DNA from: Candidatus Dojkabacteria bacterium | Lineage (GTDB): Bacteria > Patescibacteriota > Dojkabacteria > J137 | NCBI GenBank assembly: GCA_030834985.1 | Contig: JAUQWV010000006.1 | Location: forward strand, 76,168 to 140,167 | Length of the DNA: 64,000 nt | Reading direction: 5' to 3' | Shown: positions 1 through 64,000 of the stretch, piece by piece | Position numbering within the stretch: position 1 is the stretch's first letter | How the letters are laid out: each line of letters opens with the position of its first letter | Translations under genes and position numbers: made by a program | Notes under the pieces: model-generated | Told to the model about the DNA's origin: nothing | What the model saw: the letters and a program-made list of their open reading frames with translations, nothing else | Database searches by the model: none

Positions 1-1608
1 AGAAGTTTTGAAAGCTTAAAGAATCCTGAAAAAACAATCCATTTAGGAAGAATTGTTCCTGAGTATAGGCTGACCAATGGAATAAGCAAGAAAACTTTTA
101 GGCGATGGATTAATAATTTGATAGAAATGCTTCCCGTTATAGAAATTAAAGATGAGTTAAAAGACTACAGAGCTTTTAAAAATGATTTAAAGCATTGTCT
201 TAAGCAAGTACATTTTCCACAAAATTATGAAATGCTAGATGATGCAATAGACACACTTTCTATTTATGAATTAACAGAAATTCATTTAAAGTTAATGAGT
301 AGAAGAGAAAAAGCTTCTACTTTAATAGCACCCAACATTTTACCAAGTTTCAATACCAACAGTGTTTTCACGGAATTTATAAAAACTTTGCCTTTTGATC
401 TAACAATCGATCAGAAAAATATTATTTTAAGTATATTCAATAGAATTAAAAAGAAGGAGTTAATAAATGAAATAATACAAGGAGATGTAGGAAGCGGAAA
501 AACTATTTTAGCAGTAGCCGCATGTATGGCAATGGCAATGTGCGGATATCAAAGTGTAGTTATTGCCCCTACAACAATTCTAGCTAAACAGCACTACAAC
601 AACCTTAAACAGATTTTAGATAAATTTAGAATCTCTACCGAATTAATATCATCAGAGAATAAAAAAGCTAAAAGTGCCCAGGTTTTGATAGGTACCTCGG
701 CAATTATTGCTCGTAAACAATCGTTAATTCAAAACCTGGGCTTAGTAATTGTAGACGAACAACATAAATTCGGTGTTGAACAAAGAGAAGATTTATTAAA
801 ACCCTTAAGAGAAAGTTTTAATAAGTACTATCCACACTTTATAAATATGACTGCAACACCAATACCTAGAAGCATTTCACAGATTATATTTGGCGACATA
901 AGCATAAGTACATTAAATACTAAACCAGCAGGCAGATTACCGATTAAGACCTTTACAGTGAATAATTCAAAAAGATTAGACAGCTATCAATGGATAGAAG
1001 GAAAACTAAAAGAGGGCGACCAAGTTTACTGGGTTTGCCCATTAATTATTGAATCTGAAAAACTACAGGTTAAATCCGCCAATGAAACATTTAAAGAAGT
1101 GTCCGAATACTTTAAAGGCTATAGAGTAGGATTACTGCACGGTAAACTAAAAGAAAAGGAAAAACTTGCTGTTATGACCGATTTTATAAATAAAAAGATA
1201 GATATTTTAATTGCCACATCCGTTATTGAAGTTGGAGTAGATGTGCCAAATTCAAACATAATGATAATAGAAAATGCAGAGCGCTTTGGCTTAGCCCAGC
1301 TTCATCAAATAAGAGGTAGAGTAGGCAGAGGTAATAAGCAAAGCTGGTGTTTCCTTTTTTATGACAATAATATTTCAGAAAGTAGCCTTAATAGGTTAGA
1401 ATTCTTAGCTAAAAATGCAAATGGGATGGAGATTGCAGAATATGATCTAGTAAATCGAGGTCCTGGAGAGATTTATGGAACAGCACAGAGTGGTCTTCCT
1501 GACCTTAAAATTGCTAAGATATCAAATTTAGAGCTTATTAAACAAAGTAAGGAATTAGCTATCAAACTTAGAAGTAAAGGAATAAATCAAATCCAATTAT
1601 TTGCTTAG
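1..1608 (+). CDS. recG: ATP-dependent DNA helicase RecG, 5'-partial. Frame 1 is open from window position 1. The ORF-track start at 118 is an internal TTG.
   Basis: LPFDLTIDQ + GDVGSGKT Walker A, VIVDEQHKFG DExH box, C-terminal RGPGEIYGTAQSG RecG-type motif. No in-frame stop between nt 1 and 118. Confidence 0.8.
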   Translation, partial: RSFESLKNPEKTIHLGRIVPEYRLTNGISKKTFRRWINNLIEMLPVIEIKDELKDYRAFKNDLKHCLKQVHFPQNYEMLDDAIDTLSIYELTEIHLKLMSRREKASTLIAPNILPSFNTNSVFTEFIKTLPFDLTIDQKNIILSIFNRIKKKELINEIIQGDVGSGKTILAVAACMAMAMCGYQSVVIAPTTILAKQHYNNLKQILDKFRISTELISSENKKAKSAQVLIGTSAIIARKQSLIQNLGLVIVDEQHKFGVEQREDLLKPLRESFNKYYPHFINMTATPIPRSISQIIFGDISISTLNTKPAGRLPIKTFTVNNSKRLDSYQWIEGKLKEGDQVYWVCPLIIESEKLQVKSANETFKEVSEYFKGYRVGLLHGKLKEKEKLAVMTDFINKKIDILIATSVIEVGVDVPNSNIMIIENAERFGLAQLHQIRGRVGRGNKQSWCFLFYDNNISESSLNRLEFLAKNANGMEIAEYDLVNRGPGEIYGTAQSGLPDLKIAKISNLELIKQSKELAIKLRSKGINQIQLFA

Positions 1609-1610
1609 AT

Positions 1611-2075
1611 ATGCTTAATAATAAACAAATCATAGTAATACTAGATAACATAAGATCAGTACATAATGTTGGTGCAATCTTTAGAACTTGTGATGGAGCT
1701 GGTGTTCACAGTATACATCTATGCGGCATTACTCCAACACCTGAGCATAAAAAAGTTCATAAGACTGCATTAAATGCAGAGGAGTACGTTAAATGGGAAT
1801 ACTTCAAAAGTACTCAAGAAGCAGTTAATAAGGCTAAAGAACAAGGATATGCGGTTTTTTCAGTTGAACAAAATGCTAATTCCAGCAAGCTGAACGAATA
1901 CGATTTCCCCGAAAAAACCGCTCTAATATTCGGTAATGAAATCACAGGTATAGGGCCTGCCATAATGGAATCTAGTGACAAAGTCATTGAACTGCCTATG
2001 GCAGGCAAGAAAAACTCCTTGAATGTAGCTACTTGTGTTGGAATAGTTGTATATTATATTAAAATGAAGCTATGA
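1611..2075 (+). CDS. SPOUT (SpoU/TrmH-family) RNA 2'-O-methyltransferase, short form
   Basis: VHNVGAIFRTCDGAG, LIFGNEITGI, NSLNVATCVGIVVY SpoU motifs. 154 aa. Confidence 0.7.
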   Translation: MLNNKQIIVILDNIRSVHNVGAIFRTCDGAGVHSIHLCGITPTPEHKKVHKTALNAEEYVKWEYFKSTQEAVNKAKEQGYAVFSVEQNANSSKLNEYDFPEKTALIFGNEITGIGPAIMESSDKVIELPMAGKKNSLNVATCVGIVVYYIKMKL

Positions 2076-2620
2076 AAACTATTCAACCAAGAATAATTAC
2101 AGGAAAATATAAAGGGGTTAGACTTTCTGTACCTAATAATGCTAGACCAGTTACAGATAGAGTTAAAACAGTTTTGTTTGATACAATCGGTGAGTTAATA
2201 GAAGGTTCTACTGTATTAGATTTATTTGCAGGTTCCGGCAATCTGGGTATCGAGGCTTTAAGTCGTAGCGCAGAAACCGTAATTTTTGTAGATGACAACC
2301 TTGAAGCTATCGAAACTATCAAATCTAACTTAAAAAAACTTGATATATCTAAAAACAGCCATAAAATCTTAAAATTAGACTATATCTCTTTTGCAAAGAA
2401 GTTTAAGGGCGGATTCGACCTTATATTTGTTGACCCTCCGTTTAACATACAGTCACGTGTTAAACTTGATATCATCTTAAGTTTAATAAATAGAGAAGGC
2501 GTTATAGTTTATAAAATAGAAGAAAAACAAAAAAATAAGATTAAAATTCCTGACAATTTAATAGTAGTTTTAGAAAAGAAAATAGGCATAAACACGTTAT
2601 TTTTTCTTAAAAGTAAATAG
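2072..2620 (+). CDS. rsmD: 16S rRNA (guanine966-N2)-methyltransferase RsmD
   Basis: DLFAGSGNLGIEALSRSA SAM-binding motif and FVDPPF motif. Overlaps the upstream stop by 4 nt. Confidence 0.75.
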   Translation: MKTIQPRIITGKYKGVRLSVPNNARPVTDRVKTVLFDTIGELIEGSTVLDLFAGSGNLGIEALSRSAETVIFVDDNLEAIETIKSNLKKLDISKNSHKILKLDYISFAKKFKGGFDLIFVDPPFNIQSRVKLDIILSLINREGVIVYKIEEKQKNKIKIPDNLIVVLEKKIGINTLFFLKSK

Positions 2621-2670
2621 CGCAATGCCTTATAGTATGCTAAAATAACCAATTAGTTAATAAAGAATAT

Positions 2671-2892
2671 ATGGCAGCAACACCAAAACATAGAAGATCG
2701 AGCAGCAAAAGAAGATCTACAATGGCATCCAACAGATATGATGTAGAACTTAATAAACATAGAGTTATTAAGAAAAAAGGTGGAAAAAGACTACAGTTAT
2801 CTAAGGAATCTGGCAAATTAGTGCCTCCACATATGGTTACTCCAGATAGTCCAACATACAAAGATATTAAAGTAATTAAAAAACAAAAGTAA
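2671..2892 (+). CDS. rpmF: 50S ribosomal protein L32, Cys-less form
   Basis: N-terminal PKHRRSSSKRRS resembles L32 PKRKTSKSRR. SKESGKLVPPHMVTPDSPTYKDIKVI aligns with E. coli [25 protein letters not shown]. Confidence 0.7.
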   Translation: MAATPKHRRSSSKRRSTMASNRYDVELNKHRVIKKKGGKRLQLSKESGKLVPPHMVTPDSPTYKDIKVIKKQK

Positions 2893-2901
2893 TTAAATTG
2901 C

Positions 2902-3375
2902 ATGGAAGATAAAAGCTCGGATCCAAGACATATTGCTCGGGTTTTAGCAGTACAATATCTGTTTTCTCAGAATAGGCCAGAGAATAATGATGGATTTGTA
3001 GCTTTTGAAGTAGAGTCTTTGCTCCAAATTCTAGAAGAGGAAAAATACGATAAATCTTTATACGAAAAGCTTATCGATGGAGTAGAAAAAAATACTCAAG
3101 AACTTGATCAATTGATAATTACAAAAGCTCCTGAATGGCCAATCGACCAAATTAACCCTGTTAACCTAGCTATTTTAAGGCTTGCTTTATGGGAAGGATT
3201 TGTAAGCAAGATTACACCGCCAAAGGTTGTAATCAACGAAGCGATTGAAATGGCAAAAGAGCTGAGTTCTGAAGCAGATGGTTCTTTTATAAACGGCGTG
3301 CTGGGCAATATTTATAACGAACTTAAATCACAAAACGAAATACAAGATGAATCCACAGATAACTCAGGAAATTGA
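2902..3375 (+). CDS. nusB: transcription antitermination factor NusB
   Basis: ARVLAVQYLF and LAILRLALWE NusB signature helices. Confidence 0.8.
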   Translation: MEDKSSDPRHIARVLAVQYLFSQNRPENNDGFVAFEVESLLQILEEEKYDKSLYEKLIDGVEKNTQELDQLIITKAPEWPIDQINPVNLAILRLALWEGFVSKITPPKVVINEAIEMAKELSSEADGSFINGVLGNIYNELKSQNEIQDESTDNSGN

Positions 3376-4078
3376 AAACTTCATAAAAAACATACTAGGA
3401 TTTAAATCAGCTAAAGTGGAGTACTTTGTAGAAGCCTTGACCCATAGATCTTATATAAATGAAGTTAAAGAAACTACCCAAAACCATAACGAAAGAATGG
3501 AATTTTTAGGTGACGCAGTACTAGAATTAGCTGTGACAAAGTACCTATTTGATAATTACCCATCTCATAATGAAGGTGCGTTAACAAGTTTTAGAGCCGC
3601 ATTAGTTAAAACTGAAAGTCTTGCTGAAGAAGCTAAACATCTTAACCTTGGTCAATATATACTAATGAGCAAGGGAGAGGAAGCAACTGGTGGTAGAAAT
3701 AGGCCCTACATCCTTGCAAACACAATGGAAGCAATAATTGGAGCAATCTATCTAAGTAATGGATTAGAAGCTGCAGAAAGCTTTATTATTGAGAAAATCT
3801 GTTATAAAACTGAAAGCATTATTGCTGATAGACTGGATCTTGATGCTAAATCCAAATTACAGGAACTATCGCAGGAAAAAGCTAGAATTACGCCTGTTTA
3901 CAAGCTTATCAGCGCAGAAGGTCCTGATCATAACAAAACATTTGAAATGGGTGTTTACATAGGAGATAGTTTATTTGGTCAAGGAATAGGTAAAAGTAAG
4001 CAAGAAGCAGAGCAAGCAGCAGCTTTTGAAGCTCTTAATGATTGGGATAAGCTATTTGATAAATATTTTAAAAAGTAA
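3347..4078 (+). CDS. rnc: ribonuclease III
   Basis: EALTHRSY and ERMEFLGDAVLEL RNase III signature. C-terminal dsRBD with GxGxSKQEAEQAAA. Confidence 0.9.
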   Translation: MNPQITQEIENFIKNILGFKSAKVEYFVEALTHRSYINEVKETTQNHNERMEFLGDAVLELAVTKYLFDNYPSHNEGALTSFRAALVKTESLAEEAKHLNLGQYILMSKGEEATGGRNRPYILANTMEAIIGAIYLSNGLEAAESFIIEKICYKTESIIADRLDLDAKSKLQELSQEKARITPVYKLISAEGPDHNKTFEMGVYIGDSLFGQGIGKSKQEAEQAAAFEALNDWDKLFDKYFKK

Positions 4079-4139
4079 TGACACATAAGGCTTTTTTTGC
4101 TATCATTCTAAAGCCTTTAAATAGTTATAAATAAAGTAA

Positions 4140-4448
4140 ATGGTAAAAATTAGATTATCAAGAACAGGAAAAAAGAACTATGCCAACTATAAGTTGGTTG
4201 TTACCAATGCTAGAGAAAAAAGAGATTCTAATGTAATCGAATACGTTGGCTATTTTAATCCGCATACAAAAGAGCTAAAACTTGAGCAGGAAAGAATTAA
4301 ATACTGGCTAGGAGTTGGAGCTCAACCTTCAGAAAGCGTAGCAGGAATGCTTGTAAAAAATGGTTTAATGGATAAACCGGCATTCTCAAAGAAATTTGCA
4401 GGTAAACCTGGTAAAAAAGCTCAAGCTAGAACCAAAACAGAAAACTAA
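4140..4448 (+). CDS. rpsP: 30S ribosomal protein S16
   Basis: MVKIRLSRTGKKNYANYKLVV N-terminus. Confidence 0.9.
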   Translation: MVKIRLSRTGKKNYANYKLVVTNAREKRDSNVIEYVGYFNPHTKELKLEQERIKYWLGVGAQPSESVAGMLVKNGLMDKPAFSKKFAGKPGKKAQARTKTEN

Positions 4449-5185
4449 TTTTCTACGGAGTTACTGTCCGTTACTATATCAGACCTGCTTGCAATATATT
4501 TTTCCATCAATGGATTTAATGAAGCTTCAATAGGCACACTAGTGTAAAGAGCACGTAAGCTATCGTTACTTGGAGAATTAAACTGGTATTTTACAATATT
4601 AATTTTCAGCTCCCAGCGGTTATTTGTATCTAAGCCGCCCATAGAGCTTAATTGCAATTCTTTGACTACTAAAAAATCCTCAACAGTATTTAAAGCTTGA
4701 ATAAAGCTGACTATATCATTAAAGCTACCTTGAACTGTAAATAAGAAAGGCACTTCTTGCAATATTATTGGCGAATCTAACTTGTTTGTAGAGTCTATTT
4801 CAGCATTTGCCTCGCTTAATCTTTGACTTATTATAGAAAGGTTATTAGATTGAATTAAATCACTAATTCGGTCACGAAATCTTACAACCTCAGTATTTCC
4901 TACAGGAGCAATTCCATCTATTATTGCAAGATCAGAAACTAATATGTTGTACCTTTCAGTTAGAGTATTTAACTTTGTAATTTCTGCATTATTCGCCATA
5001 ATTTCAGTGTTATTTTCTGCAATTAAATCCAGGCTAGAAAAGATCTCACTAATTTTAGGAATTGTAAGAGCAATCAGTATTACAAGAAAAAAGACAATCG
5101 CAAAAATAGGAATTACATACAACCTTATGTATTTAGTAATTTGCCTACTACTAGGCTTTTTTACAATTGGATCCTTATCTTTCAT
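4445..5185 (-). CDS. pilO: type IV pilus assembly protein PilO-like (bitopic inner-membrane component)
   Basis: Single N-terminal TM helix then periplasmic domain. Last gene of the pilM-pilN-pilO series. Confidence 0.55.
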   Translation of the reverse strand: MKDKDPIVKKPSSRQITKYIRLYVIPIFAIVFFLVILIALTIPKISEIFSSLDLIAENNTEIMANNAEITKLNTLTERYNILVSDLAIIDGIAPVGNTEVVRFRDRISDLIQSNNLSIISQRLSEANAEIDSTNKLDSPIILQEVPFLFTVQGSFNDIVSFIQALNTVEDFLVVKELQLSSMGGLDTNNRWELKINIVKYQFNSPSNDSLRALYTSVPIEASLNPLMEKYIASRSDIVTDSNSVEN

Positions 5186-5757
5186 ACATTACTTAAGCTA
5201 AACGATATTATTGCATCTACTTCTTCTGAGTCGACTCGCTGCTGGACGCCTCTGGCAAACACTCCCGAAAGCCGGCTGTCGGCCAGCATCGAGTCGACTA
5301 AAAGCGTTGCAGCATCAACATTCGGCAACCTAAACATCAACACAAATTCACCTGTTGCTTCCCGGGCATAAGTAACTATTTGAGCTCCTGGGTTCTTAGC
5401 TACAATTTCCTGGCTCAAATCAAGCATTTCTGTTAATTTGATATCCCTTCTTAAAACTGGTTCTAATAACTCACTTTTAGTTATAAGTTCACCATGGATA
5501 CGTCTAATATCATCATAGCCATCTAACTGAGATTCCTGAGTAGCTATCTGTTTTTCGGATAACTCAATTCTTTGATTTATTACAAAAGTCTGAATCAAGT
5601 TTAAAATAAAGAATATAAGCATTGCGAAGAATACCAACAAAAAAGAGTAAAGAATAGAGTTATCTCGTTCTTCAAGTACAATAAGCTCCTGCCTTGTTTT
5701 AGGAGGAACCAGGTTGAATTTAAAAACTCTTGTTTGGTCGTAAACACTTACATCCAT
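5182..5757 (-). CDS. pilN: type IV pilus assembly protein PilN-like
   Basis: Short cytoplasmic N-terminus, one TM helix and a coiled-coil periplasmic region. Lies immediately downstream of pilM. Confidence 0.55.
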   Translation of the reverse strand: MDVSVYDQTRVFKFNLVPPKTRQELIVLEERDNSILYSFLLVFFAMLIFFILNLIQTFVINQRIELSEKQIATQESQLDGYDDIRRIHGELITKSELLEPVLRRDIKLTEMLDLSQEIVAKNPGAQIVTYAREATGEFVLMFRLPNVDAATLLVDSMLADSRLSGVFARGVQQRVDSEEVDAIISFSLSNV

Positions 5758-5763
5758 ACAATT

Positions 5764-6813
5764 TTATAAAAGACCTTTCAAAGATAGACCAACAGCTACA
5801 TTAAAGCTGCTTAAATGAATATTTTGTATTTTTTGAGCTAGAGTAGGATCTTGTACAAAGTTAGCCATAAGGTTTGCGTTTACCACTGCAACACCAAGCT
5901 TACTCTGTAAATACTCGTTGTATTTAAGCAAATCAGATCCACCGCCTGTTATAAATACCTGAGCAACACCTGTTCCTCCAATTTTTTCTTTGTAGTAGGC
6001 CATTGTCCTTTGAATTTCAGCTGTTACTATTTGCAGTATTGGCTCAATTGACTTTGCAATTCTACCTTCAGCTTGAGCCGGATCAGCTCCATAAGTAATC
6101 TTATATTTTTCTGCCTGCACCATGTCAACACCTAGGTCAGAGGAAATAACTTTAGTTATCGCATTAGAACCGGTACCTATTGTTTGTGAGAACATTACAA
6201 TACCATTTCTACTCAAAATCACATTTGTACTTTCAGCACCCATATCAACGATCATAATATCCTTATCGGCAACCTGAGGGTAATTGTAAACAATCATTCT
6301 TGTAATTGCTAACGATTCTGTTTCAACTGCAAGGAGTTCAACTCCTGCTGTTTCCATTACTTGCTGATATCTTCCAATTAATTCCTTAGGAGCAGCTACT
6401 ACATACCAATTACTAAAAGTATTACCATCAACTGTTTTCTGATCAATCTCTAAAAAAGATATATTTACATCTTCTAAAGCCATTGGAACTAAAGGCTTTA
6501 AAGCCCATTGAATAGCTTCACCTACTTCTTTATCAGATACCTTTGGTAGGGTAATTAATCTTGAAAAAACTGCACTTTCAGGAACTGACATTACACAATT
6601 TTTCGACTTAATATTAGAGTTTTTCATCGCTTTAGTTACTTCACCTGCCAAAGTTTGAATACCTGTAGGAGAGTCATTATTCAATAATCCAACTGAAGTT
6701 GGAGTAGAGCCGATAGATTGTAGTTTTGCTTTATTATTAGCTCTTTCTATCTCAACTAGCTTGATTGAGAAATGTCCAAGATTAAGTCCAAAAAAAACTG
6801 GTATAGCAGCCAT
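5764..6813 (-). CDS. pilM: type IV pilus assembly ATPase-like actin-fold protein PilM
   Basis: FGLNLGHFSIKLVEI N-terminal motif of PilM/FtsA actin-like fold. 349 aa. Confidence 0.8.
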   Translation of the reverse strand: MAAIPVFFGLNLGHFSIKLVEIERANNKAKLQSIGSTPTSVGLLNNDSPTGIQTLAGEVTKAMKNSNIKSKNCVMSVPESAVFSRLITLPKVSDKEVGEAIQWALKPLVPMALEDVNISFLEIDQKTVDGNTFSNWYVVAAPKELIGRYQQVMETAGVELLAVETESLAITRMIVYNYPQVADKDIMIVDMGAESTNVILSRNGIVMFSQTIGTGSNAITKVISSDLGVDMVQAEKYKITYGADPAQAEGRIAKSIEPILQIVTAEIQRTMAYYKEKIGGTGVAQVFITGGGSDLLKYNEYLQSKLGVAVVNANLMANFVQDPTLAQKIQNIHLSSFNVAVGLSLKGLL

Positions 6814-6897
6814 ATCTTAATAAAAAAATTTTAATTCACTATCTATTGTAAACGCCTTTTAAGACAAGTTAAAGCCTTTTAGGAAAGATTTATTCGT

Positions 6898-7839
6898 TTA
6901 TTGGTTTTGAATTGTTCCATCAGTAATTATTGCGTAGTCAAGAATACTGTCAGGTTGAGGAGCTAGTGGTATTTTTGTTTCAATACTTGCAACTGGAGTA
7001 GAGGCACCACCAGCTTCATTGTAACTACTAGATGTAAATTCCCTTATTTGATCTTTAAGAGTATTGTTACCCTGTGCATTTAGTAAAATACTATCAAATC
7101 TATCATTCATTCTTGGAATAATCTGTAATGATATAGGTGTACCGCCAGAACCTACAACAGACACTGGCGATGCAGTGCCAGCACTTTGAGTAGTAATAAT
7201 TTCAGAGATATTTATTACAACTGAAGTTGCATAAGATCTTCCTGGAATTGCCCTAAAGTTAAATGTGTGAATAGGGGGACTAACAGAAAGGCTAAAAGAA
7301 TTATAAATAACAGCATCAGGATCATAGACATCTCTTACCGATTGAACACCATTTGCATCGCTATAAGTTAAAATAAACTCTATTGCTGCATATTTGTCCC
7401 ACCAAAATTCTATTATGTCTAAGTATCCGTCTAATCCCATATCGAAAGTCCTATCCTTATAAATTGGGAAATCTGTAACTTTGTTAGTATCCTTGGCAAC
7501 AATTGTGGTTCTTAAAGGAACATCGCTAAATTCACTGCTTATAACTCCACATGTATATATCTTTTGGACTAAGTCAGTTTCATTACAACTTATATCTGAA
7601 GGAGAGTTAAATGTATTTATAATTTCTGACAATGTTGTGTTTGGCTTTCCATATACATCTAGAACTTTTTTTAGCTGAGTTTCGGATGTATTGTATGCTT
7701 CTTCGTATTGTTCTGTTGAAACAACTTGCTGAATATCTCTATTAACAAGACCAACTAGGCTTACTACTATAATAGCTATTATAGTTAAAACTAAAAGTGT
7801 AATAATTAAAATTTGTCCGCTTTTTGTTTTTAAATCCAT
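6898..7839 (-). CDS. PilX-like / non-canonical minor pilus subunit (N-terminal TM anchor, no canonical G|FxxxE)
   Basis: Hydrophobic N-terminus ILIITLLVLTIIAIIVVSL. Sits between the minor pilins and pilM. Confidence 0.4.
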   Translation of the reverse strand: MDLKTKSGQILIITLLVLTIIAIIVVSLVGLVNRDIQQVVSTEQYEEAYNTSETQLKKVLDVYGKPNTTLSEIINTFNSPSDISCNETDLVQKIYTCGVISSEFSDVPLRTTIVAKDTNKVTDFPIYKDRTFDMGLDGYLDIIEFWWDKYAAIEFILTYSDANGVQSVRDVYDPDAVIYNSFSLSVSPPIHTFNFRAIPGRSYATSVVINISEIITTQSAGTASPVSVVGSGGTPISLQIIPRMNDRFDSILLNAQGNNTLKDQIREFTSSSYNEAGGASTPVASIETKIPLAPQPDSILDYAIITDGTIQNQ

Positions 7840-7842
7840 ATT

Positions 7843-8418
7843 TTAAAAATTCCTTGTTGAAATCGATGTTTGTCTAACTACATTATTAATATTATAGTTC
7901 GATTTTACATGACTTGCATTAATTAAGAAAATTATATTTGTTTTTGCTTCACTAGACCCATCTGTATATCCTAAATTAAACTCAAAAAGTTTTATTATTA
8001 ACGTTTGGGAACTAATGAACATAATAGAATTTTCGCCATCTGCTCCTAATCTTAATTTACAAATTCTAGTCCTTTCTTCATCATTACCTTCAGCACTGCC
8101 GTTTGAATCACACTTTTCCCAAACATACGTTACACCATTTTGAATAACCTGACACCTTTGTTGATTTTCTGCAGAATCACCACATCCAATAATATAGTCT
8201 GCATTTCGAATGTCTCTTGCAATAAGACCGGAAACATTTGATAACTCTTCTCGAACAAAACTTCGAGCCAAAGATAGCGTACTAATCTGTAAGCTTAATA
8301 TTAAAAAGCTAAACATTACAGTTATAGCAAAGCCCATAATGGCTAAACTTATTATAACTTCAATTAACGAGTAACCCTTTTTTAAATTTTTATTGCGTTT
8401 GTAATTGGAAACCACCAT
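7843..8418 (-). CDS. type IV minor pilin / pseudopilin
   Basis: Class III signal KKG|YSLIEVIISLAIMGF with Glu at +5. Confidence 0.7.
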   Translation of the reverse strand: MVVSNYKRNKNLKKGYSLIEVIISLAIMGFAITVMFSFLILSLQISTLSLARSFVREELSNVSGLIARDIRNADYIIGCGDSAENQQRCQVIQNGVTYVWEKCDSNGSAEGNDEERTRICKLRLGADGENSIMFISSQTLIIKLFEFNLGYTDGSSEAKTNIIFLINASHVKSNYNINNVVRQTSISTRNF

Positions 8419-9010
8419 ATCGATATGTTGTTAAGGTTGTTAATTTTGATTCTCCTCCAATAGAGTAGATTATTGTAGTATCAACTTTATATGCTTCACT
8501 TGTAACCCGCACACTCCTAATAGGAGTTATAGCTACCTGCTGACAATAAGAAAATTCAGATTCATCAATAATATAGAAAGGATTGCCGGAGCCAGTAGAG
8601 CATACTTCTGTAAAATCAAACTCACTTCCTGGCTCCGGCCAGTTATCAAAAGTACCGGTCGGCTGATATCTTAATACATAAACATTAGTCCCTGCTTGAC
8701 TAGAACCTACATTCTCTAACGAAAAATAATAAGGACCGGAACCAGAAAAGCAGGAACCTGTTCCAGACCTACATTCAGAAGTTTGTGGTAGAGTTTCATC
8801 ATTTAAAATTACAACTCTGGTTGGTGCTTTTAGAGCTTCTAATGCTTTAAGCAAAACCTCGTTAGCCTTATCTTCAATCTCATTATTTCTGATTTCAATA
8901 CGTGTTCTAGCAACTAAGCTAATTGACGCAATAATTGTAAAAGAAACTATAGCTAATACAATTATAATTTCAATTAAGCTTGCTGCCTTTTTAGATTTAG
9001 GCTTAATCAT
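8390..9010 (-). CDS. type IV minor pilin / pseudopilin
   Basis: Prepilin-type N-terminus KKAASLIEIIIVLAIVSF. Confidence 0.65.
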   Translation of the reverse strand: MIKPKSKKAASLIEIIIVLAIVSFTIIASISLVARTRIEIRNNEIEDKANEVLLKALEALKAPTRVVILNDETLPQTSECRSGTGSCFSGSGPYYFSLENVGSSQAGTNVYVLRYQPTGTFDNWPEPGSEFDFTEVCSTGSGNPFYIIDESEFSYCQQVAITPIRSVRVTSEAYKVDTTIIYSIGGESKLTTLTTYRYGGFQLQTQ

Positions 9011-9579
9011 GGTAGATTTAAACTATTTATATCTAAATTTAATTCTATATTTTTTTCAGCATTAACCATAGTATGAAACAATTTTATGGTACAGATACCT
9101 TCACCTTTAAATGTAGTATCAAAAGCATTTACGTCATTTAAATTATCCGGTACTGCTTCAAAAGAAACAAATTTACCTGTAAGCCTTGTAAAACCAATAC
9201 CTTTACAAAATGGAGTAGCAGCGGTATTAGAGCTTGGATTTATAGTTATATCCTGAGGTAAGATTCTTGCAATAAAAGTACTATCCTTAGTACACCTTAC
9301 ATTATTATTAACAGTTGAAGTTTTTCTGCAGTTATATGCAAAATATTGATTACCAGAAATAAATATTGAGTAGTGATCTGGAGTAACACCTTCAGTCCCA
9401 GCAGAGAGTGAATTTTTAGCTTTATTTTGTTCTGTTTTGATTACACTAACTAGTTCAGAATATGCATTTTGCATCTCGGAAGTTGCTCTAAAATTCATTA
9501 GACCGCTCCAGCCAAGACCCATTAAAATAGCAACTATCGCCATTACCATTATTATTTCAAACAAGGAAAACGCTTTCAT
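9007..9579 (-). CDS. type IV minor pilin / pseudopilin
   Basis: Prepilin-type N-terminus MKAFSLFEIIMVMAIVAIL with Glu at +5. Confidence 0.65.
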   Translation of the reverse strand: MKAFSLFEIIMVMAIVAILMGLGWSGLMNFRATSEMQNAYSELVSVIKTEQNKAKNSLSAGTEGVTPDHYSIFISGNQYFAYNCRKTSTVNNNVRCTKDSTFIARILPQDITINPSSNTAATPFCKGIGFTRLTGKFVSFEAVPDNLNDVNAFDTTFKGEGICTIKLFHTMVNAEKNIELNLDINSLNLP

Positions 9580-9583
9580 ACTT

Positions 9584-10378
9584 TCAGTATAACTGAAAAA
9601 GTTTTACAAAGTAATCCTGCAGAACTAAAGTCAAAATATATCCTGTAGCTAAAAAAGGTACAAACGGAATTAATACATTTTTATAGCGTCTGATTATTAT
9701 TACATAAACAATAGAAATAGCAGAAGCGGCCATTAAAGTATAAAAAAATGAGTAGAAAACTGCAGGTACTCCTAACATCAGGCCAATACTTGCAAGAATA
9801 TCAACATCGCCGTCTCCCATACCACGCTGCTTTGTAAGACGCACAATTAGCCATATAATTAATCCGCCTACAAGTCCGGCTATTAGGTTTGACAATGTAC
9901 CTAAAGGTATAAGACCAAATACATAGCTCGTCTCTGTATTTTCAAGTAAAACTCTTAAAATAAGAAAAGCTAAATTTATAATTAAACAGAATAAAATCAT
10001 TCTCTTTGTAGTAATCTCTGGAATAGAAAAAGAGATTAGATCAAAAAGAGACAAATAGAGAAGGAATAGTATAAATATTACAAGTGAAGATAAATAAACT
10101 AAACCTACTACAAAATTAATAGCTAAGATATCTAAGTACTCGTTTAGTTTTATTGCAATTAATATTCCCCACAATAATGCAATTCCTAGTCCTAAATAGA
10201 AATAAAGTGAAAAGTACTTATCTTTTTTTTGTTTAATTAACAAAATTGGAGAAATAATATAGAAAAGAAAGTCTTTTCTTGATTCAAACAAGATTACATC
10301 AGTGTAATTTTGATAAGCAAAAAAGAACAAGATTTTGTATGCAACATAGCTAAAAAACAGTGAGATTATTAAAAGCAC
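9584..10378 (-). CDS. pilD: prepilin peptidase (A24 family) PilD
   Basis: Polytopic membrane protein, 264 aa, with the GMGDGD-like region (QRGMGDGDVDILASIGLMLG) typical of PilD/A24. Confidence 0.75.
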   Translation of the reverse strand: MLLIISLFFSYVAYKILFFFAYQNYTDVILFESRKDFLFYIISPILLIKQKKDKYFSLYFYLGLGIALLWGILIAIKLNEYLDILAINFVVGLVYLSSLVIFILFLLYLSLFDLISFSIPEITTKRMILFCLIINLAFLILRVLLENTETSYVFGLIPLGTLSNLIAGLVGGLIIWLIVRLTKQRGMGDGDVDILASIGLMLGVPAVFYSFFYTLMAASAISIVYVIIIRRYKNVLIPFVPFLATGYILTLVLQDYFVKLFQLY

Positions 10379-10399
10379 TTTTTTAAGTTAAAAATTACA

Positions 10400-10441
10400 T
10401 ATTAATGATAATAAAGCGCCTCGACATTGTCGAGGCGCTTA
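10400..10441 (-). terminator. intrinsic terminator downstream of the major pilin gene
   Basis: Perfect stem AAGCGCCTCGACA / TGTCGAGGCGCTT (10414-10440), followed on the minus-strand transcript by a U/A-rich run. Confidence 0.7.
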
Positions 10442-10469
10442 AAAGCATTATCCTTTAACTATTACTTTT

Positions 10470-10937
10470 TTAATTTGTAACAGTATTTTGAGCACATGGC
10501 CCTGCTGAATCGTTACCTAACTGCTGAGCAGTCCCTAGGTTACCCCAGCTACCTGTACCTTCTAACCAAACACCTAATCTGTAGGTTGAGCCTTCTTCAG
10601 TCTCATAACAGTAGGCGGTACCACTTTGTGTTGATTCTGCTCCTGTTATTGGTGTAGCAGCACCTGTTAGCTCTACTACTTTGGCGTTATTGCCTGTTCC
10701 TATTCTTGCTTCTTTCGTGCTTGCAGAGATTGTAACGTCAGGATATCTTCCGTTATCTCCGTAGTAAGCGGCAACTTCTAAGTTAATATTACTTAGAGCA
10801 GCTCTTCTTTCTGTGTCTCTTTGAGACCTTTGCACGGATTGAATACCGAACAAACTTAGGCCCATCAGTACAGCGATAATTGCCATGGCAATTATCAGTT
10901 CAAGTAGGGTAAAACCCTTCTTAAATCTAGTTTGCAT
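10470..10937 (-). CDS. pilA: type IVa major pilin (PilA-like)
   Basis: Canonical KKG|FTLLELIIAMAIIAVL with Glu at +5. C-terminal Cys pair (YCYETEEG...GPCAQN) forming the disulfide D-region. Own terminator. Confidence 0.8.
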   Translation of the reverse strand: MQTRFKKGFTLLELIIAMAIIAVLMGLSLFGIQSVQRSQRDTERRAALSNINLEVAAYYGDNGRYPDVTISASTKEARIGTGNNAKVVELTGAATPITGAESTQSGTAYCYETEEGSTYRLGVWLEGTGSWGNLGTAQQLGNDSAGPCAQNTVTN

Positions 10938-10959
10938 ACTTGACCTTTAATAAATAAAT

Positions 10960-12192
10960 TTAAGCATTTACTAACTGTCCAACTTGGAAGATGGGCAGGT
11001 AAACCGCAATAGCTAAGAAGGCAACTAGCCCTCCTGCAATAACCATAATAAGAGGCTCCATAAGCTTTGTCAAATTATCAGCAAGCTGCTGAACCTCTCC
11101 CTCGTAAAACACAGACATATCTTCTAAAATCTTATCTAATTTTCCAGATTCTTCTCCTGTTGCTATTATTCTAATTAAAACCACAGGGAATGCAACATTT
11201 TCATTATATTTTGCCAGTGCTAAAGATACAGTTGAACCTTTAACAATCTCTTGTTTAGAATTTAAAATTACATTTCTAAAAACTTTGTTCCCGGAAGCAT
11301 TACCTACAATTTCAATGGCTTCAATTATTTGAATTCCACTTTTAGCAAGCATTGCTGTTAACCTGCAGAATTGCGCAACTTCAGACTTTTGAATTAATTG
11401 CCCAAAAATAGGCATTTTTAGTTTTAACCTATCAATAAACTCAGCTCCTTTAGGAGTAGAGTATGCATATTTGTATAATCCGAATATTGAAATAGCTAGT
11501 ATTACAACAATAATCAATGTTGCTATATTATTAAAACTTTCCCCAAGGCTTACTAAAAATTGTGTTACTGCTGGTAGCTCTGCTTGCCCTAAACTTTGGT
11601 ATAAATCCTTAACCTGAGGAATCATTACTGTAATCATTAAAAATACCACCACTATAATTGCAATAAATATTATGGCAGGGTAGATTAATGCACCAGTAAT
11701 TTTACCTTTTAAATTCTTACTTTTTTCTAAATCAATTGCGATTTTTTCCAACATTTCATTTAAATTTGCACTTTGTTCTCCTGCTGCAAGCAAATTTAAG
11801 TGTACGTCAGAAAGTATTCCGCCTTCTTTTTGAAATGATTCTGCAAGGCTAGTACCTGCTTCAATACTTTTATATATATTTTGAAGCTTTAGTTTTAAAG
11901 ATTTTTTTTCAGTTTGCTGAACTAGAATATCAATTGCCTGAATGATTGGAATATTAGCACCAACCATAGTAGAGAGCTGTTTTATTAAAACTACTTTATC
12001 ATTTAAAGGTAGGCCTCCAATGTCTGATTGAAAAACTCGACTTACATCGAAGCCGATATTCTCTGTTATAGATATAATTGTAAAATCCTGACTTTGAAGA
12101 AATTTAACTAGATCATCCTTGCTTGAGGATTCTTTTTCTCCTTCAATCCTTTGTCCGGTACTTGTTGTAACTACGTATTTAAAATATGCCAT
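10960..12192 (-). CDS. pilC: type IV pilus inner-membrane platform protein PilC (GspF family)
   Basis: 410 aa with two GspF repeats and three TM segments. Adjacent to pilB/pilT. Confidence 0.85.
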   Translation of the reverse strand: MAYFKYVVTTSTGQRIEGEKESSSKDDLVKFLQSQDFTIISITENIGFDVSRVFQSDIGGLPLNDKVVLIKQLSTMVGANIPIIQAIDILVQQTEKKSLKLKLQNIYKSIEAGTSLAESFQKEGGILSDVHLNLLAAGEQSANLNEMLEKIAIDLEKSKNLKGKITGALIYPAIIFIAIIVVVFLMITVMIPQVKDLYQSLGQAELPAVTQFLVSLGESFNNIATLIIVVILAISIFGLYKYAYSTPKGAEFIDRLKLKMPIFGQLIQKSEVAQFCRLTAMLAKSGIQIIEAIEIVGNASGNKVFRNVILNSKQEIVKGSTVSLALAKYNENVAFPVVLIRIIATGEESGKLDKILEDMSVFYEGEVQQLADNLTKLMEPLIMVIAGGLVAFLAIAVYLPIFQVGQLVNA

Positions 12193-13770
12193 TTATTGTT
12201 GTAATAAAATGTCAATCTCATTAGGATTTACACTTAATGATTTTGCTTGATCTTTAGATATCAAGCCCTGTTTTACCATTAAAACGAGTGATTTCTCCAT
12301 TGATATCATACCCGTATCGCTGCTTGTTTGAATAATATTATCGATCTGGAACGTCTTTTTTTCTCTTACAGCATTTCTTACACTTGGAGTAGATAGTAAG
12401 ATCTCAACAGCAGGCTTTCGGCCGCCTGAAGGGAGCGGAACCAGTTTTTGAGAGATTACAGCTCTAAGTACTGAGGACAACTGTACCCTTATTTGGTCCT
12501 GTTTTTGACTATCAAATATATCAATAACCCTATTTATAGTTTCGCTAGCACCATTTGTATGTAAGGTGGCAAAGACCAAATGTCCAGTTTCTGCAATCTG
12601 CAAAGCAGCTTCAACTGTTTCAAGGTCACGCATTTCACCTACCAAAACAACATCAGGATCCTGTCTTAAAACTGACCTTAATGCGTTGTCCCAAGAAGTA
12701 AAATCTATTCCAAATTCTCTTTGATCAACAAGTCCCATTCCTTTTGGAAATACAAATTCAATCGGATCTTCTAAGGTTACAATATGCTTTGGCTGTGTAA
12801 GATTAATTTGATTTAATATAGCGGCAATTGTTGTTGACTTACCACTACCAGTTGGACCAGTTACCAGAACTAACCCATTAGGAAAATCTGCAAACTGATT
12901 AATCCCTTCAGGCATTCCAAGCTCTGCAATACTTAAAATCTTCTCAGGAATTATTCTTAACGCGATTGAAAAATTACCTGTCTGTTTAAATATGTTTACT
13001 CTAAAACGCCTGTCATTCCAAGTGTATGTTAAATCTACTTCATTAATATTTTCTATTTTTATCTCTTGTCGATTTTTTAATAATTCCTGAACATATTTAT
13101 TTACAATATCTTCTGTTAGAACAGTAGAGGAGGCTAGTTCAAGTTTGCCATCAACTCTAATCATAGTTCTGTAGCCTGGAGTTAAATGAATATCAGAAGC
13201 TTTCTGTTTTATACCTATATCCAGAATCTCAGATAGTTCAAGGTGCCTTCCATTTGTATCAACTATAGGTTTTGCTTTCTCAACTTTTGCTTCAGCAGGT
13301 GGGTTAATCTGAGGAATTTCAGTAATTAACCTCTCCTTAGCCTGTATTGGCTCAGCTTCTGTATTCTGAATCTGTGGAACTTCCAGTTTCATAGAAGCTT
13401 CAAGCTCAGGTAGAGTAGTTGGGCTTTGTGGAACATTAATTTCTAAAGTTTCATTTGCTACATTCGGTATTTTTGCTTGTAAATCAGCAACTTCAGCAGG
13501 ATTATTTACCAGTGGAGGTAAGTTTTGTACTGAATCAGCTTCTAAATCAGGTATATTAGAAAGTTTGTTTTCTAAAGAATCTTTAATATCTTTAGCTTCC
13601 TCAACCTGCGGTTCTTGTACTGGTCCTGAATACTCTTTAACATCATCATCACTATTTGTATTTGTGACAGCAACATTTGAAGAATAATTTGCTGGAGGTG
13701 TCACAAAATTAGGGAGAGGAGAGCCGATAATTTTTGGATCTGTTGTATTGTTTATATTTATTAAAGGCAT
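12193..13770 (-). CDS. pilT: twitching-motility retraction ATPase PilT, with ~190-aa Pro/Glu/Gln-rich N-terminal extension
   Basis: LVLVTGPTGSGKSTT Walker A, DPIEF, LRQDPDVVLVGEMRD, TGHLVFATLHTN PilT motifs in the C-terminal 330 aa. Confidence 0.8.
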   Translation of the reverse strand: MPLININNTTDPKIIGSPLPNFVTPPANYSSNVAVTNTNSDDDVKEYSGPVQEPQVEEAKDIKDSLENKLSNIPDLEADSVQNLPPLVNNPAEVADLQAKIPNVANETLEINVPQSPTTLPELEASMKLEVPQIQNTEAEPIQAKERLITEIPQINPPAEAKVEKAKPIVDTNGRHLELSEILDIGIKQKASDIHLTPGYRTMIRVDGKLELASSTVLTEDIVNKYVQELLKNRQEIKIENINEVDLTYTWNDRRFRVNIFKQTGNFSIALRIIPEKILSIAELGMPEGINQFADFPNGLVLVTGPTGSGKSTTIAAILNQINLTQPKHIVTLEDPIEFVFPKGMGLVDQREFGIDFTSWDNALRSVLRQDPDVVLVGEMRDLETVEAALQIAETGHLVFATLHTNGASETINRVIDIFDSQKQDQIRVQLSSVLRAVISQKLVPLPSGGRKPAVEILLSTPSVRNAVREKKTFQIDNIIQTSSDTGMISMEKSLVLMVKQGLISKDQAKSLSVNPNEIDILLQQ

Positions 13771-13835
13771 AGTTGAATAAACAAACTTATTACACTAAAT
13801 ATTTAACTATATTTTGAAATCACTTACAAGGAGTT

Positions 13836-15620
13836 TTACTCGTTCTTAACTCTTAATACTTCCTCGATTGTAGTTATACCTTCTAAAGCTTTAATAAAAC
13901 CGTCTTGCTGCATTGAAACCATGCCTTCTTTTTGAGCTTGCTCATTGATCTCTGAAATTGTTGAGTTTGTCATTACCATCTTAGAAATAGTTTCGGACAT
14001 TTTCAGTGCTTCAAATATTCCAGTTCTACTTATGTAGCCAGTATTATTACATTTCGGACACCCTTTTGGTTTATATAAAGTTACAGCTTTTGTATTTTTA
14101 TCAAAATGAAGTTTTAACTTATGATTTTCGTCATAGATATTAAAACCGTTTAATGTATCTAAAGACTCATGAAGAGTATCTAAAATCTCAGGAGTAGCTT
14201 CATATGGTTCTTTACATTCACAAAGTACTCTTACAAGTCTTTGCGCCATAACTACATTAACTGTAGAAATTAGAAGGAATGGCTCAACACCCATATCAAT
14301 CATTCTAATGAATGCGCCGGCGGCGCTGTTAGTGTGCACAGTAGATAAAACAAGTCGTCCAACCAGCGCCGCCTGCACAGACAACGCAGCTGTTTCTGAA
14401 TCTCTAATTTCACCAACCAATATTATATCTGGGTCCTGTCTTAAGAAAGACCTTAACCCGTTTGCAAAGGTTAAACCTACATCAGCATTTACCTGAACCT
14501 GATTAACACCATCAACTCTAATTTCAACAGGGTCTTCTAATGTCACAATATTCACCTCTGGAGTATTTAAAATCTTTAAACAACTAGCTAAAGTCTGTGT
14601 TTTTCCACTACCAGTTGGTCCAGTTACTAATATGATTCCCTGTGTCTTTTTAAGTGCATCTTGCAACCTTGCAAGACTTAAACCTCTAATACCAATTTGG
14701 TCTAAACTCATTACTGTTTGAGATTTTTGAAGAAGCCTCATTACAATTTTTTCTCCATATATACTTGGCATTATAGAAACACGGACATCAGTAATACCAC
14801 TACCGCTTTTTACTTGAAAACGTCCATCTTGAGGAACCCTATGCTCATCAATCTTTAGGCTAGAAAGAATTTTAATTCTGGAAACCAAAGGGTTTAAAAG
14901 TTTCTTTGGAATAGTAAGTTTTTCCGATAAAACACCTCGAACTCGAAAACGTACCGATACTTTTTTTTCACGAGGCTCAACATGGATATCCGAAGCTTTA
15001 TTTTTAATACCGTAATCCATAATCATATTAACAATCTTGATTATTGGAGCTTTATCCAAGTCTTGGCCAAGTTCGTTATCTTGATAACTTACACCTAAAT
15101 CGAGCAGAGTATCGTCACCAACTTCCTCTAAAGCTTCATCTACCTCTTTGCCTATTTGTGCGCCATATTTAGTATCAATTATGTGATTGATATCTTCTTC
15201 TGAAGAATAGTATGTTTGAATTCTCTTACCAATTATAGATTCTAAATACTTTACCTTCTGTAAATCTAGAGGATCTTTTAATGCAACCTTTACATAATTT
15301 GGAGTATCTTCAAAAGCAATTGCTAAACTAGACTTTGCAGTTTCTAAGGGAATCTTGTTTAGAGTCTCTACATTAATATCAACCTCTTCTAAATCTACAT
15401 ATTCCATCCCTTGCATTTCGGCATAAGTCTTTGAAATATCTACCGCATTAACCATATTATGTGCAATCAAAAGGTCTTCAGGTTTTTTACCAGTATTAAC
15501 AGCTTCAAATTTTACAGAATTGTACTGCTCTGGATTTATAAACCCTTTTGCAAGAATTGCATCTAAAATATTTGTAATGCCCTTTACAGAAGCAACATTG
15601 TTACCAGAAGAATCGTTCAT
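13836..15620 (-). CDS. pilB: type IV pilus assembly ATPase PilB (GspE family)
   Basis: GIILVTGPTGSGKTQTL Walker A. Tetracysteine motif CECKEPYEA...CPKCNNTGY. N-terminal GSPII-type domain. Confidence 0.9.
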   Translation of the reverse strand: MNDSSGNNVASVKGITNILDAILAKGFINPEQYNSVKFEAVNTGKKPEDLLIAHNMVNAVDISKTYAEMQGMEYVDLEEVDINVETLNKIPLETAKSSLAIAFEDTPNYVKVALKDPLDLQKVKYLESIIGKRIQTYYSSEEDINHIIDTKYGAQIGKEVDEALEEVGDDTLLDLGVSYQDNELGQDLDKAPIIKIVNMIMDYGIKNKASDIHVEPREKKVSVRFRVRGVLSEKLTIPKKLLNPLVSRIKILSSLKIDEHRVPQDGRFQVKSGSGITDVRVSIMPSIYGEKIVMRLLQKSQTVMSLDQIGIRGLSLARLQDALKKTQGIILVTGPTGSGKTQTLASCLKILNTPEVNIVTLEDPVEIRVDGVNQVQVNADVGLTFANGLRSFLRQDPDIILVGEIRDSETAALSVQAALVGRLVLSTVHTNSAAGAFIRMIDMGVEPFLLISTVNVVMAQRLVRVLCECKEPYEATPEILDTLHESLDTLNGFNIYDENHKLKLHFDKNTKAVTLYKPKGCPKCNNTGYISRTGIFEALKMSETISKMVMTNSTISEINEQAQKEGMVSMQQDGFIKALEGITTIEEVLRVKNE

Positions 15621-15675
15621 TAATTAAGGGATTTACTGTTAAAATTGTTTCATAGTCCATTATTACTAATTTAAA

Positions 15676-16308
15676 ATGAAATATCAATCAGTAATTGTAG
15701 AGAGTAGAGAAGCTTTTCAAAAAGATGATATAGAAAGCATCTTAAAAGATAAATTAAATATCTCAGAACCGATTTTAAATACAAACATTTTTATGATAGA
15801 AAAGCCGGAAGATAAAGCAAGTATTGGTATTGGTGATGTTTCTAATGTAGTAGAGTGGGCTTATCGTAAAGATACCGACTTAAAACTAATCGAAATAAAA
15901 AATGCAGATTTACTTACAGATCAGGCTCAAAATGCAATGCTTAAGTTAATTGAAGAGCCGCCTGAAAACGTACTAGTATTACTAATAACTCCAAACAGTA
16001 GTTCAATCCTACAGACAATAAGATCCAGATGTATTCTTATTACTACAACTGCCGCTAACTTTAATACATCAGAGCTTGCTAAAAAATTTATTGAAGCAGG
16101 CTACTTGGAAAGGACAAAGATAATAGATAAAATGTTAAGTGAAGATACTAATCGAGCTAGTGTTGCCGAATTTATTGAAGAGTTATTAAGGCTTAATTTA
16201 AATAAAAAAAATACTGACAGCATTAGCGAAATCAAAGAGGTTTATCGAGCTGTAAAGAGAGGAGTAAATTTGAAATTGTGTTTAGACTATTTGAATATAC
16301 TTATTTAA
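15676..16308 (+). CDS. holB: DNA polymerase III clamp-loader delta-prime-like subunit, minimal form lacking N-terminal P-loop domain
   Basis: DQAQNAMLKLIEEPPENVLVLLITPNSSSILQTIRSRC matches the clamp-loader box VII/SRC motif. Only 210 aa. Confidence 0.6.
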   Translation: MKYQSVIVESREAFQKDDIESILKDKLNISEPILNTNIFMIEKPEDKASIGIGDVSNVVEWAYRKDTDLKLIEIKNADLLTDQAQNAMLKLIEEPPENVLVLLITPNSSSILQTIRSRCILITTTAANFNTSELAKKFIEAGYLERTKIIDKMLSEDTNRASVAEFIEELLRLNLNKKNTDSISEIKEVYRAVKRGVNLKLCLDYLNILI

Positions 16309-16337
16309 AATTTAAAATAATTTATTAGTAACTACAT

Positions 16338-18936
<2,599 letters not shown>

Positions 18937-18952
18937 AGTTAACTAAGAGTAT

Positions 18953-21577
18953 ATGAACGAAAACGTAATGCAAACAACAATTGAAACATCAACTGATCCA
19001 AACTTAATAAATCAGGATATAGTTTCAGAGTTAAAGAAAAGCTATATCAACTACGCTATGAGCGTTATTGTAGCTAGAGCCTTACCGGATGTTCGAGACG
19101 GTTTAAAGCCTGTACAGCGTAGAATAATGTACTCAATGTACGCAAGCGGTGTATTGCCAAGTACTCCATATAAAAAAGTGGCTAGAATTGTAGGAGACGT
19201 TATGGGTAAGTATCACCCCCATGGTGATGCTTCGGTAGCGGATGCACTTGTAAGAATGGGACAGGACTTTAGTATGCGATATACATTGGTTGATGGACAA
19301 GGTAACTATGGTTCAATTGACGGCGACCCTGCTGCTGCAATGAGATATATCGAAGCTAGACTTGAAAAGATAGGTCATGAGATGCTTAAAGGAGTAGAGG
19401 AAACCGTTGATTTTGTTCCAAATTACGATGGAAATGAAACAGAACCTCAAGTATTACCCGCAGCATTGCCAAATCTATTGTTAAATGGAGCAGAGGGAAT
19501 TGCTGTTGGTATGGCAACTAAAATTCCTCCACACAACTTAAGTGAAGTGATCAACGCACTTATAAAGATGATTGATACTGGTAATACATGGGATTTTACG
19601 CAATTAGAGGAACTTAAACTGGACTATAAAGATGCGTTAAAGAGACGTGACGACATAGCTAACTTACCTAAAAATAGATTTCACAGATTTAACACTTCTT
19701 TAGAGATTAAAGAGCTTTTAACAGAAATTAAAGGTCCAGATTTTCCTACTGGAGCTCACATATACAATGCAAAAGCAATTTCAAGTGTATACGAGACTGG
19801 ACGAGGCGGAGTTTTAATGCGAGGCGTATCTGAAATCGAAGAAATGAAAGGCGGTAAATATAGAATCCTAATTACACAACTGCCATATCAGGTTAATAAA
19901 GCAATGCTTATAACCAAAATAGCCCAGCTTTATAAAGATAAAAAAATAGAAGGGATATCTGATCTGCGTGATGAATCCAACAAACAAGGAATTAGAATTG
20001 TTATTGAACTAAAGAAAGATGCAAAACCAAAGACTGTACAAAACCAGTTATATAAATATACTGAACTCCAAAAGAACTTTAATGTAAACATGCTTGCGCT
20101 TGTAAATAATGAGCCAAGATTATTAAATCTAAAAGAAGTTCTTGAGTTCTTTCTTACTCATAGACAGGAAATTGTAATTAGAAGAAGCGAATTTGATTTA
20201 GGTAAAACCCGTGAACGTGAACATATTTTAGAAGGTTTAATGATTGCATTAGACCACCTAGATGAGGTTATAAATACAATTAGAAGCTCTAAAGATGCAG
20301 ATACAGCAAAAACTGCTTTAATAACTAAATTTAAGCTTAGTGATATCCAAGCTCAAGCTATTCTAGACATGCAGTTAAGAAGATTAGCAGCTCTTGAAAG
20401 ACAAAAGATCGAAGATGAATACAAAGAGGTCTTAAAGCATATCGAAGACTTACTATTCATTTTAAATACTCCTGAAAAAGTACTTGGAATCATCAAATCT
20501 GAATTACTTGAAATGAAAGACAAGTTTGGCGACACTCGACGAACTAAAGTGTTTAAAGGCGATGTAGACGAGTTTAGTGCAGAGGACTTAATTACTGAAG
20601 AGCAAACCTTTATAACTATTAGTACACAAGGATATATAAAACGAGTTAAAGATGATACATACAAAGCTCAAAAGCGGGGCGGAGTAGGAGTAAAAGCTCA
20701 AACTACAAAAGAGGAAGACTCTGTAAGACATGTGTTTAGCTGCTCTACTCATGATGAAGTATTGTTCTTTAGTAATCTTGGAAAGGTTTATTCACTAAAG
20801 GTTTATGACATTCCAGAAGCTTCAAGAACAGCTAAAGGGATTCCTTTAGTAAATCTGGTTAATATTAGCCAAGGTGAACTTATAACTACAGTACTTACAA
20901 GAAGTGCTGCAGGACATATTCTAGATGAAGATATTCATCAAGAAGGCGAAATTAAATCCGAAGCTAGTGGTAAAGAATATAAGTATTTATTTATGGCAAC
21001 ACGTAAAGGTACTGTAAAGAAGACAGAAATAAAAGAATATGACAACATTAGAGCTAACGGACTAATAGCAATCGCCTTAACAGATAACGATGAGCTCATT
21101 TGGGTAAAACCAACCACAGGTGATAGCGAAATAATCTTAGTTACTAAAGAAGCTAAATCGATTCATTTCCATGAAGAAGATGTAAGGGAAACTGGAAGGG
21201 CTTCTCAGGGAGTTCGAGGTATCAAGCTAAAAGAAACTGATGAAGTTATATCTATGGATGTTATTCGTAGAAAAGAAGATTTGATGCTTACTATATCTGA
21301 ACACGGATTTGGTAAGGTTACGCAACTAGGACAGTTTACTTTACAGAACCGTGGTGGGTCAGGAATATTTGCTGCTAAGGTGAATGCTAAAACCGGAAAA
21401 CTTATTGTTGCAAGGGTTTTAGACCATCCAGAAAAAGAGCTTTTAATTCTAAGTGCAAAAGGACAAGCAGTACGAATACCTACAAACAGCTTGCCTTTAA
21501 GAAATCGACAAACATCAGGTGTAACTTTAATGCGTGTTAAAGATGGTGATAAAGTTTCTGCAGCAACTATAGTTTAA
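18953..21577 (+). CDS. gyrA: DNA gyrase subunit A
   Basis: Active-site region [10 protein letters not shown] with catalytic Tyr, ahead of the [12 protein letters not shown] motif. C-terminal beta-pinwheel repeats. Confidence 0.95.
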
Positions 21578-21597
21578 AAGCTTATAATTGTAATCTT

Positions 21598-21628
21598 AAG
21601 AAGTCCCATTTTTGGGACTTCTTTTTTT
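21598..21628 (+). terminator. intrinsic terminator after gyrA
   Basis: AAGAAGTCCCA tttt TGGGACTTCTT followed by TTTTTT. Confidence 0.85.
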
Positions 21629-21645
21629 ATATATTTCACAAAAAA

Positions 21646-22156
21646 ATTATACTCAGTAAACTTGCTGTTTTAATATTAAACATTTATTTCAAAAAAGTTC
21701 TTATAACAAATTTTTAAACTTCAATATTAAATTTTAGACTAAATATAAAAAGATGTTTTTAAGACAAAATAATAAGAATAAGATAAAAATTTACTAAATC
21801 CGTACAAAAACTATCAAAAGTCTTTAATCTCTTTCTAGTATAAGGCGCCCACAAGAATCGCGTTTAAATGCGTTTTAAGGCGCCTTGTTTGATTAAGTGG
21901 TATCAAGTGTCGTCTCCAAAATAAGCAAATAGAGCAGTTTAACCAAACAAGGCGCCAAAAAGCCCAATTTCTTCTAAAAACGCAAAAATTGATGAAGCTT
22001 AGAAAACCTTCAAAGAAATAAGAAAAATAAAAACAGAGAAAATCAATAAATATAAGCAAAAAACGAAATATAAAAAACTTAAAATTATTACTAAATAAAG
22101 GGACTAGAGGATATAAGTCAGGGTACATTCTAGGAACCAATCTTACTGAGTATAAT
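21646..22156. repeat. Perfect 14-bp inverted repeat pair (ATTATACTCAGTAA / TTACTGAGTATAAT) flanking a ~480-bp AT-rich non-coding stretch containing three GGCGCC sites
   Basis: IR at 21646-21659 and 22143-22156. Internal long-range stem GGCGCCTTGTTTG (21880-21892) / CAAACAAGGCGCC (21945-21957). Confidence 0.4.
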
Positions 22157-22304
22157 ATCCCTTATATTTACTCAGGCATAGAGTATGCGTAACAAATTAG
22201 CTTTAAATGAGTACTTTTATGTATACAGACGTTATAAGTTGAGAATTTATATAAGCTCTAAATGCCTCCAAATATGTGAATTTAAAATCTTGCCTGCGAA
22301 TTTA

Positions 22305-23468
22305 TTAAATTATACTTCCGTTAATGCCCCATACACTATTCGTGACGAGCAGGAGTGTGATTAAACCTATTAGAAGGCCGTACTCTACCCAAAGAGACCT
22401 GCCAACCTTACCTCGTACTTCTAAGGCTACATTGAAGATTATGTAGTAAATAATAGCCAGCACAAGAATCGAATATATACTCTCAATCGGCCATACAGAT
22501 ATAGCTAAGATTGCTATAAACATTACTAGTACTACCGATAATGCTCTAAGAAGCAAATGATACTCACTAAGCTCTTTTATGGACGATAATGCTGAGTATG
22601 TAAAATAAAATACAAAGGCAAGTACTAGCCCTAGTTTTAGTATTAAATTAAAATTAGAGCTAAAGGTAAAAATGAGCATTATATAAGTAGAAACTAGCCC
22701 AAAAATGAATTGAGACGCCTTTGCTGCCTGCTCTAGAGGCAACTGTCCCAATATTGTTGCACCGTTTAGAATATTAGCAGTCAACATTAAAAGATAGCTA
22801 ACAAATACAACACCTAAAGACGCACCTAAGGCAAAGATAAACTTATAGCTGGTAGTATTTATAGTTAAGATAATTGAGGAACTTAGTACTAGTAAAGGGA
22901 TTAGAACAACTGTCGGATATAGCGCTATAGTGAAGAAACGTTTCCCTTTCACCTTGTAAAACAGTACCCAATTTGTAAAGAAAAATACCAGCGCCCCTAT
23001 AAATATAGCTAAAATTGCTATGTTGCCATATGTGATTGTAGCTTCATTTACAGGATTAAGTACTATCGTAGCATTCTGGCTTTTAGTAGTGACATTAGTC
23101 TGTGCTAAGTTAGATATATTCCCTGAGGCATCTTTACTACCAACCTGTACTGTATATTCTTTCCCTTCTATGAGGCTATAAATCTCATAGTTATCCACAC
23201 TCTTGTTGTTAAGTTTTTCATCGTTTATCTCTTCTCCATCTAAGGTTATATAGTAACCTATAACATCATGTTCATCCGCTCTGCTCCATGATAAATCAAG
23301 CTCTCTAGCTTTCTGAATGATTGTAACGTTATTTACTGGATTTGGAGGTAATAAAATTTCATAAACAATCTTAGATAGTGGACTTGTTATAAAGAACACC
23401 ACTATTCCTATTATTATTACGCTAAAAATAGCTCTTTGCCTTGTATTAAATTTCTTTAACTTTTTCAT
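22305..23468 (-). CDS. polytopic membrane protein with N-terminal extracytoplasmic fibronectin-III-like domain, function unknown
   Basis: Signal anchor, then LSWSRADEHDVIGYYITLDGEE...YTVQVGSKDASGNIS (FN3-like beta-sandwich pattern), then ~9 TM helices. Confidence 0.45.
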   Translation of the reverse strand: MKKLKKFNTRQRAIFSVIIIGIVVFFITSPLSKIVYEILLPPNPVNNVTIIQKARELDLSWSRADEHDVIGYYITLDGEEINDEKLNNKSVDNYEIYSLIEGKEYTVQVGSKDASGNISNLAQTNVTTKSQNATIVLNPVNEATITYGNIAILAIFIGALVFFFTNWVLFYKVKGKRFFTIALYPTVVLIPLLVLSSSIILTINTTSYKFIFALGASLGVVFVSYLLMLTANILNGATILGQLPLEQAAKASQFIFGLVSTYIMLIFTFSSNFNLILKLGLVLAFVFYFTYSALSSIKELSEYHLLLRALSVVLVMFIAILAISVWPIESIYSILVLAIIYYIIFNVALEVRGKVGRSLWVEYGLLIGLITLLLVTNSVWGINGSII

Positions 23469-23492
23469 TTAATATCCATTATAAATTATTAC

Positions 23493-24506
23493 TTAATACT
23501 CTTCTATTCCTAGCAAATGCTCACCTCCATACTCTCTAAGGCCAATATGCGTAACCACTCTACCCTTTGGAGTTCTTTTGATTAAACCTTTTTTTATTAA
23601 AAACGGTTCGTAAACAGTTTCTATAGTATCTGGTTCTTCCGATAAAGATGCTGCTAAAGTGCTAAGACCTACCGGCCTATTATTAAAATGCTCTATTATT
23701 ATTTTCAAGATATTTCTGTCTAACATATCTAAACCGTTATCATCTATATCCAATAAACCTAATGTCTTTTGTGCAATTTCATAATCAATAACCTCTCTAC
23801 CATCTACAACTGCCATATCCCGTACTCTTTTTAATATCCTAATTGCAATTCTGGCCGTCATTCTAGCTCTTCTTGCGATTTCTAAAGCAGCTGGTTCTTC
23901 GATGTTAACATTCAACATCCTAGACTTCTGAAGAACCAGCTGCTGAAGCTCTTCGTCTGAATAAAAATCTAATCTAAAACTCATTCCAAATCGGTCACGT
24001 AAAGGACCGCTTACCATCGATAATTTGGTAGTTGCACCAATTATAGTAAACTGAGGCAATTCAAGTCTTAAAGTTCTTGCATTAGGGCCTTTTCCAATCA
24101 CAATGTCCAGCACACTATCTTCCATTGCCGGATATAAAATTTCTTCTATATTGAGTTTTAATCTATGAATTTCATCTATAAACAGTACTGAGTTATTCTC
24201 TAACGAAGTTAATATTGCAGCTAGATCACCAGGCTTATCCAGTACTGAACCATTAGTTATATGTATAGGAACTGCCATTTCTTTTGCTATGACATAGGCA
24301 AAACTTGTTTTGCCTAGTCCTGGAGGTCCGTGAAATAAAATGTGATCGAGTGCTTTACTTCTTTTTTTAGCAGAATCAATCATTATTTGAATATTTTTCT
24401 TTTCAACTTCTCGGCCAATAATTTCAGAAAGACTGCTAGGTCTTAGAGATCTTTCTAAGATCTCTTCAGATTCGTTCTTTGTATTGGGATCAGTAAAGTC
24501 TCTCAT
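23493..24506 (-). CDS. ruvB: Holliday junction branch-migration helicase RuvB
   Basis: FHGPPGLGKTSFA Walker A and FIDEIHRL. AAA+ with C-terminal winged helix. Confidence 0.95.
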   Translation of the reverse strand: MRDFTDPNTKNESEEILERSLRPSSLSEIIGREVEKKNIQIMIDSAKKRSKALDHILFHGPPGLGKTSFAYVIAKEMAVPIHITNGSVLDKPGDLAAILTSLENNSVLFIDEIHRLKLNIEEILYPAMEDSVLDIVIGKGPNARTLRLELPQFTIIGATTKLSMVSGPLRDRFGMSFRLDFYSDEELQQLVLQKSRMLNVNIEEPAALEIARRARMTARIAIRILKRVRDMAVVDGREVIDYEIAQKTLGLLDIDDNGLDMLDRNILKIIIEHFNNRPVGLSTLAASLSEEPDTIETVYEPFLIKKGLIKRTPKGRVVTHIGLREYGGEHLLGIEEY

Positions 24507-25108
24507 TAAATATTTTTAAGAATTACTTTTATTAAATCTTGTTCATTGCTAACTAATTCTAATTCTTCGTTATTCAGTTGTGAATAAACAGTTCTTACAT
24601 CAGCTTCTTTGTAACCTAACGAAGTCAATGCTGCGAGTGCATCTTTAAGAAATTTATTTATACTATTGTTATTATTTGAATCCTCTACTATGCTTTCAGA
24701 TAAGCCTTCTGAAAATTTAGCTAACTTATTCTTCAACTCAATAATAATTTTTTGAGCAGTTTTTACACCAACTCCAGAAACTTTTAAAGAATCAGCGTCA
24801 CCTGCAATAATTGCTCTAATTAGATTATCTGCACCTTTTGTTTCAATCAAAGCAAGGGCTGTTCTTGGACCAACACCAGAAACAGCAATAAGATTCTCAA
24901 ATAAACCCAAATCTTTTTTAGCTTCAAATCCCCACAAAGAGATCTCATTTTCTTTTACTACTGTAAAGATAAAAAGTGCAGCTTCTTGGTCTATTAAAAA
25001 ATTTAAGTTTGAGGGAATCACAACTCTATAACCTACACTATCAGCAGTTAAAACAATAAGTTGATTGCCTTCAATATCAATTACTTTTCCTTTGATAAAG
25101 CCTATCAT
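24506..25108 (-). CDS. ruvA: Holliday junction DNA-binding protein RuvA
   Basis: MIGFIKGKV N-terminus. HhH pair GVGPRTA / GVGVKTAQKII. Confidence 0.85.
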   Translation of the reverse strand: MIGFIKGKVIDIEGNQLIVLTADSVGYRVVIPSNLNFLIDQEAALFIFTVVKENEISLWGFEAKKDLGLFENLIAVSGVGPRTALALIETKGADNLIRAIIAGDADSLKVSGVGVKTAQKIIIELKNKLAKFSEGLSESIVEDSNNNNSINKFLKDALAALTSLGYKEADVRTVYSQLNNEELELVSNEQDLIKVILKNI

Positions 25109-25605
25109 ATACTTTTAAGTTGAGTTGGTCTGATTGAGTTAATATGACAATAAGAAACAGCAATTGCATCGGCTATATCATCAGGTTTTGGAATTTCTTT
25201 AAGGCCGAAAATCATCTTAACCATTTGCTGAATTTGCCTCTTTTCTGCCCTACCGTATCCAGTAACACTTGTCTTAACTTGTAAAGGCGTATAGTCATAT
25301 ATGTTAAGATTATTCAATTGCGCTACTAACAGTATAACACCCCGTACTTGGCTCACATTTATTACTGTCTTTTGATTTTTAAAATAAAAAAGACTCTCAA
25401 TTGCAATATCGCTTGGCTTATATTCTTTAATTATTTTATCGAGACCATCAAATATCTGTCTTAACCTTAATTCAAATGGAGTTCCTGCTTCAGTTAGAAT
25501 GGCACCGTAATCAATTAAATGTATTCCGTTTGTATATTGAGGGTCTTTATCTAATATTGACCAACCATTAATTGCGAAGCCAACATCTATACCTAATACT
25601 CTCAT
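25105..25605 (-). CDS. ruvC: crossover junction endodeoxyribonuclease RuvC
   Basis: MRVLGIDVGFAINGWSILD RNase H-like N-terminus with catalytic Asp. Genes run ruvC-ruvA-ruvB. Confidence 0.9.
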   Translation of the reverse strand: MRVLGIDVGFAINGWSILDKDPQYTNGIHLIDYGAILTEAGTPFELRLRQIFDGLDKIIKEYKPSDIAIESLFYFKNQKTVINVSQVRGVILLVAQLNNLNIYDYTPLQVKTSVTGYGRAEKRQIQQMVKMIFGLKEIPKPDDIADAIAVSYCHINSIRPTQLKSI

Positions 25606-25620
25606 TAAAAGAAATTCTAA

Positions 25621-26361
25621 CTATTTAATATTATCCCACACGTATACCACATCAGAATGAGACTTAATCTTTTCAACAAGAGTAAAGTTTTGGTCTAAAG
25701 TTTTATCATCTAATTCAACTTTATCTTTTGCTTGTTTAATCAAGCCAGCTTCATTAAATTCTATATTTGGTAAGGTAGCTTTAACTTCATCTAAAACTTG
25801 CTTAAGCATCTCTTTCTTAGTAAATATTGTTATAGTATTTTCTTCTGGATCTGAATCTACATCTACTACTCCATTTATTGACATTACATTATAAAGCTGA
25901 TTATCTAAGTCAGACTGTAATGCCGATGTACTCAAAATAATTCTGCCTACTTCCTCAAACTGCCACGATAAAGATCCTTCAGGAACAAATTTTGCACCCT
26001 CTTTACCCACAATTGTCTTTAATTCGGTTAAAGTTCTATTTGGACTATCAGTTTCGCAATCAATTAAAAAAATTGCTCCACCAAAGCCACTGATTTCATA
26101 AGTTTTTTCTGAAAATCCGTCTGAAGAATGCTTACCTAACCCAGAGTTAACCGCTTTTTGAATCTTGTCAGAAGTCATATTTGCCGCTTTTGCTTTGTTT
26201 ACAGCAACACGTAAGTACGGATTAAAATTGATATCTCCACTTCCTCCAAGTTGAGTTGCAAGTAATATCTCTTTTGCTAATCTGGAAAATAGTGCACCAC
26301 GCTTAGCATCTTGAAGTCCTTTTGTTCTTTTAATGTTATTCCATTTGGAGTGTCCTGACAT
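25621..26361 (-). CDS. yebC: YebC/PmpR-family probable transcriptional regulator
   Basis: MSGHSKWNNIKRTKG hallmark N-terminus. Confidence 0.9.
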   Translation of the reverse strand: MSGHSKWNNIKRTKGLQDAKRGALFSRLAKEILLATQLGGSGDINFNPYLRVAVNKAKAANMTSDKIQKAVNSGLGKHSSDGFSEKTYEISGFGGAIFLIDCETDSPNRTLTELKTIVGKEGAKFVPEGSLSWQFEEVGRIILSTSALQSDLDNQLYNVMSINGVVDVDSDPEENTITIFTKKEMLKQVLDEVKATLPNIEFNEAGLIKQAKDKVELDDKTLDQNFTLVEKIKSHSDVVYVWDNIK

Positions 26362-26379
26362 AGTCTTTAGCTAACTTAA

Positions 26380-27690
26380 TTATTCTTTGCCGATTACTAA
26401 TATCATATCACCGGAGTAATTATATTTGTAATCGCCGAATATGATTCTAACATCATCCCGCAATATTGCTCTAACAGCCTTTATTGTATTAATAAAATTA
26501 TCTGGAGTTTTACTTGGAATGTACAATCTGTTCTCCTCTACTTTTTCAGTATAGTTTCCCGTCTTTATAACTGTGATTCCTATATTTTCAAACTTTCTTT
26601 TAAGGTTATAAGCAATTCCTGATACATTTGTTGCATTAAATATCTCTATTTGAGCCTGCTCCTTTATTATGGCAATACTAGAAAATACTTTAGATATATC
26701 TTCGTCTAATAAAATATCACTGGCAGGAATCCCTTCCTCTAAATTCGACTTAGTTAAGTCTTCCAAAGTAAGCTGTTGAGAAGCAAATCCTGTCTTTATA
26801 AATGCATTAGAACTAGCAAGATTGGCAACAAATCTTATAAATTGGTCTTTAGTAAAATCAGTACGTAAAATATCACTAAATTCTTTACCATCTAAAAAGT
26901 ATCTATAAAGTTTGTAAGTGTCCCGCAATGACTCTAAAAGCTCTTTTAAGAACATATTCTGACGCTTTAATGAGTCATCTGTAAGAATAGCTTCCTTAGC
27001 AATAAAATCATAAAGCCTACTACCGCCAATAGCCTCATCCTGAGCATAAGAATTTCCCTCGATACTATAGTTTTTATCAGCAATTACTGTAACACCTGTC
27101 TTCTCTATTAAAGTATTTAAGTCAGAATAATTAAATGCAACGTACCTATCTATTCTTATAGCGGAGATCTTTTCAATTATCGTTAATAGATCTATCATTT
27201 TTTCTTCATCTTTAGAGGTTAGAAGATTAAATACGCTTCTTAATGGGAACTTAGCACTCCCTAAATTTACTAAGTAGTTAGGATTATATGAATATAATTT
27301 AAGCTCACCTGTTTGATAATCTAAATTTACAATAGCTAACATATTTATAAAACGATAGTTATTCTTAGTGTCGTCAAAGCCAATAAATACCACGTTAATA
27401 TCTCTTGCATCACTAATAATTTGCGGGGAGTGCTCTATTCCTTCTACATCAACATAAGGAGCGACTTCAATTTGCAAATATCTGTGGATATGAAATCCAA
27501 CAATGAATATTAATAAAACAGAAAGAATAATAAGCACAGTTTTACCTTTAAAAAAGTCTCTGCCAAATGTGTTTCTACGTAGATTAATAGAAGGTCTGCT
27601 TCTACCCGATCTAAAATCTCTAATAAATTTTTTTATAGAGTTATAAAAACTTGAACGTGTAATGTTTAATGGCAATGGAGATTTATCCAT
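26380..27690 (-). CDS. LytR-CpsA-Psr (LCP)-family cell-envelope phosphotransferase-like protein
   Basis: N-terminal TM anchor. The extracytoplasmic domain has an LCP-like core (NMLAIVNLDYQTGELKLYSYNPNYLV...). Weak match by eye. Confidence 0.5.
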   Translation of the reverse strand: MDKSPLPLNITRSSFYNSIKKFIRDFRSGRSRPSINLRRNTFGRDFFKGKTVLIILSVLLIFIVGFHIHRYLQIEVAPYVDVEGIEHSPQIISDARDINVVFIGFDDTKNNYRFINMLAIVNLDYQTGELKLYSYNPNYLVNLGSAKFPLRSVFNLLTSKDEEKMIDLLTIIEKISAIRIDRYVAFNYSDLNTLIEKTGVTVIADKNYSIEGNSYAQDEAIGGSRLYDFIAKEAILTDDSLKRQNMFLKELLESLRDTYKLYRYFLDGKEFSDILRTDFTKDQFIRFVANLASSNAFIKTGFASQQLTLEDLTKSNLEEGIPASDILLDEDISKVFSSIAIIKEQAQIEIFNATNVSGIAYNLKRKFENIGITVIKTGNYTEKVEENRLYIPSKTPDNFINTIKAVRAILRDDVRIIFGDYKYNYSGDMILVIGKE

Positions 27691-27731
27691 CTATACAATA
27701 TAAAATCTCAGATAAAGCTATTATACAATTA

Positions 27732-28391
27732 TTAAGCAGTTGCGTTAGCTTTACCTTCTGATTTTGGAGCTTTCTTTGGTAATGAAAATTTAGGTTTTAT
27801 TTTACCTAATTTATTCTTTGCTTTACTTAAAGAAGCTTTTGCTACTTCTTTATGTTTTTGTAAATCAATTGATTTATGATTTGTAAGTTTTTTATCCTGT
27901 TTCTTTTCATCTTTAGGTTTCTTCTCTACCGACTTCACTTCAATAATCTCTTTTTTCTCTTCAACTTTTAATTCGTCTTTATTAGATTTCCATGCCACAT
28001 CAATTGCCATATCTGAATTAGATTGAGTTTCAGTTTTTGCTATCTTTAACTCTAAACTCAACTGAACATTTCCATCCTGCCCAATAAAATTTACTACAGG
28101 AACATTAACTCCAGCTCTTGAAGAGTTATCTTCATGGTAAAAAAGATAATCATCATTATCTGGTCTAACAATCAAGTAAAAGACAAGCGATGGAAAGTTA
28201 AATATTAGCACTACTAAAAAGAAAATTATTGCAATTACAGTATTGTTATAACGTTTTTTGGCATCAACATATACCCAAAAGCTGAACATAAACCATAACA
28301 ATCCTAAATATACTAAAACGATTGTTAAGATTGTAGGAAAGTCATTTCCACTTCCAATGATTTTTGCAATAAAATCTATCATAGACAGCAT
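27732..28391 (-). CDS. hypothetical membrane protein with Lys-rich C-terminal tail
   Basis: Two to three TM helices, then a KKxK-rich low-complexity tail. Confidence 0.4.
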   Translation of the reverse strand: MLSMIDFIAKIIGSGNDFPTILTIVLVYLGLLWFMFSFWVYVDAKKRYNNTVIAIIFFLVVLIFNFPSLVFYLIVRPDNDDYLFYHEDNSSRAGVNVPVVNFIGQDGNVQLSLELKIAKTETQSNSDMAIDVAWKSNKDELKVEEKKEIIEVKSVEKKPKDEKKQDKKLTNHKSIDLQKHKEVAKASLSKAKNKLGKIKPKFSLPKKAPKSEGKANATA

Positions 28392-28408
28392 TTATAAACA
28401 TAAATAAA

Positions 28409-28494
28409 TACCGAGAGAGGGACTCGAACCCTCACACCGTTGCCGGCACCAGATTTTGAGTCTGACGTGTCTACCAATTCCACCATCTCGGCTT
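28409..28494 (-). tRNA. tRNA-Leu (anticodon CAA), long variable arm
   Basis: Reverse complement reads GCCGAGATGGTGGAATTGGTAGACAC...CTCAAAA (anticodon loop)...GGGTTCGAGTCCCTCTCTCGG. The D-arm is typical of Leu. Confidence 0.8.
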
Positions 28495-28528
28495 AAACTG
28501 CTGAATTATAACAAATTTAGCCAAAAAT

Positions 28529-29860
28529 TTAATCCGACCAGTCTTCAAATCTGGTTTGTCTAGGAACAAATTTCACCTTTACTGTGCCAATAGGTCCGTT
28601 TCTATGTTTAGCAACAGTAACACTCACATCTATCTTTTTATTCTCGTCATTTGTTTCTTCTATAGAATCGGTAGCTGCCATGTCCCTACTCAAAAACATT
28701 ACTAAGTCAGCATCTTGTTCAATAGAACCGGACTCTCTTAAGTCAGAAAGTTGAGGTATTCTGTCTCCGCGAACTTCAACTGATCTGTTTAGCTGCGATA
28801 GCGCCATTATCGGAATTTGAAGTTCGCGGGCTAAGATTTTAAGTGATCTGGATATTTCTCCAACTTCTTGTGCTCTGTTGTCTCTATCCTTAGCATGGCC
28901 TTGCATAAGCTGAAGATAGTCAATCAGAACAAAATCAAGGCCATGCTCAAGCTTTAGCCTTCGAATTTTGCTTCTTAACTGCATAATATTAATTCCGGCT
29001 GTATCATCAACAAAAATCTTTGCATTAGATATTTCAGAGATTCCTTCGTTATATTTATTATAGTCTTTAATGTTTCCCATTCTAATATCCCATAAATCCA
29101 TTTTTACCTGTTGAGCCATAACCCTTTCGATAACCTGAACATTAGGCATTTCTAAAGAAAAGATTGCCACTGTTTTTTTTACATTGATAGCTATATGTCT
29201 TGCGATATCAAAACTAAATGCACTTTTACCTACCGATGGACGAGCTGCTAAGATAATTAAATCTGATTTGTGGAGGCCTCCCAAATGCTTATCGAGATCT
29301 TTCAGTCCTGTTGGGAGGCCTCTTAAAGCACCAGGATTCTTTGCATATTCATCTGCTTTTGCCATCTGCAACTCTAAAAGCTCTGCTGCACCAAAAAAAT
29401 CACTTCGTGAGTTATCCTGCGAAATAGAAAAGACATCCTTTTCTAATTCATCTAAAACATTTTCTATTGGTTCATCTTCCTTTCTGGCAAGTTCATCAAA
29501 CTTAGAAGAATAAGATATTAATAATCTTCTAATTGCATTCTCTTTAACAATATTCGCATATTCAATTACATTAGCCGAAGTAGGTACTATACTTATTAGT
29601 TCACTTAAATACTCTGCTCCACCAGCTTCTTTAATTTTTTTATTCTTTTTTAATTCTGTAGTAAGTGTTAAAAAGTCAATCGGCTTGCTGGCAGCATACA
29701 GGTTCATTATATTTGTAAAGATTACCTGATGCTTTGGATCATAAAAGAAGTCAGGCCTAATAATATCGGCAACTTTGTTAAAGGCATCGTTATCTATAAG
29801 CACAGAACCTATAACTGCTTTTTCAGCTTCAATATTATTTGGAGGTATTTTTAAACTCAT
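28529..29860 (-). CDS. dnaB: replicative DNA helicase DnaB
   Basis: AARPSVGKSAF Walker A. RecA-like C-terminal domain and N-terminal DnaB helical domain. 443 aa. Confidence 0.9.
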   Translation of the reverse strand: MSLKIPPNNIEAEKAVIGSVLIDNDAFNKVADIIRPDFFYDPKHQVIFTNIMNLYAASKPIDFLTLTTELKKNKKIKEAGGAEYLSELISIVPTSANVIEYANIVKENAIRRLLISYSSKFDELARKEDEPIENVLDELEKDVFSISQDNSRSDFFGAAELLELQMAKADEYAKNPGALRGLPTGLKDLDKHLGGLHKSDLIILAARPSVGKSAFSFDIARHIAINVKKTVAIFSLEMPNVQVIERVMAQQVKMDLWDIRMGNIKDYNKYNEGISEISNAKIFVDDTAGINIMQLRSKIRRLKLEHGLDFVLIDYLQLMQGHAKDRDNRAQEVGEISRSLKILARELQIPIMALSQLNRSVEVRGDRIPQLSDLRESGSIEQDADLVMFLSRDMAATDSIEETNDENKKIDVSVTVAKHRNGPIGTVKVKFVPRQTRFEDWSD

Positions 29861-29881
29861 TTTATGCTTTTGTTACTCAAG

Positions 29882-30391
29882 CTATTTTAATAGCAATTGT
29901 CTTAAAACTATATTTTCTCCTCGTGGGAAGTCACTTTCTTTAACTTTTAGACTTTTTTCTTCTACAAGATTCGGCATATTGTACTCTTTTTGAAGTTCGT
30001 CTAATTTTTTAGGACCAAAAAAAAGTAAATATTGTGGTTCAAAATATGTGATTAGCTTCCTAACTGACTCAACATTAATCTCTGAGTTTACAGCAAGAAT
30101 GTCTATATTAGCTATGTCTTTAAGAGAATCTTTTTCAGATGCTTTTTCATCAAATATAATGCCTACATCAATACCATCAGCACTTACTGATACAAAATTA
30201 GCTTTGCCTTGATAGTCAGGAGTTGGAACTTCAAGGGCAATTATATTTACATTATTAATTTCATATTCACCTGGTTGATTAACTACAGATGAACCGATCT
30301 CTACTCTTATCCCACCCTCCGATAGAACCTTAACTGATTCATTTGCTGTTTCGATAGAAATCTCTTTTGCTGAGGCCTTTTTGATAGTCAT
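29882..30391 (-). CDS. hypothetical protein
   Basis: 169-aa ORF in operon position after dnaB. No recognised motif. Confidence 0.4.
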   Translation of the reverse strand: MTIKKASAKEISIETANESVKVLSEGGIRVEIGSSVVNQPGEYEINNVNIIALEVPTPDYQGKANFVSVSADGIDVGIIFDEKASEKDSLKDIANIDILAVNSEINVESVRKLITYFEPQYLLFFGPKKLDELQKEYNMPNLVEEKSLKVKESDFPRGENIVLRQLLLK

Positions 30392-30479
30392 AATCTGCTT
30401 AAAATAATATAAAATAGCTTTACTTAAGAGGACTTAATAGGTATAATTTTAGCACTAAATTTCTGAATTAATAAAGGAT

Positions 30480-30788
30480 ATGAGAAAGAATACCCATCCA
30501 GATTATCACGAAACAGTTATTATTTGTAATACCTGTAAAACTGAATACAAATTAGGAACTAGTGTAGATGGCGTTAGAGTTGAACTATGTGCTAACTGCC
30601 ACCCTTTTTATACTGGCAAAGAGATGCTTGTAGACACTGATAACTTGGTTGATAAATTTAACAAAAAATTAAGTGCAGTTAAACCAGTAGGTACTTTAGT
30701 TTCTAAAAAACAAAAAAGATTAGAAAAAAAGAAGAGCTCTACTTCTCAAGCATTAACCCTAAAGGACATGCTTGCTCAGATTAAGTAA
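30480..30788 (+). CDS. rpmE: 50S ribosomal protein L31 (Zn-ribbon type) with C-terminal Lys-rich extension
   Basis: MRKNTHPDYHETVIICNTC...CANCHPFYTGK. Confidence 0.9.
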   Translation: MRKNTHPDYHETVIICNTCKTEYKLGTSVDGVRVELCANCHPFYTGKEMLVDTDNLVDKFNKKLSAVKPVGTLVSKKQKRLEKKKSSTSQALTLKDMLAQIK

Positions 30789-30812
30789 GAAACTAAATTT
30801 ACATATAAACCT

Positions 30813-30850
30813 AAATCCCTTATATTAACGAATATAGGGGATTTTTTATT
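30813..30850 (+). terminator. intrinsic terminator after rpmE
   Basis: AAATCCCTTATATT aacg AATATAGGGGATTT followed by TTTTATT. Confidence 0.7.
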
Positions 30851-30853
30851 AAT

Positions 30854-31960
30854 ATGGACCAAACAGAAATCGATAACCTTCTTAAGCAGGTAGATTTAAA
30901 TAAAATTACTAGTGAAATACACGCTTTCGAAAATCAAACAGATACAGATTACTCTTCTAAAGACTATATTGATTCCTTAAAAAAATATAATAAAAATCTT
31001 GAGATTAAAGATCTTCATAACCAAATTTTATCAATATTAAGTAACTTAAAAGATACTAAAGAACTGGCTCAGGATGAGGCTCTTAAAGAGCAAGCAGACA
31101 ATGAGATAGCTTTATTAGAAGAAAACCTAGCTAATTTATACACTAAGTTAGAGTTACTATTAATTGAACCTTTAGAAAATGATGATAAAAAGGCTTTATT
31201 TGAGATTAGACCTGGAGTTGGAGGAGTTGAGGCTGCTTTATTTGCAAATGACCTGCTAGAGATGTACCAAAAATACTGTCTTAAAAATAATTTAAAAATT
31301 GAAGTTTATTCAATCGATTACAATTTAGAAGGCGGTATTAACGAAGCAGTTTTTTTAGTTGATTCAGAAAATAGCTACTCTACTTTCAGATTTGAATCAG
31401 GCGTTCATAGAGTGCAGAGAGTGCCCAAAACAGAGACTTTAGGACGAATACATACTTCCACAGCTTCTGTGGTGGTAATGCCTGAAATAGACCTAAATAC
31501 GGCCGAAATTAGCCCCAATGATTTGCGTATCGACGTCTATCGTTCAAGTGGCCCAGGAGGACAATCTGTCAATACTACAGACTCTGCTGTAAGGATTACT
31601 CATATCCCAACAAAAATTACTGTGACAAGTCAAGCAAGTAAATCACAACACAAAAATAAAGAGATGGCTATGAAGATATTAGCTAGTAGATTATACGAGC
31701 TTGAATCAGAAAAGATTAGCTCCCAGGTTAACACATTACGAGCTGAGTCAATAATGGGAGGCAAGCGTTCTTCTAAAATAAGAACATATAACTTCCCTCA
31801 AGGACGAATCACCGACCATAGAGTCGGTAAAAGCTGGTTTAACATCGAAGAAGTAGTATATGAGGGTGCCCTAGATGATATTCTTGAAATCACTAATCAG
31901 ATTATTAGAACTGGGAAATCTGATAGTACAGAAAATGACGGTGAAGAAGAACTTAAATAA
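30854..31960 (+). CDS. prfA: peptide chain release factor 1
   Basis: SGPGGQSVNTTDSAVRITHIPT GGQ motif. Tripeptide region RVQRVPKTETLGRIHTS is RF1-like, with PKT in place of PAT. Confidence 0.85.
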   Translation: MDQTEIDNLLKQVDLNKITSEIHAFENQTDTDYSSKDYIDSLKKYNKNLEIKDLHNQILSILSNLKDTKELAQDEALKEQADNEIALLEENLANLYTKLELLLIEPLENDDKKALFEIRPGVGGVEAALFANDLLEMYQKYCLKNNLKIEVYSIDYNLEGGINEAVFLVDSENSYSTFRFESGVHRVQRVPKTETLGRIHTSTASVVVMPEIDLNTAEISPNDLRIDVYRSSGPGGQSVNTTDSAVRITHIPTKITVTSQASKSQHKNKEMAMKILASRLYELESEKISSQVNTLRAESIMGGKRSSKIRTYNFPQGRITDHRVGKSWFNIEEVVYEGALDDILEITNQIIRTGKSDSTENDGEEELK

Positions 31961-31961
31961 A

Positions 31962-33224
31962 TTAGCTATTTCTTAAAACTTCTTTTGCTTTTTCTAATTG
32001 AGGATCAACTGCACGCTTAGCGTCGTCTTCTGTAAATTCTACTTCGAAGTCAGGGGTTACAGGATTTTCTGGATTGATGTTTCTACCGGATGGAGTTAAC
32101 CATTGCTGAAATACTAAAATCAACATACTATTGTCATCTAATGTCATAACTTGCTGCTCTACTCCTTTACCTACTGTCTTTTTACCAACAACTTTTGCTC
32201 TGTTGTTATCCTGAAAAGACGATGCAAGAATTTCGGATGCAGAAGCACTTCCTTCGTTAACTAACACCACAACTGGAACATTCTCAAACTTTCCTACTCT
32301 TGCATCAGTGTAATCATTTTTAGGCTTATTTTTTTGCTGTTCAGACATAACAATTTGACCATTTGATAAGAATTCTTCAAGTACATACCTAACAGAATAC
32401 ACATAGCCGCCAGGATTATTTCGTAAATCAAGTACTAATCCTTTTAAGTCTGGCTTCGCAGCTACCTCATTAACTATTTGGTCCCATTTTCGATTAAAGT
32501 CCTCTGTAGTTTTATCTAAGAATTGATAAATATTAATCTTATAAAGTCCATCCCCTACACTTCTGTAATCAATATTATCAAGCTCAATTTTTTGTCTTGT
32601 TACTGTATATTCAAAAAAGCCTTCAGTTGTATCTTTTCTAAATACTTTAACCTTAACTTCTGTACCACTTGGTCCACGCACTTTATTTGCAACAGCAGTA
32701 GGCAGCTGTCCAGTTACATCCTCGCCATCTACCTCTGCAATAATATCGCCTGTTTTAAGTCCTGCTTTTTGCGCTGGATAATTAGTCAAAACCGTTTCTA
32801 CTTCTGTATTTTCACCGTTAAACTTTAATGTAACTCCAATTCCTTCTATATTCGGATTTCTGGAATCTAAATAATCGCTTGCTTCTTCAGGTGTTAAAAA
32901 AGAATTATACTCATTACCTATTGCACCTAAAATGCCTTTTATAGCACCGTAAGTTAATTCTCTTTCACTAGGAATATCGCCGATGTAATTTTGCTCTATA
33001 ACTTTACTGACCTCGCTGAAAAACTCTTCATCTAAATCAGATGGAATTGCAGAAGTATTAGTTCCAAGCTGATTACCATTTTGATATGTAGGTAATGCAG
33101 AATTGCTGAACAATACACCTACACCAATTCCTAAAATCAATGCTAAAAAAACTAGGTAAGGAGTTGAATGGCTATTTATTTTAGGTGTATTTGAGTTAGT
33201 TTCCATCTCACTATTATAAATCAA
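31962..33224 (-). CDS. ctpA: carboxy-terminal processing peptidase (S41) with PDZ domain
   Basis: PDZ GDIIAEVDGEDV. S41 catalytic region VVLVNEGSASASEILA. N-terminal TM anchor. Confidence 0.85.
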   Translation of the reverse strand: MIYNSEMETNSNTPKINSHSTPYLVFLALILGIGVGVLFSNSALPTYQNGNQLGTNTSAIPSDLDEEFFSEVSKVIEQNYIGDIPSERELTYGAIKGILGAIGNEYNSFLTPEEASDYLDSRNPNIEGIGVTLKFNGENTEVETVLTNYPAQKAGLKTGDIIAEVDGEDVTGQLPTAVANKVRGPSGTEVKVKVFRKDTTEGFFEYTVTRQKIELDNIDYRSVGDGLYKINIYQFLDKTTEDFNRKWDQIVNEVAAKPDLKGLVLDLRNNPGGYVYSVRYVLEEFLSNGQIVMSEQQKNKPKNDYTDARVGKFENVPVVVLVNEGSASASEILASSFQDNNRAKVVGKKTVGKGVEQQVMTLDDNSMLILVFQQWLTPSGRNINPENPVTPDFEVEFTEDDAKRAVDPQLEKAKEVLRNS

Positions 33225-33244
33225 AATGTTTTAAAGACAATAAG

Positions 33245-33271
33245 AAAGCCCTCCGATTATCGGAGGGCTTT
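33245..33271 (-). terminator. hairpin between rpsR and ctpA (terminator/attenuator of the rpsF-ssb-rpsR operon)
   Basis: AAAGCCCTCCGA tta TCGGAGGGCTTT perfect 12-bp stem. Confidence 0.6.
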
Positions 33272-33293
33272 AAATTACTTTTTATTAGGCCTT

Positions 33294-33542
33294 TTACACG
33301 TATTGAGTATACGGCAATAGTGCAATATACCTTGCTCTTTTAATCGATAAAGAAAGCTTTCTTTGGCATTTAGGAGAAACTCCTGTTTTTTCTGGATGTA
33401 AAATTCTACCTCTAGTTGTAATGAATTTCTTTAAAGTCTGAATATCTTTGTAATCAATCTTTGAAGGGTCGTTATTAAATGGATCTGATAACTTCTGAGG
33501 TTTAATTATTCTTTTCTGTTTTTTCTTCTTAAAATTTGCCAT
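33294..33542 (-). CDS. rpsR: 30S ribosomal protein S18
   Basis: [40 protein letters not shown]. Confidence 0.9.
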
Positions 33543-33566
33543 ACCTTAAATTTATGTCTAAATTAA

Positions 33567-34058
33567 TTAAAATAAATCTTCACTTTTAAATTCATCATCA
33601 TTATTAGCAACTGGTGTAGTGTTTCTTTCAGAAGCATCAATATCTTCTTCAGAAACTTCTCTTGAAGGAAGCGATTTACCAGCTTCAACAGCAGCATCAA
33701 CTCCAATTCCTTTTTTCCCTTTGCTGTCAATTAAGATCATATCATTTAACTTAATTTCAGTTCTATAAATCTTTTTGCCGTCTGTTCCTTCTGTTACTCG
33801 AGTTCTTAGTTCACCTTCAACATAAACAAGCATTCCAATACTCAAAACCATAGCGCAAATCTCTGCTAGTTTGTTAAAAGCAATTAGATTATGATACTCT
33901 GCTTTTTCTTTCATATTGCCAGATTTATCTTTCCAGCTAGTATTTGTAGCAATACCAAAAGAGCAAACAGTTACATTATTAGAAGTTTCTCTAATAACTG
34001 GATTTCTAGTCAAATTTCCTATCAGCATTACCTTATTTAACGATCTTGCTTTTGACAT
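33567..34058 (-). CDS. ssb: single-stranded DNA-binding protein
   Basis: NKVMLIGNLTRNPVIRETSNNVTVCSFGIATN OB-fold. Acidic C-terminus DDEFKSEDLF. Confidence 0.85.
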   Translation of the reverse strand: MSKARSLNKVMLIGNLTRNPVIRETSNNVTVCSFGIATNTSWKDKSGNMKEKAEYHNLIAFNKLAEICAMVLSIGMLVYVEGELRTRVTEGTDGKKIYRTEIKLNDMILIDSKGKKGIGVDAAVEAGKSLPSREVSEEDIDASERNTTPVANNDDEFKSEDLF

Positions 34059-34087
34059 ATGTTTTCAGTAATAAATAAAAACTAAAA

Positions 34088-34369
34088 TTAGTCTTTTTTA
34101 ATTAATAATGCTCTTAAAACGTCAGGATTAAGTCTTAATTCTTTTCTAAATTCACTTGATTTAGCTGAGGATAGTTCTACATCGTAAAAGTAGTAGAAAC
34201 CTTCTTTAAATTTATTGATTGGATAGGCTAGCATTCTCTTGCCTAAGTTAGTGCTCAATTTAATATTTCCGCCTAAATCCTTTACATTTGATTCAACCTT
34301 AGGAAGAACCTTTTCTTTAATATCTTCTGTACTAAGTGGCTTTAACACTAATGCTAATTCGTACTTCAT
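34088..34369 (-). CDS. rpsF: 30S ribosomal protein S6
   Basis: MKYELALVLKP N-terminus. rpsF-ssb-rpsR order conserved. Confidence 0.85.
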   Translation of the reverse strand: MKYELALVLKPLSTEDIKEKVLPKVESNVKDLGGNIKLSTNLGKRMLAYPINKFKEGFYYFYDVELSSAKSSEFRKELRLNPDVLRALLIKKD

Positions 34370-34457
34370 ACTAAATTTTCTATATAAATTAATCTATGTA
34401 CCATTAAAAATAGTCTAGAGATTATACAACATGTGCTAAAGAGTTTAAATAGGCAGG

Positions 34458-35063
34458 CTAAAAATTTATTCTACTTTTCATAGAATCAATTATTGTCTGA
34501 CTTGATAAGTACTCTAAATCTCCTCCTACTGGAATACCTTTAGCTAGCCTGGTAACCGAGATGTCATCCCGAACACCATCTATCTGGTCTTTAAGATATA
34601 AACAGGTCGAATCTCCTTCCAAATTAGGATTAAGGCCAAGAATAACCTCTTTAACCATAGGGTCTTCTACTCTTTTTATAAGTGAGGTCATATTAATATC
34701 ATCTGGTCCAATACCATTAATGGGCGAAATTACTCCTCCTAGAACATGATACACACCTTTATATTCTTTGGCTGACTCAATATTAATAAGGTCTAAGGAA
34801 TCTTCTATAACTAATACAATAGACTTATCTCTTTTATCATCTGCACAAATTGAGCAAATATCTTCGTTAGTAACATTTCCGCATATGTTACATTTAGAAA
34901 TATTGTTTACTACTTCCTCTAAAGAAAAGCTTAGTTTTTTAGCTAAATCTTTTGCGCTTACAGCAAGATATAAAGCTATACGTGCAGAAAGCTTAGGCCC
35001 TACATTAGGAAGGCTGCTGAAAGCATCTGATAGCTCAATTATCTCCTTAGGTAAATTGGCCAT
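34458..35063 (-). CDS. recR: recombination protein RecR
   Basis: HhH N-terminus, C4 zinc finger CNICGNVTNEDICSIC, Toprim domain. Confidence 0.9.
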   Translation of the reverse strand: MANLPKEIIELSDAFSSLPNVGPKLSARIALYLAVSAKDLAKKLSFSLEEVVNNISKCNICGNVTNEDICSICADDKRDKSIVLVIEDSLDLINIESAKEYKGVYHVLGGVISPINGIGPDDINMTSLIKRVEDPMVKEVILGLNPNLEGDSTCLYLKDQIDGVRDDISVTRLAKGIPVGGDLEYLSSQTIIDSMKSRINF

Positions 35064-35066
35064 ATA

Positions 35067-35381
35067 TTAACCTAACATTCCTTTAAGATCATCCAAACTT
35101 GTATTAGCAGCCATCTCTTTTTGAAGTTGGTCTTTAGCATCATCTACTGCTTTTTTTGTGTCAAAAGCAACAGCTTCAACAAGTTTTCTTAGTGTATCTG
35201 CAGGAACTGAAGGAAACTTTTGACTTAAAGCTTCGTAGTCAGGTTCAATTTCTACAATTGAATAGACTCCATCTATAATTAATGCGATTGTACCGTGCTT
35301 TCCTACTGCTTTAATAGCTTTCATCTGATTCTGCATTTTCCTAGCTTTCATAGCTAACTTTGGTAAATCTAAAACTCCCAT
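35067..35381 (-). CDS. ybaB: nucleoid-associated protein YbaB/EbfC
   Basis: 104 aa. Located between dnaX and recR (conserved dnaX-ybaB-recR synteny). Confidence 0.85.
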   Translation of the reverse strand: MGVLDLPKLAMKARKMQNQMKAIKAVGKHGTIALIIDGVYSIVEIEPDYEALSQKFPSVPADTLRKLVEAVAFDTKKAVDDAKDQLQKEMAANTSLDDLKGMLG

Positions 35382-35399
35382 AATAATATTTATAAAAAC

Positions 35400-36893
35400 T
35401 TAAAATAATTCCTCTACTAAGCTGGAATTGTCTTGTGATCTATCTAATTTCTTTTTAGACTCTACTATTTTATCACTATTTGGTTTTTCAGGGCTTTCTT
35501 TTTTAGTAGCTGCAGGTACAACATCTGAGATTATTGAAAAAGAAAGCCCTAACTTTTTACCATATACACTTTCAGCTGCATTCATAAATATATCTCTAGC
35601 TTCTTTTTTAGACATATATGCAATATTAAACTTATAGGGATTCCCTATTTTTATTTCACTAGTTTCAATTTCAATCTTCGACGTATTAATTATCCCTTTT
35701 AACCTTGGCAATACCCCTTCTGATAATTCTATAAGTTTAGAAATAAAGGATGATATCTCTGCAGGTTTTAACTCTACTATTTTTGAAGGTTCCGCACTTG
35801 CAGATTTAGAGGTTTCTTTAGTACTAACTACTTGTGTGATTATCGTTTCTGTTGATGTGATTGTTTTAGCTTCTTTAGAGAAGTATTTCAAAAATTCTAA
35901 GTTTATTACAGTAAGTTTATCGTTAAAATCTCTAACATCGCTTTTTAAGCCTATAATTAAATTAGCTAAGTCTAATAATTTATTATTCAGTAAGCCTTTT
36001 TTTGAATCTTCTACAAGTCTTTCACTCATAACTTGTAATATCTGTTCTAAAAAGTTCACTACATTTCCGTCGTTATCGGAAATACTTTTTAAAGAAGCTG
36101 TAATTGCATTTAAATCCTCTTTTTGGAAGTACTCTATAAATTCTTCTACTAATTTAAGATCCGAAATGCCAAGAGCATTTAAAACATCCTCTGTTGTAAT
36201 TTCATTATCGGCGGAAGTTAAAATAATCTTTGTTAATAAACTTTCAGAATCTCTAAAACTTCCGCCTGAAGCCTTATATATTAGCTTTAATCCATCAGTA
36301 TCAATCTTATACCCCTCTGCTTTAGTAATTTTACTAAGCTTTTTTATAACTTCTTTTTCAGTGCCGAGCTTAAAATCAAATCGGGTAACCCTAGATAAGA
36401 TAGTAACAGGAAGTTTATGCGCTTCTGTAGTAGCCATAATAAATACTATATGTTCTGGCGGCTCCTCTAGTGTTTTTAAGAGGGCATTAAAAGCCTCTTT
36501 TGTGAGCATGTGAGCTTCATCAATTATGTATATCTTTTTAGCTAAGAAGTTAGGTACAAAATTAACGGTATCTCGTACTGCTCTGATTTCTTCAATTCCT
36601 CTATTTGAAGCCGCATCCATCTCAATTACGTCAACACTACTGTTGTTTATAGCTGTACAATATTCACATTCATTACAAATATCGCCTGTTTTTTGAAAAT
36701 TTTTACAGTTAACTGCTTTAGCCATAATCCTAGCAATTGTAGTTTTGCCGCACCCTCTTGGGCCACAAAATAGATATGCGTGTGATACCTTACCCTGTAA
36801 AATTGATTCTTTAAGAATAGGAACAACATGCTCCTGCCCTTCAACTTCTGAAAAATTTATTGGTCTATATTTTCGATACAAAACTTCAGCCAT
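35400..36893 (-). CDS. dnaX: DNA polymerase III subunit gamma/tau
   Basis: HAYLFCGPRGCGKTT Walker A, Zn module CKNFQKTGDICNECEYC, IYIIDEAHML, SRV/TRF sensor. Confidence 0.9.
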   Translation of the reverse strand: MAEVLYRKYRPINFSEVEGQEHVVPILKESILQGKVSHAYLFCGPRGCGKTTIARIMAKAVNCKNFQKTGDICNECEYCTAINNSSVDVIEMDAASNRGIEEIRAVRDTVNFVPNFLAKKIYIIDEAHMLTKEAFNALLKTLEEPPEHIVFIMATTEAHKLPVTILSRVTRFDFKLGTEKEVIKKLSKITKAEGYKIDTDGLKLIYKASGGSFRDSESLLTKIILTSADNEITTEDVLNALGISDLKLVEEFIEYFQKEDLNAITASLKSISDNDGNVVNFLEQILQVMSERLVEDSKKGLLNNKLLDLANLIIGLKSDVRDFNDKLTVINLEFLKYFSKEAKTITSTETIITQVVSTKETSKSASAEPSKIVELKPAEISSFISKLIELSEGVLPRLKGIINTSKIEIETSEIKIGNPYKFNIAYMSKKEARDIFMNAAESVYGKKLGLSFSIISDVVPAATKKESPEKPNSDKIVESKKKLDRSQDNSSLVEELF

Positions 36894-36925
36894 ATAAAAA
36901 CTTTAATTTATACTCTCAAGTATAC

Positions 36926-36960
36926 TACACAAAAAGAGGTCCCGGCCTTTCGGCCGGGAC
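36926..36960 (-). terminator. intrinsic terminator after rpsU
   Basis: GTCCCGGCC tttc GGCCGGGAC, followed on the minus transcript by CUCUUUUUGUG. Confidence 0.75.
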
Positions 36961-36985
36961 TAAAATTCTATTACAATATCACTTA

Positions 36986-37192
36986 TTATTGTGCTTTCTG
37001 TTTTCTTTTTGCTTGTCTTCGTCTTTTCTTTGTTTTTGCCCAAACTTTAGTTTTTTGATGTTTGGTATATGTTTTTGGCACATAGTATCTCTTCTCTTCA
37101 AGTTTTTCCATCACGCCTTCTCTAGTAGCTTCTCGCCATAAAAGTCTCAACGCTAAGTCCAAAGACATCTCATCATGTACAACAACTGACAT
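36986..37192 (-). CDS. rpsU: 30S ribosomal protein S21
   Basis: SLDLALRLLWREATREGVMEKLEEKRYYVPKTYTKHQ aligns with the E. coli S21 core. Basic tail. Confidence 0.7.
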   Translation of the reverse strand: MSVVVHDEMSLDLALRLLWREATREGVMEKLEEKRYYVPKTYTKHQKTKVWAKTKKRRRQAKRKQKAQ

Positions 37193-37269
37193 TTACATTA
37201 CCTCCTTATAAAAATACAAAATTAATAAGCAATGGGATTTTATCAAAAATAGCTAAATTTGAAAACTAT

Positions 37270-38439
37270 TTATCTGCCAAGTACACTTCTAAAGAAATCT
37301 CCTATTGAAGTAATCCAATTTAATTGAATAATATCTTTTAGAGTAACTAGAAGTCCTAGCCCCATTAATAACGCAAAACCAATAAAATTCACCCTATTTA
37401 AAAAGCTATCACTAAACTTTTTACGTCTAATCCGTTCAATAACCGCAAATAAAAGTTGGCCGCCATCAAGTGCAGGGAAAGGTAAAACGTTAAACATAGC
37501 TAAGTTTACGCTAAATAACGCAGTTAAAGGAACTAAAACTTCAAATGCTTTAAATTCAACTAGCTGGCCAACTTGGTTACCTATTGCAGGTAAGCCCCCA
37601 ACGCTATTAGATACCTCTTGATAATCACCGGTACTTAAAGCATCACCAATAAGCCCTCCTAATGCCTTAAATTGATAAATAAAAGCATCATAAGTCATTG
37701 ATACTCCACTTAATAATGTCTCATTATATTTTATAAAATATGTAGTTCTACCACTTTGTGAATCATAAGGAACTAAACCCACCTTTAATATTGAACCATC
37801 TTCATTTTCAGTACTAATTGGAATGTTTCTTTTAGATATCTCAAAGTTATCAAAATTTATAAACATAAATTCTGCTGTAGTATTTTGATTATCTTTAAGA
37901 AATTGTAAGAATTCATCCATGCTATCAAATACAAAGTTATTTACACCAACAATAGCTTCACCTTCTTCAAATTTTCCTACCGAAGGTCCTTCAGGATCAA
38001 CAAAACTTACTATCAAAGGGAAATATGCCTGTTCTGACTGCGTATTAGTAAATTGGTATTCTACAATTTTTGGGATTGCAAACCTATAACCGTTATTATT
38101 TAAATAAATACCTAGCAGGAAAACTGATAACAGAAGATTCATAAACACTCCGGCCAGCAAAACAAGTGCTTTTACACGTAGTTTTTGATTTCTAAAGCCT
38201 CTTGGTGAATTTGAATCTTCCTCTCCTTCTAACTGAACATATCCTCCTATAGGTAACAAATTCAATTTATAATGAGTACCTTTATATTGCTTCTTAAATA
38301 TCTTTGGCCCAAAGCCAATTGCAAATTCTTTTACATCAACTTTAGCTAACTTAGCCGTAATAAAATGACCAAACTCATGAGCAAATACAAGAATTCCTAT
38401 AATGATTAATAAGATTATTAAAGTTAGAAGGAAAGTCAT
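37270..38439 (-). CDS. rseP: RIP site-2 metalloprotease (M50) RseP-like
   Basis: HEFGHF HExxH in TM1, PDZ domain, LDGG motif (NVLPFPALDGGQLLF). Confidence 0.85.
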   Translation of the reverse strand: MTFLLTLIILLIIIGILVFAHEFGHFITAKLAKVDVKEFAIGFGPKIFKKQYKGTHYKLNLLPIGGYVQLEGEEDSNSPRGFRNQKLRVKALVLLAGVFMNLLLSVFLLGIYLNNNGYRFAIPKIVEYQFTNTQSEQAYFPLIVSFVDPEGPSVGKFEEGEAIVGVNNFVFDSMDEFLQFLKDNQNTTAEFMFINFDNFEISKRNIPISTENEDGSILKVGLVPYDSQSGRTTYFIKYNETLLSGVSMTYDAFIYQFKALGGLIGDALSTGDYQEVSNSVGGLPAIGNQVGQLVEFKAFEVLVPLTALFSVNLAMFNVLPFPALDGGQLLFAVIERIRRKKFSDSFLNRVNFIGFALLMGLGLLVTLKDIIQLNWITSIGDFFRSVLGR

Positions 38440-38444
38440 AGAGT

Positions 38445-38993
38445 TTATATAGTCATTAGTTCTTGTTTTTTATCTTTTGCAATTTGCTCAAATTGCTCTT
38501 CATATTCTTTTAAGATCTCTTGTATTTTCTCGTAGCTTCTTTCTTGGTCGTCCTCTGAAACTTTATCTAGTGCTTTAACTTCAGCATTGTAGTTTCTTCG
38601 AACTTCTCTTGCTCTAGTTAGATATTCATTTAAAAGTCTTGGAATAATTTTATCGGCTTTATCTTTTCGGTCTTCTTCTGTTAATGGAGTAAAATTTACT
38701 CGAACAATGTTACCTTCTTGTGATATTCTTGCACCCAATTCTGTCTTTTCTAAAGCCTCTACTACACTTTCTATATTATTTTTATCCCATATTTCAAGCT
38801 TAACAGACATGGGACCATCAGCAATAACTTTCGCTACTGCCGTTAGTCCCATTAATGTTCCATACGATACTACTTGAATTTTTTGAAAGATTCCTATGTT
38901 TGCCTTTCCGGTTCTAATTTTAGAAAGCTCTTCGCTAAATTTTCCTAAAATTTCTTCTAGCTCTAATCTATACGAGTCTTCATCAAATAACAT
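38445..38993 (-). CDS. frr: ribosome recycling factor
   Basis: 182 aa. In the tsf-frr-rseP order. Confidence 0.85.
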   Translation of the reverse strand: MLFDEDSYRLELEEILGKFSEELSKIRTGKANIGIFQKIQVVSYGTLMGLTAVAKVIADGPMSVKLEIWDKNNIESVVEALEKTELGARISQEGNIVRVNFTPLTEEDRKDKADKIIPRLLNEYLTRAREVRRNYNAEVKALDKVSEDDQERSYEKIQEILKEYEEQFEQIAKDKKQELMTI

Positions 38994-39010
38994 AGGTATT
39001 GTGTTAAGAA

Positions 39011-39640
39011 TTATTCTGCAGATTCTTCATCTGTAGCAGCTACATTATACACCACTGATTCACCAACTTGGAATTTATAAAATTGAGTAATTTCAATTTT
39101 TTCTCCAATTTTAGCTACCATTTCATTAAGATAATCCTCTACAGTTTTTGATTCATCTGTGAATAACTGTTGTTTTAACAATACAACTTCTTTATAAAAT
39201 TTCTCTAATTTACCATCAATAATTGTTTTTCTTATATCTGCTGGTTTGCTGTCTAAGCCTTCCTCTGCAGCTTTAAGTTCAGTGGCTAATGTATCTTTAT
39301 CAATTGACTCAACTGAGATATATTTTGGCCCAACAGCTGTAATATGAATAGCTAAGTCGTTAGCAAATTGAATCATAGATTCACTCTTTGCAGCAAAGTC
39401 AGTCTCACAAGCAACTTCTACTACCACTACAATTTTCTTATTGGAGTGAATATAAGTACCTAAAATACCATGCTCTGCAACTTTACCTTTTCTTTTGCTA
39501 GCTTTAGCTAATCCTTTTTCTCTTAGATATTTAATTGCTTCATTAGTATCTCCGTTAGAAGCTTCTAATGCTTCTCTAACGGCGTTTACACCTGCACCTG
39601 TTGAATTCCTTAGTTCTTTTATTTGTTCAATTGTTATCAT
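39011..39640 (-). CDS. tsf: elongation factor Ts (short form)
   Basis: ITIEQIKELRNSTGAGVNAVREALEASNGDTNEAIKYLREKG UBA-like N-terminus. Confidence 0.9.
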   Translation of the reverse strand: MITIEQIKELRNSTGAGVNAVREALEASNGDTNEAIKYLREKGLAKASKRKGKVAEHGILGTYIHSNKKIVVVVEVACETDFAAKSESMIQFANDLAIHITAVGPKYISVESIDKDTLATELKAAEEGLDSKPADIRKTIIDGKLEKFYKEVVLLKQQLFTDESKTVEDYLNEMVAKIGEKIEITQFYKFQVGESVVYNVAATDEESAE

Positions 39641-39666
39641 AATTTTATTTTAAAAAATAAATTTTA

Positions 39667-40746
39667 TTATTTTTTCTTGGCTTTAGTAGTACTTGCTGTT
39701 TTTTTAGTTACCTTTTTAGCTACTTTTTTAGTTTTAGTTGTACTATCTTTTTTTGTACTTTTTTCTGTACTGCTTGATTTTGGTTTAACTTCAGTCTTTT
39801 TAGCTTTAGCTGCCTTTTCTTTAGCGATCTCAAGCATTCCTTTTACTTTAGTTTTTCTTCCTGTTCTTTTTGGCTTTTCTTCTTTTACCATAGGTGATGA
39901 AGTATTACTTTGACCTTCAACACCTTTTACTTCTTCAAACTCTTTAGCTTCATCTTCTTCCTTTTTAGTGATTTTAATCTCTACTTTACTATAATCAACA
40001 AGATTGTGTTTAATTCCATTTCCTTTATTTCCAGCAAGAACGGCATCTGCTAAAGTCTTTAAGATTAATCTAATTGAACCGATTGCATCATCATTTCCAG
40101 GTATTATATAATCTGCTGTATCTGGATCACAATTAGTATCAATTAAAGCTACCACAGGTACTCCGATTTTTCTAGCTTCTCTAACTGCTGCTTTTTCGTA
40201 TCTAGTGTCTACAATTACTACTGCAGTTGGTTTAGAATTTAAGCTTTTAATTCCTTCATAAAGACGATTTAATCTTTCCCATTCCTTTTTCATTACAGAA
40301 ACTTCATACTTTGTTCTTCCTTGAATTCCTTCTTCAAAAGATTTCTCTAGACTGTCTAATTTAGCTAAACTTTTTTTAACTACATTAAAGTTAGTTAATA
40401 AGCCTCCTGCCCATCTGCTTGAAATAAAGTAAGCTCCAGCTCTAATAGCTTCTTCTTTAACAATATCAGAAGCTTGTCTTTTAGTACCTACAAAGATTAC
40501 ATTTCCTTTAGAAGCTGCATCAGCTAAAAAATTGACTGCATCAGTAAGCTTTTGCTCTGTCTGATGAATATCAATAATATGAATGCTGTTTTTTGAAGTG
40601 TAGATGTATTTAGACATCTTAGGATTCCATCTTTGAGACTCGTGTCCAAATTGAACCCCTACTTCTAATAATTCTTTTACTGTAGGAACAGCAACTTGAG
40701 CAGTAGATTTAAGCTCTCCACTAGGAGCAGTTTGTGTATCTTCCAT
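39667..40746 (-). CDS. rpsB: 30S ribosomal protein S2 with ~110-aa Lys/Thr-rich C-terminal extension
   Basis: LLEVGVQFGHESQRWNPKM S2 signature. Conserved rpsB-tsf pair. Confidence 0.9.
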   Translation of the reverse strand: MEDTQTAPSGELKSTAQVAVPTVKELLEVGVQFGHESQRWNPKMSKYIYTSKNSIHIIDIHQTEQKLTDAVNFLADAASKGNVIFVGTKRQASDIVKEEAIRAGAYFISSRWAGGLLTNFNVVKKSLAKLDSLEKSFEEGIQGRTKYEVSVMKKEWERLNRLYEGIKSLNSKPTAVVIVDTRYEKAAVREARKIGVPVVALIDTNCDPDTADYIIPGNDDAIGSIRLILKTLADAVLAGNKGNGIKHNLVDYSKVEIKITKKEEDEAKEFEEVKGVEGQSNTSSPMVKEEKPKRTGRKTKVKGMLEIAKEKAAKAKKTEVKPKSSSTEKSTKKDSTTKTKKVAKKVTKKTASTTKAKKK

Positions 40747-40843
40747 TTTATATTCCTTTAAAAATTAAACTTCCGCAGATTCAGGTTACCCCAAGGAAAA
40801 TAATCTGCGTGTTGGATTAATAAACGTAAGTATTATAACACAA

Positions 40844-43030
40844 TTACTCTGCTTCAGAAGCTTTTTGTTTCTTTGCTTTTACTTGCTTGATGAATTTACA
40901 ATTTGGATAGTCTGAACATCCGATAAAAGTCTTGCCCCACTTTCCCTTTCTTTCGACAAGATTGTGTCCAGATAATGGGCATTTATCTTTTAATAATAAT
41001 GGCTTTGAATCTTTGACCTTTGGATAATCAGGATGAGCCCAGAATTTACCGTATTTACTGCTTTTAAGAACATAATCTCTACTGTCATCTGTTTTAGGAG
41101 CAGCTAAGTACTTTTCAGTATCTAAAGTGAGTACTTCCTCTTTTTCAGAATCTAAAGGCAGCATGCCATCGCAATCAGGGTATTTTGTACAACTTAAAAA
41201 CTTACCATATCTGCTTAACTTAATGATCATAGCACTACCGCATTTAGGACATTTTTCATCTGATTTACCAAGCTGAGTAAATTCGCTTCTATCAATTTTC
41301 TTATCTTGCAGAGTAATTTCTTTTTCAAATGGGAAATAAAAATCTTTCAACATTTTTACCCAATCTAATTTACCCTCTGCAATCTTGTCTAAGTTGTCTT
41401 CCATTTCTGCTGTAAAGCCATAGTCAACTATGTTAGCAAAATATTTAGTTAACAATTTATTAACAACAATACCCATGTCTGTAGGCTTTAAATACCTACC
41501 TTCTGGCTCCACATATTTCCTAGCTAAGATAGTTGATATTATGGAAGCATAAGTAGATGGTCTTCCTATACCAAGCTCTTCCAATTTCTTAATTAAAGTA
41601 GCTTCTGAATATCTAGCTGGTGGTTCTGTAAAGTGTTGTACTGCTCTTAATGCCTGTAAATATAACTCAGTACCCTCCTTTAATTCAGGCAATATTGTAT
41701 CCTCAGATTTTTCTTTCGAAACTCGCAAGTATCCATCAAATAGAACTACCTTTCCATTTGCAGTAAATAGATATTCTTCAAGCTCAATATAGATAGTTGT
41801 GTTCATTAATCTAGCTGGAACCATTTGCGAGCTTAAAGCTCTAGCACGGATAATGTCATACACCCTTTTTTGGTCTCCATCTAGTTTTAAATTTATACTT
41901 GTTTTTGAAAAATCAGTAGGCCTTATACATTCATGTGCCTCTTGCGCAGACTTATTACTAGATCTGTAATAGTTAGGTTTTTCGGGGATATATTTATTGC
42001 CGTATTCCTTTTGTATAAAGGCTCTAGCTTGATTGATAGCTAAGTTAGACATTGCAACAGAATCGGTTCTCATATAGGTTATCAGACCTGCCTCATATAG
42101 TTTTTGAGCAGCCGACATTGTTCTTTTTGCACTAAAGCCAAGAGAATTCACACCAGATTGCTGTAAAGTACTGGTAATAAAAGGTGGCTTTGGGTTTCTT
42201 TTACTTTCAGTTTTCTCTATTTTAGATATTATCCAATTTGCATCTTTTACTTCATCTACAATCTTTTCAGAGTCCTTTCTAGTAGAGATCTTCGGATTCT
42301 TTCCGTTTACTTTAAATAAGTTAAATTTAATAGCATTTGGTACTTCCTTAACTTTCTTTTCAACTATCTCTTCTTTTTTAGCCTCTAAAAATTCAATGTT
42401 TACTTTTTTGTTATCTTTTTTTTCAAGCAATTCGCTTTCTATAGACCAGTATTCCTCACTTTTGAATTTATTTCTTTCCTCCTCTTTTTCAACAACTAGC
42501 CTCAATGCTACTGATTGCACTCTTCCAGCAGATAATCCAAAGGAAATTTTCTTCCATAACAACGGTGAGAGTTTATATCCCACAAGTCGATCTAGTAACC
42601 GTCTACCTTGCTGGGCATTAACTAGATTTATATCTATTCCTCTAGGATTTTGCATCGCTTCTTCAATGGCATCCTTTGTAATTTCGTGAAATACAATCCT
42701 TTCTATCTTCTTCTTTCCACTTGGCTTGCCTTTTTCATCTATTAATTTAAGCTCTTTTGCAATATGCCACCCAATAGCCTCTCCCTCTCGATCCAAGTCA
42801 ACAGCCAGTATAAGTCTTGTTGCATCTTTAAGGCTTTTTTTAATTTCGCTTAAGGATTTAGGATTAGTAATTACATATTGAGGTTTGAAGTTATCTTCTA
42901 CATCTATACTTAAGCCGGATTTAGGTAGATCAACAACGTGACCTTTAGATGCTTTAACAGTATAGCCTTTACCTAGGTACTTACCTATTGTCTTTGCTTT
43001 TGATGGTGATTCTACTATTACTAAATCCAT
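40844..43030 (-). CDS. topA: DNA topoisomerase I with C-terminal zinc-ribbon repeats
   Basis: Toprim N-terminus MDLVIVESPSKAKTI. Catalytic Tyr region. C-terminal CPKCG/CxxC ribbons. Confidence 0.9.
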   Translation of the reverse strand: MDLVIVESPSKAKTIGKYLGKGYTVKASKGHVVDLPKSGLSIDVEDNFKPQYVITNPKSLSEIKKSLKDATRLILAVDLDREGEAIGWHIAKELKLIDEKGKPSGKKKIERIVFHEITKDAIEEAMQNPRGIDINLVNAQQGRRLLDRLVGYKLSPLLWKKISFGLSAGRVQSVALRLVVEKEEERNKFKSEEYWSIESELLEKKDNKKVNIEFLEAKKEEIVEKKVKEVPNAIKFNLFKVNGKNPKISTRKDSEKIVDEVKDANWIISKIEKTESKRNPKPPFITSTLQQSGVNSLGFSAKRTMSAAQKLYEAGLITYMRTDSVAMSNLAINQARAFIQKEYGNKYIPEKPNYYRSSNKSAQEAHECIRPTDFSKTSINLKLDGDQKRVYDIIRARALSSQMVPARLMNTTIYIELEEYLFTANGKVVLFDGYLRVSKEKSEDTILPELKEGTELYLQALRAVQHFTEPPARYSEATLIKKLEELGIGRPSTYASIISTILARKYVEPEGRYLKPTDMGIVVNKLLTKYFANIVDYGFTAEMEDNLDKIAEGKLDWVKMLKDFYFPFEKEITLQDKKIDRSEFTQLGKSDEKCPKCGSAMIIKLSRYGKFLSCTKYPDCDGMLPLDSEKEEVLTLDTEKYLAAPKTDDSRDYVLKSSKYGKFWAHPDYPKVKDSKPLLLKDKCPLSGHNLVERKGKWGKTFIGCSDYPNCKFIKQVKAKKQKASEAE

Positions 43031-43036
43031 TTCTAG

Positions 43037-44068
43037 CTAATTTATATAAAAGTTATTTTGGTTATCAGTATTTAAAATACCATTTAAAATAAGTTTAGTG
43101 CAAATTTCTGATAAATATTTTATTTCTAAATTCAAAATCTCACTTAATCTTTCTAAATCTTTTTGCCCGTGTAGTATAGCATAATATACCTTTTGCTCAT
43201 CTTTAGATAACTTGGCTATGTCTGCATTCTTATTGTATTCAAAGAAGCTATCTGCAAGCGTAGCAATATTATTCTTAATTAAATAATTACAACCTTTAGA
43301 ATTTTCTGTGTTCACATTACCAGGATAAGCAAGTACTTCTCTATCGTAGTCAAATGCTAGCTTTGCAGTAATAAGCGCACCACTTTTTATGCCAGCTTCA
43401 ATTACTATAGTTGATTCAGAAAGACCCGCAATAATTCTATTTCTTTTTGGAAAACTACCCGCAACGACTTTAGTTCCTGGAAAAGCATCAGAAAATATCA
43501 AGCCATTACTGTCCAGTATCTTACTATATAAAAAATAGTTTTCTTTAGGAACTGGACTATCTACTGAACAAGGTAATACAGCTATTGTCTGTCCATTATG
43601 TTGTAGAGTTAGATTATGGGCATATGCATCTACTCCATAAGCTAATCCACTTACAATCGGGATATTCTGAGCTACCAGATTAGGTAGTAACTTATCAAGT
43701 AAATACTTTCCATAAGGGGAAATTTTCCGTGTGCCAACTATTGAGATAAGCTTTAGCGATTGAGCAATTTGAATGTTACCCGCATAAAAAAGAACAATAG
43801 GTGCATCAGGAATCTCTTTTAACAAGGGAGGATACGAATCTTCCCATAAGCAAGTAAATTTAATGTTACTTTTAAGTAGACGTTTAATGGCAATATTCAC
43901 ATCTAAGCTAGCTAAGTTTGCTATTAATTGCGGGTCTAAATTTCTATGAATATAGTTATTATACAGTGCTTCTATTGAACCAAACTCCTCGACTAAACCT
44001 AAGTAGGTTTTTATACCTATACCTTTAGTAAGAGATAATAATAAAGTAAAGTTTCTTAATTCTTCCAT
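43037..44068 (-). CDS. dprA: DNA processing protein DprA (Smf)
   Basis: ISIVGTRKISPYGKYLL...VSGLAYGVDAYAH Rossmann-like DprA core. Confidence 0.8.
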   Translation of the reverse strand: MEELRNFTLLLSLTKGIGIKTYLGLVEEFGSIEALYNNYIHRNLDPQLIANLASLDVNIAIKRLLKSNIKFTCLWEDSYPPLLKEIPDAPIVLFYAGNIQIAQSLKLISIVGTRKISPYGKYLLDKLLPNLVAQNIPIVSGLAYGVDAYAHNLTLQHNGQTIAVLPCSVDSPVPKENYFLYSKILDSNGLIFSDAFPGTKVVAGSFPKRNRIIAGLSESTIVIEAGIKSGALITAKLAFDYDREVLAYPGNVNTENSKGCNYLIKNNIATLADSFFEYNKNADIAKLSKDEQKVYYAILHGQKDLERLSEILNLEIKYLSEICTKLILNGILNTDNQNNFYIN

Positions 44069-44102
44069 AAAAAGAAGTTACCAAGAAAAATTTACAATTT
44101 TC

Positions 44103-45947
44103 TTACTTACATTCTGCAGGGAATCCAGCATACAGGCAATTCGTAAAATCTTTCATTATCTCTGCAACAAAAAAGCCTCCTCCTCCTAAATTTAAGACAT
44201 AAGAAAATGAATAGCTGTTACCTTCATATTCAAACGTTCCTACAATCCAACCATGAGTTGTTTTTAATAGCTCTCCGCTACTTGAGATTTCGCTAGCTTC
44301 AGCTGTTCCGGTTTTAGCCCGAATATTTCCAGGCAAATCGTGTAAAAAGTAATATACTGTTCCATCATAATAATTAGCTACATTCCACATACCCTCATTG
44401 ATTAAATTATATGTTTTATCACTCATTGGGATTTGCCTAAGAATCTGAGCAGAAGGAGCTTCAACTACATTGCCGTAAATATCAGTTACTTGATGAATCA
44501 AATTCGGCTTATATACAGTGCCTTTATTAGCTATTGTAGATGCAACTACTGCCATTTGTATTGGTGTAACAGTATTAGAGCCTTGGCCAATCACTGAATT
44601 ACATGTATCACCTGAATACCAACCTAAGTTAAAAGCTTCTCTTTTATACTCTGGAGTATCGACATTGCCCGGGAGCTCACCCGCTAAATTTATTCCTGTT
44701 TTTTGTCCTAAACCGAAAAGGTTTGCAGTTTCAAAGAGTTTATTTAAATTCCCCTGCCGCTCTAATTCTAATGAATTTACACAAAAGAAAAGATTACTAG
44801 ACTTATACAGTGCACGTACAATATCCATTTGCCCATAAAAGTATTGCTGGTATTCACAAAAATCAAAATTATATTCAGAAGGCAAACACCTGTTAGAAAA
44901 ATATGTTGTGTATTCATCTATAGTCCCTGACTCTAACAGTGTATATGCAGTAATAAGCTTAAATGTAGAGCCAGGAGCAATTTGCAAGGTTAGAACTTTA
45001 TCAATTAAAGGTAATTTTCGGTCATTACTGTAATCTTGATACTGTGATTCTGAAATTCCTCTAATATATAGATTAGAATCAAAGCCAGGGTAACTAACCA
45101 TAGCAACAACATCACCGTTTGAATTATCTAAAATAACCCCTGCGCTTCCAGCTGCATTATGAATAGTTGAATACTTTTCTAAGATCTTGTATAAAGCTAC
45201 CTGCCAATCCTTATCTATAGTTAAAGTAATATTGAGCCCTGGTTCAGATGGAATAAAATTTTCTACACCATCGATAGAAAAGCTTGCACCTTTTACCCCT
45301 TTAAGCTTTTCTTCGAACTGATATTCAAGTTTATATTTCCCAATCTGATCAAAAAGTGAATAGCCATTCTCAACATCAGCCTGCTCTGTTTTACCTGTAT
45401 ATCCAATAATATGCGAAAACTCCTTGGGGTAAATATAATTTCTTTGCGGCAAATCAATTATATAAAAATACTTATCAAAATCTTTGGCTGTCTTTAAGTT
45501 TTGGATTTGTTCAAAGGTTAAATTTTCAGCAATTTTTAAGTCGTATTTTGATTCTAAAAGAGCTGATTGTAGTTTATCAGTGTCAACCTTTAAATCATTT
45601 AAATAATGTTGAACAATATAGTTAAAACTCTGGATATCCTGAGTAGCATATTCTTTTTTTACCAAGTATAGAGCGTAACTATTATTGTTTTTAGCTAAGA
45701 TGTTTGAATTTCTGTCAAAGAAAAAACCACGTTGTGCAGATATCCAATCTTTACGAGTAGATAAACTTGTAGAAGTATCATAGAGTTCTGTACCTGAAAT
45801 TAGCTGTAGATCTAAGCCACGTAGACTTAAAACAATCACTGTTATTATAACTATACCTAAAAGAATATAATCCGAGAACTTGCGTTTAGTAGACTTAATA
45901 GTGATATTAGAAAGATCAATTCTCTGAATTTCTACTTTTTTAGACAT
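44103..45947 (-). CDS. class B penicillin-binding protein (PBP2/FtsI-type transpeptidase)
   Basis: SxxK (APGSTFK), SxN (KSSN) and KTG (KTGTA) motifs. N-terminal TM anchor. Immediately downstream of mreB. Confidence 0.85.
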   Translation of the reverse strand: MSKKVEIQRIDLSNITIKSTKRKFSDYILLGIVIITVIVLSLRGLDLQLISGTELYDTSTSLSTRKDWISAQRGFFFDRNSNILAKNNNSYALYLVKKEYATQDIQSFNYIVQHYLNDLKVDTDKLQSALLESKYDLKIAENLTFEQIQNLKTAKDFDKYFYIIDLPQRNYIYPKEFSHIIGYTGKTEQADVENGYSLFDQIGKYKLEYQFEEKLKGVKGASFSIDGVENFIPSEPGLNITLTIDKDWQVALYKILEKYSTIHNAAGSAGVILDNSNGDVVAMVSYPGFDSNLYIRGISESQYQDYSNDRKLPLIDKVLTLQIAPGSTFKLITAYTLLESGTIDEYTTYFSNRCLPSEYNFDFCEYQQYFYGQMDIVRALYKSSNLFFCVNSLELERQGNLNKLFETANLFGLGQKTGINLAGELPGNVDTPEYKREAFNLGWYSGDTCNSVIGQGSNTVTPIQMAVVASTIANKGTVYKPNLIHQVTDIYGNVVEAPSAQILRQIPMSDKTYNLINEGMWNVANYYDGTVYYFLHDLPGNIRAKTGTAEASEISSSGELLKTTHGWIVGTFEYEGNSYSFSYVLNLGGGGFFVAEIMKDFTNCLYAGFPAECK

Positions 45948-46999
45948 TATTTTAAGATAAGATCTTTAACTTGATGTTTTTCAAGCAAGTCTACCCTGTC
46001 CATCATCTTTGAAATTCCAACCGCAACAGAGATAGATGCATTTTGAGAAATTTTAAATGGAACCTTTAGTTTTTGAGAAAAGTATTTATCAATATCTTCG
46101 ATAAGTGCACCGCCGCCCGAAAGGAAGACGCCATTATTTATAAGATCAGAAAGTATTTCGGGCGGCACACTTTCGATAGCTTCTTTTAAACTTGTAGCAA
46201 TCTTTTCTAATACAGGAAGTAACGCCTCTGTTACTTCAGGTTTAGATATCTTAGTTGATTTTGGCAATCCGCTAATAAGATCTTGTCCGCTAATTTCAAT
46301 CTGCTTATCTGGGTTTTTGGAAAGTGCACTAGCATGTTTAATTTTGATATCTTCTGCCTGCTTTAAGCCTATTAGCAAATTATACTTATTCTTTATGTAA
46401 TCAACTATCGCCAAATCCATTTCATCCCCTGCTATTCTTATTGTATTGTCTTTAACTATGCCTCCAAGAGAGATTAATGCAATATCTGTTGTACCTCCAC
46501 CAATATCAACAATCATATTGCCGGTAGCAGAATCAACTTCTAGACCGGCGCCAATTGCAGCTGCCATAGGTTCTTCAACAATGTAGACCTTTCTGGCACC
46601 GGCCGACTTAGCAGAATCTATAACAGAATTTATCTCAACTTCAGTAATAGTCGTAGGTACACCTATAACTACTCGAGGTTTTAGTATTCTATTAAACACT
46701 GTCGATTTAACATTAGACGTTTTATTAATAAAATATCTAATTAAAGCTTCAGTAGCATTAAAATCAGATATCACTCCATTTTTTAATGGCTGAACAGCTT
46801 TTATATTTGAAGGTGTTCTTCCTATCATTTTTCTAGCATCATTACCTACAGAAAGAACTTTTCCAGTCGTACTATTTATTGCGATAATTGATGGTTCTTT
46901 AATGATATCTTTCTTGCCTTTAATAAGAACGCGGATATTAGCAGTTCCTAAATCAATAGCAATATCTTTTGAAAATCTAGCTAAAAAGTTATCTAACAT
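45947..46999 (-). CDS. mreB: rod-shape-determining actin homologue MreB
   Basis: IAIDLGTANIRV phosphate-1, DIGGGTTDIA phosphate-2, LSGGGALI adenosine motifs. Confidence 0.9.
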   Translation of the reverse strand: MLDNFLARFSKDIAIDLGTANIRVLIKGKKDIIKEPSIIAINSTTGKVLSVGNDARKMIGRTPSNIKAVQPLKNGVISDFNATEALIRYFINKTSNVKSTVFNRILKPRVVIGVPTTITEVEINSVIDSAKSAGARKVYIVEEPMAAAIGAGLEVDSATGNMIVDIGGGTTDIALISLGGIVKDNTIRIAGDEMDLAIVDYIKNKYNLLIGLKQAEDIKIKHASALSKNPDKQIEISGQDLISGLPKSTKISKPEVTEALLPVLEKIATSLKEAIESVPPEILSDLINNGVFLSGGGALIEDIDKYFSQKLKVPFKISQNASISVAVGISKMMDRVDLLEKHQVKDLILK

Positions 47000-47063
47000 T
47001 TTGATGTAGTTATAAATACATTAAACTACACTAATAATAGCAGGTATCGGGAGATTTAAGAAA

Positions 47064-47136
47064 AGCCGAGTTCGGGAATTGAACCCGAGACCTTACCCTT
47101 ACCATGGGTATGCTCTACCAACTGAGCTAACTCGGC
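47064..47136 (-). tRNA. tRNA-Thr (anticodon GGT)
   Basis: Reverse complement GCCGAGTTAGCTCAGTTGGTAGAGCATACCCATGGTAAGGGTAAGGTCTCGGGTTCAATTCCCGAACTCGGC. Anticodon loop ATGGTAA. Confidence 0.85.
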
Positions 47137-47157
47137 ACGGGTGGCCTTATAAAAAAA

Positions 47158-47241
47158 TCCGGAGAGAAGGATTTGAACCTCCGAAGTCCTTAGGACGCCT
47201 GATTTACAGTCAGGTGCGATTGACCGCTCCGCCATCTCCGG
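47158..47241 (-). tRNA. tRNA-Tyr (anticodon GTA), long variable arm
   Basis: Reverse complement CCGGAGATGGCGGAGCGGTCAATCGCACCTGACTGTAAATCAGG... Anticodon loop CTGTAAA. Confidence 0.85.
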
Positions 47242-47247
47242 TTAATT

Positions 47248-47320
47248 AGCCACTCGAGGGACTCGAACCCACGACCCGCTGTTTACAAAACAGCTGCTCT
47301 ACCAGCTGAGCTAGAGTGGC
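47248..47320 (-). tRNA. tRNA-Thr (anticodon TGT)
   Basis: Reverse complement GCCACTCTAGCTCAGCTGGTAGAGCAGCTGTTTTGTAAACAGCGGGTCGTGGGTTCGAGTCCCTCGAGTGGC. Confidence 0.85.
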
Positions 47321-47468
47321 TTAAATAAGCTCGTAATTATATGACAAACTTAACGATGATGTCTACCCGAATAAACCTGCTATCAGCATTTTCTGATTGC
47401 TAAAAAAGGTAAAATCATTTAAAATTCATCAGCATTTAAGAAATATTAATATATTAAGTAACTATCCA

Positions 47469-47717
47469 ATGTCAAGAGCTTGCGAAATAACAGGAAAAAA
47501 AACAGCTTTCGGAGGTAGTCATAAACATAAAAGAGGAGCTTCTGGTGGAGGTGGAGTTTGGAGATTCAAAGCACCTAATACTAAAAGAACTTGGAAACCT
47601 AATTTACGAAAAGTTAAATTAGAAGTAAATGGTCAAACTAAGAGAGTAAAAATCTCTATGAAAGCTTATAAAAAGCTAAGGAAAATGGCACAAGTTGAGC
47701 ATAATCATAGCCATTAA
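47469..47717 (+). CDS. rpmB: 50S ribosomal protein L28. The true start is the internal Met; the ORF-track start at 47397 is too far upstream.
   Basis: MSRACEITGKKTAFGGSHKHKRG matches the L28 N-terminus MSRVCQVTGK. Confidence 0.85.
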   Translation: MSRACEITGKKTAFGGSHKHKRGASGGGGVWRFKAPNTKRTWKPNLRKVKLEVNGQTKRVKISMKAYKKLRKMAQVEHNHSH

Positions 47718-47720
47718 CTT

Positions 47721-48449
47721 TTGCATACCTATATGATTATTTATGGTAGAAATACTGTAATTGAAGCACTTAATTCCTCGCATACTAGCGAGGAATTATT
47801 TTTGCAGGAGAATATTAAAGAAGACAATAAGATTTCCTCTATTCTAAAATTAGCTCGAACAGCCGAAGTACCTATCAAATTTATTACCCCTAAAGAATTA
47901 AGAAAGCTGACAAACTCAGATGAACACCAGGGTGTTGCCTTAAAAATCAACTTCAAAGAAAGCCACTTAAAAGATATTCTGCCAGAAGCTCAAAAAGCAT
48001 TCATATATATATCTGACGCAACATATGAGCACAATGTAGGGGCAATTATTAGAACTGCAGAATGTGCAGGCTTTGAAGGAGTAATAATACCATCAGATAT
48101 TAAGATTACTCCAATTATAGCTAAGATTTCTACTGGCGCAGTTTTTAATATTCCAATAATTAGAAATTCAGTATTTAATACAATTAAAGCTTTTAAAGAC
48201 AATGGATACTATGTTTGTGGAATTGAACGAGGCGGTAAGCAACTATTTGAGTCCTCTGCTCCAATAAATACTCTATTCATTATAGGGTCCGAAGATAAGG
48301 GCTTAACAGAGCCAGTAGCTAAACAATGCGACGACTTAGTAGAAATCCCTCAGTTTGGACAAGTAAATTCGTTAAATATGAGTGTAGCTTCCGCTGTGGT
48401 GATTTACAACTATCTAAGAGACAATATTAGTGATATTAAAAATTTATGA
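47721..48449 (+). CDS. TrmH/RlmB-family RNA 2'-O-methyltransferase
   Basis: N-terminal IYGRNTVIEAL substrate-binding domain, then SpoU catalytic domain with LFIIGSEDKGL and NSLNMSVASAVVIY. Confidence 0.8.
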   Translation: MHTYMIIYGRNTVIEALNSSHTSEELFLQENIKEDNKISSILKLARTAEVPIKFITPKELRKLTNSDEHQGVALKINFKESHLKDILPEAQKAFIYISDATYEHNVGAIIRTAECAGFEGVIIPSDIKITPIIAKISTGAVFNIPIIRNSVFNTIKAFKDNGYYVCGIERGGKQLFESSAPINTLFIIGSEDKGLTEPVAKQCDDLVEIPQFGQVNSLNMSVASAVVIYNYLRDNISDIKNL

Positions 48450-49195
48450 ATAACCAAAATCGAAATTCATGGATTTATCTTGTAGGCATAATCATTATGT
48501 TTGGGCTGCTTATTGTCATTGCAACTCAAGTTATACTACCGATATTTCAGAGAAATAGACAAATTAATATCAATTTGAATCTACCTAAGCCAGAGCTCAC
48601 AATTGACACATCAAGAAATTATTTAGCTAAAGTCACAACAAACTTAGGAATCTTTGAAATAGAACTATGCTCTGCTTGTGCTCCACAAAACGTAAATAAT
48701 TTTGTATATTTGGCTCAAAAAGATTACTACGTTAACACTAAATTTCATCGAGTTATTAAAGATCTATTATTTCAAGGTGGAGACAGAAATACGTTAAGTG
48801 CTGATTACTCTACTTATGGTAAAGGAAAGACTAATTACTTAATAGAAGACGAGGTTAATTGGGATGCGCTAGCATTAAGCCAGGAAAAAAGAGAGCTATT
48901 AACGCAGCAAGGCTTTAGTTCTAATGCTACTTTGCCTTCAAAAAGGCTAACACGGTATACGGTTGCTATGGCCAATGATGATCCTAATACAAATAGTAGC
49001 CAGTTTTTTGTTATAACAGCTGATAATAGTGATTCAAGGCTAGAAGAATTTAATGGTAGGTTTACTGTGATTGGCGAGATCAGATCAGGATTTGACACCT
49101 TGTCAAAAATAAATGGCATCGAGATTTCTGATGTCAATTCGTTTCGACCAAATGCCGATATTGTACTAGAAAAGATCGAGATAACCATCTTGTAA
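48446..49195 (+). CDS. cyclophilin-type peptidyl-prolyl cis-trans isomerase, membrane-anchored
   Basis: N-terminal TM helix. FHRVIKDLLFQGGD cyclophilin signature. Confidence 0.85.
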   Translation: MNNQNRNSWIYLVGIIIMFGLLIVIATQVILPIFQRNRQININLNLPKPELTIDTSRNYLAKVTTNLGIFEIELCSACAPQNVNNFVYLAQKDYYVNTKFHRVIKDLLFQGGDRNTLSADYSTYGKGKTNYLIEDEVNWDALALSQEKRELLTQQGFSSNATLPSKRLTRYTVAMANDDPNTNSSQFFVITADNSDSRLEEFNGRFTVIGEIRSGFDTLSKINGIEISDVNSFRPNADIVLEKIEITIL

Positions 49196-49214
49196 AAACT
49201 TTGTAAAACTTTCT

Positions 49215-49247
49215 ATTTAGAATTCTTACTAGTTAAGAATTCTAAAT
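49215..49247. promoter_or_regulatory. 33-bp perfect palindrome (14-bp arms) immediately upstream of / overlapping the first comEC fragment; operator or terminator-like
   Basis: ATTTAGAATTCTTA ctagt TAAGAATTCTAAAT. The arms contain two EcoRI-like GAATTC cores. No U-tract follows. Confidence 0.5.
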
Positions 49248-49375
49248 GAACAGAAATATAATTACTCCAATCCTTATTTTGCTTGATTTAATTTTACTTT
49301 CTATTCTTCTTTTTGTTGGAGAGATCGAAGCTAATGCTACCCAGATAGAATTTATAGAATTACCCCCGATCGAAC

Positions 49376-50443
49376 ATGAAAGTTCACTCTCCATTCATAT
49401 ACCTATTACTGCTTAGTTTCTTAGAACAAAGATTAAGCATCCTACTATTATTAGCTATTAATGCGATATCCCTGTCTGTATTCAAAACAATAAGACCAAC
49501 CTTACGCTTAACTGCTCTATTTTTTATCTTTATCCTAACCAAATATATACTTGAATTAAATTTATTACAGTCGATGTTCACAACGCTAAACAGTACGTTG
49601 TCACATAGTCTTACCAGCCAAATTACTGATCTATTCGATACAAATCACGCACAATTTTTAATCGGGATTACAATAGGAGGCTCTAATGTAGATTTAAATC
49701 AAGATCTAAAAAATCTATTTAAAAAGTTTAATCTACTTCACTTAATAAGTGTATCAGGAGCAAATTTTATTTTAATTAATGAATTAACTAATCCACTAAA
49801 AAAATATCTAGGATACTATCGAATATTGATAACCAATTTAATAGTAAGCTCTTACTATATATTTGCCATAGGTTTTAGCAATCTACCGGCTTCAAGAGCG
49901 TTTTTATTTTCCAGCTATGATAATATAGCCGCGCTTTCCGGAAGACCCATTAAGTTTTTTAACAAACTGCTTTTGAGCTTATGCGTTATTTCTTATAGCA
50001 GCCCAACATTGTTATTCGAGCGATCTTTAATTCTAAGCATTGGATTCACTCTACTATACAAATCATTTGGGCTACCTAAAATAAAAACGCTCTTCGATAA
50101 CGAACTTCTAAAATTGGCTACAATTTTTATTATCTCAGCTACTATCTTCGGGAACGAAAATCCCGACTTTTTAGCCAACTTACTATTATCAGTTATCTAC
50201 CCAATTTTGTTTATAGGTACGTTTACTATATACATAACCTCTATTATCGGCGCAGAATTATTAGCAGACGTAACTTATAGAGTTATTAATATAATTCTCG
50301 ATTTCATATTTGAATATTTAGGAGCTCTTTCAAGTACCGAAAATACGTATTTACAGACGATGCTGTTCTTAGCTATTTTGGCTATCTTTGTTTATAAAAT
50401 TGTAAAAAATAAATATCGTGGATATCAGAATATTGCTCAATAA
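49376..50443 (+). CDS. comEC: ComEC/Rec2 competence-channel domain (membrane part). It may continue from a 56-aa upstream fragment in another frame (49245-49415).
   Basis: ComEC competence-domain motif FNLLHLISVSGANFILI. Polytopic membrane protein. Confidence 0.7.
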   Translation: MKVHSPFIYLLLLSFLEQRLSILLLLAINAISLSVFKTIRPTLRLTALFFIFILTKYILELNLLQSMFTTLNSTLSHSLTSQITDLFDTNHAQFLIGITIGGSNVDLNQDLKNLFKKFNLLHLISVSGANFILINELTNPLKKYLGYYRILITNLIVSSYYIFAIGFSNLPASRAFLFSSYDNIAALSGRPIKFFNKLLLSLCVISYSSPTLLFERSLILSIGFTLLYKSFGLPKIKTLFDNELLKLATIFIISATIFGNENPDFLANLLLSVIYPILFIGTFTIYITSIIGAELLADVTYRVINIILDFIFEYLGALSSTENTYLQTMLFLAILAIFVYKIVKNKYRGYQNIAQ

Positions 50444-51278
50444 TGTTGTAATTATTTTGCTTATAGCACTACTTCCGCTCGCTATTGATAAAGTAGTACT
50501 ACTATTTAATAGCGACCAGATAACGTTTCTAAATATTGGACAAGGAGATTCAATTCTTATTTGTAACCAATTCAAAAAGTGCGGTCTTATAGATACAGGC
50601 AAGCAAAATTCTGTGATTAACAAGATCAAAAAATACACCAGTCCTCCATTAGAGTTTCTTATATTAACTCATCCTGATTTAGACCATACAGGTAAAACTT
50701 TAGAGATACTTAAAGAGATAGGTGTTAGAAGAATATTCGTTAATGAAAGCTCGAAAGCGCGAGAAATTATTAAATCTATCCAACAGGTGCAAGTCCGCGC
50801 TTTCGAGCTCAAATCACATAACGATTTCATATTTGGAAACTATAAATTCGACATATTCTGGCCTCTTCCAGACACCGAGCTAGATTCTCTAGACAGCAAC
50901 GAAACATCTATTAGTATAGTTTTACACAACCAAAATCACCGCTTCTATTTAGCCGGCGATTTGGGTACAAAATTAGAAGATGAAAACCAAAAACAATATG
51001 GCTTAAATTCAATAACAGTAGCTAAATTAAGCCATCATGGTAGCAAGAACTCCTCCAGTTTATCCTTATTAAAAAGCCTTGCTCCAGATGTAGCTATCTT
51101 TTCAGTTGGAAAAAATTCCTATGGCCATCCTAATATACGGGTAATTGAAGATTTAAATATTCTAAAAATCCCATTTTTAAGAACAGATCTAGATGGAGAT
51201 ATACAAATCAAAATTAAAGAGCAAAAGCTCCAAATCGATACTGAAAAAAGCAAAAAATCATATATAATATTGAATTAA
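50418..51278 (+). CDS. comEC: ComEC C-terminal metallo-beta-lactamase-fold domain, separate ORF in +1 frame overlapping the previous one by 26 nt
   Basis: ITFLNIGQGDSILI and LILTHPDLDHTGK (HxHxDH MBL motif). SHHGSKNSS downstream. Confidence 0.7.
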   Translation: MDIRILLNNVVIILLIALLPLAIDKVVLLFNSDQITFLNIGQGDSILICNQFKKCGLIDTGKQNSVINKIKKYTSPPLEFLILTHPDLDHTGKTLEILKEIGVRRIFVNESSKAREIIKSIQQVQVRAFELKSHNDFIFGNYKFDIFWPLPDTELDSLDSNETSISIVLHNQNHRFYLAGDLGTKLEDENQKQYGLNSITVAKLSHHGSKNSSSLSLLKSLAPDVAIFSVGKNSYGHPNIRVIEDLNILKIPFLRTDLDGDIQIKIKEQKLQIDTEKSKKSYIILN

Positions 51279-51327
51279 AGCGCTGCACAGTTTATAATTA
51301 GCGAGCTTAAATAATTAGTGATTATGT

Positions 51328-51510
51328 ATGGCAGGAGCAAAGAAGAAAAAGCCAAATGTTTTTAGGTTTTATAATAGTGAGACAGGCGAACACTATACTA
51401 TTCGATTAAGTAAAGAAGCCTACGATAAGCTAGCTGATAAACCAATTAAAAAGTTTAGTAAAAAGCTAAAAAAACACGTAGAATTCAAATTAATAAAGAA
51501 AGTTAAGTAA
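51328..51510 (+). CDS. rpmG: 50S ribosomal protein L33 (Cys-less form)
   Basis: 60-aa basic protein, FRFYNSETGEHYTIRLSK. Position upstream of tRNA-Trp-secE-nusG is conserved. Confidence 0.75.
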   Translation: MAGAKKKKPNVFRFYNSETGEHYTIRLSKEAYDKLADKPIKKFSKKLKKHVEFKLIKKVK

Positions 51511-51567
51511 TTAGTGCTGTTTGAAAACTGAGAGACGTTAGAGTAAAATCCGATATGCCGGGTGGAT

Positions 51568-51639
51568 GCGAGCGTTGGTTAATTGGTAAACCACCGGTCT
51601 CCAAAACCGGGACTCTCAGTTCGAGTCTGAGCGCTCGTG
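51568..51639 (+). tRNA. tRNA-Trp (anticodon CCA)
   Basis: GCGAGCGTTGGTTAATTGGTAAACCACCGGTCTCCAAAACCGGGACTCTCAGTTCGAGTCTGAGCGCTCGTG. Aligns arm-for-arm with E. coli tRNA-Trp. Confidence 0.85.
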
Positions 51640-51660
51640 CTTAATCAAAAAAGAAATCAA

Positions 51661-51870
51661 ATGTTAAAAAAAGTATTAAATTTACCAAAAAAGTTAGCTA
51701 ATTTTATAAGAGGCGTCTTTGCTGAGCTTAAATTTGTCCAATGGATAAAAGGCTCTGATGTATTAAAATACACTGTATTTTTAATGCTTTTTTTAATATT
51801 CGGATCACTAGCAATAATGCTAATAGATAGAGTATTTTTATTAATAAGAGAATTAATACTACCAGTATAA
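51661..51870 (+). CDS. secE: preprotein translocase subunit SecE. Start chosen at an internal Met, because the ORF-track start at 51637 overlaps tRNA-Trp.
   Basis: Single C-terminal TM helix. tRNA-Trp-secE-nusG synteny. Confidence 0.75.
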   Translation: MLKKVLNLPKKLANFIRGVFAELKFVQWIKGSDVLKYTVFLMLFLIFGSLAIMLIDRVFLLIRELILPV

Positions 51871-52454
51871 TGGAAGAGGAAAACACACAAACACAAGTTG
51901 TAGAAAATAACGACAAGCTTAAATGGTACATCGTTGCAAGTTCATCTGGAAAAGAAAATAAAACGGCTGAGCTTATCAAACAAAGAATTAAAGCTAATAA
52001 CTACGAAGAGAAGATTACAGATGTAGTTGTTCCTACTCAAGAGAAAATTGTAATTAAAAGAGGTAAAAAACAAACAGTAGAAGAAAGAATTTTTCCCGGC
52101 TACATTTTAGTAAAAATGCTTCCTGGTGATGAAACATTCTACTTAATCAGAAATACAGAGGGAGTAACTGGATTCGTTGGTACTACCGCTAAATCTAAAG
52201 TCCCTACTCCACTAAACCCTAAGGAAGTGGAAGGAATCTTAGCATTTACCCAAGTAAAACAATCGCCAGTATTTGATGCAAAATATCAAATAGGAGAAGC
52301 TGTAAAGGTAGTTGAAGGACCTTTCAAAGATATTGTTGGAACAGTTAGGGAAATTAATGAAGCTAAAGGTCAGGTTACAGTCTTACTTTCAATGTTCGGG
52401 CAAGATGTGCCTGTTCAGTTAGACTTTTTACAAGTATCTAAAATATCAAATTAA
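51870..52454 (+). CDS. nusG: transcription termination/antitermination factor NusG
   Basis: NGN domain and KOW motif GEAVKVVEGPFKDIVGTVREIN. Confidence 0.9.
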   Translation: MEEENTQTQVVENNDKLKWYIVASSSGKENKTAELIKQRIKANNYEEKITDVVVPTQEKIVIKRGKKQTVEERIFPGYILVKMLPGDETFYLIRNTEGVTGFVGTTAKSKVPTPLNPKEVEGILAFTQVKQSPVFDAKYQIGEAVKVVEGPFKDIVGTVREINEAKGQVTVLLSMFGQDVPVQLDFLQVSKISN

Positions 52455-52464
52455 CTAAAAGAAT

Positions 52465-52890
52465 ATGGCTAAAGAAATCGTAAGTGTACTAAAACTTGAA
52501 TTGCCAGCAGGAAAAGCTAATCCCGCTCCTCCAATTGGACCTATTATTGGTCAAGCAGGTATCCCAATTCAACCATTCTTAACAGAATTCAATGCAAAAA
52601 CTGCAGCTATGGGCAACGATATTATTCCCATTATTGTGCAGATTTTTAAAGACAGAAGTTACAAAATAATTTATAAACAACCTACTATTTCCGGTATGCT
52701 TAAGAGCAAATTAAAGCTAGAAAAAGGCTCTGCAACTCCAAATAAATCTAAAGTTGCTAAGATAAAAAGAGCTGACCTAGCTGAGATTGCAGAAAGAAAA
52801 CTACCTGATTTAAACACCAAGAAAAAAAGTTCTGCAGTTAAAATTGTAGAAGGTGTTGCCAGAAGCTTAGGAATAGATGTAATAGATTAA
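52465..52890 (+). CDS. rplK: 50S ribosomal protein L11
   Basis: VLKLELPAGKANPAPPIGPIIGQAGI. Confidence 0.95.
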   Translation: MAKEIVSVLKLELPAGKANPAPPIGPIIGQAGIPIQPFLTEFNAKTAAMGNDIIPIIVQIFKDRSYKIIYKQPTISGMLKSKLKLEKGSATPNKSKVAKIKRADLAEIAERKLPDLNTKKKSSAVKIVEGVARSLGIDVID

Positions 52891-52911
52891 TTTAAGAAAG
52901 GTAAGACTACT

Positions 52912-53586
52912 ATGAAGAAAAAAATTGAAATTGACACAAGCAGAACCTACACATTAGAAGAGGCAGTAAAATTACTGCCAGAGCTTTCTTTAAGCAAGTT
53001 TGTTGGTTCAGTTGATGTTGATATAGTTCTAAATCTAAAAGAGAAACAAAAAAAGGAAAGCATCAGAGGAAGCGTGACTCTACCCTTTAGTATGGGTGAT
53101 GAAAAAAAAGTTGTTGTGATTTGTGAAGAAAAAGATGAAAAAGCTGCACTAGCAGCCGGTGCTAATAAAGCAGGTTTAAGTGTGGTTGACGATATTGCAA
53201 ACGGAAAAATCGACTTTAATGTTGTAATTGCAACACCAAGTGTTATGGGACAATTAGTAAAGATTGGTAAGATTTTAGGTCCAAAAGGCTTAATGCCAAA
53301 TCCAAAGAACGGAACAGTAACTACCGACGTAGATAAAGCTGTAAAAAGCTTTAAGGCTGGCCGATTAAACTTTAAGTCAGTACCTGATCAAGGAGCAATT
53401 AGACTAAAAGTAGCTAAATTAGATATGCCTGTTGAAAATATACAGGAGAATATCATTGCTTTATTAAAAGTAGTTTTTGCTGAAAGTAAAAAATTATCAT
53501 CTAATCCATTCAAAAAAGTTACAGTATCCCCTACTATGGGTGCTGGATTAAAGTTAGATGTTAATGATATAATCAAATACGTTTAA
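52912..53586 (+). CDS. rplA: 50S ribosomal protein L1
   Basis: 224 aa. KILGPKGLMPNPKNGTVT motif. Confidence 0.9.
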   Translation: MKKKIEIDTSRTYTLEEAVKLLPELSLSKFVGSVDVDIVLNLKEKQKKESIRGSVTLPFSMGDEKKVVVICEEKDEKAALAAGANKAGLSVVDDIANGKIDFNVVIATPSVMGQLVKIGKILGPKGLMPNPKNGTVTTDVDKAVKSFKAGRLNFKSVPDQGAIRLKVAKLDMPVENIQENIIALLKVVFAESKKLSSNPFKKVTVSPTMGAGLKLDVNDIIKYV

Positions 53587-53599
53587 AATTGAATAACGT

Positions 53600-53738
53600 T
53601 TAAGACAGCAGGTAGCAATTTTAATTGCGTAAATCCAGCCGAGACGCCAAGATAGACCAAAGTAAGATAATTTACTAAGTATTTATAGGCGCTCTCAAAA
53701 AGAGCGCTTTTGTTTTATTAAATATTAATTAACCAAAA
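53600..53738 (+). promoter_or_regulatory. rplJ leader region with attenuator/terminator-like hairpin (GCGCTCT caaaa AGAGCGC + TTTTGTTTT at 53689-53716)
   Basis: 139-nt untranslated gap between rplA and rplJ. Position corresponds to the classical L10(L12)4-binding autoregulatory leader. Confidence 0.55.
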
Positions 53739-54275
53739 ATGGCCAAAACAAAAAAAGAAAAGGTGGCCCTAAAAAATGAATATGTAAGCGAATTACAAAA
53801 GGCTAAAGCGCTAGTAATAGTAAAGCCTTCAAAGCTTACACCAAATGAGGCCAATGAGTTTAGAAAAGAACTTTATGATTTTGATGCAAAATTCAATATC
53901 GTAAAAAATACTATCTTTACTCTTGCATTAGCAGAAGCAAATTTACCAGCTATTAAAGAACTAGAAAAAGGTGAACATGCAGTTTTAGTTTTAAGTGAAG
54001 ATATTGTAAGTCCTAGCAAATCTTTGAAAAAGTTTATAGAAAATACTACTAGTAAGGATGGAGAAACAAAAGTTGAAATTGTTGCTGGAATAATGGATGG
54101 TGCTCTACTAACAAAAGAGCAAGTAAGTGAATTGGCCGATATGCCAAGCTTCGATGGAAGCATTTCAATGATATTAGGCATTCTTGATAATGCTATGTCT
54201 GGAATAGTTAATGTGCTTGAAGATCCTACAAGATCTTTTGCAACTATTTTAGACCAGGCGTTTAAACAAGACTAA
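53739..54275 (+). CDS. rplJ: 50S ribosomal protein L10
   Basis: 178 aa. Conserved rplJ-rplL pair. Confidence 0.9.
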   Translation: MAKTKKEKVALKNEYVSELQKAKALVIVKPSKLTPNEANEFRKELYDFDAKFNIVKNTIFTLALAEANLPAIKELEKGEHAVLVLSEDIVSPSKSLKKFIENTTSKDGETKVEIVAGIMDGALLTKEQVSELADMPSFDGSISMILGILDNAMSGIVNVLEDPTRSFATILDQAFKQD

Positions 54276-54302
54276 TTAATTTTATATTTTATTTATCAGA
54301 CA

Positions 54303-54701
54303 ATGGCTGCAACCGACAAAGTACAAAAAATCGTTGATAGCATCAAAGAATTAACAGTTGTTGAAGCTTTTGAACTAAAGAAAGCTTTAGAAGAAACTTT
54401 TGATGTAAAAGCGAGTGCTCCAATGGCTATGGCAATGCCTATGGCTGGAGCTGCAGCACCTGCAGAGGCAGCAGAAGAAAAAACAGAATTTGATGTTATT
54501 CTTGCTGATGCTGGCGCAAATAAAATTGGTGTGATCAAAGTTGTGAAGAATATCACAGGCTTAGGCTTAAAAGAAGCTAAAGATCTTGTGGATTCTGTAG
54601 CATCAGGTCCAAAACCAATTAAAGAAGGTGCTAAGAAAGAAGAAGCAGAAGATATCAAAAAACAACTTGAAGCAGAAGGTGCTAAAGTTGAAGTTAAATA
54701 A
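54303..54701 (+). CDS. rplL: 50S ribosomal protein L7/L12
   Basis: N-terminal dimerisation helix, Ala/Pro-rich hinge, C-terminal domain [23 protein letters not shown]. Confidence 0.95.
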
Positions 54702-54724
54702 CTTTGAAATATTTTTGTAAATAC

Positions 54725-54766
54725 AAGCAGGTTAGTTTATATTAAGGTAAACAACCTGCTTTTTTA
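54725..54766 (+). terminator. intrinsic terminator after rplL
   Basis: AAGCAGGTT...AACCTGCTT stem followed by TTTTTT. Confidence 0.75.
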
Positions 54767-54776
54767 ATTAATATAT

Positions 54777-55511
54777 ATGGATATTATTTGGAATTTGCTA
54801 CTACAAAGAGGCATGAGCCCGGTAGAAATTGATCTATACAAGGAGGTATTTATTATCTTAATAATGCTTCCTGTTGTTACTACAATTGTAGGTATCGCAA
54901 GATATGTAATAGGAACTAGAACTCTTGGCATGTTTACACCTGTGATAATAACTTTCCTGCTCTATGAGTTTGGTAGAATTGGAACCGAACAAGATATTCT
55001 TCGAGCACTTAAATATGGAATTATTTTCTTTTTAATTGTTCTAATTGCAAGTTGGCTCAGCTACAAAATATTAAAACGTGTCCGAATGAACTATATCCCT
55101 AAGCTCACATTAGTGACCATCGGTGTAATAGTCGCGTTATTCTTGTCATTTATTGTTTCGGGCATATTAGGATTTACAGGGCCAGTATTTATAAACAAGT
55201 TTACTTTGGTTATTTTAGCTATATTAGTGGAGCCGTTTGCATCAGCCTTTGCCAGAAAGAGTTTTAGCTATGGCGTCTCCTCTGCTATTGATACATTCAT
55301 ACTTTCAGCGTTTTGTTACATAATCATATCACTAACTAAGGTACAGGAATTTGCAGAGGCTAACCTACTAGTAATTCCTGTACTAATAATTGTGAATATT
55401 TATTTAGGCAGATTTACAGGCTTACGCTTAAGTGAGTATTTAAGGTTCCGAAATATATTATTTTCAGACAACAAGGCGAGTGATAATGATACAAATAAGC
55501 AAAGTAATTGA
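54777..55511 (+). CDS. seven-helix (7TM) integral membrane protein. Candidate stand-alone homologue of the 7TM module that accompanies RimK-like ATP-grasp / QEGLA-type systems.
   Basis: Seven hydrophobic ~20-aa segments in 244 aa. Polar C-terminal tail. 3' end overlaps the next gene by 32 nt. Confidence 0.5.
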   Translation: MDIIWNLLLQRGMSPVEIDLYKEVFIILIMLPVVTTIVGIARYVIGTRTLGMFTPVIITFLLYEFGRIGTEQDILRALKYGIIFFLIVLIASWLSYKILKRVRMNYIPKLTLVTIGVIVALFLSFIVSGILGFTGPVFINKFTLVILAILVEPFASAFARKSFSYGVSSAIDTFILSAFCYIIISLTKVQEFAEANLLVIPVLIIVNIYLGRFTGLRLSEYLRFRNILFSDNKASDNDTNKQSN

Positions 55512-56934
55512 AAACAGAAAATTAGTACTAGGGCGTAATGAACGATATCTAAAATACATTAGACCGCATAACTTAAGCCGTGCTACAAAAATTGCAGATG
55601 ACAAAATTCTTACAAAAAGGATTTTGAATAAAGCTGATATACCCGTCCCCAAATTAGTTAAAGTGATAAAAGATAGAAGCCAATTAAATAGCTTTGACTT
55701 TGCTTCATTACCTAAAAGTTTTGTAATAAAACCTGTTAAAGGAGTTCGTGGAGGCGGAGTGACAATCATATATAATCGTGCAAAAGACGGTAAATGGATA
55801 GGATCAAGTAATAAAAGATTCTCGGAAGAAGATTTAAGATCCTTAATACAAGATATTTTAGATGGCCGGTACTCTCTTTTTAATGAACCAGATAGAGTTT
55901 TGATAGAAGAACGAGTACGTCCGCATAAATCTTTTAAATACTATTCGTACAAAGGCGCGCCCGATGTACGGATTATTGTGTTTAATTCTATTCCAATTAT
56001 GAGTTATATACGCTTGCCTACCAAAGAATCTAACGGGCGCGCCAACTTAGATCTAGGAGCAATAGGTGCAGGTATTGATATGGCAGTTGGAAAAACAACC
56101 GGAGCTATAATTGGAAAATCTACCCCTATAGAATATGTCCCAAATACCAATTTAGCCTTATCTGGATTAAAAATTCCATATTGGGACCGAATACTAAGAT
56201 ATGCAGTTGAAGCAAGTAAATTAACAAAACTAGGTTTTGCTGCTATCGATTTTCTAATTGATGAAGATAAAGGCCCACTAATTGTAGAGTTAAATGCCCG
56301 ACCAGGATTATCCATTCAGCTGGCAAATGAAGACGGTCTACGATGGAGATTAAAAAAAGCATCTGATATACGCGTAAAAACTACTGAGCGTGCTGTTAGA
56401 CTAGCTAAAGATCTATTCGGAGGCGAAATTGAAGAAGAAATTGAAAGTATTTCAGGTAAACAAGTTATTGGCTTACTTGAAGAAGTAAAAATATTTAATT
56501 TAGATGGTGAAAGTTTTGAACAGGTAACTGCCAAGATCGATACTGGAGCTTCGTTTACCTCGTTAGATACTGAGCTAGCTATAAAGTTGGGCATGCAGGA
56601 AGTTATTGAATTTGCAAAACCGATTCTAGAATCTATCCCTAAAAACTTTGAAACAGTAGATGAGCTTAAAAAATACTCTGCTGATAACCAACTAGAAGAA
56701 CGGTTAGAGCAACATCCTCTAATTGTTGATACTGCTATAATAAAATCTAGTAATGGCTTGGATTACAGAATTATAGTACCTATGAAGTTTCAGATTTCAG
56801 GTCTTGATGTCGAATCAAATGCTACTATTGCTAATAGAACTAACCTTAATTACAAACTAATTCTTGGAGAAAAAGATCTTAAGAAATTTCTAATAGATCC
56901 TAGTAAAAAATTAATATTAAAGCTTAAAAATTAA
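55480..56934 (+). CDS. Fusion of a RimK-related ATP-grasp amidoligase (alpha-L-glutamate-ligase-related type) with a C-terminal retropepsin-like aspartic-protease domain (RimB/COG4067 type)
   Basis: N-terminus NERYLKYIRPHNLSRATKIADDKILTKRILNKADIPVP and ATP-grasp core. C-terminus VIGLLEEVKIFNLDGESFEQVTAKIDTGASFTSLD, with DTGA at nt 56539-56550. Confidence 0.65.
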   Translation: MIMIQISKVIENRKLVLGRNERYLKYIRPHNLSRATKIADDKILTKRILNKADIPVPKLVKVIKDRSQLNSFDFASLPKSFVIKPVKGVRGGGVTIIYNRAKDGKWIGSSNKRFSEEDLRSLIQDILDGRYSLFNEPDRVLIEERVRPHKSFKYYSYKGAPDVRIIVFNSIPIMSYIRLPTKESNGRANLDLGAIGAGIDMAVGKTTGAIIGKSTPIEYVPNTNLALSGLKIPYWDRILRYAVEASKLTKLGFAAIDFLIDEDKGPLIVELNARPGLSIQLANEDGLRWRLKKASDIRVKTTERAVRLAKDLFGGEIEEEIESISGKQVIGLLEEVKIFNLDGESFEQVTAKIDTGASFTSLDTELAIKLGMQEVIEFAKPILESIPKNFETVDELKKYSADNQLEERLEQHPLIVDTAIIKSSNGLDYRIIVPMKFQISGLDVESNATIANRTNLNYKLILGEKDLKKFLIDPSKKLILKLKN

Positions 56935-56936
56935 TC

Positions 56937-58436
56937 ATGGATTTTATTATACAGCAGGCTGTTGGATCTGATATTAAAGTGTTACTTGAGCTAAAAGATC
57001 AGGTTAGACTGCACACATACAAAGAATTTATCCCAGATCTTAAGTGGGAAGATATTAAGTACAACGAAACTTATGATGCAAGGGCGCAAAAGATAATAAG
57101 CCAATTTCAGGAAAAAAAAGTTTTCATCTTTTGCGCCAAAGATAATTCTCAAAATATTCTAGGCTATATAAAAATTATCCACAGAGGTTCCATAGTAGAA
57201 ATACAGGATTTATTTATTATCCCTACTGCTCAAGGAATGGGAATTGGATCACAACTTATGATTAAAGCTTGGGACTTATTTAAAGACCAGGATTCTGTAT
57301 GGCAGCTTAAAGTTAATGTACTCGAAAATAATACAAAGGCAATTGAATTCTATAAAAAACACGGCTTTGCTCCAGATATGGGCAGAATTTTCTACTATAA
57401 AATTGGAGATAATAAAAAAGCTAATACAATTAAAATGTATAAATTAAACGAGAAAACTACATCTCAGTTTTTACAATCGGCAAGGCTTATTTTAAATAAT
57501 TTTGTCGAGAACAATATTCCTATAATTGAAGTTGACCCATTATCAAATAGTTATATTGTATCTGTAAATGGCAACTATATTTACTCTCGAGGTATACTAA
57601 CACCACTCAATACTCTATCGGCATCTCATTTAGCAAATGATAAATTAACTAGCAAAAAAATCTTACAGTTTTTTAGAATTCCTACCCCTGATTATTTATG
57701 TTTTAGAAAGAAAGAAAATACAGATATAAAAGAAATTAGACTAAAGCTTGAAGAATTTTTACAAAAACATAGCAGGATTATCGCTAAACCACAAAACGGG
57801 CTTAAAAGCAAAGATGTATTTTTGAATATTCAAAATGTTAATCAGGCGCTGGAAGCTTATAATCATATTATTAATAAAGAATATAAAGGCGTTTTATTTG
57901 AAAGCTTTGCTGAAGGTGATGTTCATAGACTGCTCTTAGTTGACGGGACCCTTATAGCTGCACTAAGACGTGAAAAAGGCTACATTATTGCCGATGGTAT
58001 TAGCACACTTAATCAATTAATAACTCAAAAAAATCAGTATTTAGATCATGGAGGTAGAAATGTAGGCAGAATTAGAATTGATGAGAAATTGAATGCTGTA
58101 CTTAAAGATCAAGGATTTGATTCGTTAGAAGATGTACCTGCAAAAGATACTAAAGTATTTACAGAAATAGATTTTAGCAACCTTGAAACTGTTACAGAAG
58201 TTACTGACATTGTAAGCCCAGCATTAACACAAAAGCTATCTGGCTTAGCAAATAAGATCGGCCTTGGGCTAACAGGAATCGACGTTATCTCCACAGATAT
58301 TTCTGATGAGGGTAAATGCAGTATTATTGAAATCAATAAAGAGCCAAGCATCGATTTTCATCATTATCCCGATTACGGAGAAGCTAAAGATGTTGCAGGA
58401 GAGATTGTCAGGGCAATAATCAGGAAATACTCTTAA
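56937..58436 (+). CDS. GNAT N-acetyltransferase fused to ATP-grasp amino-acid ligase domain (architecture like Ngg, the N-acetylglutaminylglutamine synthetase)
   Basis: GNAT motif A IQDLFIIPTAQGMGIGSQLM...YKKHGF (aa 1-160). ATP-grasp core HLANDKLTSKKIL...IIAKPQNG...VLFESFAEGDVHRLLLVDG...ADGISTLNQLI...IIEINKEPS. Confidence 0.65.
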   Translation: MDFIIQQAVGSDIKVLLELKDQVRLHTYKEFIPDLKWEDIKYNETYDARAQKIISQFQEKKVFIFCAKDNSQNILGYIKIIHRGSIVEIQDLFIIPTAQGMGIGSQLMIKAWDLFKDQDSVWQLKVNVLENNTKAIEFYKKHGFAPDMGRIFYYKIGDNKKANTIKMYKLNEKTTSQFLQSARLILNNFVENNIPIIEVDPLSNSYIVSVNGNYIYSRGILTPLNTLSASHLANDKLTSKKILQFFRIPTPDYLCFRKKENTDIKEIRLKLEEFLQKHSRIIAKPQNGLKSKDVFLNIQNVNQALEAYNHIINKEYKGVLFESFAEGDVHRLLLVDGTLIAALRREKGYIIADGISTLNQLITQKNQYLDHGGRNVGRIRIDEKLNAVLKDQGFDSLEDVPAKDTKVFTEIDFSNLETVTEVTDIVSPALTQKLSGLANKIGLGLTGIDVISTDISDEGKCSIIEINKEPSIDFHHYPDYGEAKDVAGEIVRAIIRKYS

Positions 58437-59298
58437 AATATTCATCCAAATACTTTAAGACAGTAAAATCATGTCTAAATGCTGGGGCAGGATTTACTTC
58501 AAACAGATATATTTTTGAATTTTTATTAGAAACTACAACATCTACACCTGCTACTTGTAAATTTTTTACCTTTGCAGCTTTTACTGCAATTTCTGATATT
58601 TCAGGAAAGTCCTCTGGTTTTAAATACTCTACTTCTGCTCCTAAAGATACATTGTTTCTAAACTCAGCAGAATCTTTATTTCTAACTCTTTTTTTCACTA
58701 CTGCTACTTTTTCGCCGAAAACTACAAATCGATAATCAAAATCATTAGGAATCAATTCTTGAATAAAATAGTATTCATCTTTTAGCTCTTCTTTAATCTT
58801 TACATAGTCATCAAATGAATTAAGCAGATAGACACCTTTCCCTTCATTGCCTCTAGTAGCTTTTAACACTGCAGGGTAACCGCCAAGCTTTTGTATATGG
58901 GATTCTAAATTCTCATCAAGAAGTCTTTTATGAATAATAAATGTTGCAGGTAAATTCAGGCCATTCGTAATTAATAAGTAGTGTTGGTGTATTTTTGAAC
59001 CGTAATTTGAAAGTCCTACTGCACTGTCAGCAAATTTTTTTGAATGTTTGATTAAGTGTTTAGCTAAAGTGGAAGCTATATCAGGGCGTTTTTCCCACGT
59101 TCTGAAATAGATGAAATCGTAATCTAAAATATTTACACCATCAATTGTTACAGTAATAGGATCTCTAAAATCAAAGATTACATCATCCAGATAACCTATT
59201 ATATAAGTATTTCCTGTTTCCTGCCCGTACTTATTAAAGTAATCTATAAAGTCAGTATCGTAAGGCTGTCTTCCTGCTTTCAGTACAAGTATTTTCAT
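58420..59298 (-). CDS. RimK/LysX/GshB-family ATP-grasp ligase
   Basis: KIHQHYLLITNGLNLPAT, YPAVLKATRGNEGKGVYLL, YFIQELIP, DYRFVVFGEKVAVVKKR, LQVAGVDVV, LFEVNPAPAF. Confidence 0.7.
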   Translation of the reverse strand: MKILVLKAGRQPYDTDFIDYFNKYGQETGNTYIIGYLDDVIFDFRDPITVTIDGVNILDYDFIYFRTWEKRPDIASTLAKHLIKHSKKFADSAVGLSNYGSKIHQHYLLITNGLNLPATFIIHKRLLDENLESHIQKLGGYPAVLKATRGNEGKGVYLLNSFDDYVKIKEELKDEYYFIQELIPNDFDYRFVVFGEKVAVVKKRVRNKDSAEFRNNVSLGAEVEYLKPEDFPEISEIAVKAAKVKNLQVAGVDVVVSNKNSKIYLFEVNPAPAFRHDFTVLKYLDEYFKSIS

Positions 59299-59323
59299 AG
59301 TATCATTGTAATTATTAGTATCT

Positions 59324-61432
59324 ATGAATTATATTACAAAAGGTATGAGCTTAGAAGCTATAAATCCTCAAGAAAGAAGCCCTGAATTAATTCCAATAGA
59401 AAGAGCTCAGCTAGAAATAATCCAACTTGGTGAAAATATAGCTAAAGAAATAAAGAATCTGAAAGAAGCTTCTAAAGTAATGATCATAATCACTGCCATA
59501 TTTAATAATAACCTTGATTTCTCTAATCCTGAATTAGTAAGCTTAGAAATTGATAATGTAAGAAAATCTCTATTAGAAATATGCGACAATGCCGAAATTC
59601 CTGAGCCGGAAGCGATCTTGCAGCTAAAAGAAATCATACAAAGTTTTGATTTTGGATCTCCTTTAGATTTAAAAGAACTTATATCTAAGATTGACAAGCT
59701 GTTGTTAGAAGTCATTAAAAATGAATCTATTCCCTTAACAGCAAAGAGCAAATTCTTCCAGAAAATTAAAGGTATTTGTGAAGTAAATCATCAAAATAGT
59801 GTTGCCAATAAAATTCAAATGACTGAATCAACAATATCATTATCTCAAGATATGCCGCTTCCAGTTAATGTTAGCTATATTTTAAATCCCGAGATGATTT
59901 CAGAAAGAGATGCTGCGCTAAGACGATTAAAGAATAGTATACAGACTCAGGAATCACTACTATTTCAATACTCTGCAAGTGAATACATTGAAAAGATCCA
60001 TGGAACTGATCTAATTGATGCTGAAGAGGAGTATTACAGACAGTCAGAGTTTTATAACTCTAATAAACCAGAGCTAGTAGAAAATACAGTCCCTAAAAAC
60101 AAAAAGGAAGGCTACCCTCTTGAACTCATAGTGATTCTTAAAGGCGGGCCTAAAGAAGTTACTTTTCGCCAACTGAATATGGCTAAAATACAATTATTAA
60201 GAATCTATCGTGAATTTATTAATACCTTAATAACTACAGAAATCATTGATAATAGAATTATTGAAGAACAATTATCAGAACTTGAAAATTCTTTACGAAT
60301 AGGAATAGATGAAACCTCAGAAGCTGAAATTAAAAGACGAAAGCAAACCAGACGAATCTCATTATTTGACATGCTACATATGGGTACCGTTGCAGCAAAT
60401 AAAGTTAACCCAAATATGACTTCAGAAAATCAAGTTCCACTATCGCAAGAAGTTTTAGATTATACGGGAGGAACAAAGCCAGCAAATACTTCTAGAGAGC
60501 TTTTTATAAGTAAATTAACCAAAGAGCAAAGAAGAAGGTTTGAAGTGTTAGAGTCTTTAAAAGACTATCAGTTTGATGAGACTCAAGATGGAATTCCAAG
60601 TCGGATTTATAGAAGATTCATAGAAAAACTTGGAATAGCTACCCCACTTGAAGATGTAGATGAACAATTGGAATTATCTGAAAAGAAAATACCTAACAAT
60701 AAATTTAAAACATACACTATTAAAGTTAGACCTGGTGGCACAGTAGCGGTCGACCATGGGTTTAGAACAATTTTAATTCCCAGAACTTGGAAACCTAAAT
60801 TATCAAGTATTTTAATATCTATCCAACATGAGATTGGCCACGTTGCACAACAATTATCACGAGATCAGAGCTTTCTGCCTGGTGTTAATATTTTAAGCGG
60901 ACTTGGCAGATCAGGCACATTAGCCGAAGCTGGAGCAATAAAATCTGAAGCCTTAATGGCAGAACTTCTAATTAAAGAACGCGAAATTAATACTTATCAT
61001 GTAAGTATTGTAAAAGGAATTATTGAAGGAAAAAACTATTGGGAACTAGTTGAAATGGTATTAAAGACTCTTTTTGAAAGGAATATTAGAAATAATGAAA
61101 ATAAATCAAAAGAAGAGCTAGCCAGAACTGCTATTAAAACTGTCAATAGAGCCTACTCCTCTTTAGGCGCAATGGGAAACAAGACAGATCCACATGGACG
61201 ATATCCGACCTATGCTGGATTTCTATCATATACTTACCAAGGCTTGCCAGAGTTTAGCCAGCAGCCATTTTATATAAGTGGTATTCCTGCACACAGAATA
61301 GATCTCCAAGAGTTTATGCCACAACCTCAAATTGAAGGTGTCCCAATTACAGAAGAACTAATAGCAGAAATTATAATAGATGCAGCCTACGAAGTCTTAG
61401 CAGAAAATGGGATTATAAATACAGCTAATTAA
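59324..61432 (+). CDS. 702-aa protein with C-terminal HExxH zincin-like metallopeptidase domain (possibly DUF1704/MATCAP/QEGLA-family-like); N-terminal ~480 aa unassigned
   Basis: ISIQHEIGHVAQ (HEIGH at nt 60827-60841). Candidate third ligand in KSEALMAE ~40 aa downstream (nt 60941-60964). Confidence 0.5.
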   Translation: MNYITKGMSLEAINPQERSPELIPIERAQLEIIQLGENIAKEIKNLKEASKVMIIITAIFNNNLDFSNPELVSLEIDNVRKSLLEICDNAEIPEPEAILQLKEIIQSFDFGSPLDLKELISKIDKLLLEVIKNESIPLTAKSKFFQKIKGICEVNHQNSVANKIQMTESTISLSQDMPLPVNVSYILNPEMISERDAALRRLKNSIQTQESLLFQYSASEYIEKIHGTDLIDAEEEYYRQSEFYNSNKPELVENTVPKNKKEGYPLELIVILKGGPKEVTFRQLNMAKIQLLRIYREFINTLITTEIIDNRIIEEQLSELENSLRIGIDETSEAEIKRRKQTRRISLFDMLHMGTVAANKVNPNMTSENQVPLSQEVLDYTGGTKPANTSRELFISKLTKEQRRRFEVLESLKDYQFDETQDGIPSRIYRRFIEKLGIATPLEDVDEQLELSEKKIPNNKFKTYTIKVRPGGTVAVDHGFRTILIPRTWKPKLSSILISIQHEIGHVAQQLSRDQSFLPGVNILSGLGRSGTLAEAGAIKSEALMAELLIKEREINTYHVSIVKGIIEGKNYWELVEMVLKTLFERNIRNNENKSKEELARTAIKTVNRAYSSLGAMGNKTDPHGRYPTYAGFLSYTYQGLPEFSQQPFYISGIPAHRIDLQEFMPQPQIEGVPITEELIAEIIIDAAYEVLAENGIINTAN

Positions 61433-62444
61433 TTCTAATGCTTCTTTTGTAAGCGCCTAAGTTTTTTATAGCTATTTCTAATCCTCTAGCTACACAAGTT
61501 AAAGGATCCTCCGCTACATATGTAGGAATTCCTATAGCTTTTGTTAGGAACTCATCGATACCTTTTAACATTGCAGTCCCGCCACTTAGAACCATACCAT
61601 TATCTATAATGTCGCTCATTAACTCTGGAGGTGTTTTTGCTAAAACTTTTTTTACCGAGTTAGCTATATTATCTAAAACTTCTCTGGTTGGTTCTACAAA
61701 CTCACCTGAGCCTATCTTAATAATATCTGGCTGCCCTGTTTTTGAGTTCTTTCCTTTGATCTCAATTTCAATAGGATTTTTAACCGGCATAGCTGAAGCA
61801 TATTTTATTTTTAGCTCCTCAGCTGTGACTTCACCAACAATAAGATTATGTTTCCGTTTTAAATAGTTAATAATTGCCTCGTTAATTACATCTCCTGCAC
61901 CTCTGTAAGATTCATATGCTACTACCCCATTTAACGATAAAACAGCTACTTCGGCAGTGCCGCCGCCGAGATTAACGATTAAGTTTCCAGTTGATTGATT
62001 AATTGGAAGCCCGGCACCGATGGCGGCGGCTACAGGCTCCGGTAAAATATATATTTTTCCGGCACCTACTGATGAAAGCGCCTGCGTTAGAGCACGCTCT
62101 TCTACCGAAGTTAATCCTGCAGGCGCTGCTACCATAACCTCAGGCTTTGCTAAAACAACGCCACCCAATACTTTCTTAAAAAACCTCTTTAGCAAAGCCT
62201 CTGCCAGCCTATAATTTGAAATTCCTCCATTCTTAAGCGGTCTTTTAGACTCTACTCCTTCTGGAACTTTGCCAAGCATTAATTTAGCATCTTCTCCTAT
62301 AGCTAAAACTTTCTTTTCTTTGGGAGAAATAGCAACTACTGTAGGTTCTTGTAAAACCACTCCCTTACCTTCGACTATCATCACACAATTTGCTGTACCA
62401 AAGTCGATTGCAATCTTCTGCGGAGTAAATAATTTGTTAATCAT
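61425..62444 (-). CDS. second MreB-family actin homologue (paralogue)
   Basis: IAIDFGTANCVMIV, NLGGGTAEVAV, LSGGTAMLKG. 339 aa. Convergent with the previous gene and overlapping it by 8 nt. Confidence 0.8.
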   Translation of the reverse strand: MINKLFTPQKIAIDFGTANCVMIVEGKGVVLQEPTVVAISPKEKKVLAIGEDAKLMLGKVPEGVESKRPLKNGGISNYRLAEALLKRFFKKVLGGVVLAKPEVMVAAPAGLTSVEERALTQALSSVGAGKIYILPEPVAAAIGAGLPINQSTGNLIVNLGGGTAEVAVLSLNGVVAYESYRGAGDVINEAIINYLKRKHNLIVGEVTAEELKIKYASAMPVKNPIEIEIKGKNSKTGQPDIIKIGSGEFVEPTREVLDNIANSVKKVLAKTPPELMSDIIDNGMVLSGGTAMLKGIDEFLTKAIGIPTYVAEDPLTCVARGLEIAIKNLGAYKRSIRIN

Positions 62445-62521
62445 TTTGAATGGCTTTAAAAAGAAACTTAGCTTATAATCACCTTAATTATAGCCTTAAT
62501 TTATACTTTTTAATTAAATTT

Positions 62522-63121
62522 ATGAAAACAGGATTACATCAAAGAACACTTGTGTTGATTAAGCCCGATGCTGTACAGCGAGGACTAATTGGCGAAATAT
62601 TATTAAGGTTTGAAAGAAAAGGTTTAAAGATAACAGCAATGAAAATGGCTTGGGCAGATAAAAAGATGGCTATGGATCACTATTTCTGGTCTAAAGAGGA
62701 AAAAGAAGCCAGCGGCAATAGAACAATTGCTGTTCGTGAAGAAAAAGGACTTTCAATTGAAAAAACTGCTATCGAATACGCCGAAATGACTCAAAAGAAA
62801 TTAATTGGTATGTTGATGGCTGGCCCTACAATTGCATTAGTAATCGAAGGAGCTCATGCAATTGAACATGTAAGAAAGGTTGTAGGCCACGGAAGCCCGT
62901 TAAATGCTGATGTCGGTACTATTAGAGCTGACTTCACAATTGATTCTTATATTGTTGCTGACGAAGCTGACCGTGCTGCAAGAAATCTTGTACACGCATC
63001 ATCCTCTATTGATGAAGCAGAAAGAGAAATTAAAGTATGGTTTAAAGAAGAAGAGATTTCTGATTATGAACTGGCCATTGAAAAAATATTGTACAGTAAG
63101 GATTGGGATGCAGCTGAATAA
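62522..63121 (+). CDS. ndk: nucleoside diphosphate kinase with ~50-aa internal insertion. The ORF-track start at 62450 is probably too far upstream.
   Basis: RTLVLIKPDAVQRGLIGEILLRFERKGLKI and the active-site His region NLVHASSS (equivalent to NxxHGSD). Confidence 0.7.
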   Translation: MKTGLHQRTLVLIKPDAVQRGLIGEILLRFERKGLKITAMKMAWADKKMAMDHYFWSKEEKEASGNRTIAVREEKGLSIEKTAIEYAEMTQKKLIGMLMAGPTIALVIEGAHAIEHVRKVVGHGSPLNADVGTIRADFTIDSYIVADEADRAARNLVHASSSIDEAEREIKVWFKEEEISDYELAIEKILYSKDWDAAE

Positions 63122-63125
63122 GAAT

Positions 63126-64000
63126 TTAAGACTCAACTAATTCAAGTAATTTTATATTCTTAACTATATTAAATAAACTTTCTAAAAGTTCAGATGGCTC
63201 GCCTACTTTAAAATGTTCACTATCTGTATGTCTGCCGCCCCTCTCTGGAAAGCTTACGATTACAGTATTTCTTTCCTTAGATGGTAAATGAAGTCCTAAA
63301 CTGCATTGAAATGAGTTAGCTAAAGCATAAAGATCCTTATCTTTGCCTTTTAGTGCTGTTGTCAAAGAATTATCATCTTCAATCAACTCTGCTTCACCAT
63401 AAGAGCTTTCAACTGCATCTAATATTGTAGATTTTATTTCTGGATCTACCTGTGAATAGTAATGATCTGCATTGTCAGGTTTAACTGAATACAAAAGACT
63501 GTCTTCTTCAATGATTCCTAATTCTCTACATAATGCTGCAAAAGTACCATATAAATCCCGAAGCTTATAATCTGATAAATTGCCCGGAGTAAAAGCCATA
63601 TAAATATTTCCATCATCAAAATATGCGTTTATAGTTAACCTAGCAAAATATGGTATTTCTTTAAAATAAGAGCTTAAAAACCTCTGAATTTCAGCGGAGG
63701 TATAGCCCTGTCTTTTTACATTTTTAAAAAGTATTGTTTTACTTTGCATAATTTCATTCACAACACCTCCGCGTAAAGTGCCTGTTGGTTCAAGACTTAT
63801 GGCCGCCGGTATGCTTATTCGTTTATAAAACTTCTTCTGACCGGGATTTGCAAGTTCTTCATCTGTTGAAATAGTCACTACCGGCGGCCCAACATTAGCC
63901 CTATAAAGTCTATAAAGCAATACAATAATTACTGCTACCTGAGTAAGCATGTCATTTGCTCCCCTGCCAAAAATATATTCGTTATTTTCACTATCTATTT
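63126..64000 (-). CDS. hypothetical protein, partial (frame open to the window edge; N-terminus lies outside the window)
   Basis: No minus-strand stop between 63951 and 64000. No motif recognised. Confidence 0.4.
   Translation of the reverse strand, partial: IDSENNEYIFGRGANDMLTQVAVIIVLLYRLYRANVGPPVVTISTDEELANPGQKKFYKRISIPAAISLEPTGTLRGGVVNEIMQSKTILFKNVKRQGYTSAEIQRFLSSYFKEIPYFARLTINAYFDDGNIYMAFTPGNLSDYKLRDLYGTFAALCRELGIIEEDSLLYSVKPDNADHYYSQVDPEIKSTILDAVESSYGEAELIEDDNSLTTALKGKDKDLYALANSFQCSLGLHLPSKERNTVIVSFPERGGRHTDSEHFKVGEPSELLESLFNIVKNIKLLELVES

Follow-up and report, generated by a model that had tools for sequence, protein, structure and literature searches.

A candidate two-module peptide ligation and trimming system of the Rlo/Rim class in Candidatus Dojkabacteria

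We describe a compact cluster of five genes (g1 to g5) in a 64,000-nucleotide stretch of DNA (hereafter the window) from Candidatus Dojkabacteria, a member of the Patescibacteria (CPR) with a tiny genome. With slightly better than even confidence, we regard the cluster as a two-module Patescibacteria system of the Rlo/Rim class, which couples ATP-grasp peptide ligases that need no template with dedicated trimming peptidases. This view builds on observed domain identities, intact catalytic motifs, recurrent gene associations and the cytoplasmic placement of g2 to g5. An initial annotation, which correctly recognized the DNA as coming from a CPR genome, had proposed an elaborated ligase/7TM/zincin system with trimming proteases; that general idea holds, but the cluster is not a single unit and g5 is not a DUF1704 protein by the criteria of that family.

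All five open reading frames were recovered at the coordinates and on the strands first assigned to them, and their tight packing was reproduced. The genes g1 (54777-55511, + strand, 244 aa) and g2 (55480-56934, + strand, 484 aa when read from a GTG) overlap by 32 nt, a 2-nt spacer precedes g3 (56937-58436, + strand, 499 aa), g3 and g4 (58420-59298, - strand, 292 aa) overlap convergently by 17 nt, and a divergent gap of 25 nt separates g4 from g5 (59324-61432, + strand, 702 aa). The GTG-initiated frame of g2 exists, but the beginnings of orthologues, MI(Q/S)(I/L)SK, make the ATG at 55486 the more likely start codon, and the g1/g2 overlap would then be 26 nt. The upstream boundary of the cluster is a terminator-like hairpin followed by U6 between rplL and g1 (54725-54766, + strand; dG -17.3 kcal/mol, z = -4.66, 0 of 200 shuffles equally stable in RNA folding), which is absent from the output of a generic terminator scan owing to a bulge in its stem. 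Downstream, g5 overlaps by 8 nt the reading frame of a second MreB paralogue (61425-62444, - strand; PF06723 on the counterpart gene in syntenic loci), which is the boundary of a variable slot.

The product of g1 is an RloB-type multi-pass (7TM) membrane protein with about seven hydrophobic segments, the only such segments among the five proteins. It matches PF14402 (7TM_transglut; 2.3e-17, 63.8 bits, cutoff 25) over profile positions 53-247 of 248, and its match to the NCBIfam RloB profile is confined to positions 312-506 of 508. As initially annotated, g1 lacks the inactive transglutaminase domain and is the 7TM part alone of this architecture, and the same domain is missing from the 7TM protein throughout Patescibacteria. 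The adjoining g2 combines an RloC-type ATP-grasp ligase (~55549-56358, + strand; ATPgrasp_ST, 1.3e-60; TIGR02291, 6.4e-77, 258.6 bits, under the 314.2 cutoff) with a C-terminal RimB/RloA-type retropepsin (~56470-56916, + strand; PF05618, 4.5e-9, 36.8 bits, cutoff 27) whose DTGA motif lies at 56539-56550, and these Pfam and NCBIfam profile matches bear out the fusion that had been proposed. Neither a hydrophobic segment nor a signal peptide was found in g2, and K82, E268-x-N270 and D352-T-G-A355 do not vary among 22 homologues. A profile of the retropepsin domain matched RloA structures (9g58 at 4e-10, 9g59 at 2.6e-9); in the alignment the catalytic Asp lines up, as do two invariant arginines spaced by 23 residues like R114 and R137 of RloA, both of which RloA needs to cleave poly-E and to function in vivo (PMC12239564).

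The initial annotation had missed the closest characterized relative of the cluster, the P. aeruginosa rloABC operon (PMC12239564, mBio 2025), and the likewise characterized RimBK hybrid (PMC11957791, JBC 2025). In rloABC, RloA is a secreted retropepsin, RloB an inactive-transglutaminase 7TM protein and RloC an ATP-grasp protein, and deletion of rloB or rloC suppresses the defect of an rloA1-3 triple mutant (PMC12239564), which fits a ligase/7TM product that needs cleavage. The three protein families are shared: g1 corresponds to the 7TM part of RloB, the N-terminal part of g2 is of the TIGR02291/ATPgrasp_ST type, and its C-terminal domain resembles RloA and keeps the two poly-E-binding arginines. 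However, g1 has no transglutaminase domain, the g2 retropepsin lacks a signal peptide and forms one protein with a cytoplasmic ligase, two ligases and a gluzincin are added, and the host belongs to the Patescibacteria; 96% of RloB hits are from Proteobacteria (PMC12239564). The topology of a cytoplasmic, fused retropepsin, as opposed to the secreted RloA, is unlike that of Rlo and counts against our preferred reading. In Rim systems, an ATP-grasp alpha-L-glutamate ligase is accompanied by a retropepsin with two roles, cleavage of poly-alpha-Glu and tuning of the ligase; RimB is an endopeptidase specific for poly-alpha-Glu and stimulates RimK as well (PMC11957791). Similarly, our cluster has a cytoplasmic ATP-grasp enzyme with a fused retropepsin and a RimK-family ligase, g4. 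In RimBK, however, the protease lies N-terminal to a true RimK, whereas in g2 it is C-terminal to a ligase of the RloC/ATPgrasp_ST clade; Rim systems have no 7TM partner, whereas that of g2 is obligate; and the cluster contains no RimA and gives no indication of RpsF as its target.

A survey of 80 Patescibacteria loci from species-representative genomes of several classes indicates how these genes are held together. A g1 homologue stands directly upstream of a g2 homologue in 78 of them and the whole five-gene order was found again in L004, L006 and L090, so the arrangement is not due to chance. The cluster is nevertheless two recurrent modules joined and not one fixed unit: module A, the conserved core, consists of g1 and g2 only, and module B comprises g3, g4 and g5 as accessory cargo. 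In Dojkabacteria the core pair sits between rplL and mreB with the cargo slot behind g2, and across the 26 loci compared, anything between 14 nt and 6.5 kb separates g2 from mreB, the slot being empty in 10 and holding differing cargo in the remainder, which speaks against the original suggestion that all five genes were selected as one unit. Outside Dojkabacteria, 21 of 34 loci have g3- or g4-like ligases no more than 5 kb downstream; overall, g4-like genes lie close to the core pair in 29 of the 80 loci and g3-like genes accompany it in 20. The core also recalls a conserved triad of a TIGR02291 ligase, a 7TM-transglutaminase protein and DUF1704 that Iyer, Abhiman, Burroughs and Aravind reportedly described in 2009. 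Two of these three families are present in the window, and TIGR02291 ligase, 7TM protein and DUF1704 all co-occur in L001, L009 and L013; unlike the triad, the window has g3, g4 and g5 in place of a DUF1704 member, the retropepsin is fused to the ligase, and the transglutaminase domain is missing.

The position after rplL, initially judged unusual, is real but reflects lineage synteny: it is found in 42 of the 80 loci, all Dojkabacteria, and no rplL lies nearby in the other 38, which come from other classes. The adjacency does not point to L7/L12 as target. This bears on an alternative that we consider possible but rather unlikely, namely that the ligases lengthen the C-terminus of a specific cytoplasmic protein, with S6, L7/L12 or the MreB paralogue as candidates, and that the two peptidases reset it. 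Such tagging would be in line with the cytoplasmic location of g2 to g5, with the precedent of RimB and RimK acting as retropepsin and ligase on RpsF, and with the fact that all Dojkabacteria loci examined have the cluster flanked by rplL and a second mreB paralogue. It would also suit g4, a RimK-type ATP-grasp ligase on the opposite strand, as first proposed, which matches PF08443 (6.3e-20) and TIGR00768 (3.3e-28, 98.8 bits, under the 143.4 cutoff), keeps E267-x-N and has S6-glutamate ligases as its nearest solved structures (RimK entries 5zct, 4iwx and 7qys, ~1e-13). However, g4 scores only 50.6 bits against the S6-ligase equivalog (cutoff 331), g2 has a membrane protein, and not a ribosomal component, as its obligate partner, and the g5-containing operons of L093 and L097 have neither rplL nor mreB. 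In addition, L7/L12 here terminates in ...KVEVK without an acidic tail, and no open reading frame in the window has an acidic C-terminus or encodes an acidic-tailed candidate substrate, a result that weighs against our preferred reading as well.

The third gene, g3, joins an N-terminal GNAT acetyltransferase (~57060-57374, + strand; Acetyltransf_1, 8.6e-14) to a cyanophycin-synthetase/Ngg/GshF-type ATP-grasp domain (~57462-58424, + strand), in agreement with the fusion initially annotated, and both QGMGIG (acetyl-CoA) and E465-x-N are present. Residues 176-496 match cyanophycin synthetase (TIGR02068; 6.2e-46, 156.8 bits, cutoff 850), and the order GNAT to ATP-grasp is that of Ngg, the N-acetylglutaminylglutamine synthetase (TIGR03103; 1.4e-34, 119.6 bits, cutoff 569). 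The ATP-grasp domains of CphA1, CphA2 and GshF resemble the ligase domain most closely, and its nearest solved structures are the CphA1 G-domain 7lgm (2.7e-24), CphA2 and GshAB. These similarities, and the link of the related rlo operon to osmotic stress tolerance, would be expected if g3 were the key synthetase of a small N-acetylated di- or oligopeptide, or of a cyanophycin-like storage or osmoprotective compound akin to NAGGN, with the peptidases serving its turnover. We regard this as distinctly improbable: g3 falls far under both cut-offs and has no Mur-ligase-like M-domain of CphA, the cluster has no AsnO-type partner amidotransferase, g3-like genes occur in just a quarter of the core-pair loci, the GNAT domain is missing in L095, and a dipeptide would offer nothing to cut for an endopeptidase that requires at least 8 consecutive Glu. 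Since their scores lie under the curated NCBIfam cut-offs, which also weighs against the Rlo/Rim-class assignment, g2, g3 and g4 are best regarded as relatives, not equivalogs, of TIGR02291, Ngg/CphA and RimK.

The last gene, g5, belongs to a family that is very rare, had not been assigned before and is a distant relative of MATCAP, the tubulin carboxypeptidase. Its divergent MATCAP-like gluzincin domain (~60686-61429, + strand) carries HEIGH (residues 502-506, nt 60827-60841), with E535 of AEAG as the putative third ligand, and follows a helical N-terminal region of ~430 aa. The HExxH zincin-like C-terminal domain first annotated is thus present, but membership in DUF1704/PF08014 was rejected: g5 had no match in Pfam, including PF08014, or to TIGR02421, so that profile searches confirmed four of the five domain calls, and MATCAP/TMCP/DUF1704 proteins (PF08014; TIGR02421 QEGLA; PMC10499314) have HExxxH where g5 has the canonical HExxH, and are without its extra N-terminal region. 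Moreover, g5 occurs alongside a genuine PF08014 MATCAP in L001 and is therefore not simply the zincin of the triad. The expected co-localization of all five genes was borne out in the three loci named above, but g5 is in none of the 80 representative genomes, and it diverges much faster than its neighbours. Distant homologues (23-25% identity) adjoin retropepsins and RimK-type ligases in L093, L097/L098 and L099, three unrelated contexts and gene orders, which favours our preferred reading, and that of L099 overlaps a g2-like fusion gene at its stop codon; the family members in L091 and L101 have no ligase nearby, which counts against our preferred reading. That g3, g4 and g5 are unrelated lineage-specific insertions in a permissive g2-mreB slot, packed by CPR genome streamlining, would accommodate the empty slots, the variable cargo and the rarity and rapid divergence of g5, but is very improbable given that all cargo seen keeps to one functional theme, namely ATP-grasp ligases together with MATCAP-type peptidases, and that g5 homologues accompany retropepsins and g3-/g4-type ligases in those three contexts, including the overlap in L099. 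In L055 and L060, a g2-type ligase carries a degenerate retropepsin (DTGA to DTSR) together with a genuine PF08014 MATCAP domain, which we read from the sequences as probable peptidase swapping and count in favour of a ligation and trimming system.

Finally, we propose how this Rlo/Rim-class system may work. In module A, the cytoplasmic RloC-type domain of g2, at the membrane with g1, would polymerize an acidic alpha-linked chain, most likely poly-alpha-glutamate, the choice of glutamate as monomer being extrapolated from the specificity of partner peptidases. The C-terminal retropepsin, in which the catalytic Asp is retained along with both arginines on which poly-Glu cleavage by RloA depends, would cut endoproteolytically in long acidic runs like RimB and RloA; because it is fused to a cytoplasmic ligase and has no signal peptide, cleavage would occur inside the cell, limiting chain length and recycling the product intracellularly. 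The membrane protein g1 may anchor or regulate the ligase, or move the product across the membrane. In module B, g4 and the ATP-grasp domain of g3 would extend a carboxylate by further residues, N-acetyl capping of an amino group could fall to the GNAT domain of g3, as the Ngg architecture suggests, and g5 would act as a metallocarboxypeptidase that removes C-terminal residues singly, comparable to the shortening of poly-Glu chains by MATCAP/TMCP. The sequence of these reactions, the part played by the 7TM protein and the state of the chain, which may be free, linked to the envelope or protein-bound, are matters of inference. The chemistry predicted at first, in which two proteases would trim a tail that is N-acetylated and/or extended at its C-terminus, is plausible, and the cluster most likely serves to make and trim an acidic (poly-α-Glu-type) peptide in association with the membrane.

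First, our survey of homologous loci in other genomes indicates that the unit conserved here is a pair of genes rather than the complete five-gene cluster. ORF calling bore out the coordinates and strands of the five genes in the initial annotation, namely g1 (54777-55511, +), g2 (55480-56934, +), g3 (56937-58436, +), g4 (58420-59298, -) and g5 (59324-61432, +), which lie between rplL and an mreB paralogue (61425-62444, -). The layout of the junctions also held, with 2 nt between g2 and g3, a convergent overlap of 17 nt between g3 and g4, a divergent gap of 25 nt between g4 and g5 and an 8-nt overlap of g5 with mreB, except that the 32-nt g1/g2 overlap becomes 26 nt if g2 begins at the ATG at 55486, the start suggested by its orthologues. 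This packing had been read as a sign that the five genes are selected as a single unit, a view that the other genomes do not sustain. Our scan for g2 found 360 loci, 80 of which were kept and cover Dojkabacteria, Moranbacteria, Paceibacteria, Woesebacteria and Roizmanbacteria. In 78 of these 80 loci the g2 homologue directly follows a g1 homologue, and the two exceptions end at a contig edge; rplL is found upstream of the pair in 42, all of Dojkabacteria type. Where rplL and mreB both occur (26 loci), g2 and mreB are 14 to 74 nt apart in 10 loci and at most 6.5 kb apart overall, and the genes between them range from a RimK-like gene alone, through a g3-like plus g4-like set, to a ligase-fused MATCAP (DUF1704/PF08014 metallocarboxypeptidase) domain or a cassette of a GT2 glycosyltransferase, a MATCAP and two unknown paralogues. 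The same five-gene order recurs in three loci (L004, L006 and L090), as the proposed co-localisation had predicted, and a fourth, L095, has a variant in which g3 lacks its GNAT domain. Outside Dojkabacteria, a g3- or g4-like ligase lies at most 5 kb downstream in 21 of 34 loci. Given this variable slot and the near-constant g1-g2 adjacency, we consider g1 and g2 to be the conserved core and the remaining genes to be modular cargo. Fusions like g2 are abundant, with more than 3,000 homologues below 1e-20; PF05618 is also present in almost all of the best 120, and many of the homologues bear the source name Candidatus Dojkabacteria.

The GT2-MATCAP cassette represents an alternative cargo. In the locus designated L001, two paralogues of about 260 aa (L001:6479-7261 and L001:8036-8836; 260 and 266 aa, 27% identity, E = 3e-12) flank the glycosyltransferase gene, and such paralogues are also present in L009 and L013. 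A role of the pair as FemAB-like aminoacyl transferases was unsupported in Pfam, NCBIfam and PDB sequence searches, which returned no match for either protein.

Second, the core proteins combine features of two recently described peptide-ligation systems in a new arrangement. In P. aeruginosa, the rloABC operon encodes the secreted retropepsin RloA, the inactive-transglutaminase 7TM protein RloB and the ATP-grasp protein RloC (PMC12239564). The 244-aa g1 product belongs to the 7TM_transglut family (PF14402, 63.8 bits, profile positions 53-247 of 248), and contains about seven hydrophobic segments, while the products of g2-g5 contain none and are therefore predicted to be cytoplasmic. Since g1 matches the NCBIfam RloB model only over its C-terminal 7TM part (positions 312-506 of 508), it differs from RloB, which joins an inactive transglutaminase domain to seven TM helices, in having no transglutaminase domain. 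The g2 product carries an RloC-type ligase at residues 24-293 (ATPgrasp_ST, 1.3e-60, 205.4 bits against a cutoff of 31.4); its score against TIGR02291 (6.4e-77, 258.6 bits) falls below the hypothetical-equivalog cutoff of 314.2, which makes it a clear family relative and not an equivalog. A retropepsin domain follows at residues 331-479 (PF05618, 36.8 bits against a cutoff of 27), with the DTGA motif in place, and its profile matches the RloA crystal structures 9g58 (4e-10) and 9g59 (2.6e-9). RloA cuts runs of at least eight Glu, and both poly-E cleavage and in vivo function depend on its R114 and R137 (PMC12239564). The catalytic Asp and two Arg of the g2 domain align with those of RloA, the two arginines being 23 residues apart as in RloA, and D352, R428 and R451 are invariant among 22 homologues, so that g2 has the retropepsin domain, the D-T-G-A motif and the poly-E-binding arginines that characterise RloA. 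It differs from RloA in its predicted location, as the protease is not preceded by an N-terminal signal peptide and forms the C-terminal domain of a 482-aa protein without a hydrophobic segment. In the second system, the retropepsin RimB, specific for poly-alpha-Glu, both trims the tails made by RimK and stimulates RimK, and in the RimBK hybrid it lies N-terminal to RimK (PMC11957791). The g2 fusion does not share the RimBK architecture, because the order of its domains is reversed and its ligase is of the ATPgrasp_ST clade. What is new relative to Rlo and Rim is the reversed ligase-protease fusion, the transglutaminase-less 7TM protein, the modular ligase and peptidase cargo and the MATCAP-like family described below. 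Both known systems were characterised only in 2025 (PMC12239564, PMC11957791), and our literature search found no description of a version from Patescibacteria.

The two additional ligases of the cluster are ATP-grasp proteins as well, and the E-x-N Mg site is kept in g2, g3 and g4 alike. The 499-aa g3 product is a GNAT domain, with the Q-x-x-G-x-G acetyl-CoA motif kept, followed by an ATP-grasp domain that most closely resembles the G-domain of cyanophycin synthetase (6.2e-46; PDB 7lgm, 2.7e-24) and also resembles Ngg (1.4e-34). An identity as cyanophycin synthetase is not borne out, as residues 176-496 match only the G-domain region of TIGR02068 (model positions 155-472 of 862), with 156.8 bits against a cutoff of 850. 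CphA1 consists of an N-domain, an ATP-grasp G-domain and a Mur-ligase-like M-domain and is about 870-930 aa long. Nor is g3 an Ngg by the family model (TIGR03103): it has the GNAT plus ATP-grasp architecture, yet reaches only 119.6 of the 569 bits required, and the cluster contains no AsnO-type amidotransferase, the partner of Ngg. The g4 product is a RimK-family protein (Pfam RimK domain, 72 bits against a cutoff of 21) whose nearest solved structures are RimK, and it scores below the cutoffs of the RimK subfamily model (TIGR00768, 98.8 bits against 143.4) and of the S6--L-glutamate ligase equivalog (PRK10446, 50.6 bits against 331).

Third, we propose that g5 belongs to a family of its own. 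HMM searches upheld the initial assignments of the RimK-type, GNAT-ATP-grasp, ligase-retropepsin and 7TM proteins and gave no support for g5 as a DUF1704/TIGR02421 zincin, as it matched neither PF08014 at E <= 0.1 nor TIGR02421; PF08014 was likewise absent from the 20 g5-family members scanned, while the true MATCAPs of sister loci reach 75-122 bits. An ordinary DUF1704, M48 or M3 protease is not a viable reading of this 702-aa protein, since it has no Pfam match and reaches only 0.008 with the M3 model, far under the cutoff. The MATCAP motif consists of HExxxH and a third ligand in EEG (PMC10499314), in place of which g5 has HEIGH (HExxH) and AEAG, and the ligand Glu follows the first His at a spacing of 33 residues both in g5 and in the L001 MATCAP. 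Searches of g5 against PDB sequences and, in the structure work, of Foldseek against the PDB gave no match and no significant match, respectively. A full-length AlphaFold model built from four sequences was unusable (pLDDT 49), and a model of the C-terminal domain from 20 sequences was used instead; g5 shares the gluzincin carboxypeptidase fold of MATCAP. We therefore regard the g5 family as a new MATCAP-like family of putative metallocarboxypeptidases. A third homologue search, with the family profile, added nothing new. The identity of g5 is 64% in L004 and 38% in L090, though the background is alike in both (g2 76-80%, mreB 79-81%), and comparison with L004, L090 and L001 places the greatest divergence in the N-terminal 430 aa. 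Fast evolution or in-situ replacement could each account for two such deeply diverged forms.

Stronger evidence than the recurring five-gene order that g5 is functionally linked, and not merely syntenic, comes from distant homologues whose genomic contexts are unrelated. L093 combines a retropepsin, an M29 aminopeptidase, a g4-like RimK, an ATP-grasp protein and a g5 homologue; L097/L098 combine a g5 homologue with a retropepsin, a g3-type ATP-grasp and a g4-type RimK; and in L099 the stop of a g2-like fusion is overlapped by a g5 homologue, followed by RimK. Three of five informative independent contexts therefore back a module of retropepsin, RimK-type ligase and g5-type gluzincin, and no ligases were found near the g5 homologues of L091 and L101. 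The L093 genes (L093:3990-9482) form a tight operon on an unrelated low-GC contig, in which the ATP-grasp protein is GSH-synthetase-like, the aminopeptidase joins the set of trimming enzymes, and peptide deformylase and sortase genes lie next. In L091, the 224-aa and 475-aa proteins beside the g5 homologue gave no match that would make them a hidden 7TM and fusion pair. Elsewhere the same ligase has exchanged its peptidase module: L055:9980-12325 and L060:9986-12325 encode triple fusions of about 780 aa in which the RloC-type ATP-grasp is joined both to a retropepsin that has degenerated (DTGA to DTSR) and to a genuine PF08014 MATCAP domain (about 122 bits). This exchange suggests a shared product for the two types of peptidase.

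Between rplL and g1 lies a stable hairpin with U6 behind it (dG -17.3 kcal/mol, z = -4.66). Base composition is even over the whole window (about 33% GC), consensus scans for promoters and terminators gave counts not above those of shuffled sequence, and the cluster contains neither an Rfam family nor a tRNA. The secE/nusG-rplKAJL block at 51870-54701 is followed in most bacteria by rpoB-rpoC; here these are absent after it, their place being taken in Dojkabacteria by the genes for the 7TM protein and the ligase and by mreB. The 150-nt rplA-rplJ gap has no Rfam match to the L10-leader. One of the two MreB paralogues within 64 kb (45947-46999, -) lies directly upstream of a PBP2-type transpeptidase gene (44103-45947) in the canonical arrangement, and the other overlaps the end of g5. 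Further afield, a ComEC-like competence domain (49376-50443, +) and a metallo-beta-lactamase domain (50418-51278, +) are encoded by two overlapping ORFs and not by one ComEC gene, which could reflect a split gene, a frameshift or a true two-gene arrangement. Type IV pilus genes are present at 5764-6813 and 10960-15620 (-), including PilM, two T2SSE-family ATPases and neighbouring membrane components. Beyond mreB, ndk (62450-63121, +) encodes about 50 additional N-terminal residues and matches the NDK domain in two stretches, and its neighbour (63126-63950, -) is a 274-aa ORF without a Pfam match.

Finally, we believe that the locus most likely directs the membrane-associated synthesis and trimming of an acidic peptide of the poly-alpha-Glu type. 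The g2 fusion would build the chain and cut it endoproteolytically, g4 and g3 would extend or cap it, g5 would trim it from the C-terminus, and g1 may serve as anchor, regulator or exporter; the choice of monomer and acceptor and the part played by the 7TM protein are our inferences. Three observations make a ribosomal or MreB target less likely: only one lineage places the pair next to rplL and mreB, the ligase's obligate partner sits in the membrane, and none of the ORFs in the window ends in an acidic tail. A search of the window for an encoded acidic substrate or precursor peptide found none, and it revealed no rpsF, the gene for the RpsF protein that serves the Rim system as substrate and bears a C-terminal Glu tail.

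The Rlo system contributes to hypo-osmotic tolerance and cell shape: deletion of rloB or rloC is epistatic to loss of rloA, suppressing the defects that the rloA1-3 triple mutant shows in osmotic tolerance, shape and biofilm (PMC12239564). As protease and ligase are fused in g2, the protease can be argued to act on what the ligase itself makes, the central point yet to be proved in the Pseudomonas work. The degenerate retropepsin beside a fused MATCAP, together with the g5 family near RimK-type ligases, ties bacterial MATCAP-like enzymes to poly-amino-acid ligases, a parallel to the way eukaryotes pair tubulin polyglutamylases with deglutamylases. The g2 fusion and g5, both predicted to be soluble, would be convenient tools for identifying what RloC-type ligases make. 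More tentatively, and with doubt attached to the proposal as a whole, several Patescibacteria classes might possess a membrane-coupled, non-ribosomal machine that makes and trims acidic peptides, formed by the 7TM protein and the self-trimming fusion and core to envelope or osmotic physiology. Individual lineages would adapt it with swappable ligase and peptidase cargo, which might include g5 as founder of a deglutamylase-type gluzincin family related to MATCAP, with a fast-diverging N-terminal region selecting the substrate. The machine might yield a poly-alpha-glutamate-like polymer or tail, capped by N-acetylation, that would be new for bacteria. Across Patescibacteria, organisms with minimal genomes that retain few dispensable genes, the gene pair for the ligase, retropepsin and 7TM protein is almost invariant.

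What the first reader, a model, noticed from the sequence alone, without database searches (positions are those of the whole stretch)
55480..56934. ATP-grasp ligase covalently fused to a retropepsin-like (D-T-G-A) protease domain
Residues 1-300 have the hallmarks of the RimK-related alpha-L-glutamate-ligase-like ATP-grasp subfamily. They start with ...RYLKYIRPHN...ADDKILTKRIL..ADIPVP and include a Gly-rich loop KGVRGGGV and a C-terminal ELNARPG. Residues ~320-484 carry VIGLLEEVKIFNLDG...AKIDTGASFTSLD. This is the signature of the RimK-associated retropepsin-like domain (COG4067 / PF05618, historically called a putative ATP-dependent Zn protease), with the catalytic Asp in DTGA. In described systems ligase and protease are separate proteins (rimK, rimB). 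A single-chain ligase-protease implies obligate coupling of tail synthesis and proteolytic editing. I do not recall this architecture.
Basis: partly seen in the sequence, partly recalled or inferred. Interest (0 to 1): 0.7.

Follow-up and report, generated by a model that had tools for sequence, protein, structure and literature searches.

The report
Fused Rlo-type peptide ligase and retropepsin
One gene in this candidate-phyla (Patescibacteria) genome really does join an ATP-dependent peptide ligase to a retrovirus-like aspartic protease, and with its membrane partner it is a compact version of the recently described bacterial Rlo stress-tolerance system, interesting but not a new kind of machine.

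Summary
ORF 55480..56934 (+; likely start ATG 55486) encodes an RloC-type ATP-grasp ligase (PF14397 205 bits, TIGR02291 259 bits). A disordered acidic linker joins it to a PF05618 retropepsin-like domain whose D-T-G-A and psi-psi-Gly motifs are invariant in orthologues and whose model best matches the RloA crystal structures.

A ligase-protease hybrid, RimBK, was published in 2025 with the protease at the N-terminus of a true RimK. The homologous rloABC operon was also described in 2025.

This locus differs in three ways:
- The ligase is RloC-type and the protease is C-terminal, with no signal peptide and no cysteine.
- The gene directly upstream (54777..55511) is the 7TM half of RloB without its transglutaminase-like domain.
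- This two-gene module is conserved in 78 of 80 Patescibacteria species loci.

Three of the four RloA residues that contact poly-Glu pseudosymmetrically (K352, R430, R453) are invariant.

Most likely function: a cytoplasmic, membrane-docked enzyme that builds an acidic (probably alpha-glutamyl) peptide chain and trims it.

Verdict: new variant of a known kind, of moderate interest.

The parts
54725..54767 (+). Hairpin plus U-run directly after rplL, likely an intrinsic terminator. It separates the ribosomal-protein operon from the module.
   Evidence: RNA fold -17.3 kcal/mol, z = -5.15 against 200 shuffles, followed by UUUUUU. The consensus scan missed it, probably because of the bulge in the stem.
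54777..55511 (+). Gene for a 244-aa 7TM membrane protein. It is homologous to the C-terminal 7TM half of RloB, with no transglutaminase-like domain. Its 3' end overlaps the start of the fused gene by 26-32 nt.
   Evidence: PF14402 63.8 bits. NCBIfam RloB profile positions 312-506 of 508. 26% identity, E 1e-14, to residues 305-503 of Legionella RloB. About seven hydrophobic segments and a conserved C-terminal G-x-[FWY]-x-G-x-R-L-x-E-x-x-R-F tail shared with Legionella RloB. Present directly upstream of the fused gene in 78 of 80 loci.
55480..56934 (+). Fused ligase-protease gene (484 aa from GTG 55480; 482 aa from the likelier ATG 55486).
55516..56418 (+). RloC-type ATP-grasp ligase domain (residues 13-313).
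   Evidence: TIGR02291 258.6 bits and PF14397 205.4 bits. 38% identity over the whole 314-aa Legionella RloC, which ends at the position of window F313. K84, E143, D257, E270, N272 and R274 are invariant. D257/E270/N272 align with the RimK VD...EVN segment. The AlphaFold model is confident, and the nearest solved folds are ArgX, LysX and RimK.
56419..56454 (+). Acidic linker G-G-E-I-E-E-E-I-E-S-I-S (residues 314-325). It is predicted to be disordered yet is nearly invariant.
   Evidence: pLDDT is below 50 for residues 316-325. F313, G314, G315, I317 and E318 are invariant and E316, E319 and E322 are at least 90% conserved in 31 orthologues. The motif is still conserved in 73 species representatives, though one of the search patterns was this motif. 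An acidic variant is present in divergent fused proteins that were found with a query lacking the linker. It is absent from standalone RloC and from standalone 115-165-aa proteases.
56455..56916 (+). Retropepsin-like (PF05618 / RimB-RloA family) protease domain, residues 326-479.
   Evidence: PF05618 36.8 bits against a cut-off of 27. Domain model pLDDT 91.3. Top Foldseek PDB hits are RloA2 9g59, RloA 9g58 and Lpg0085 2pma, followed by foamy-virus and HIV-1 proteases and Ddi1. The domain profile against PDB sequences gives 9g58 E 1.7e-9 and 9g59 E 2.6e-8. 30% identity, E 2e-7, to Legionella RloA.
56539..56550 (+). Catalytic motif D354-T-G-A357, preceded by K352.
   Evidence: Translation. Invariant in 31 orthologues. 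K352 aligns with RloA K46, two residues before the catalytic Asp (PMC12239564).
56596..56706 (+). Three-helix insertion (residues 373-409) between the post-DTGA strand and the flap hairpin. It is variable in sequence and absent from the PF05618 consensus and from RloA.
   Evidence: Secondary structure of both models. Lowest column conservation in the protein, 0.27-0.34. RloA aligns here with beta-strand sequence and gaps.
56937..58436 (+). Accessory gene, lineage-specific: GNAT acetyltransferase fused to a cyanophycin-synthetase-like ATP-grasp domain (499 aa). It starts 3 nt after the fused gene.
   Evidence: PF00583 52 bits. TIGR02068 156.8 bits over residues 176-496. TIGR03103 119.6 bits. 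All NCBIfam scores are below cut-off. An extra ATP-grasp gene lies downstream of the fused gene in 35 of 63 loci that have enough flank.
58420..59298 (-). Accessory gene, lineage-specific: RimK-family ATP-grasp ligase (292 aa), convergent with the previous gene and overlapping it by 17 nt.
   Evidence: PF08443 72 bits. TIGR00768 98.8 bits, below the cut-off of 143.4.
59324..61432 (+). Possible accessory gene: a 702-aa protein with an H-E-I-G-H motif and no family assignment.
   Evidence: No Pfam hit even at E <= 1. Only four homologues in the 5.8-billion-cluster search. A local match to the MATCAP-like part of a ligase-retropepsin-MATCAP fusion is weak (E 8e-4 pairwise) and not significant by profile methods.

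Best explanation
The gene is the ligase and protease of an Rlo-type system written as one polypeptide. The 7TM gene upstream is the third component.

Shown:
- The N-terminal domain is homologous to RloC, the C-terminal domain to RloA/RimB, and the upstream protein to the 7TM half of RloB.
- The pair is conserved as an overlapping two-gene unit across Patescibacteria.
- Catalytic residues of both enzymes are invariant.

Inferred:
- The whole enzyme is cytoplasmic. It has no signal peptide or hydrophobic N-terminus, and no cysteines, as in cytosolic RimB.
- It docks on the cytoplasmic face of the 7TM protein, possibly on that protein's conserved C-terminal R-L-x-E-x-x-R-F tail.
- The ATP-grasp domain uses ATP to add amino acids, most probably alpha-linked glutamate, to a carboxylate. 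This builds an acidic tail or free polymer.
- The retropepsin domain pairs with a second copy to form the Asp-Asp dyad. It holds the acidic chain in a basic channel (K352, R430, R453) and cuts it.
- Synthesis and trimming are therefore tied together at the membrane.

Patescibacteria are thought to lack an outer membrane and periplasm (general knowledge). I read the loss of the extracytoplasmic transglutaminase-like domain of RloB, and the move of the protease from the periplasm onto the ligase, as the same system collapsed onto the cytoplasmic side.
For: - Domain assignments.
- Homology to each of the three Legionella rloABC products: 38% identity over full-length RloC, 30% identity to RloA (E 2e-7), and 26% identity to the RloB 7TM half (E 1e-14).
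- Invariant DTGA, psi-psi-Gly and ATP-grasp Mg/ATP residues.
- Retropepsin fold with RloA structures as the best matches.
- K352, R430 and R453 align with RloA K46, R114 and R137. The R-to-R spacing is 23 in both. The paper reports that alanine substitutions at the poly-Glu-coordinating residues lowered poly-Glu cleavage.
- There is no Cys in the domain. Periplasmic RloA carries a conserved disulfide that cytosolic RimB lacks.
- The 7TM gene lies directly upstream in 78 of 80 loci, usually overlapping or within 30 nt.
- Every named source is Patescibacteria: Dojkabacteria, Woesebacteria, Roizmanbacteria, Moranbacteria, Paceibacteria, Jacksonbacteria, Parcubacteria and Elulimicrobium.
- Independent fusions join the same three parts in other ways. 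One protein has a TM anchor, two retropepsin domains and the 7TM region, and is followed by an ATPgrasp_ST gene.
- Genetics in P. aeruginosa: loss of rloB or rloC suppresses the rloA1-3 triple mutant, which places the protease downstream of the ligase and membrane protein.
Against: - No product or substrate of any RloC-type ligase is known, so glutamate as the building block is an extrapolation from RimK and from the protease's specificity.
- TIGR02291 scores below its curated cut-off, and the RimB/RloA equivalog models score far below theirs (17-26 bits against cut-offs of 200-280). The domains are therefore a separate subfamily and may have a different specificity.
- The fourth pseudosymmetric poly-Glu contact of RloA (R92) could not be mapped, because a three-helix insertion replaces that region.
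- Dimerisation, membrane docking and catalysis were not testable here.
- The relative orientation of the two domains in the model is uncertain (pTM 0.61).
- In other variants the protease is extracytoplasmic, so a cytoplasmic site of action is not universal for the system.
Confidence: 0.55

Rival explanations
1. Polyprotein reading. The fusion is a precursor. The retropepsin domain cuts the conserved acidic linker, as retroviral proteases free themselves from Gag-Pol. The ligase and protease then work as separate proteins, and cleavage may leave a Glu-rich C-terminus on the ligase.
For: The linker F-G-G-E-I-E-E-E-I-E is predicted to be disordered yet is among the most conserved stretches of the protein. 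An acidic stretch precedes the protease domain in other fusion contexts, including a LysRS-retropepsin protein. It is missing from standalone proteases and from standalone RloC. The related proteases cut Glu-rich sequence, including internal sites.
Against: RloA did not cut substrates with six or fewer Glu, and RimB needs five to six contiguous Glu. The linker has only three in a row. More divergent fused proteins have differently composed linkers. There is no experimental evidence.
Confidence: 0.15
2. Rim-type reading. It is a cytoplasmic ribosomal-protein tail system like RimK/RimB, adding and removing glutamates on S6 or another ribosomal protein.
For: The protease is cytoplasmic and Cys-free like RimB. 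The module sits directly after rplJ-rplL here and in 39 of 71 loci. RimK, ArgX and LysX are the nearest solved folds of the ligase domain. A RimBK fusion exists.
Against: The ligase is TIGR02291/PF14397-type (259 and 205 bits), not RimK (58 and 41 bits). The 7TM partner is nearly universal, and Rim systems have none. S6 of this genome (34088..34369, minus strand) ends ...LLIKKD with no Glu-Glu end. The rplL neighbourhood is limited to the Dojkabacteria-like loci and is interrupted by a strong terminator hairpin.
Confidence: 0.1
3. Regulatory-domain reading. The retropepsin domain mainly binds the acidic product and stimulates or gates the ligase, as RimB stimulates RimK, and proteolysis is secondary or lost.
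For: RimB binds RimK and raises its ATPase activity and poly-Glu synthesis. RimBK showed protease activity but no detectable RpsF glutamylation, so coupling in the fusions is not simple.
Against: D-T-G-A, the psi-psi-Gly motif and the basic channel residues are all invariant over sequences that are otherwise only about 35-55% identical in this domain. That is the pattern expected of an active enzyme.
Confidence: 0.1

Closest known systems
rloABC operon of Pseudomonas aeruginosa / P. fluorescens (Rlo, retropepsin-like osmotic stress tolerance; mBio 2025, PMC12239564); canonical copy also on a Legionella adelaidensis plasmid (L086)
   Same: All three parts are homologous: the RloC-type ATP-grasp, the RloA-type DTGA retropepsin with conserved basic channel residues, and the PF14402 7TM region of RloB with its C-terminal R-L-x-E-x-x-R-F tail. 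The genes are adjacent and overlapping.
   Different: - There are two genes instead of three, with order B then C::A instead of A-B-C.
- The protease is fused to the C-terminus of the ligase and lacks the signal peptide and the disulfide cysteines, so it is cytoplasmic rather than secreted.
- RloB is reduced to 244 aa and lacks the N-terminal anchor and the inactive transglutaminase domain.
- The protease carries a three-helix insertion.
- The taxon is Patescibacteria, whereas 96% of RloB hits in the paper were Proteobacteria.
RimBK hybrid enzyme (Desulfotalea psychrophila DP2392 / Q6AKK4; J Biol Chem 2025, PMC11957791)
   Same: One chain carries a PF05618 retropepsin domain and an ATP-grasp peptide ligase. 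The protease part is cytoplasmic and was shown to cut poly-Glu tails. A relative appears in my survey (P0193).
   Different: - The domain order is opposite: the protease is residues 1-163, N-terminal.
- The ligase is a true RimK (PF08443), not RloC-type.
- No 7TM partner is reported.
- It is found mostly in Flavobacteriales and Rhodobacterales.
RimK/RimB (with RimA) of Pseudomonas fluorescens
   Same: An ATP-grasp alpha-L-glutamate ligase is paired with a retropepsin-like endopeptidase that removes what the ligase adds. Both are cytoplasmic.
   Different: The proteins are separate. The target is S6 with a Glu-Glu end, which this genome's S6 lacks. There is no membrane component. The ligase belongs to a different subfamily.
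Tubulin tyrosine ligase / MATCAP (and TTLL / CCP) tail-editing cycles of eukaryotes
   Same: By analogy, an ATP-grasp ligase writes a C-terminal tail and a dedicated peptidase erases it. Relatives of this very gene are fused to a PF08014 MATCAP-type domain (P0129, P0209, L052, L056).
   Different: The window gene itself has no MATCAP domain, and the neighbouring 702-aa HEIGH protein could not be shown to be one. Nothing here suggests cytoskeletal substrates.

Membership tests
PF05618 / RimB-RloA retropepsin-like aspartic peptidases | Match to the family profile above its curated threshold | tested here: met
   36.8 bits against a cut-off of 27. All 31 orthologues match.
PF05618 / RimB-RloA retropepsin-like aspartic peptidases | D-T/S-G-A catalytic motif and a downstream hydrophobic-hydrophobic-Gly, both conserved in orthologues | tested here: met
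   D354-T-G-A357 and L-I-L-G463 are invariant.
PF05618 / RimB-RloA retropepsin-like aspartic peptidases | Retropepsin fold | tested here: met
   The pLDDT 91.3 model gives Foldseek probability 1.00 to RloA2, RloA, Lpg0085, HIV-1 protease and Ddi1.
PF05618 / RimB-RloA retropepsin-like aspartic peptidases | Homodimer that forms the Asp dyad; endopeptidase activity | not testable with these tools
   Only single-chain prediction is available. There is one DTG per chain.
RimB or RloA1-3 equivalogs (NCBIfam NF052261-NF052264) | Score above the equivalog cut-off | tested here: not met
   17-26 bits against cut-offs of 200-280. It belongs to the wider family but not to these named orthologue groups.
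RloC / TIGR02291 alpha-L-glutamate ligase-like ATP-grasp | Best match among the ATP-grasp families and full-length similarity to RloC | tested here: met
   258.6 bits against 58 bits for the RimK family. 38% identity end to end with Legionella RloC.
RloC / TIGR02291 alpha-L-glutamate ligase-like ATP-grasp | Score above NCBI's curated cut-off | tested here: not met
   258.6 bits against a cut-off of 314.2.
rloABC system | RloB: inactive transglutaminase domain fused to 7TM | tested here: not met
   Only the 7TM half is present, at profile positions 312-506 of 508. The protein has 244 aa.
rloABC system | RloA: separate secreted protein with a signal peptide and a disulfide | tested here: not met
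   It is fused behind the ligase. There is no hydrophobic N-terminus and no Cys in the domain.
rloABC system | The three components are encoded together | tested here: met
   The 7TM gene overlaps the fused gene, and this holds in 78 of 80 loci.
RimBK hybrid | RimK-type ligase (TIGR00768 / PF08443 as the main match) with an N-terminal RimB domain | tested here: not met
   The RimK family scores 58 bits against a cut-off of 143.4. The protease is C-terminal.
ATP-grasp superfamily (active enzyme) | ATP-binding Lys, Gly-rich loop and Mg-binding D/E/N | tested here: met
   K84, G88, G91, G93, E143, D257, E270, N272 and R274 are invariant. They align with the RimK active-site segment. The fold matches ArgX, LysX and RimK.

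The most novel reading that the evidence does not exclude
Across Patescibacteria, a minimal two-gene machine sits at the membrane. A 7TM protein works as the conduit or anchor. A single chain on its cytoplasmic face both polymerises and meters an acidic (alpha-glutamyl) chain. The conserved acidic linker serves as a built-in pseudo-substrate or self-cleavage switch for the protease.

In other lineages the same protease is found outside the membrane, either free or fused to the 7TM protein. The chain would therefore be a translocated polyanion that can be reached from both sides. This would give the first mechanistic handle on what Rlo systems make, in organisms with no periplasm.
Probability: 0.2. 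Interest if true: 0.65.

Novelty: new variant of a known kind. Interest (0 to 1): 0.45.

Why it matters
The Rlo system was described only in 2025. It affects osmotic tolerance, biofilm formation, cell shape and antibiotic susceptibility in Pseudomonas, but nobody knows what RloC makes or what RloA cuts in vivo.

A natural RloC-RloA fusion is 'Rosetta stone' evidence that the two enzymes act on the same molecule. A complementary RloA-RloB fusion elsewhere points the same way.

This version has no periplasmic parts. That shows the 7TM core, the ligase and the protease are the irreducible set, and that the protease can do its job from the cytoplasmic side.

The fused soluble enzyme would also be a convenient single protein for biochemistry.

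It adds one more widely conserved, unexplained membrane-associated module to the small gene sets of Patescibacteria.

Tried and rejected
- Assembly or frameshift artefact: rejected, because intact fused ORFs occur in more than 70 species representatives.
- Anti-phage defence: none of the five neighbouring proteins gives a PADLOC hit.
- The 702-aa HEIGH protein as a MATCAP/DUF1704 peptidase: there is no Pfam hit at E <= 1. A four-sequence MATCAP profile gives 7.8 bits, E 0.011 among 114 window ORFs. hhalign probability is 1%. This is left open.
- Consensus terminator scan after rplL: it found nothing. Direct folding shows a strong bulged hairpin followed by a U-run.
- Candidate acceptors: I looked for a small carrier or precursor gene or an acidic-tailed protein in the window. 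There is no room for a small ORF inside the cluster. S6 ends in KKD. Two large ORFs in the window have an acidic C-terminal stretch (ends at 31960 and 39011), two shorter hits look non-coding, and none lies near the module.
- Structure comparison against the AlphaFold database, for an architecture and taxon survey: that library was not available.
- The 2009 amidoligase survey by Iyer and colleagues could not be read. From memory, it predicted the ATP-grasp / 7TM-transglutaminase / pepsin-like peptidase neighbourhood. Whether it lists this exact fusion is unchecked.
Full report
**1. What is there**

- It opens with GTG. An ATG two codons later (55486) gives the 482-aa form of a 99%-identical database protein and follows an AAGG/AGGCGA Shine-Dalgarno-like stretch.
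- Either start overlaps the stop of the upstream gene (55511) by 26-32 nt.
- The window has about 33% G+C. By its closest relatives it comes from a Candidatus Dojkabacteria (WS6) genome in the Patescibacteria / candidate phyla radiation.

**2. The two domains**

Ligase domain:
- Residues 13-313 are an ATP-grasp ligase of the RimK-related TIGR02291 / PF14397 type: 258.6 and 205.4 bits, against 58 and 41 bits for the RimK models.
- The domain is 38% identical over the full length of a canonical RloC from a Legionella adelaidensis plasmid. That RloC ends exactly where the window protein reads ...DLF313.
- The ATP-binding lysine, the glycine-rich loop and the Mg-binding D257/E270/N272 are invariant in 31 orthologues. 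They align with the active-site segment of E. coli RimK.
- The AlphaFold model is confident (mean pLDDT 83.4). Its nearest solved folds are ArgX, LysX and RimK, all of which extend protein C-termini.

Protease domain:
- Residues 326-479 match PF05618 above threshold (36.8 bits against 27), as do all 31 orthologues. Four of these also hit retroviral gag-aspartyl-protease models.
- D354-T-G-A and the downstream L-I-L-G463 are invariant.
- A separate model of this domain (pLDDT 91.3) finds the crystal structures of RloA2 (9g59), RloA (9g58) and Lpg0085 (2pma) first. Foamy-virus and HIV-1 proteases and Ddi1 follow.
- A profile of the domain finds the same RloA sequences at E 1.7e-9 and 2.6e-8.

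**3. Details that bear on function**

- In RloA of P. aeruginosa, K46, R92, R114 and R137 make pseudosymmetric contacts with a modelled octa-glutamate. The paper reports that alanine substitutions at the poly-Glu-coordinating residues reduce cleavage (PMC12239564).
- In the alignment, the invariant K352, R430 and R453 of the window protein occupy the positions of K46, R114 and R137. The two arginines are 23 residues apart in both proteins.
- R92 could not be placed, because a variable three-helix insertion (residues 373-409) replaces that region.
- The domain has no cysteine. Periplasmic RloA proteins carry a conserved disulfide that cytosolic RimB lacks.
- The fused protein has no signal peptide or hydrophobic N-terminus.
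- The two domains are joined by G-G-E-I-E-E-E-I-E-S-I-S. This segment is predicted to be disordered (pLDDT below 50) yet is among the best conserved stretches of the protein.
  - It is absent from standalone RloC and from standalone 115-165-aa proteases.
  - An acidic equivalent precedes the protease domain in divergent fusions, including a lysyl-tRNA-synthetase fusion.

**4. The neighbourhood**

- The gene directly upstream (54777..55511) encodes a 244-aa protein with about seven hydrophobic segments. It matches PF14402 and the last 200 positions of the RloB model, with 26% identity (E 1e-14) to the C-terminal half of Legionella RloB. This is RloB without its membrane anchor and inactive transglutaminase domain.
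- I fetched 80 species-representative loci that encode relatives.
  - All are full-length fusions or are cut by contig ends.
  - 78 have this 7TM gene immediately upstream, usually overlapping or within 30 nt.
  - All source names that identify a lineage are Patescibacteria: Dojkabacteria, Woesebacteria, Roizmanbacteria, Moranbacteria, Paceibacteria and Elulimicrobium. More divergent fused clusters come from Parcubacteria and Jacksonbacteria.
  - Labels such as 'uncultured Gammaproteobacteria' on some third-party MAGs are attached to the same kind of locus. I do not trust them.
- The position right after rplJ-rplL holds in 39 of 71 loci, those of the Dojkabacteria type. Here a strong hairpin with a U-run follows rplL.
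- Extra ATP-grasp ligase genes follow the fused gene in 35 of 63 loci.
  - In this window they are a GNAT / cyanophycin-synthetase-like fusion and a RimK-family gene.
  - A 702-aa HEIGH protein of unknown family comes next.
  - In a 63%-identical relative none of these is present, so they are accessories rather than core parts.

**5. Other architectures**

A search of 1.84 billion representative proteins with the protease domain alone, followed by domain scans, shows that this domain is shuffled among partners:
- ligase-retropepsin, the form found here;
- ligase-retropepsin-MATCAP-type metallopeptidase;
- ligase-retropepsin-second ATP-grasp;
- ligase-retropepsin-YdjC;
- retropepsin-RimK, the published RimBK type;
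- a protein with a membrane anchor, two tandem retropepsin domains and the 7TM region, followed by an overlapping ATPgrasp_ST gene.

In that last form the protease takes the place of the transglutaminase-like domain of RloB, so it lies outside the membrane. The protease is thus free in the periplasm in Pseudomonas, tethered outside in one variant and tethered inside in this one.

**6. Best explanation and rivals**

I read the locus as an Rlo-type system reduced to two genes.
- A cytoplasmic bifunctional enzyme works at a 7TM membrane partner.
- Its ligase builds an acidic chain, probably alpha-glutamyl.
- Its retropepsin domain, acting as a dimer, cuts that chain.

The homology and the conserved pairing are shown. 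The chemistry, the docking and the dimerisation are inferred. The genetic result that loss of rloB or rloC suppresses the rloA triple mutant fits a protease that removes the product of the other two.

Rivals:
- A self-cleaving polyprotein. The linker makes this attractive, but three consecutive Glu are fewer than RimB or RloA need.
- A Rim-like ribosomal tail system. This is weakened by the ligase subfamily, by the universal 7TM partner, and by an S6 that ends ...IKKD.
- A mainly regulatory protease domain. This is weakened by the invariant catalytic motifs.

**7. Comparison with the literature**

RimBK, a retropepsin-RimK hybrid with demonstrated protease activity, was published in 2025 (PMC11957791).
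- The homologous three-gene rlo operon was published in the same year (PMC12239564).
- Neither paper describes a C-terminal fusion to an RloC-type ligase or a transglutaminase-less RloB.
  - The rlo paper found RloB almost only in Proteobacteria.
  - The RimBK survey used only reference genomes with at most 15 contigs, which I expect would exclude most Patescibacteria MAGs.
- No paper in the library combines Patescibacteria, ATP-grasp and RimK.
- The proteins themselves are already in public databases under automatic names such as 'ATP-dependent zinc protease' or 'sugar-transfer associated ATP-grasp domain-containing protein'.

I therefore class this as a new variant of a known kind, of moderate interest. 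Its main value is as comparative evidence about how Rlo systems work.

Noticed in passing
window 59324..61432 (+): A 702-aa protein with an H-E-I-G-H motif has no Pfam or NCBIfam family and only four homologues (39-100% identity) in the 5.8-billion-cluster search. In a 99%-identical strain (L005) it is broken into 144-aa and 295-aa ORFs with the middle missing. Its local similarity to the MATCAP-like part of P0129 around the HExxH motif is weak and not significant by profile methods.
   Followed up: partly
L052:5980-8322, L056:5986-8322; proteins P0129, P0209: Triple fusions join an RloC-type ligase, a retropepsin domain (divergent in L052 and L056) and a PF08014 MATCAP-type metallocarboxypeptidase domain (121-148 bits; 45 bits in P0129). 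One chain carries a tail-adding ligase together with two different peptidases.
   Followed up: partly
protein P0122; L088:5001-7323: This protein has an N-terminal membrane anchor, two tandem retropepsin domains (the first with DTGA, the second with DSGS) and the PF14402 7TM region ending in the same R-L-S-E-L-V-R-F tail. An overlapping ATPgrasp_ST gene follows, and then a glutamate dehydrogenase gene. It may be a pepsin-like pseudo-dimer taking the place of the transglutaminase-like domain of RloB.
   Followed up: partly
protein P0231: A class I lysyl-tRNA synthetase (PF01921, 284 bits) carries a C-terminal retropepsin-like domain. The domain is preceded by M-E-I-E-E-E-V-K-E-T-T-G-K-K-I-I-G, the same acidic lead-in as in the ligase fusions.
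   Followed up: no
window 56937..58436 (+) and 58420..59298 (-): A GNAT acetyltransferase is fused to a cyanophycin-synthetase-like ATP-grasp domain. It resembles N-acetylglutaminylglutamine synthetase (TIGR03103, 119.6 bits, below cut-off). It converges on a RimK-family ligase gene and overlaps it by 17 nt. With the fused gene this makes three ATP-grasp ligase genes in 4 kb.
   Followed up: partly
window 34088..34369 (-): Ribosomal protein S6 is only 93 aa long and ends ...RALLIKKD, with no acidic tail. The canonical RimK acceptor (a Glu-Glu C-terminus) is therefore absent from this genome.
   Followed up: yes
window 54725..54767 (+): A bulged 15-bp hairpin with a U-run lies right after rplL (-17.3 kcal/mol, z = -5.15). 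The consensus terminator scan missed it.
   Followed up: yes
window 49376..51278 (+): The ComEC-like competence protein is encoded as two overlapping ORFs. One is a 355-aa membrane part and the other a 286-aa ORF (50418..51278). The same split, into a PF03772 Competence part and a metallo-beta-lactamase (PF00753) part, is annotated in the 99%-identical L004 and in L001; a related genome (L002) keeps the two genes adjacent on the opposite strand.
   Followed up: no
L087 (Halobacterium sp. DL1 plasmid CP007061.1, locus 5001-5840): An unannotated stretch on an archaeal plasmid encodes an RloC-like ligase (37.7% identity over residues 16-297, E 3e-41). RloC-type ligases therefore also occur in haloarchaea.
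   Followed up: no

Follow-up and report, generated by a model that had tools for sequence, protein, structure and literature searches.

The open reading frame at positions 56937-58436 of the window, by which we mean the whole 64,000-nucleotide stretch analysed here, encodes a genuine fusion of an acetyltransferase with an ATP-dependent amino-acid ligase in the genome of a Dojkabacteria (CPR) bacterium. We propose, with a probability of roughly one half, that its product is an accessory bifunctional ligase/acetyltransferase, which would serve as an optional module of an rlo-like locus for building and trimming peptides. It is not a free-standing osmolyte gene of the Ngg type, and annotation of the gene as either Ngg or cyanophycin synthetase should be avoided. 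The gene belongs to a cluster of five, preceded by a terminator-like hairpin:

54725..54765, + strand: terminator-like hairpin with U-run, immediately after the rplL stop (54701), with 12 nt left to the 7TM gene
54777..55511, + strand: RloB-type 7-transmembrane (7TM) protein, 244 aa (PF14402, 7TM_transglut)
55480..56934, + strand: RloC-type ATP-grasp domain (aa 13-296) with RimB/RloA-type retropepsin domain (aa 326-479) (PF14397, PF05618)
56937..58436, + strand: GNAT and ATP-grasp ligase fusion gene, ATG start, 499 aa
56937..57446, + strand: GNAT N-acetyltransferase domain of the fusion protein, aa 1-170 (Acetyltransf_1, acetyl-CoA loop)
57462..58436, + strand: ATP-grasp amino-acid ligase domain of the fusion protein, aa 176-499 (CphA G-domain/GshAB/Ngg type)
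58420..59298, - strand: RimK-family ATP-grasp ligase, 292 aa (PF08443, TIGR00768)
59324..61432, + strand: orphan HExxH protein of about 700 aa (702 aa), with an invariant HExxH...E

Domains of the fusion protein

The 499-aa translation contains every motif quoted for this frame in the earlier note, that is, IQDLFIIPTAQGMGIGSQL (aa 89-107) and FYKKHGF (138-144) in the N-terminal part, and HLANDKLTSKKIL (231-243), AKPQNG (283-288), FAEGDVHRLLLVDG (324-337) and IEINKEPS (464-471) in the ligase part. The domain order proposed there, a GNAT followed by an ATP-grasp ligase, was recovered with Pfam, with NCBIfam and with an AlphaFold2 model searched by Foldseek, and the C-terminal half, tested against a non-ligase fold by profile, PDB sequence search and Foldseek, proved to have a ligase fold. 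The model was built from an alignment of 10 sequences (pLDDT 87.1, pTM 0.79); a single-sequence model reached a pLDDT of 38. A profile search with alignment A1 returned the same nine homologues again, hence the alignment depth of 10. Among metagenome contigs, profile A2 found no match and profile A1 a single, unrelated match with a GNAT domain only.

The ligase domain fits the profile of the cyanophycin synthetase (CphA) G domain better than that of Ngg. NCBIfam TIGR02068 (cyanophycin synthetase) aligned aa 176-496 with profile positions 155-472 of 862, which correspond to the G domain (E 6.2e-46), at 156.8 bits against a cut-off of 850. A PDB sequence search gave CphA1 (7lgm, E 2.7e-24), and Foldseek of the predicted model gave CphA1, CphA2 and GshAB at E values from 5e-21 to 1e-19 (7wae, E 5.1e-21). 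By alignment with TeCphA1, the general ATP-grasp catalytic residues are all intact: K261, R309, R323, N394, D431 and E450 correspond here to K284, R331, R345, N415, D449 and E465, with K284, R331, D449 and E465 invariant in the ligase family and R345 and N415 nearly so. The residues by which CphA1 recognises the beta-Asp-Arg primer and the incoming Asp (PMC9427784) are altered, E215 to H231 (a variable position), H267 to K290 and R458 to D473. Because of these changes, the specificity of the ligase is not readable from homology, and the charge reversal at D473 could mean a cationic acceptor instead of an acidic amino acid.

In the N-terminal domain, Pfam Acetyltransf_1 matched aa 42-144 (E 8.6e-14), and an acetyl-CoA loop, QGMGIG, is present together with the FYKKHGF motif. 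Foldseek of this part of the predicted model found GNATs at about 1e-10, including 8osp, PaiA, SpeG and RimI. The best NCBIfam match of the domain is RimI (TIGR01575), with 45.1 bits against a cut-off of 86.4, no RimL model is among the NCBIfam matches listed for the protein, and Acetyltransf_3, which we take to be the RimL-type Pfam family, reached only E 0.006. Judged from these profiles, the GNAT domain is of the Acetyltransf_1 type and not of the RimL type.

Gene neighbourhood and related loci

The earlier note described the neighbouring genes as further ligases and proteases, which Pfam and NCBIfam bear out, and overlooked that these neighbours, by their profile matches, form an rlo-type system. 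The 7TM protein matches PF14402 with E 2.3e-17 and 63.8 bits (cut-off 25), and the NCBIfam RloB model NF052267 covers it only over profile positions 312-506 of 508 (62.5 bits against 900); the protein is without the periplasmic inactive-transglutaminase domain. In the next gene, which probably begins at the ATG at 55486, the RloC-type domain scores above the cut-off for PF14397 (E 1.3e-60, 205 bits) and reaches 258.6 bits against a cut-off of 314.2 for TIGR02291 (alpha-L-glutamate ligase-like). The retropepsin domain, with DTGA at aa 354-357 of the protein, is likewise above the cut-off for PF05618 (E 4.5e-9, 36.8 bits) and matches RimB and RloA3 as well. P0165, a protein of 482 aa, is 99% identical to this ligase/retropepsin, for which 4718 homologues were found at E<=1e-10; the best 120 of them are all 460-489 aa long and, where a source is named, come from Dojkabacteria or Patescibacteria.

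The RimK-like ligase (PF08443, E 6.3e-20; TIGR00768, 98.8 bits against a cut-off of 143.4) is encoded convergently with the fusion gene, whose 3' end it overlaps by 17 nt. The HExxH protein, with its invariant residues H502, E503, H506 and E535, is a possible candidate metallopeptidase; the 702 aa gave no Pfam match even at E<=10, no relative in a PDB sequence search and no similarity to a 525-aa insert found in locus L010. A RiPP/graspetide pathway was rejected on two grounds: the gaps between the cluster genes (75, 2 and 25 nt) are too small for a precursor ORF, and the ligase falls outside the graspetide family. A defence system was rejected as well, since none of the five cluster proteins matches any PADLOC model.

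According to the earlier note, the fusion gene lies right after rplL, and a modification of ribosomal proteins resembling those by RimL and RimK was considered. The position is not as described: the 7TM gene, the ATP-grasp/retropepsin gene and the hairpin at 54725..54765 intervene. This hairpin has a folding energy of -18.8 kcal/mol (z -4.06), and none of 200 shuffled sequences folds as well. A hairpin with a U-run separates rplL from the 7TM gene in eight of eight loci (the window, L015, L013, L004, L001, L007, L005 and L018), and in L001, L005 and L018 it is followed by a -10-like box, TGGTATAAT or GGGTATAAT. A generic scan for promoters and terminators gave sites no more numerous than in shuffled sequence; a bulge and the loop hid the rplL terminator from it, and direct folding revealed the hairpin. 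Through these predicted elements, rplL and the cluster are shown to carry separate transcription-unit signals. The cluster follows rplL in 11 of the 12 loci compared and lies away from it in L010, and GNAT-less ligases of the same type occupy the same post-rplL position. S6 (34088-34369, - strand) ends in ...LIKKD and L12 in ...VEVK; S6 was rejected as a RimK target for its C-terminus without an acidic or Glu-Glu tail. Together with the type of the GNAT domain, these results lend no support to the suggested link to ribosomal proteins.

The comparison set consisted of 12 loci, namely the window and L001, L002, L004, L005, L007, L010, L013 and L015-L018. Only the pair of 7TM and RloC/retropepsin genes is invariant (12 of 12), with the retropepsin motif K[IV]DTGA kept throughout. 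Variable are the CphA-G-like ligase (the counterpart of the ligase in the fusion protein, 25-69% identical to it in the related loci that carry one), its GNAT domain, the RimK-like ligase or ligases and the HExxH protein; L016 and L018 have the core pair only. The RimK-like ligase is missing from L016 and L010 and has a second copy in L005, and in L001 its gene stands on the + strand directly downstream of the CphA-G-like ligase gene, with a 4-nt overlap. At the corresponding position, L018 has an ORF of 284 aa that matched nothing in Pfam and, in BLASTP, gave no alignment with the RimK-like protein of the window. The position of the HExxH gene is taken by a homologue in L007 (32% identity, E 2e-83) and in L015 (38%, E 4e-140), with none in the remaining loci of the set. 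Separately, a CphA-G-like ligase fused to an RloA-like retropepsin was observed in P0043.

Sequence divergence is much faster in the accessory ligases and in the 7TM protein than in L12 or RloC/A. For L007, for instance, L12 is 91% identical to that of the window and the CphA-G-like ligase only 32%, and the C-termini of the 7TM proteins show no conservation across loci. In most loci mreB adjoins the cluster and an M23/LysM peptidase gene lies a few genes on; the adjacency of mreB is lost in L005, L016 and L010, and an MscL gene is found near the L010 cluster.

Relation to Ngg and history of the GNAT domain

To our knowledge, Ngg is the only characterised GNAT-ATP-grasp enzyme that could be named, and the earlier note likened the fusion protein to it. 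The resemblance stands for the architecture and for a collinear alignment: BLASTP against S. meliloti Ngg gave 25% identity (E 9e-33), with residues 55-475 on Ngg 161-574, across both domains. It does not extend to membership in the Ngg family. TIGR03103 (Ngg) scored 119.6 bits (E 1.4e-34) against an NCBIfam equivalog cut-off of 569. In a neighbour-joining tree of 185 ligase domains, a distance method only, Ngg was 109th by distance; the Dojkabacteria clade was recovered in 97 of 100 bootstraps, and a sister grouping of this clade with Ngg in none. On these scores and this tree, the protein is not an Ngg orthologue.

The absence of asnO, also claimed earlier, held within the ORFs and gene tables searched. 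There is no asparagine-synthase or amidotransferase domain in the window ORFs of at least 436 aa, no asnO in the gene tables of L001, L002, L004, L007, L010, L013 and L015-L018, and none among the eight cluster ORFs scanned in L005; the window and the related-locus gene tables are also without an M42 peptidase. In S. meliloti, asnO lies immediately upstream of ngg. Since asnO is absent here, NAGGN is probably not the product. As to the different product expected in the earlier note, an N-acetylated peptide is still the most reasonable guess, with a protein C-terminus or a precursor of the cell wall as less likely targets of the enzyme.

The GNAT domain evolves faster than the ligase domain, as seen from the identities (26-43% and 52-69%, respectively). 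It is missing from P0007, P0009, P0014 and L005, although the ligase domain of P0007 is 57% identical to that of the fusion protein, and in some members the acetyl-CoA loop is degenerate (QGKGID, QGKGIE, HSQGVG). As the domain is dispensable, fast-evolving and sometimes degenerate in its loop, acetylation may be non-essential, or inactive in some cases. The fused form occurs in the subclade of the window protein, P0001-6 and P0008. From this distribution, the GNAT was gained by fusion inside the Dojkabacteria clade, whose basal members are without it, and was lost at least once. Because the fusion arose in a Dojkabacteria-specific clade with such GNAT-less basal members, the Ngg-like architecture is convergent. 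In the sister group L010/L011, the GNAT is a separate adjacent gene, tail-to-tail with the ligase gene; against the profile of the fused GNAT this separate GNAT scores 70.9 bits, and the GNAT of Ngg 24.4 bits. Judged from these genes, a coupling of GNAT and ligase has been seen twice independently of Ngg, once as a fusion and once as an adjacent gene. Since the architecture arose again in a different genomic setting, N-acetylation and peptide ligation may be naturally coupled steps.

Proposed function and comparison with known systems

In the reading that we prefer, an amino acid or short peptide would have its alpha-carboxylate activated to an acyl-phosphate by the ATP-grasp domain, which would then link this group to the amine of the next amino acid to be added. 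The GNAT domain would use acetyl-CoA to acetylate the free N-terminal amine, either of the ligase's substrate or of its product. An N-acetylated dipeptide or oligopeptide, supplied or capped by the fusion enzyme, would be the starter for elongation by the RimK-like and RloC-like ligases, and the whole cluster would build and trim a short non-ribosomal peptide, probably rich in acidic residues. For the fusion enzyme we infer the substrate, the order of the steps and the kind of target (free peptide or protein), and by analogy with rlo and Ngg we infer a physiological role in osmotic or envelope homeostasis.

More speculatively, and with clear doubt on our part, the clusters may represent a modular ATP-grasp assembly line kept at a fixed site in Dojkabacteria and some relatives, making lineage-specific N-acetylated peptides at the membrane or surface. 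Its universal core would be the 7TM protein and the RloC-type ligase/retropepsin, its interchangeable, fast-diverging modules would be the CphA-G-like ligase with or without a GNAT cap, RimK-like ligases, DUF3541 and the HExxH peptidase, and its hosts would be episymbiotic, genome-reduced bacteria. If true, such peptides would form a new class of products, made neither by ribosomes nor by NRPSs, and would offer a tractable way to the product of the rlo system. The fixed-site core with swapped accessory ligases in CPR bacteria offers comparative leverage, with core, optional and co-varying modules, and the cluster is a source of small, soluble candidate enzymes for finding what rlo-type systems make.

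A role in the cell envelope, which we regard as unlikely, would have the variable ATP-grasp ligases, the fusion protein among them, attach amino acids to a precursor of peptidoglycan or of another envelope component, as Ddl or D-aspartate ligase does, with the GNAT acetylating a free amine of the precursor and the 7TM protein coupling the process to the membrane. Such a role would agree with the cell-shape and beta-lactam phenotypes of P. aeruginosa rlo mutants, in which the authors suspect a link to peptidoglycan (PMC12239564), with the presence of mreB and of the M23/LysM peptidase beside most loci, and with the fast divergence of the accessory ligases and the 7TM protein, as expected for diversification of surface structures. 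D473, which replaces the CphA1 Arg that binds the incoming alpha-carboxylate, is also compatible with a Lys side chain as acceptor. However, genes for a Mur ligase, a Fem-type enzyme or a flippase are missing from the cluster, three loci do not have mreB next to it, and the nearest characterised relatives, the CphA G domain, GshAB and Ngg, all lengthen free peptides at the C-terminal carboxylate (PMC9427784, PMC8070244). It is quite unlikely that the cluster tags proteins instead, with ligases extending a C-terminus and the GNAT acetylating an N-terminus (of L7/L12, L10 or S6, for example), in the manner of RimK/RimB and RimL/RimI. The RimK/RimB pair, which puts Glu residues on S6 and trims them (PMC12239564), is paralleled here by RimK-like and RloC-like ligases with a cytoplasmic RimB-like retropepsin; the post-rplL position in 11 of 12 loci and RimI as the top NCBIfam match of the GNAT (45.1 bits) point the same way. 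This is countered by the hairpin and U-run after rplL in all eight loci, with promoter-like boxes in three, by the displaced L010 cluster and the GNAT-less variants at the same position, by the RimI score below its cut-off, the lack of RimL among the listed matches and the poor Acetyltransf_3 value, by the C-termini of S6 and L12 and the unconserved ones of the 7TM proteins, and by the place of the ligase domain in the small-peptide CphA-G/GshAB/Ngg clade and not in the RimK clade.

Very unlikely, in our view, is an ordinary Ngg orthologue that makes N-acetylglutaminylglutamine, with an amidotransferase elsewhere in the genome leading to the osmolyte NAGGN. The shared domain order, the collinear alignment and the TIGR03103 match favour this possibility, as do the tie between the rlo system and osmotic stress (PMC12239564) and the MscL gene near the L010 cluster, but the score is far below the equivalog cut-off, the first ~160 residues of Ngg are missing, asnO and the M42 peptidase are absent from the window and related-locus gene tables, the tree never placed the clade as sister to Ngg (109th of 185 by distance), and the GNAT was gained within a clade with GNAT-less basal members. 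That the ligase elongates poly-Asp or a cyanophycin-type storage polymer is hardly credible, even if its best profile, sequence and structure matches all fall on the cyanophycin synthetase G domain: the N and MurE-like M domains are missing from these 499 aa, with the G domain only and 156.8 of 850 bits, E215, H267 and R458, by which CphA1 recognises the Arg side chain and the Asp to be added, have been replaced, and no cyanophycinase gene lies nearby.

The optional module of a build-and-trim peptide locus that we favour can be set beside several known systems. The rlo operon of P. aeruginosa (RloA, RloB, RloC) has in common with the window cluster an RloB-type 7TM protein, an RloC-type ligase and a DTG retropepsin. 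RloA cleaves polyglutamate, and deletions of rloB or rloC suppress the loss of RloA (PMC12239564). RloB carries an inactive transglutaminase-like domain, which the 7TM protein of the window lacks, and RloA is secreted by means of a signal peptide, whereas the retropepsin of the window is fused to the C-terminus of a ligase and has no signal peptide, which suggests that it is cytoplasmic and RimB-like. The window cluster also contains extra ATP-grasp ligases (the fusion protein and the RimK-like one) and the HExxH protein, and its host is a CPR bacterium, whereas 96% of RloB sequence matches are from Proteobacteria (PMC12239564).

For the ligase domain, the G domains of CphA1 and CphA2 (PDB 7wac, 7lg5, 7lgm, 7ta5, 8fxh) are the closest relatives by profile, sequence and predicted fold, with the residues for ATP, Mg2+ and acyl-phosphate stabilisation in common; CphA1 also has an N domain and a MurE-like M domain, for which the fusion protein has no counterpart, and a GNAT is fused instead. 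Ngg (TIGR03103; S. meliloti SMb20482-type, P. aeruginosa PA3460) likewise joins, in one polypeptide, a GNAT at the N-terminus to an ATP-grasp ligase at the C-terminus that is of the same broad clade as the ligase here. It N-acetylates Gln and ligates N-acetyl-Gln to Gln (PMC8070244, citing Sagot 2010), and by analogy the fusion protein may catalyse an N-acetylation and the formation of one peptide bond. The fusion protein is about 100 aa shorter than Ngg at the N-terminus, and it is encoded in an rlo-like multi-ligase cluster, unlike Ngg, which belongs to an asnO-ngg operon, usually with an M42 peptidase.

In mammals, NAT8L makes N-acetyl-Asp, and RIMKLA and RIMKLB then make N-acetyl-Asp-Glu(-Glu). 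Although these are separate eukaryotic enzymes with neither a peptidase nor a 7TM partner, the extension of a GNAT-made N-acetyl amino acid by RimK-like ligases follows the same logic as the one proposed here.

Domains and residues of the flagged protein

Translation of the ORF at 56937-58436 (+) from its ATG start gives a protein of 499 aa containing all the motifs quoted in the earlier note, and the GNAT plus ATP-grasp architecture proposed there was borne out by Pfam, NCBIfam, a PDB sequence search and structure prediction. In Pfam, Acetyltransf_1 matched at about aa 42-146 (E 8.6e-14), and ATP-grasp matches of the C-terminal part were only weak. They were clear in NCBIfam, where aa 176-496 aligned to positions 155-472 of the cyanophycin synthetase profile TIGR02068 (E 6.2e-46), that is, to its G (glutathione-synthetase-like ATP-grasp) domain, with a further match to GshAB (E 1.6e-24). 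The PDB sequence search related aa 190-492 to CphA1 (7lgm, E 2.7e-24), CphA2 and GshAB, with weak GNAT matches at the N-terminus. An AlphaFold2 model built on a 10-sequence alignment reached pLDDT 87.1 and pTM 0.79 (pLDDT 38 from the single sequence); Foldseek against the PDB paired its ligase part with CphA1 (7wae, E 5e-21), CphA2 (7ta5) and GshAB (3ln6), and its N-terminal part with PaiA, SpeG, RimI and other GNATs at ~1e-10.

We mapped residues by HMMER alignment to TeCphA1, with roles after Miyakawa et al. (PMC9427784). The general ATP-grasp machinery is kept (TeCphA1 K261, R309, R323, N394, D431 and E450 correspond to K284, R331, R345, N415, D449 and E465), K284, R331, D449 and E465 being invariant across the family and R345 and N415 nearly so. 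Residues specific to cyanophycin synthesis are altered: E215, to which the primer's Arg side chain binds, is replaced by H231 (variable), the P-loop H267 by K290, and R458, the binding residue for the alpha-carboxylate of the Asp to be added, by D473 (PMC9427784). The ligase domain thus appears active, but its substrates are not inferable from CphA1. The GNAT domain has a Q-x-x-G-x-G acetyl-CoA loop (QGMGIG), which some homologues have in degenerate form (QGKGID, QGKGIE, HSQGVG), and an FY..GF motif.

The rlo-like cluster and its variation

The earlier note had recognized more ligases and proteases among the neighbours, and the gene order of the window agrees:

nusG-rplK-rplA-rplJ-rplL
7TM gene: RloB-type membrane protein, 244 aa (PF14402, the C-terminal 7TM part of RloB)
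RloC/A gene: fusion of an RloC-type ATP-grasp ligase (PF14397, E 1e-60; TIGR02291, 258.6 bits) with a RimB/RloA-type retropepsin (PF05618, DTGA motif at aa 354)
56937-58436 (+): flagged gene
RimK-family ligase gene, convergent with the flagged gene
59324-61432 (+): 702-aa orphan protein, with ~700-aa counterparts only in the related loci L007 (4973-7033) and L015 (7081-9210)
mreB and ndk

The same set of genes makes up the rlo operon reported from P. aeruginosa in 2025, in which RloA peptidases cleave polyglutamate and deletion of rloB or rloC suppresses the loss of RloA (PMC12239564).

We compared the window with 11 further loci. The 7TM gene and the RloC/retropepsin fusion form an invariant core (12/12), and K[IV]DTGA is retained in all 12. 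The CphA-G-like ligase is present in 10 of the 12 loci (missing in L016 and L018): fused to the GNAT in four (window, L001, L013, L015), without a GNAT at the locus in L002, L004, L005, L007 and L017, and tail-to-tail beside a separate GNAT gene in L010. RimK-like ligases number 0, 1 or 2 per locus, on either strand. Conservation is highest in RloC/A (48-80% identity to its window counterpart). The flagged ligase (25-69%) diverges much faster, as do the RimK-like ligase and the 7TM protein; L007 and the window share 91% identity in L12 but 32% in the CphA-G-like ligase. Such a contrast suggests rapid diversification or module replacement in a syntenic locus. Judged from sequence, the flagged protein is an active-looking GNAT and ATP-grasp ligase of a variable, rlo-like multi-ligase cluster with a cytoplasmic retropepsin, and GNAT and ligase are coupled in two independent gene arrangements.

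The ~700-aa orphan, always between the RimK-like gene and mreB, has no Pfam and no PDB sequence relative. It carries an invariant gluzincin-like motif (H502-E503-x-x-H506 and E535) and could serve the ligase system as an accessory metallopeptidase. A DUF3541 protein lies between two ligases in L017 (9425-10381), and a ~480-aa PEGA-domain protein recurs beside the cluster, mreB or ndk (L005 12072-13559, L017 12688-14115, L018 10315-11781). In L010 (2102-2635 and 4302-9526), a sister lineage (44% G+C, 147-kb contig), the 7TM-RloC/A-ligase-GNAT cluster holds a 525-aa insert without a Pfam match and lies ~1.7 kb from the mscL mechanosensitive-channel gene, adjoining a trypsin-like protease gene.

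Origin of the fusion and host range

The earlier note had likened the protein to Ngg. The resemblance stands, since both have a GNAT followed by an ATP-grasp domain and the 595-aa Ngg of S. meliloti pSymB, whose gene has that of the NAGG amidotransferase directly upstream, aligns collinearly over both domains (25% identity, E 9e-33, query 55-475, Ngg 161-574). Orthology does not: the Ngg profile TIGR03103 scored 119.6 bits (E 1.4e-34) against a curated cut-off of 569, and a neighbour-joining tree of 185 ligase domains (100 bootstraps) placed Ngg elsewhere, as sister to the Dojkabacteria clade in 0/100 replicates and 109th of 185 by distance. The Dojkabacteria sequences form a clade (97/100) whose sister is a group of stand-alone ligases, P0011/P0019/P0157 (96/100).

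Within this clade, L005, P0009 and P0014, all without GNAT, branch off below the GNAT-bearing proteins, and P0007, also GNAT-less, falls among the latter (74/100); GNAT bearers alone were monophyletic in only 2/100 replicates. The fusion thus dates from within the clade, with at least one later loss. The stand-alone GNAT of L010/L011 matched the fused-GNAT profile over nearly its full length (70.9 bits; pairwise E 2e-10), compared with 24.4 bits for the Ngg GNAT. Such a relative of the fused domain encoded beside the ligase is Rosetta-stone-type evidence that the two work together, and suggests as well that GNAT-less genomes may carry a partner elsewhere.

The family is small: run without filters, HMMER recovered just 17 proteins below E 1e-30 among 1.84 billion representatives, only P0002 and P0008 having the full architecture, followed by P0007, P0009 and P0014 (325-332 aa), the same ligase without GNAT. 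The species-genome collection gave a single match, Candidatus Dojkabacteria bacterium KatS3mg085 (AP024679.1, 862 kb; 49% identity, aa 181-499 only). Among the best 120 of 4718 RloC/A homologues, the named sources were Dojkabacteria or Patescibacteria. The window has 33% G+C. More distant relatives (P0010, P0012, P0013, P0017, P0043) include giants of up to 2287 aa with two to three tandem CphA-G-like domains, an acylphosphatase domain ending P0013 and an RloA-like retropepsin being fused to the ligase in P0043; they may be multi-module ATP-grasp peptide assembly lines.

Genomic position and probable role

The earlier note had linked the gene to rplL and to RimL- and RimK-type modification of ribosomal proteins. 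A strong hairpin with a U-run follows rplL directly (54725-54765; -18.8 kcal/mol, z -4.1), overlapped by a weak promoter-like match (TTGTAA-17-TATATT, 54715-54743), and comparable terminator-like structures occur in the rplL-7TM spacer of all seven other loci folded (L001, L004, L005, L007, L013, L015, L018), with a TGGTATAAT or GGGTATAAT box 3' of the hairpin in L001, L005 and L018. In L010 the cluster is away from rplL altogether. Both results speak against the link, and the constant place most probably reflects synteny inherited in a lineage of small genomes rather than a functional tie. E. coli RimK extends a Glu-Glu tail of S6; S6 of the window (34088-34369, -; 93 aa) ends in LIKKD without an acidic tail, although RimK-family ligases are encoded in the same genome. 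L12 ends in VEVK, and the GNAT domain had no RimL- or RimI-like match at family level in Pfam or NCBIfam.

In most bacteria rpoB and rpoC come after rplL. Here they do not (52465-54701 and downstream), no ORF of the 64-kb window exceeds 874 aa, and the rlo-like cluster occupies the site in these Dojkabacteria. The window further contains an L10-leader-like element upstream of rplJ (53581-53722, +; 35.1 bits, E 0.0098, below the Rfam gathering score of 44), a tRNA gene upstream of the secE-nusG region (51568-51639, +), two adjacent PilB/T2SSE-type secretion ATPases (525 and 594 aa; 12193-15620, -) and a 436-aa ORF (26380-27690, -) without a Pfam match at E<=1e-5.

Every characterised member of the ligase clade (CphA G domain, GshAB, Ngg) adds a single amino acid to a small peptide or N-acyl amino acid whose C-terminal or alpha-carboxylate it has activated (PMC9427784, PMC8070244), and RimK polyglutamylates S6, with RimB cleaving those additions (PMC12239564). 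We infer, with a probability of about one half, that the flagged enzyme acts on a short peptide, making it, N-acetylating it or both. The peptide would be either a finished accessory product or a primer, which the RimK-like and RloC-like ligases would extend and the retropepsin would trim, and the 7TM protein would link these steps to the membrane.

Modification of an envelope precursor is an unlikely alternative to this peptide, and tagging of proteins, ribosomal ones included, somewhat more so, given the GNAT matches and the S6 terminus. A true NAGG(N) pathway, despite the collinearity with Ngg, is improbable on the tree, and a cyanophycin-like polymer, for all the similarity to the CphA1 G domain, very improbable with the primer- and Asp-binding residues replaced.

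Fold, chemistry class and neighbouring system are all of known kinds. In the literature searched for RloB/RloC and for Dojkabacteria ATP-grasp proteins, we found no paper on a CphA-G-like ligase that independently acquired a GNAT, on such a ligase among the optional genes of an rlo-type locus, or on an rlo-type locus at a fixed site in the sampled Dojkabacteria/Patescibacteria in which ligase and peptidase are fused and the 7TM protein lacks the transglutaminase domain. The finding is solid and of use both to annotation and to studies of how rlo systems function.

Follow-up and report, generated by a model that had tools for sequence, protein, structure and literature searches.

What does a 702-residue protein with a lone HExxH motif do beside a cluster of ATP-grasp ligase genes in a Candidatus Dojkabacteria chromosome? 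A first-pass annotation of the 64-kb stretch of DNA that carries the gene (hereafter the window) had proposed a gluzincin related to MATCAP and to the bacterial DUF1704 (QEGLA motif) proteins, which would act opposite to neighboring ligases. MATCAP/TMCP enzymes are gluzincin metallocarboxypeptidases with a degenerate HExxxH motif and a third metal ligand in an EEG motif (PMC10499314, PMC13522474), and they trim acidic tubulin tails (PMC10499314). In Pseudomonas, RpsF is polyglutamylated by RimK, RimB and RloA cleave polyglutamate of at least 8 Glu, and a genetic coupling links rloB and rloC to these two proteases (PMC12239564).

Here, we combined family searches, profile comparison, structure prediction, and gene-neighborhood analysis for this locus. 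On sequence evidence, the 702-aa protein is a member of a rare, uncurated, Pfam-orphan HExxH family, and neither this peptidase family, nor its N-terminal domain, nor the composition of the surrounding module is described in the sources searched. The general kind of system (an ATP-grasp ligase with a peptidase) is already known; what is new is the variant within MATCAP-like gluzincins and the variant Rlo/Rim module.

The open reading frame and its putative metal site

The gene (59324..61432, + strand) is an ATG-initiated open reading frame of 702 codons. Its start may have been called seven codons too early, since the relative P0003 begins at the equivalent of M8. The features of the protein discussed below are as follows.

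59324..60643, + strand: N-terminal region, mostly alpha-helical (residues ~1-440), from conserved columns and predicted secondary structure with pLDDT mostly above 85
60686..61429, + strand: predicted C-terminal MATCAP-like gluzincin catalytic domain (residues ~455-702), with strands at 464-469, 475-477, and 482-486, an active-site helix at 493-514, and a Glu helix at 531-548
60827..60841, + strand: HEIGH (H502, E503, H506), with the two His as predicted metal ligands and E503 as predicted catalytic residue, from conservation
60923..60937, + strand: AEAGA (residues 534-538) with E535 as predicted third metal ligand, 29 residues past H506, aligned to the Glu of the DUF1704 QEGLA and MATCAP EEG motifs
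61148..61243, + strand: R609...Y636-x-x-Q639-G640 segment, in which R609 and Y636 are invariant

HEIGH (residues 502-506) is the sole HExxH in the protein, where 0.012 would be expected by chance from the protein's own composition, and the first-pass description of it as the only recognizable catalytic motif stands. No transmembrane segment was predicted (the top 19-residue Kyte-Doolittle mean was 1.21), and no signal-peptide-like N-terminus was seen when the sequence was read by eye. A secreted or membrane-protein reading was rejected for want of a transmembrane segment.

A rare family that keeps its HExxH

Among 5.8 billion protein clusters, a word-indexed search returned 4 clusters at 90% identity (100, 64, 58, and 39% identical to the 702-aa protein), and two profile re-searches of the same database recovered nothing beyond these 4 proteins. 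When 1.84 billion representatives (clustered at 50% identity) were searched exhaustively by HMM, 22 proteins were recovered, 15 of them at E <= 1e-30. A first genome scan for family members gave no match; two GTDB genomes that encode relatives (27-34% identity) are Candidatus Saccharibacteria metagenome-assembled genomes.

The family alignment comprised 20 sequences at 16-64% identity to the 702-aa protein. Across it, E503, H506, A538, G569, R609, and Y636 are invariant, and at least 90% of the sequences retain H502, Q509, R529, E535, G537, Q639, and G653. H502 is present in 19 of the 20, the exception being P0014 (GEFAH), a 355-aa fragment-like sequence. Thus, with E503 and H506 invariant and H502 lost solely in P0014, HEIGH is not a chance match, and the chance reading, which the first-pass annotation had named as its own possible undoing, was rejected given both the low expectation and the retention of the motif in relatives.

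Curated models place the family outside DUF1704. Pfam PF08014 (MATCAP, formerly DUF1704; gathering score 27 bits) had no match at E <= 1 in the 702-aa protein or its 20 relatives, and NCBIfam TIGR02421 (QEGLA motif protein) was not listed at E <= 1 for the 20 members, so by the standard of these models, none of them is a DUF1704 protein. PF08014 did perform on a positive control, a protein encoded next to the family gene in the 39%-identical relative (locus L001), at 74.7 bits. Other matches were slight: the M3 oligoendopeptidase F model TIGR02290 showed a weak local likeness over the HExxH and Glu helices (15 bits, E 0.0079, residues 492-611), and M48 matches appeared in two family members (best E 0.044 in HMM searches of the 20 relatives). 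Neither the single protein nor the 20-sequence profile gave a meaningful match in searches of PDB sequences.

Predicted fold

AlphaFold2 run on only 4 sequences produced a poor model (pLDDT 48.7), and on the 20-sequence alignment a model with pLDDT 86.5 and pTM 0.82. In the latter, the C-terminal domain has the layout of the gluzincin clan MA(E), with a three-stranded sheet, the HEIGH helix, and a following helix that begins near the conserved E535, and thus agrees with the class first suggested for the protein. The model also shows the catalytic-domain fold of MATCAP/DUF1704. From this arrangement of secondary structure, H502, H506, and E535 would be expected to cluster.

Foldseek with the full-length model against the PDB returned no match at E <= 0.001, and MATCAP was not among the matches listed; the top match was an M32 carboxypeptidase (E 8.8e-3). 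The M32 carboxypeptidase Taq family and DUF885, both gluzincin carboxypeptidase-like, all-helical, two-lobe enzymes, are among the closest known systems. Viral structures searched with Foldseek gave no match.

A distant relationship to MATCAP and DUF1704

The positive-control protein of L001 is the 366-aa product of a gene divergent from the family gene, in the place of a RimK ligase (PF08014 E 8.6e-21), and it matches the human MATCAP chain 7z5g_A at E 1.1e-5; a metagenome scan with it recovered only itself. DUF1704 alignments of 4-7 sequences were assembled from this protein, plasmid-borne proteins annotated as 'QEGLA motif' (from Pseudoalteromonas, Sinorhizobium, Vibrio, and Rhizobium), and a MATCAP fragment. 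With hhalign, the family aligned to the DUF1704 profile at 77% probability (E 2e-5, 154 columns; 4-7 sequences in the profiles), and the C-terminal domain only aligned to seven DUF1704 sequences at 74.6% (E 2.7e-5, 160 columns). The real alignment scored 46.2 (46-51 across runs), compared with 17.5 for a reversed-sequence control and 16.8 for the best of 30 column shuffles. When a 4-sequence family profile was set against the single L001 MATCAP sequence, the result was insignificant (0.67%).

The aligned region begins at the strand that precedes the metal site and ends near residue 658; it pairs HEI-GH with HEIxxH, i.e., HExxH onto the HExxxH of the DUF1704 family, and AEAGAIKSE with QEGLAIxxE. 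E535 falls on the QEGLA Glu, and E542, the first Glu of SEALMAE (residues 541-547, 35-41 residues past H506), on a second invariant DUF1704 Glu; between AEAGA and (Q/E)EG(L/F)A, the Glu is aligned and the next Gly is offset by one position. In MATCAP/DUF1704, the (Q/E)EG(L/F)A motif provides the third metal ligand some 30 residues past the second His. The third metal ligand is thus most likely E535, as judged from this alignment, and the earlier assignment of that role to SEALMAE gives way to AEAGA.

Single-model searches with HMMER filters off point the same way: the family C-terminal HMM found the bona fide PF08014 protein of L001 at 22.6 bits, and the 7-sequence DUF1704 HMM matched P0025, a member of the family, with 22.5 bits across 160 positions. 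The P0025 alignment covers HExxH, EaGA, R..kGGG against RvyRGGG, sKDlvYL against tKDaiYL, and GgvSlq against GkiSlq. This bridge lines up R609 and Y636 of the 702-aa protein with the Arg of RvyRGGG and the Tyr of KDxxYLxG, both DUF1704 motifs.

There are also clear differences. MATCAP/TMCP1 (KIAA0895L) and bacterial DUF1704 proteins have HExxxH, whereas 19 of the 20 family members have the four-residue HExxH spacing and P0024 alone (HEIEGH) has the spacing typical of MATCAP. The subfamily found in the window has altered QEG and KD motifs, and the family carries ~440 extra N-terminal residues unrelated to DUF1704 N-termini. Moreover, since L001 has a genuine PF08014 gene beside the family gene, the family is a lineage apart from DUF1704 rather than the DUF1704 partner itself, and the occurrence of both genes side by side in one relative suggests that their roles may differ.

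The proposal of MATCAP/DUF1704 likeness therefore held in part: direct HMMs were negative for all 20 members and the spacing and lineage differ, whereas the profile-profile similarity stood well above its controls, and an absence of any profile or structural similarity, which would have spoken against the proposal, was not what was found. We still place the family as a probable distant relative of MATCAP/DUF1704, outside DUF1704 as curated models define it.

The N-terminal helical region

Residues 1-480 had no match in Pfam, NCBIfam, or PDB sequences, which bears out the earlier impression of novelty for this part of the protein. Structural matches of the N-terminal 440 residues were generic helical bundles only, and a greedy hhalign of the region against DUF1704 N-termini gave no confident alignment. 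It contains conserved motifs of its own, i.e., LPxNxSYILNP...R...L..LK (180-203), AKxQLLRIYRExxN (287-300), and LRxG...RR..F...H.G (324-354), with many conserved Arg and Lys, and the strongly conserved motifs are largely basic. Such motifs would suit an acidic substrate, and the region is probably a substrate-selecting lobe.

A variant Rlo/Rim-like gene neighborhood

The genes flanking the 702-aa gene are as follows.

54777..55511, + strand: RloB-like 7TM protein without a transglutaminase domain, 244 aa (PF14402 E 2.3e-17, profile positions 53-247 only; RloB model NF052267 positions 312-506 of 508)
55480..56934, + strand: RloC-like ATP-grasp (TIGR02291-like) with a C-terminal RimB/RloA-like retropepsin (PF14397 E 1.3e-60; PF05618 36.8 bits, cut-off 27; TIGR02291 258.6 bits, cut-off 314.2)
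56937..58436, + strand: GNAT acetyltransferase fused to a cyanophycin-synthetase-like ATP-grasp, 499 aa (PF00583 E 8.6e-14; TIGR02068 E 6.2e-46 and TIGR03103 E 1.4e-34, both below cut-offs)
58420..59298, - strand: RimK-family ATP-grasp ligase, 292 aa (PF08443 E 6.3e-20; TIGR00768 98.8 bits, cut-off 143.4)
61425..62444, - strand: mreB, its 3' end overlapping the 3' end of the 702-aa gene by 8 bp

The three + strand genes follow directly after rplJ-rplL, upstream of the 702-aa gene, and the RimK-family gene is divergent from the 702-aa gene, with start codons 25 bp apart. The wider window is ordinary chromosome (gyrB/gyrA, topA, dnaB, a PBP gene, pilus ATPases, and secE-nusG-rplKAJL), with a G+C content of about 33%. 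A promoter and terminator scan found sites no commoner than in shuffled sequence.

ATP-grasp, retropepsin, and 7TM RloB are encoded together within 54777-59298, as in the RloABC and RimK-RimB modules of Pseudomonas, and the neighbors match RloB (7TM part), RloC, RimB/RloA (DTG retropepsin), and RimK. The described Rim and Rlo systems are without a metallopeptidase (PMC12239564), whereas the module here adds the 702-aa HExxH protein. It further differs in that its retropepsin (residues ~325-480 of the RloC-like fusion, with DTG) is fused to a ligase and has no signal peptide, its 7TM protein has no transglutaminase domain, two further ATP-grasp ligases are present, and the host is not a proteobacterium.

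This neighborhood recurs. Relatives at 64, 58, 39, 37, and 28% identity share the gene order 7TM, RloC-retropepsin, cassette, family gene, mreB, and the cassette takes one of two forms: either the GNAT-ATP-grasp (or a GSH-synthetase-like ATP-grasp) plus RimK, or a family-2 glycosyltransferase with two unknown proteins, to which a true MATCAP gene may be added (cassette B). Part of this synteny may be inherited gene order rather than selection, as it comes mostly from one lineage. The association with ATP-grasp ligases, already remarked on in the first-pass annotation, is also seen at an unrelated, independent locus, where the gene for P0015 (25% identity) precedes one for a free-standing retropepsin of RimB type (PF05618, E 7.4e-5) and two for RimK-like ATP-grasp proteins. 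No ATP-grasp gene was found near the distant members P0011 and P0023.

Proposed function and alternatives

To the following reading, we give slightly better than an even chance: the 702-aa protein is a cytoplasmic MATCAP-like metal-dependent carboxypeptidase, the trimming or erasing component of a Rlo/Rim-like module, acting on the products of the adjacent ligases. The C-terminal 250 residues would be a divergent relative of the MATCAP/DUF1704 carboxypeptidase domain, with the metal held by H502 and H506 of HEIGH and E535 of AEAGA, and E503 as general base. Because the nearest characterized relatives are carboxypeptidases that trim acidic tails, the protein is probably an exopeptidase, and as it adjoins amino-acid-adding ligases, it probably removes what they add. 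In this scheme, a protein C-terminus or a peptide would receive amino acids (most likely alpha-linked Glu) from the RimK/RloC-type ATP-grasp ligases, long acidic tails would be cleaved internally by the fused retropepsin of RimB type, and the metallopeptidase would then take off the remaining C-terminal residues singly, complementing the endo-acting retropepsin.

With the same fold and chemistry, the substrate could instead be a small free peptide made by the GNAT-ATP-grasp and RimK-like ligases, such as free poly-Glu or an N-acetylated di- or oligopeptide like NAGGN or NAAG, and the enzyme would serve turnover of that pool rather than editing of protein tails. The GNAT-ATP-grasp protein resembles N-acetylglutaminylglutamine synthetase (TIGR03103) and the ATP-grasp part of cyanophycin synthetase, but its TIGR03103 score of 119.6 is far under the cut-off of 569, and cassette-B relatives that have no GNAT-ATP-grasp gene still keep the family gene. 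The rlo operon has a link to osmotic stress and may yield free polyglutamate (PMC12239564), and the large helical lobes together with the M32/DUF885/M3 similarity fit enzymes that accept only short peptides; MATCAP itself, on the other hand, acts on protein tails. On balance, we consider a free-peptide substrate unlikely.

The protein could also be a general-purpose oligopeptidase or carboxypeptidase of M3/M32-like housekeeping peptide turnover, the ligase adjacency reflecting inherited gene order only, which we regard as improbable. RimB binds and regulates RimK, and by this model the 702-aa protein could bind the ligases as a regulator or scaffold without catalytic activity, its metal site being a relic. 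Bacterial DUF1704 proteins are indeed annotated as 'flavohemoglobin expression-modulating' rather than as enzymes, P0014 has no first His, and the N-terminal helical region is large; yet even very divergent members share E503 and H506 without exception, and H502 and E535 with few exceptions, a pattern that marks a working active site and makes a regulator highly improbable. Both of these readings are less likely than a MATCAP-like peptidase acting on ligase products.

Taken further, the MATCAP-like carboxypeptidase could belong to a system, encoded right after the L10-L7/L12 genes, that reversibly tags C-termini with amino acids in a polyglutamate-like manner, with three ATP-grasp 'writers', two 'erasers' (the endo retropepsin and the exo MATCAP-like metallopeptidase), and a ribosomal or cytoskeletal (MreB-adjacent) protein as target, the family being a prokaryotic sister lineage of the tubulin-tail trimmers. 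This extended picture is speculative, and we think it rather unlikely in full. If it were true, the writer/eraser logic of the tubulin code would predate tubulin. The bacterial tyrosination/detyrosination-like cycle suggested at the outset is likewise an inference. MATCAP/TMCP enzymes were recognized as tubulin-code erasers only in 2022-2023, and we know of no demonstrated activity for their bacterial DUF1704 relatives. To our knowledge, RpsF and SdeA are the only bacterial targets of C-terminal glutamylation so far. The family keeps the catalytic core of these enzymes, yet its HExxH is standard and its large helical domain is new, and its pairing with adjacent ligases provides a candidate ligase/peptidase pair for the study of bacterial C-terminal glutamylation.

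Gene neighborhood of the 702-aa protein and its relatives

One ORF of the window fuses a GNAT acetyltransferase with an ATP-grasp domain, and its likeness to TIGR03103 (N-acetylglutaminylglutamine synthetase; E 1.4e-34, far under the cut-off) hints that the fusion may produce an N-acetylated peptide.

56937-58436, fused ORF, GNAT acetyltransferase and cyanophycin-synthetase-like ATP-grasp domain

In some relatives, the cassette of GNAT-ATP-grasp and RimK is exchanged for two proteins without Pfam assignment (about 260 and 266-273 aa) placed around a family-2 glycosyltransferase. At the locus of the 39%-identical relative (L001), the place taken by RimK in the window is filled by a genuine PF08014 MATCAP gene, which is encoded on the opposite strand.

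L001 6479-9905, swapped cassette (orphan proteins and family-2 glycosyltransferase)
L023 747-3103, swapped cassette
L009 607-1428, swapped cassette

A further case of DUF1704 paired with ATP-grasp was observed on Sinorhizobium meliloti pSymA (L013), where the DUF1704 gene has an N-formylglutamate amidohydrolase gene on one side and a glutathione-synthase-like ATP-grasp gene on the other.

L013 1818-5619, QEGLA-motif (DUF1704) protein, 628 aa, with flanking genes

Long DUF1704 forms of about 630-660 aa with N-terminal extensions exist, and these extensions were not aligned by hhalign with the N-terminal region of the window protein.

Metal-motif variants among family members

In the 20-sequence alignment A2, all members with an intact motif carry HExxH other than P0024, whose HEIEGH has the HExxxH spacing found in MATCAP. 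P0014 (355 aa) reads GEFAH, with the first His missing; it could be a copy that has lost activity, or else a fragment.

Other ORFs of the window

Directly after rplJ-rplL, the window carries a variant Rlo module (54777-56934), in which the RloB-like protein is the 7TM part alone (244 aa, without the transglutaminase domain), a RimB/RloA-like retropepsin domain (DTG present, no signal peptide) is fused to the RloC-like ATP-grasp, and the RloB-like and RloC-like ORFs overlap by 32 nt. Downstream of rplL, no ORF of rpoB/rpoC size was found within the window.

Four further features were recorded.

26380-27690, -, 436-aa ORF in an otherwise housekeeping region
49376-51278, +, ComEC-like pair, two overlapping ORFs of 355 and 286 aa
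62450-63121, NDK ORF, 223 aa as listed versus 198-201 aa in relatives
63126-63950, -, 274-aa ORF after ndk

Pfam gave nothing at E <= 1e-5 for the 436-aa ORF. The two ComEC-like ORFs appear to be parts of a divided ComEC, one the membrane portion and the other a portion with the metallo-beta-lactamase fold and an HPDLDH motif; the L001 equivalent has a weak Lactamase_B match. Translation of NDK probably begins at a Met further downstream, since the Pfam match begins inside the protein rather than at its N-terminus. The 274-aa ORF had no Pfam match (best E 0.11); the position after ndk is held in relatives L001 and L004 by a LysM/M23 peptidase gene.
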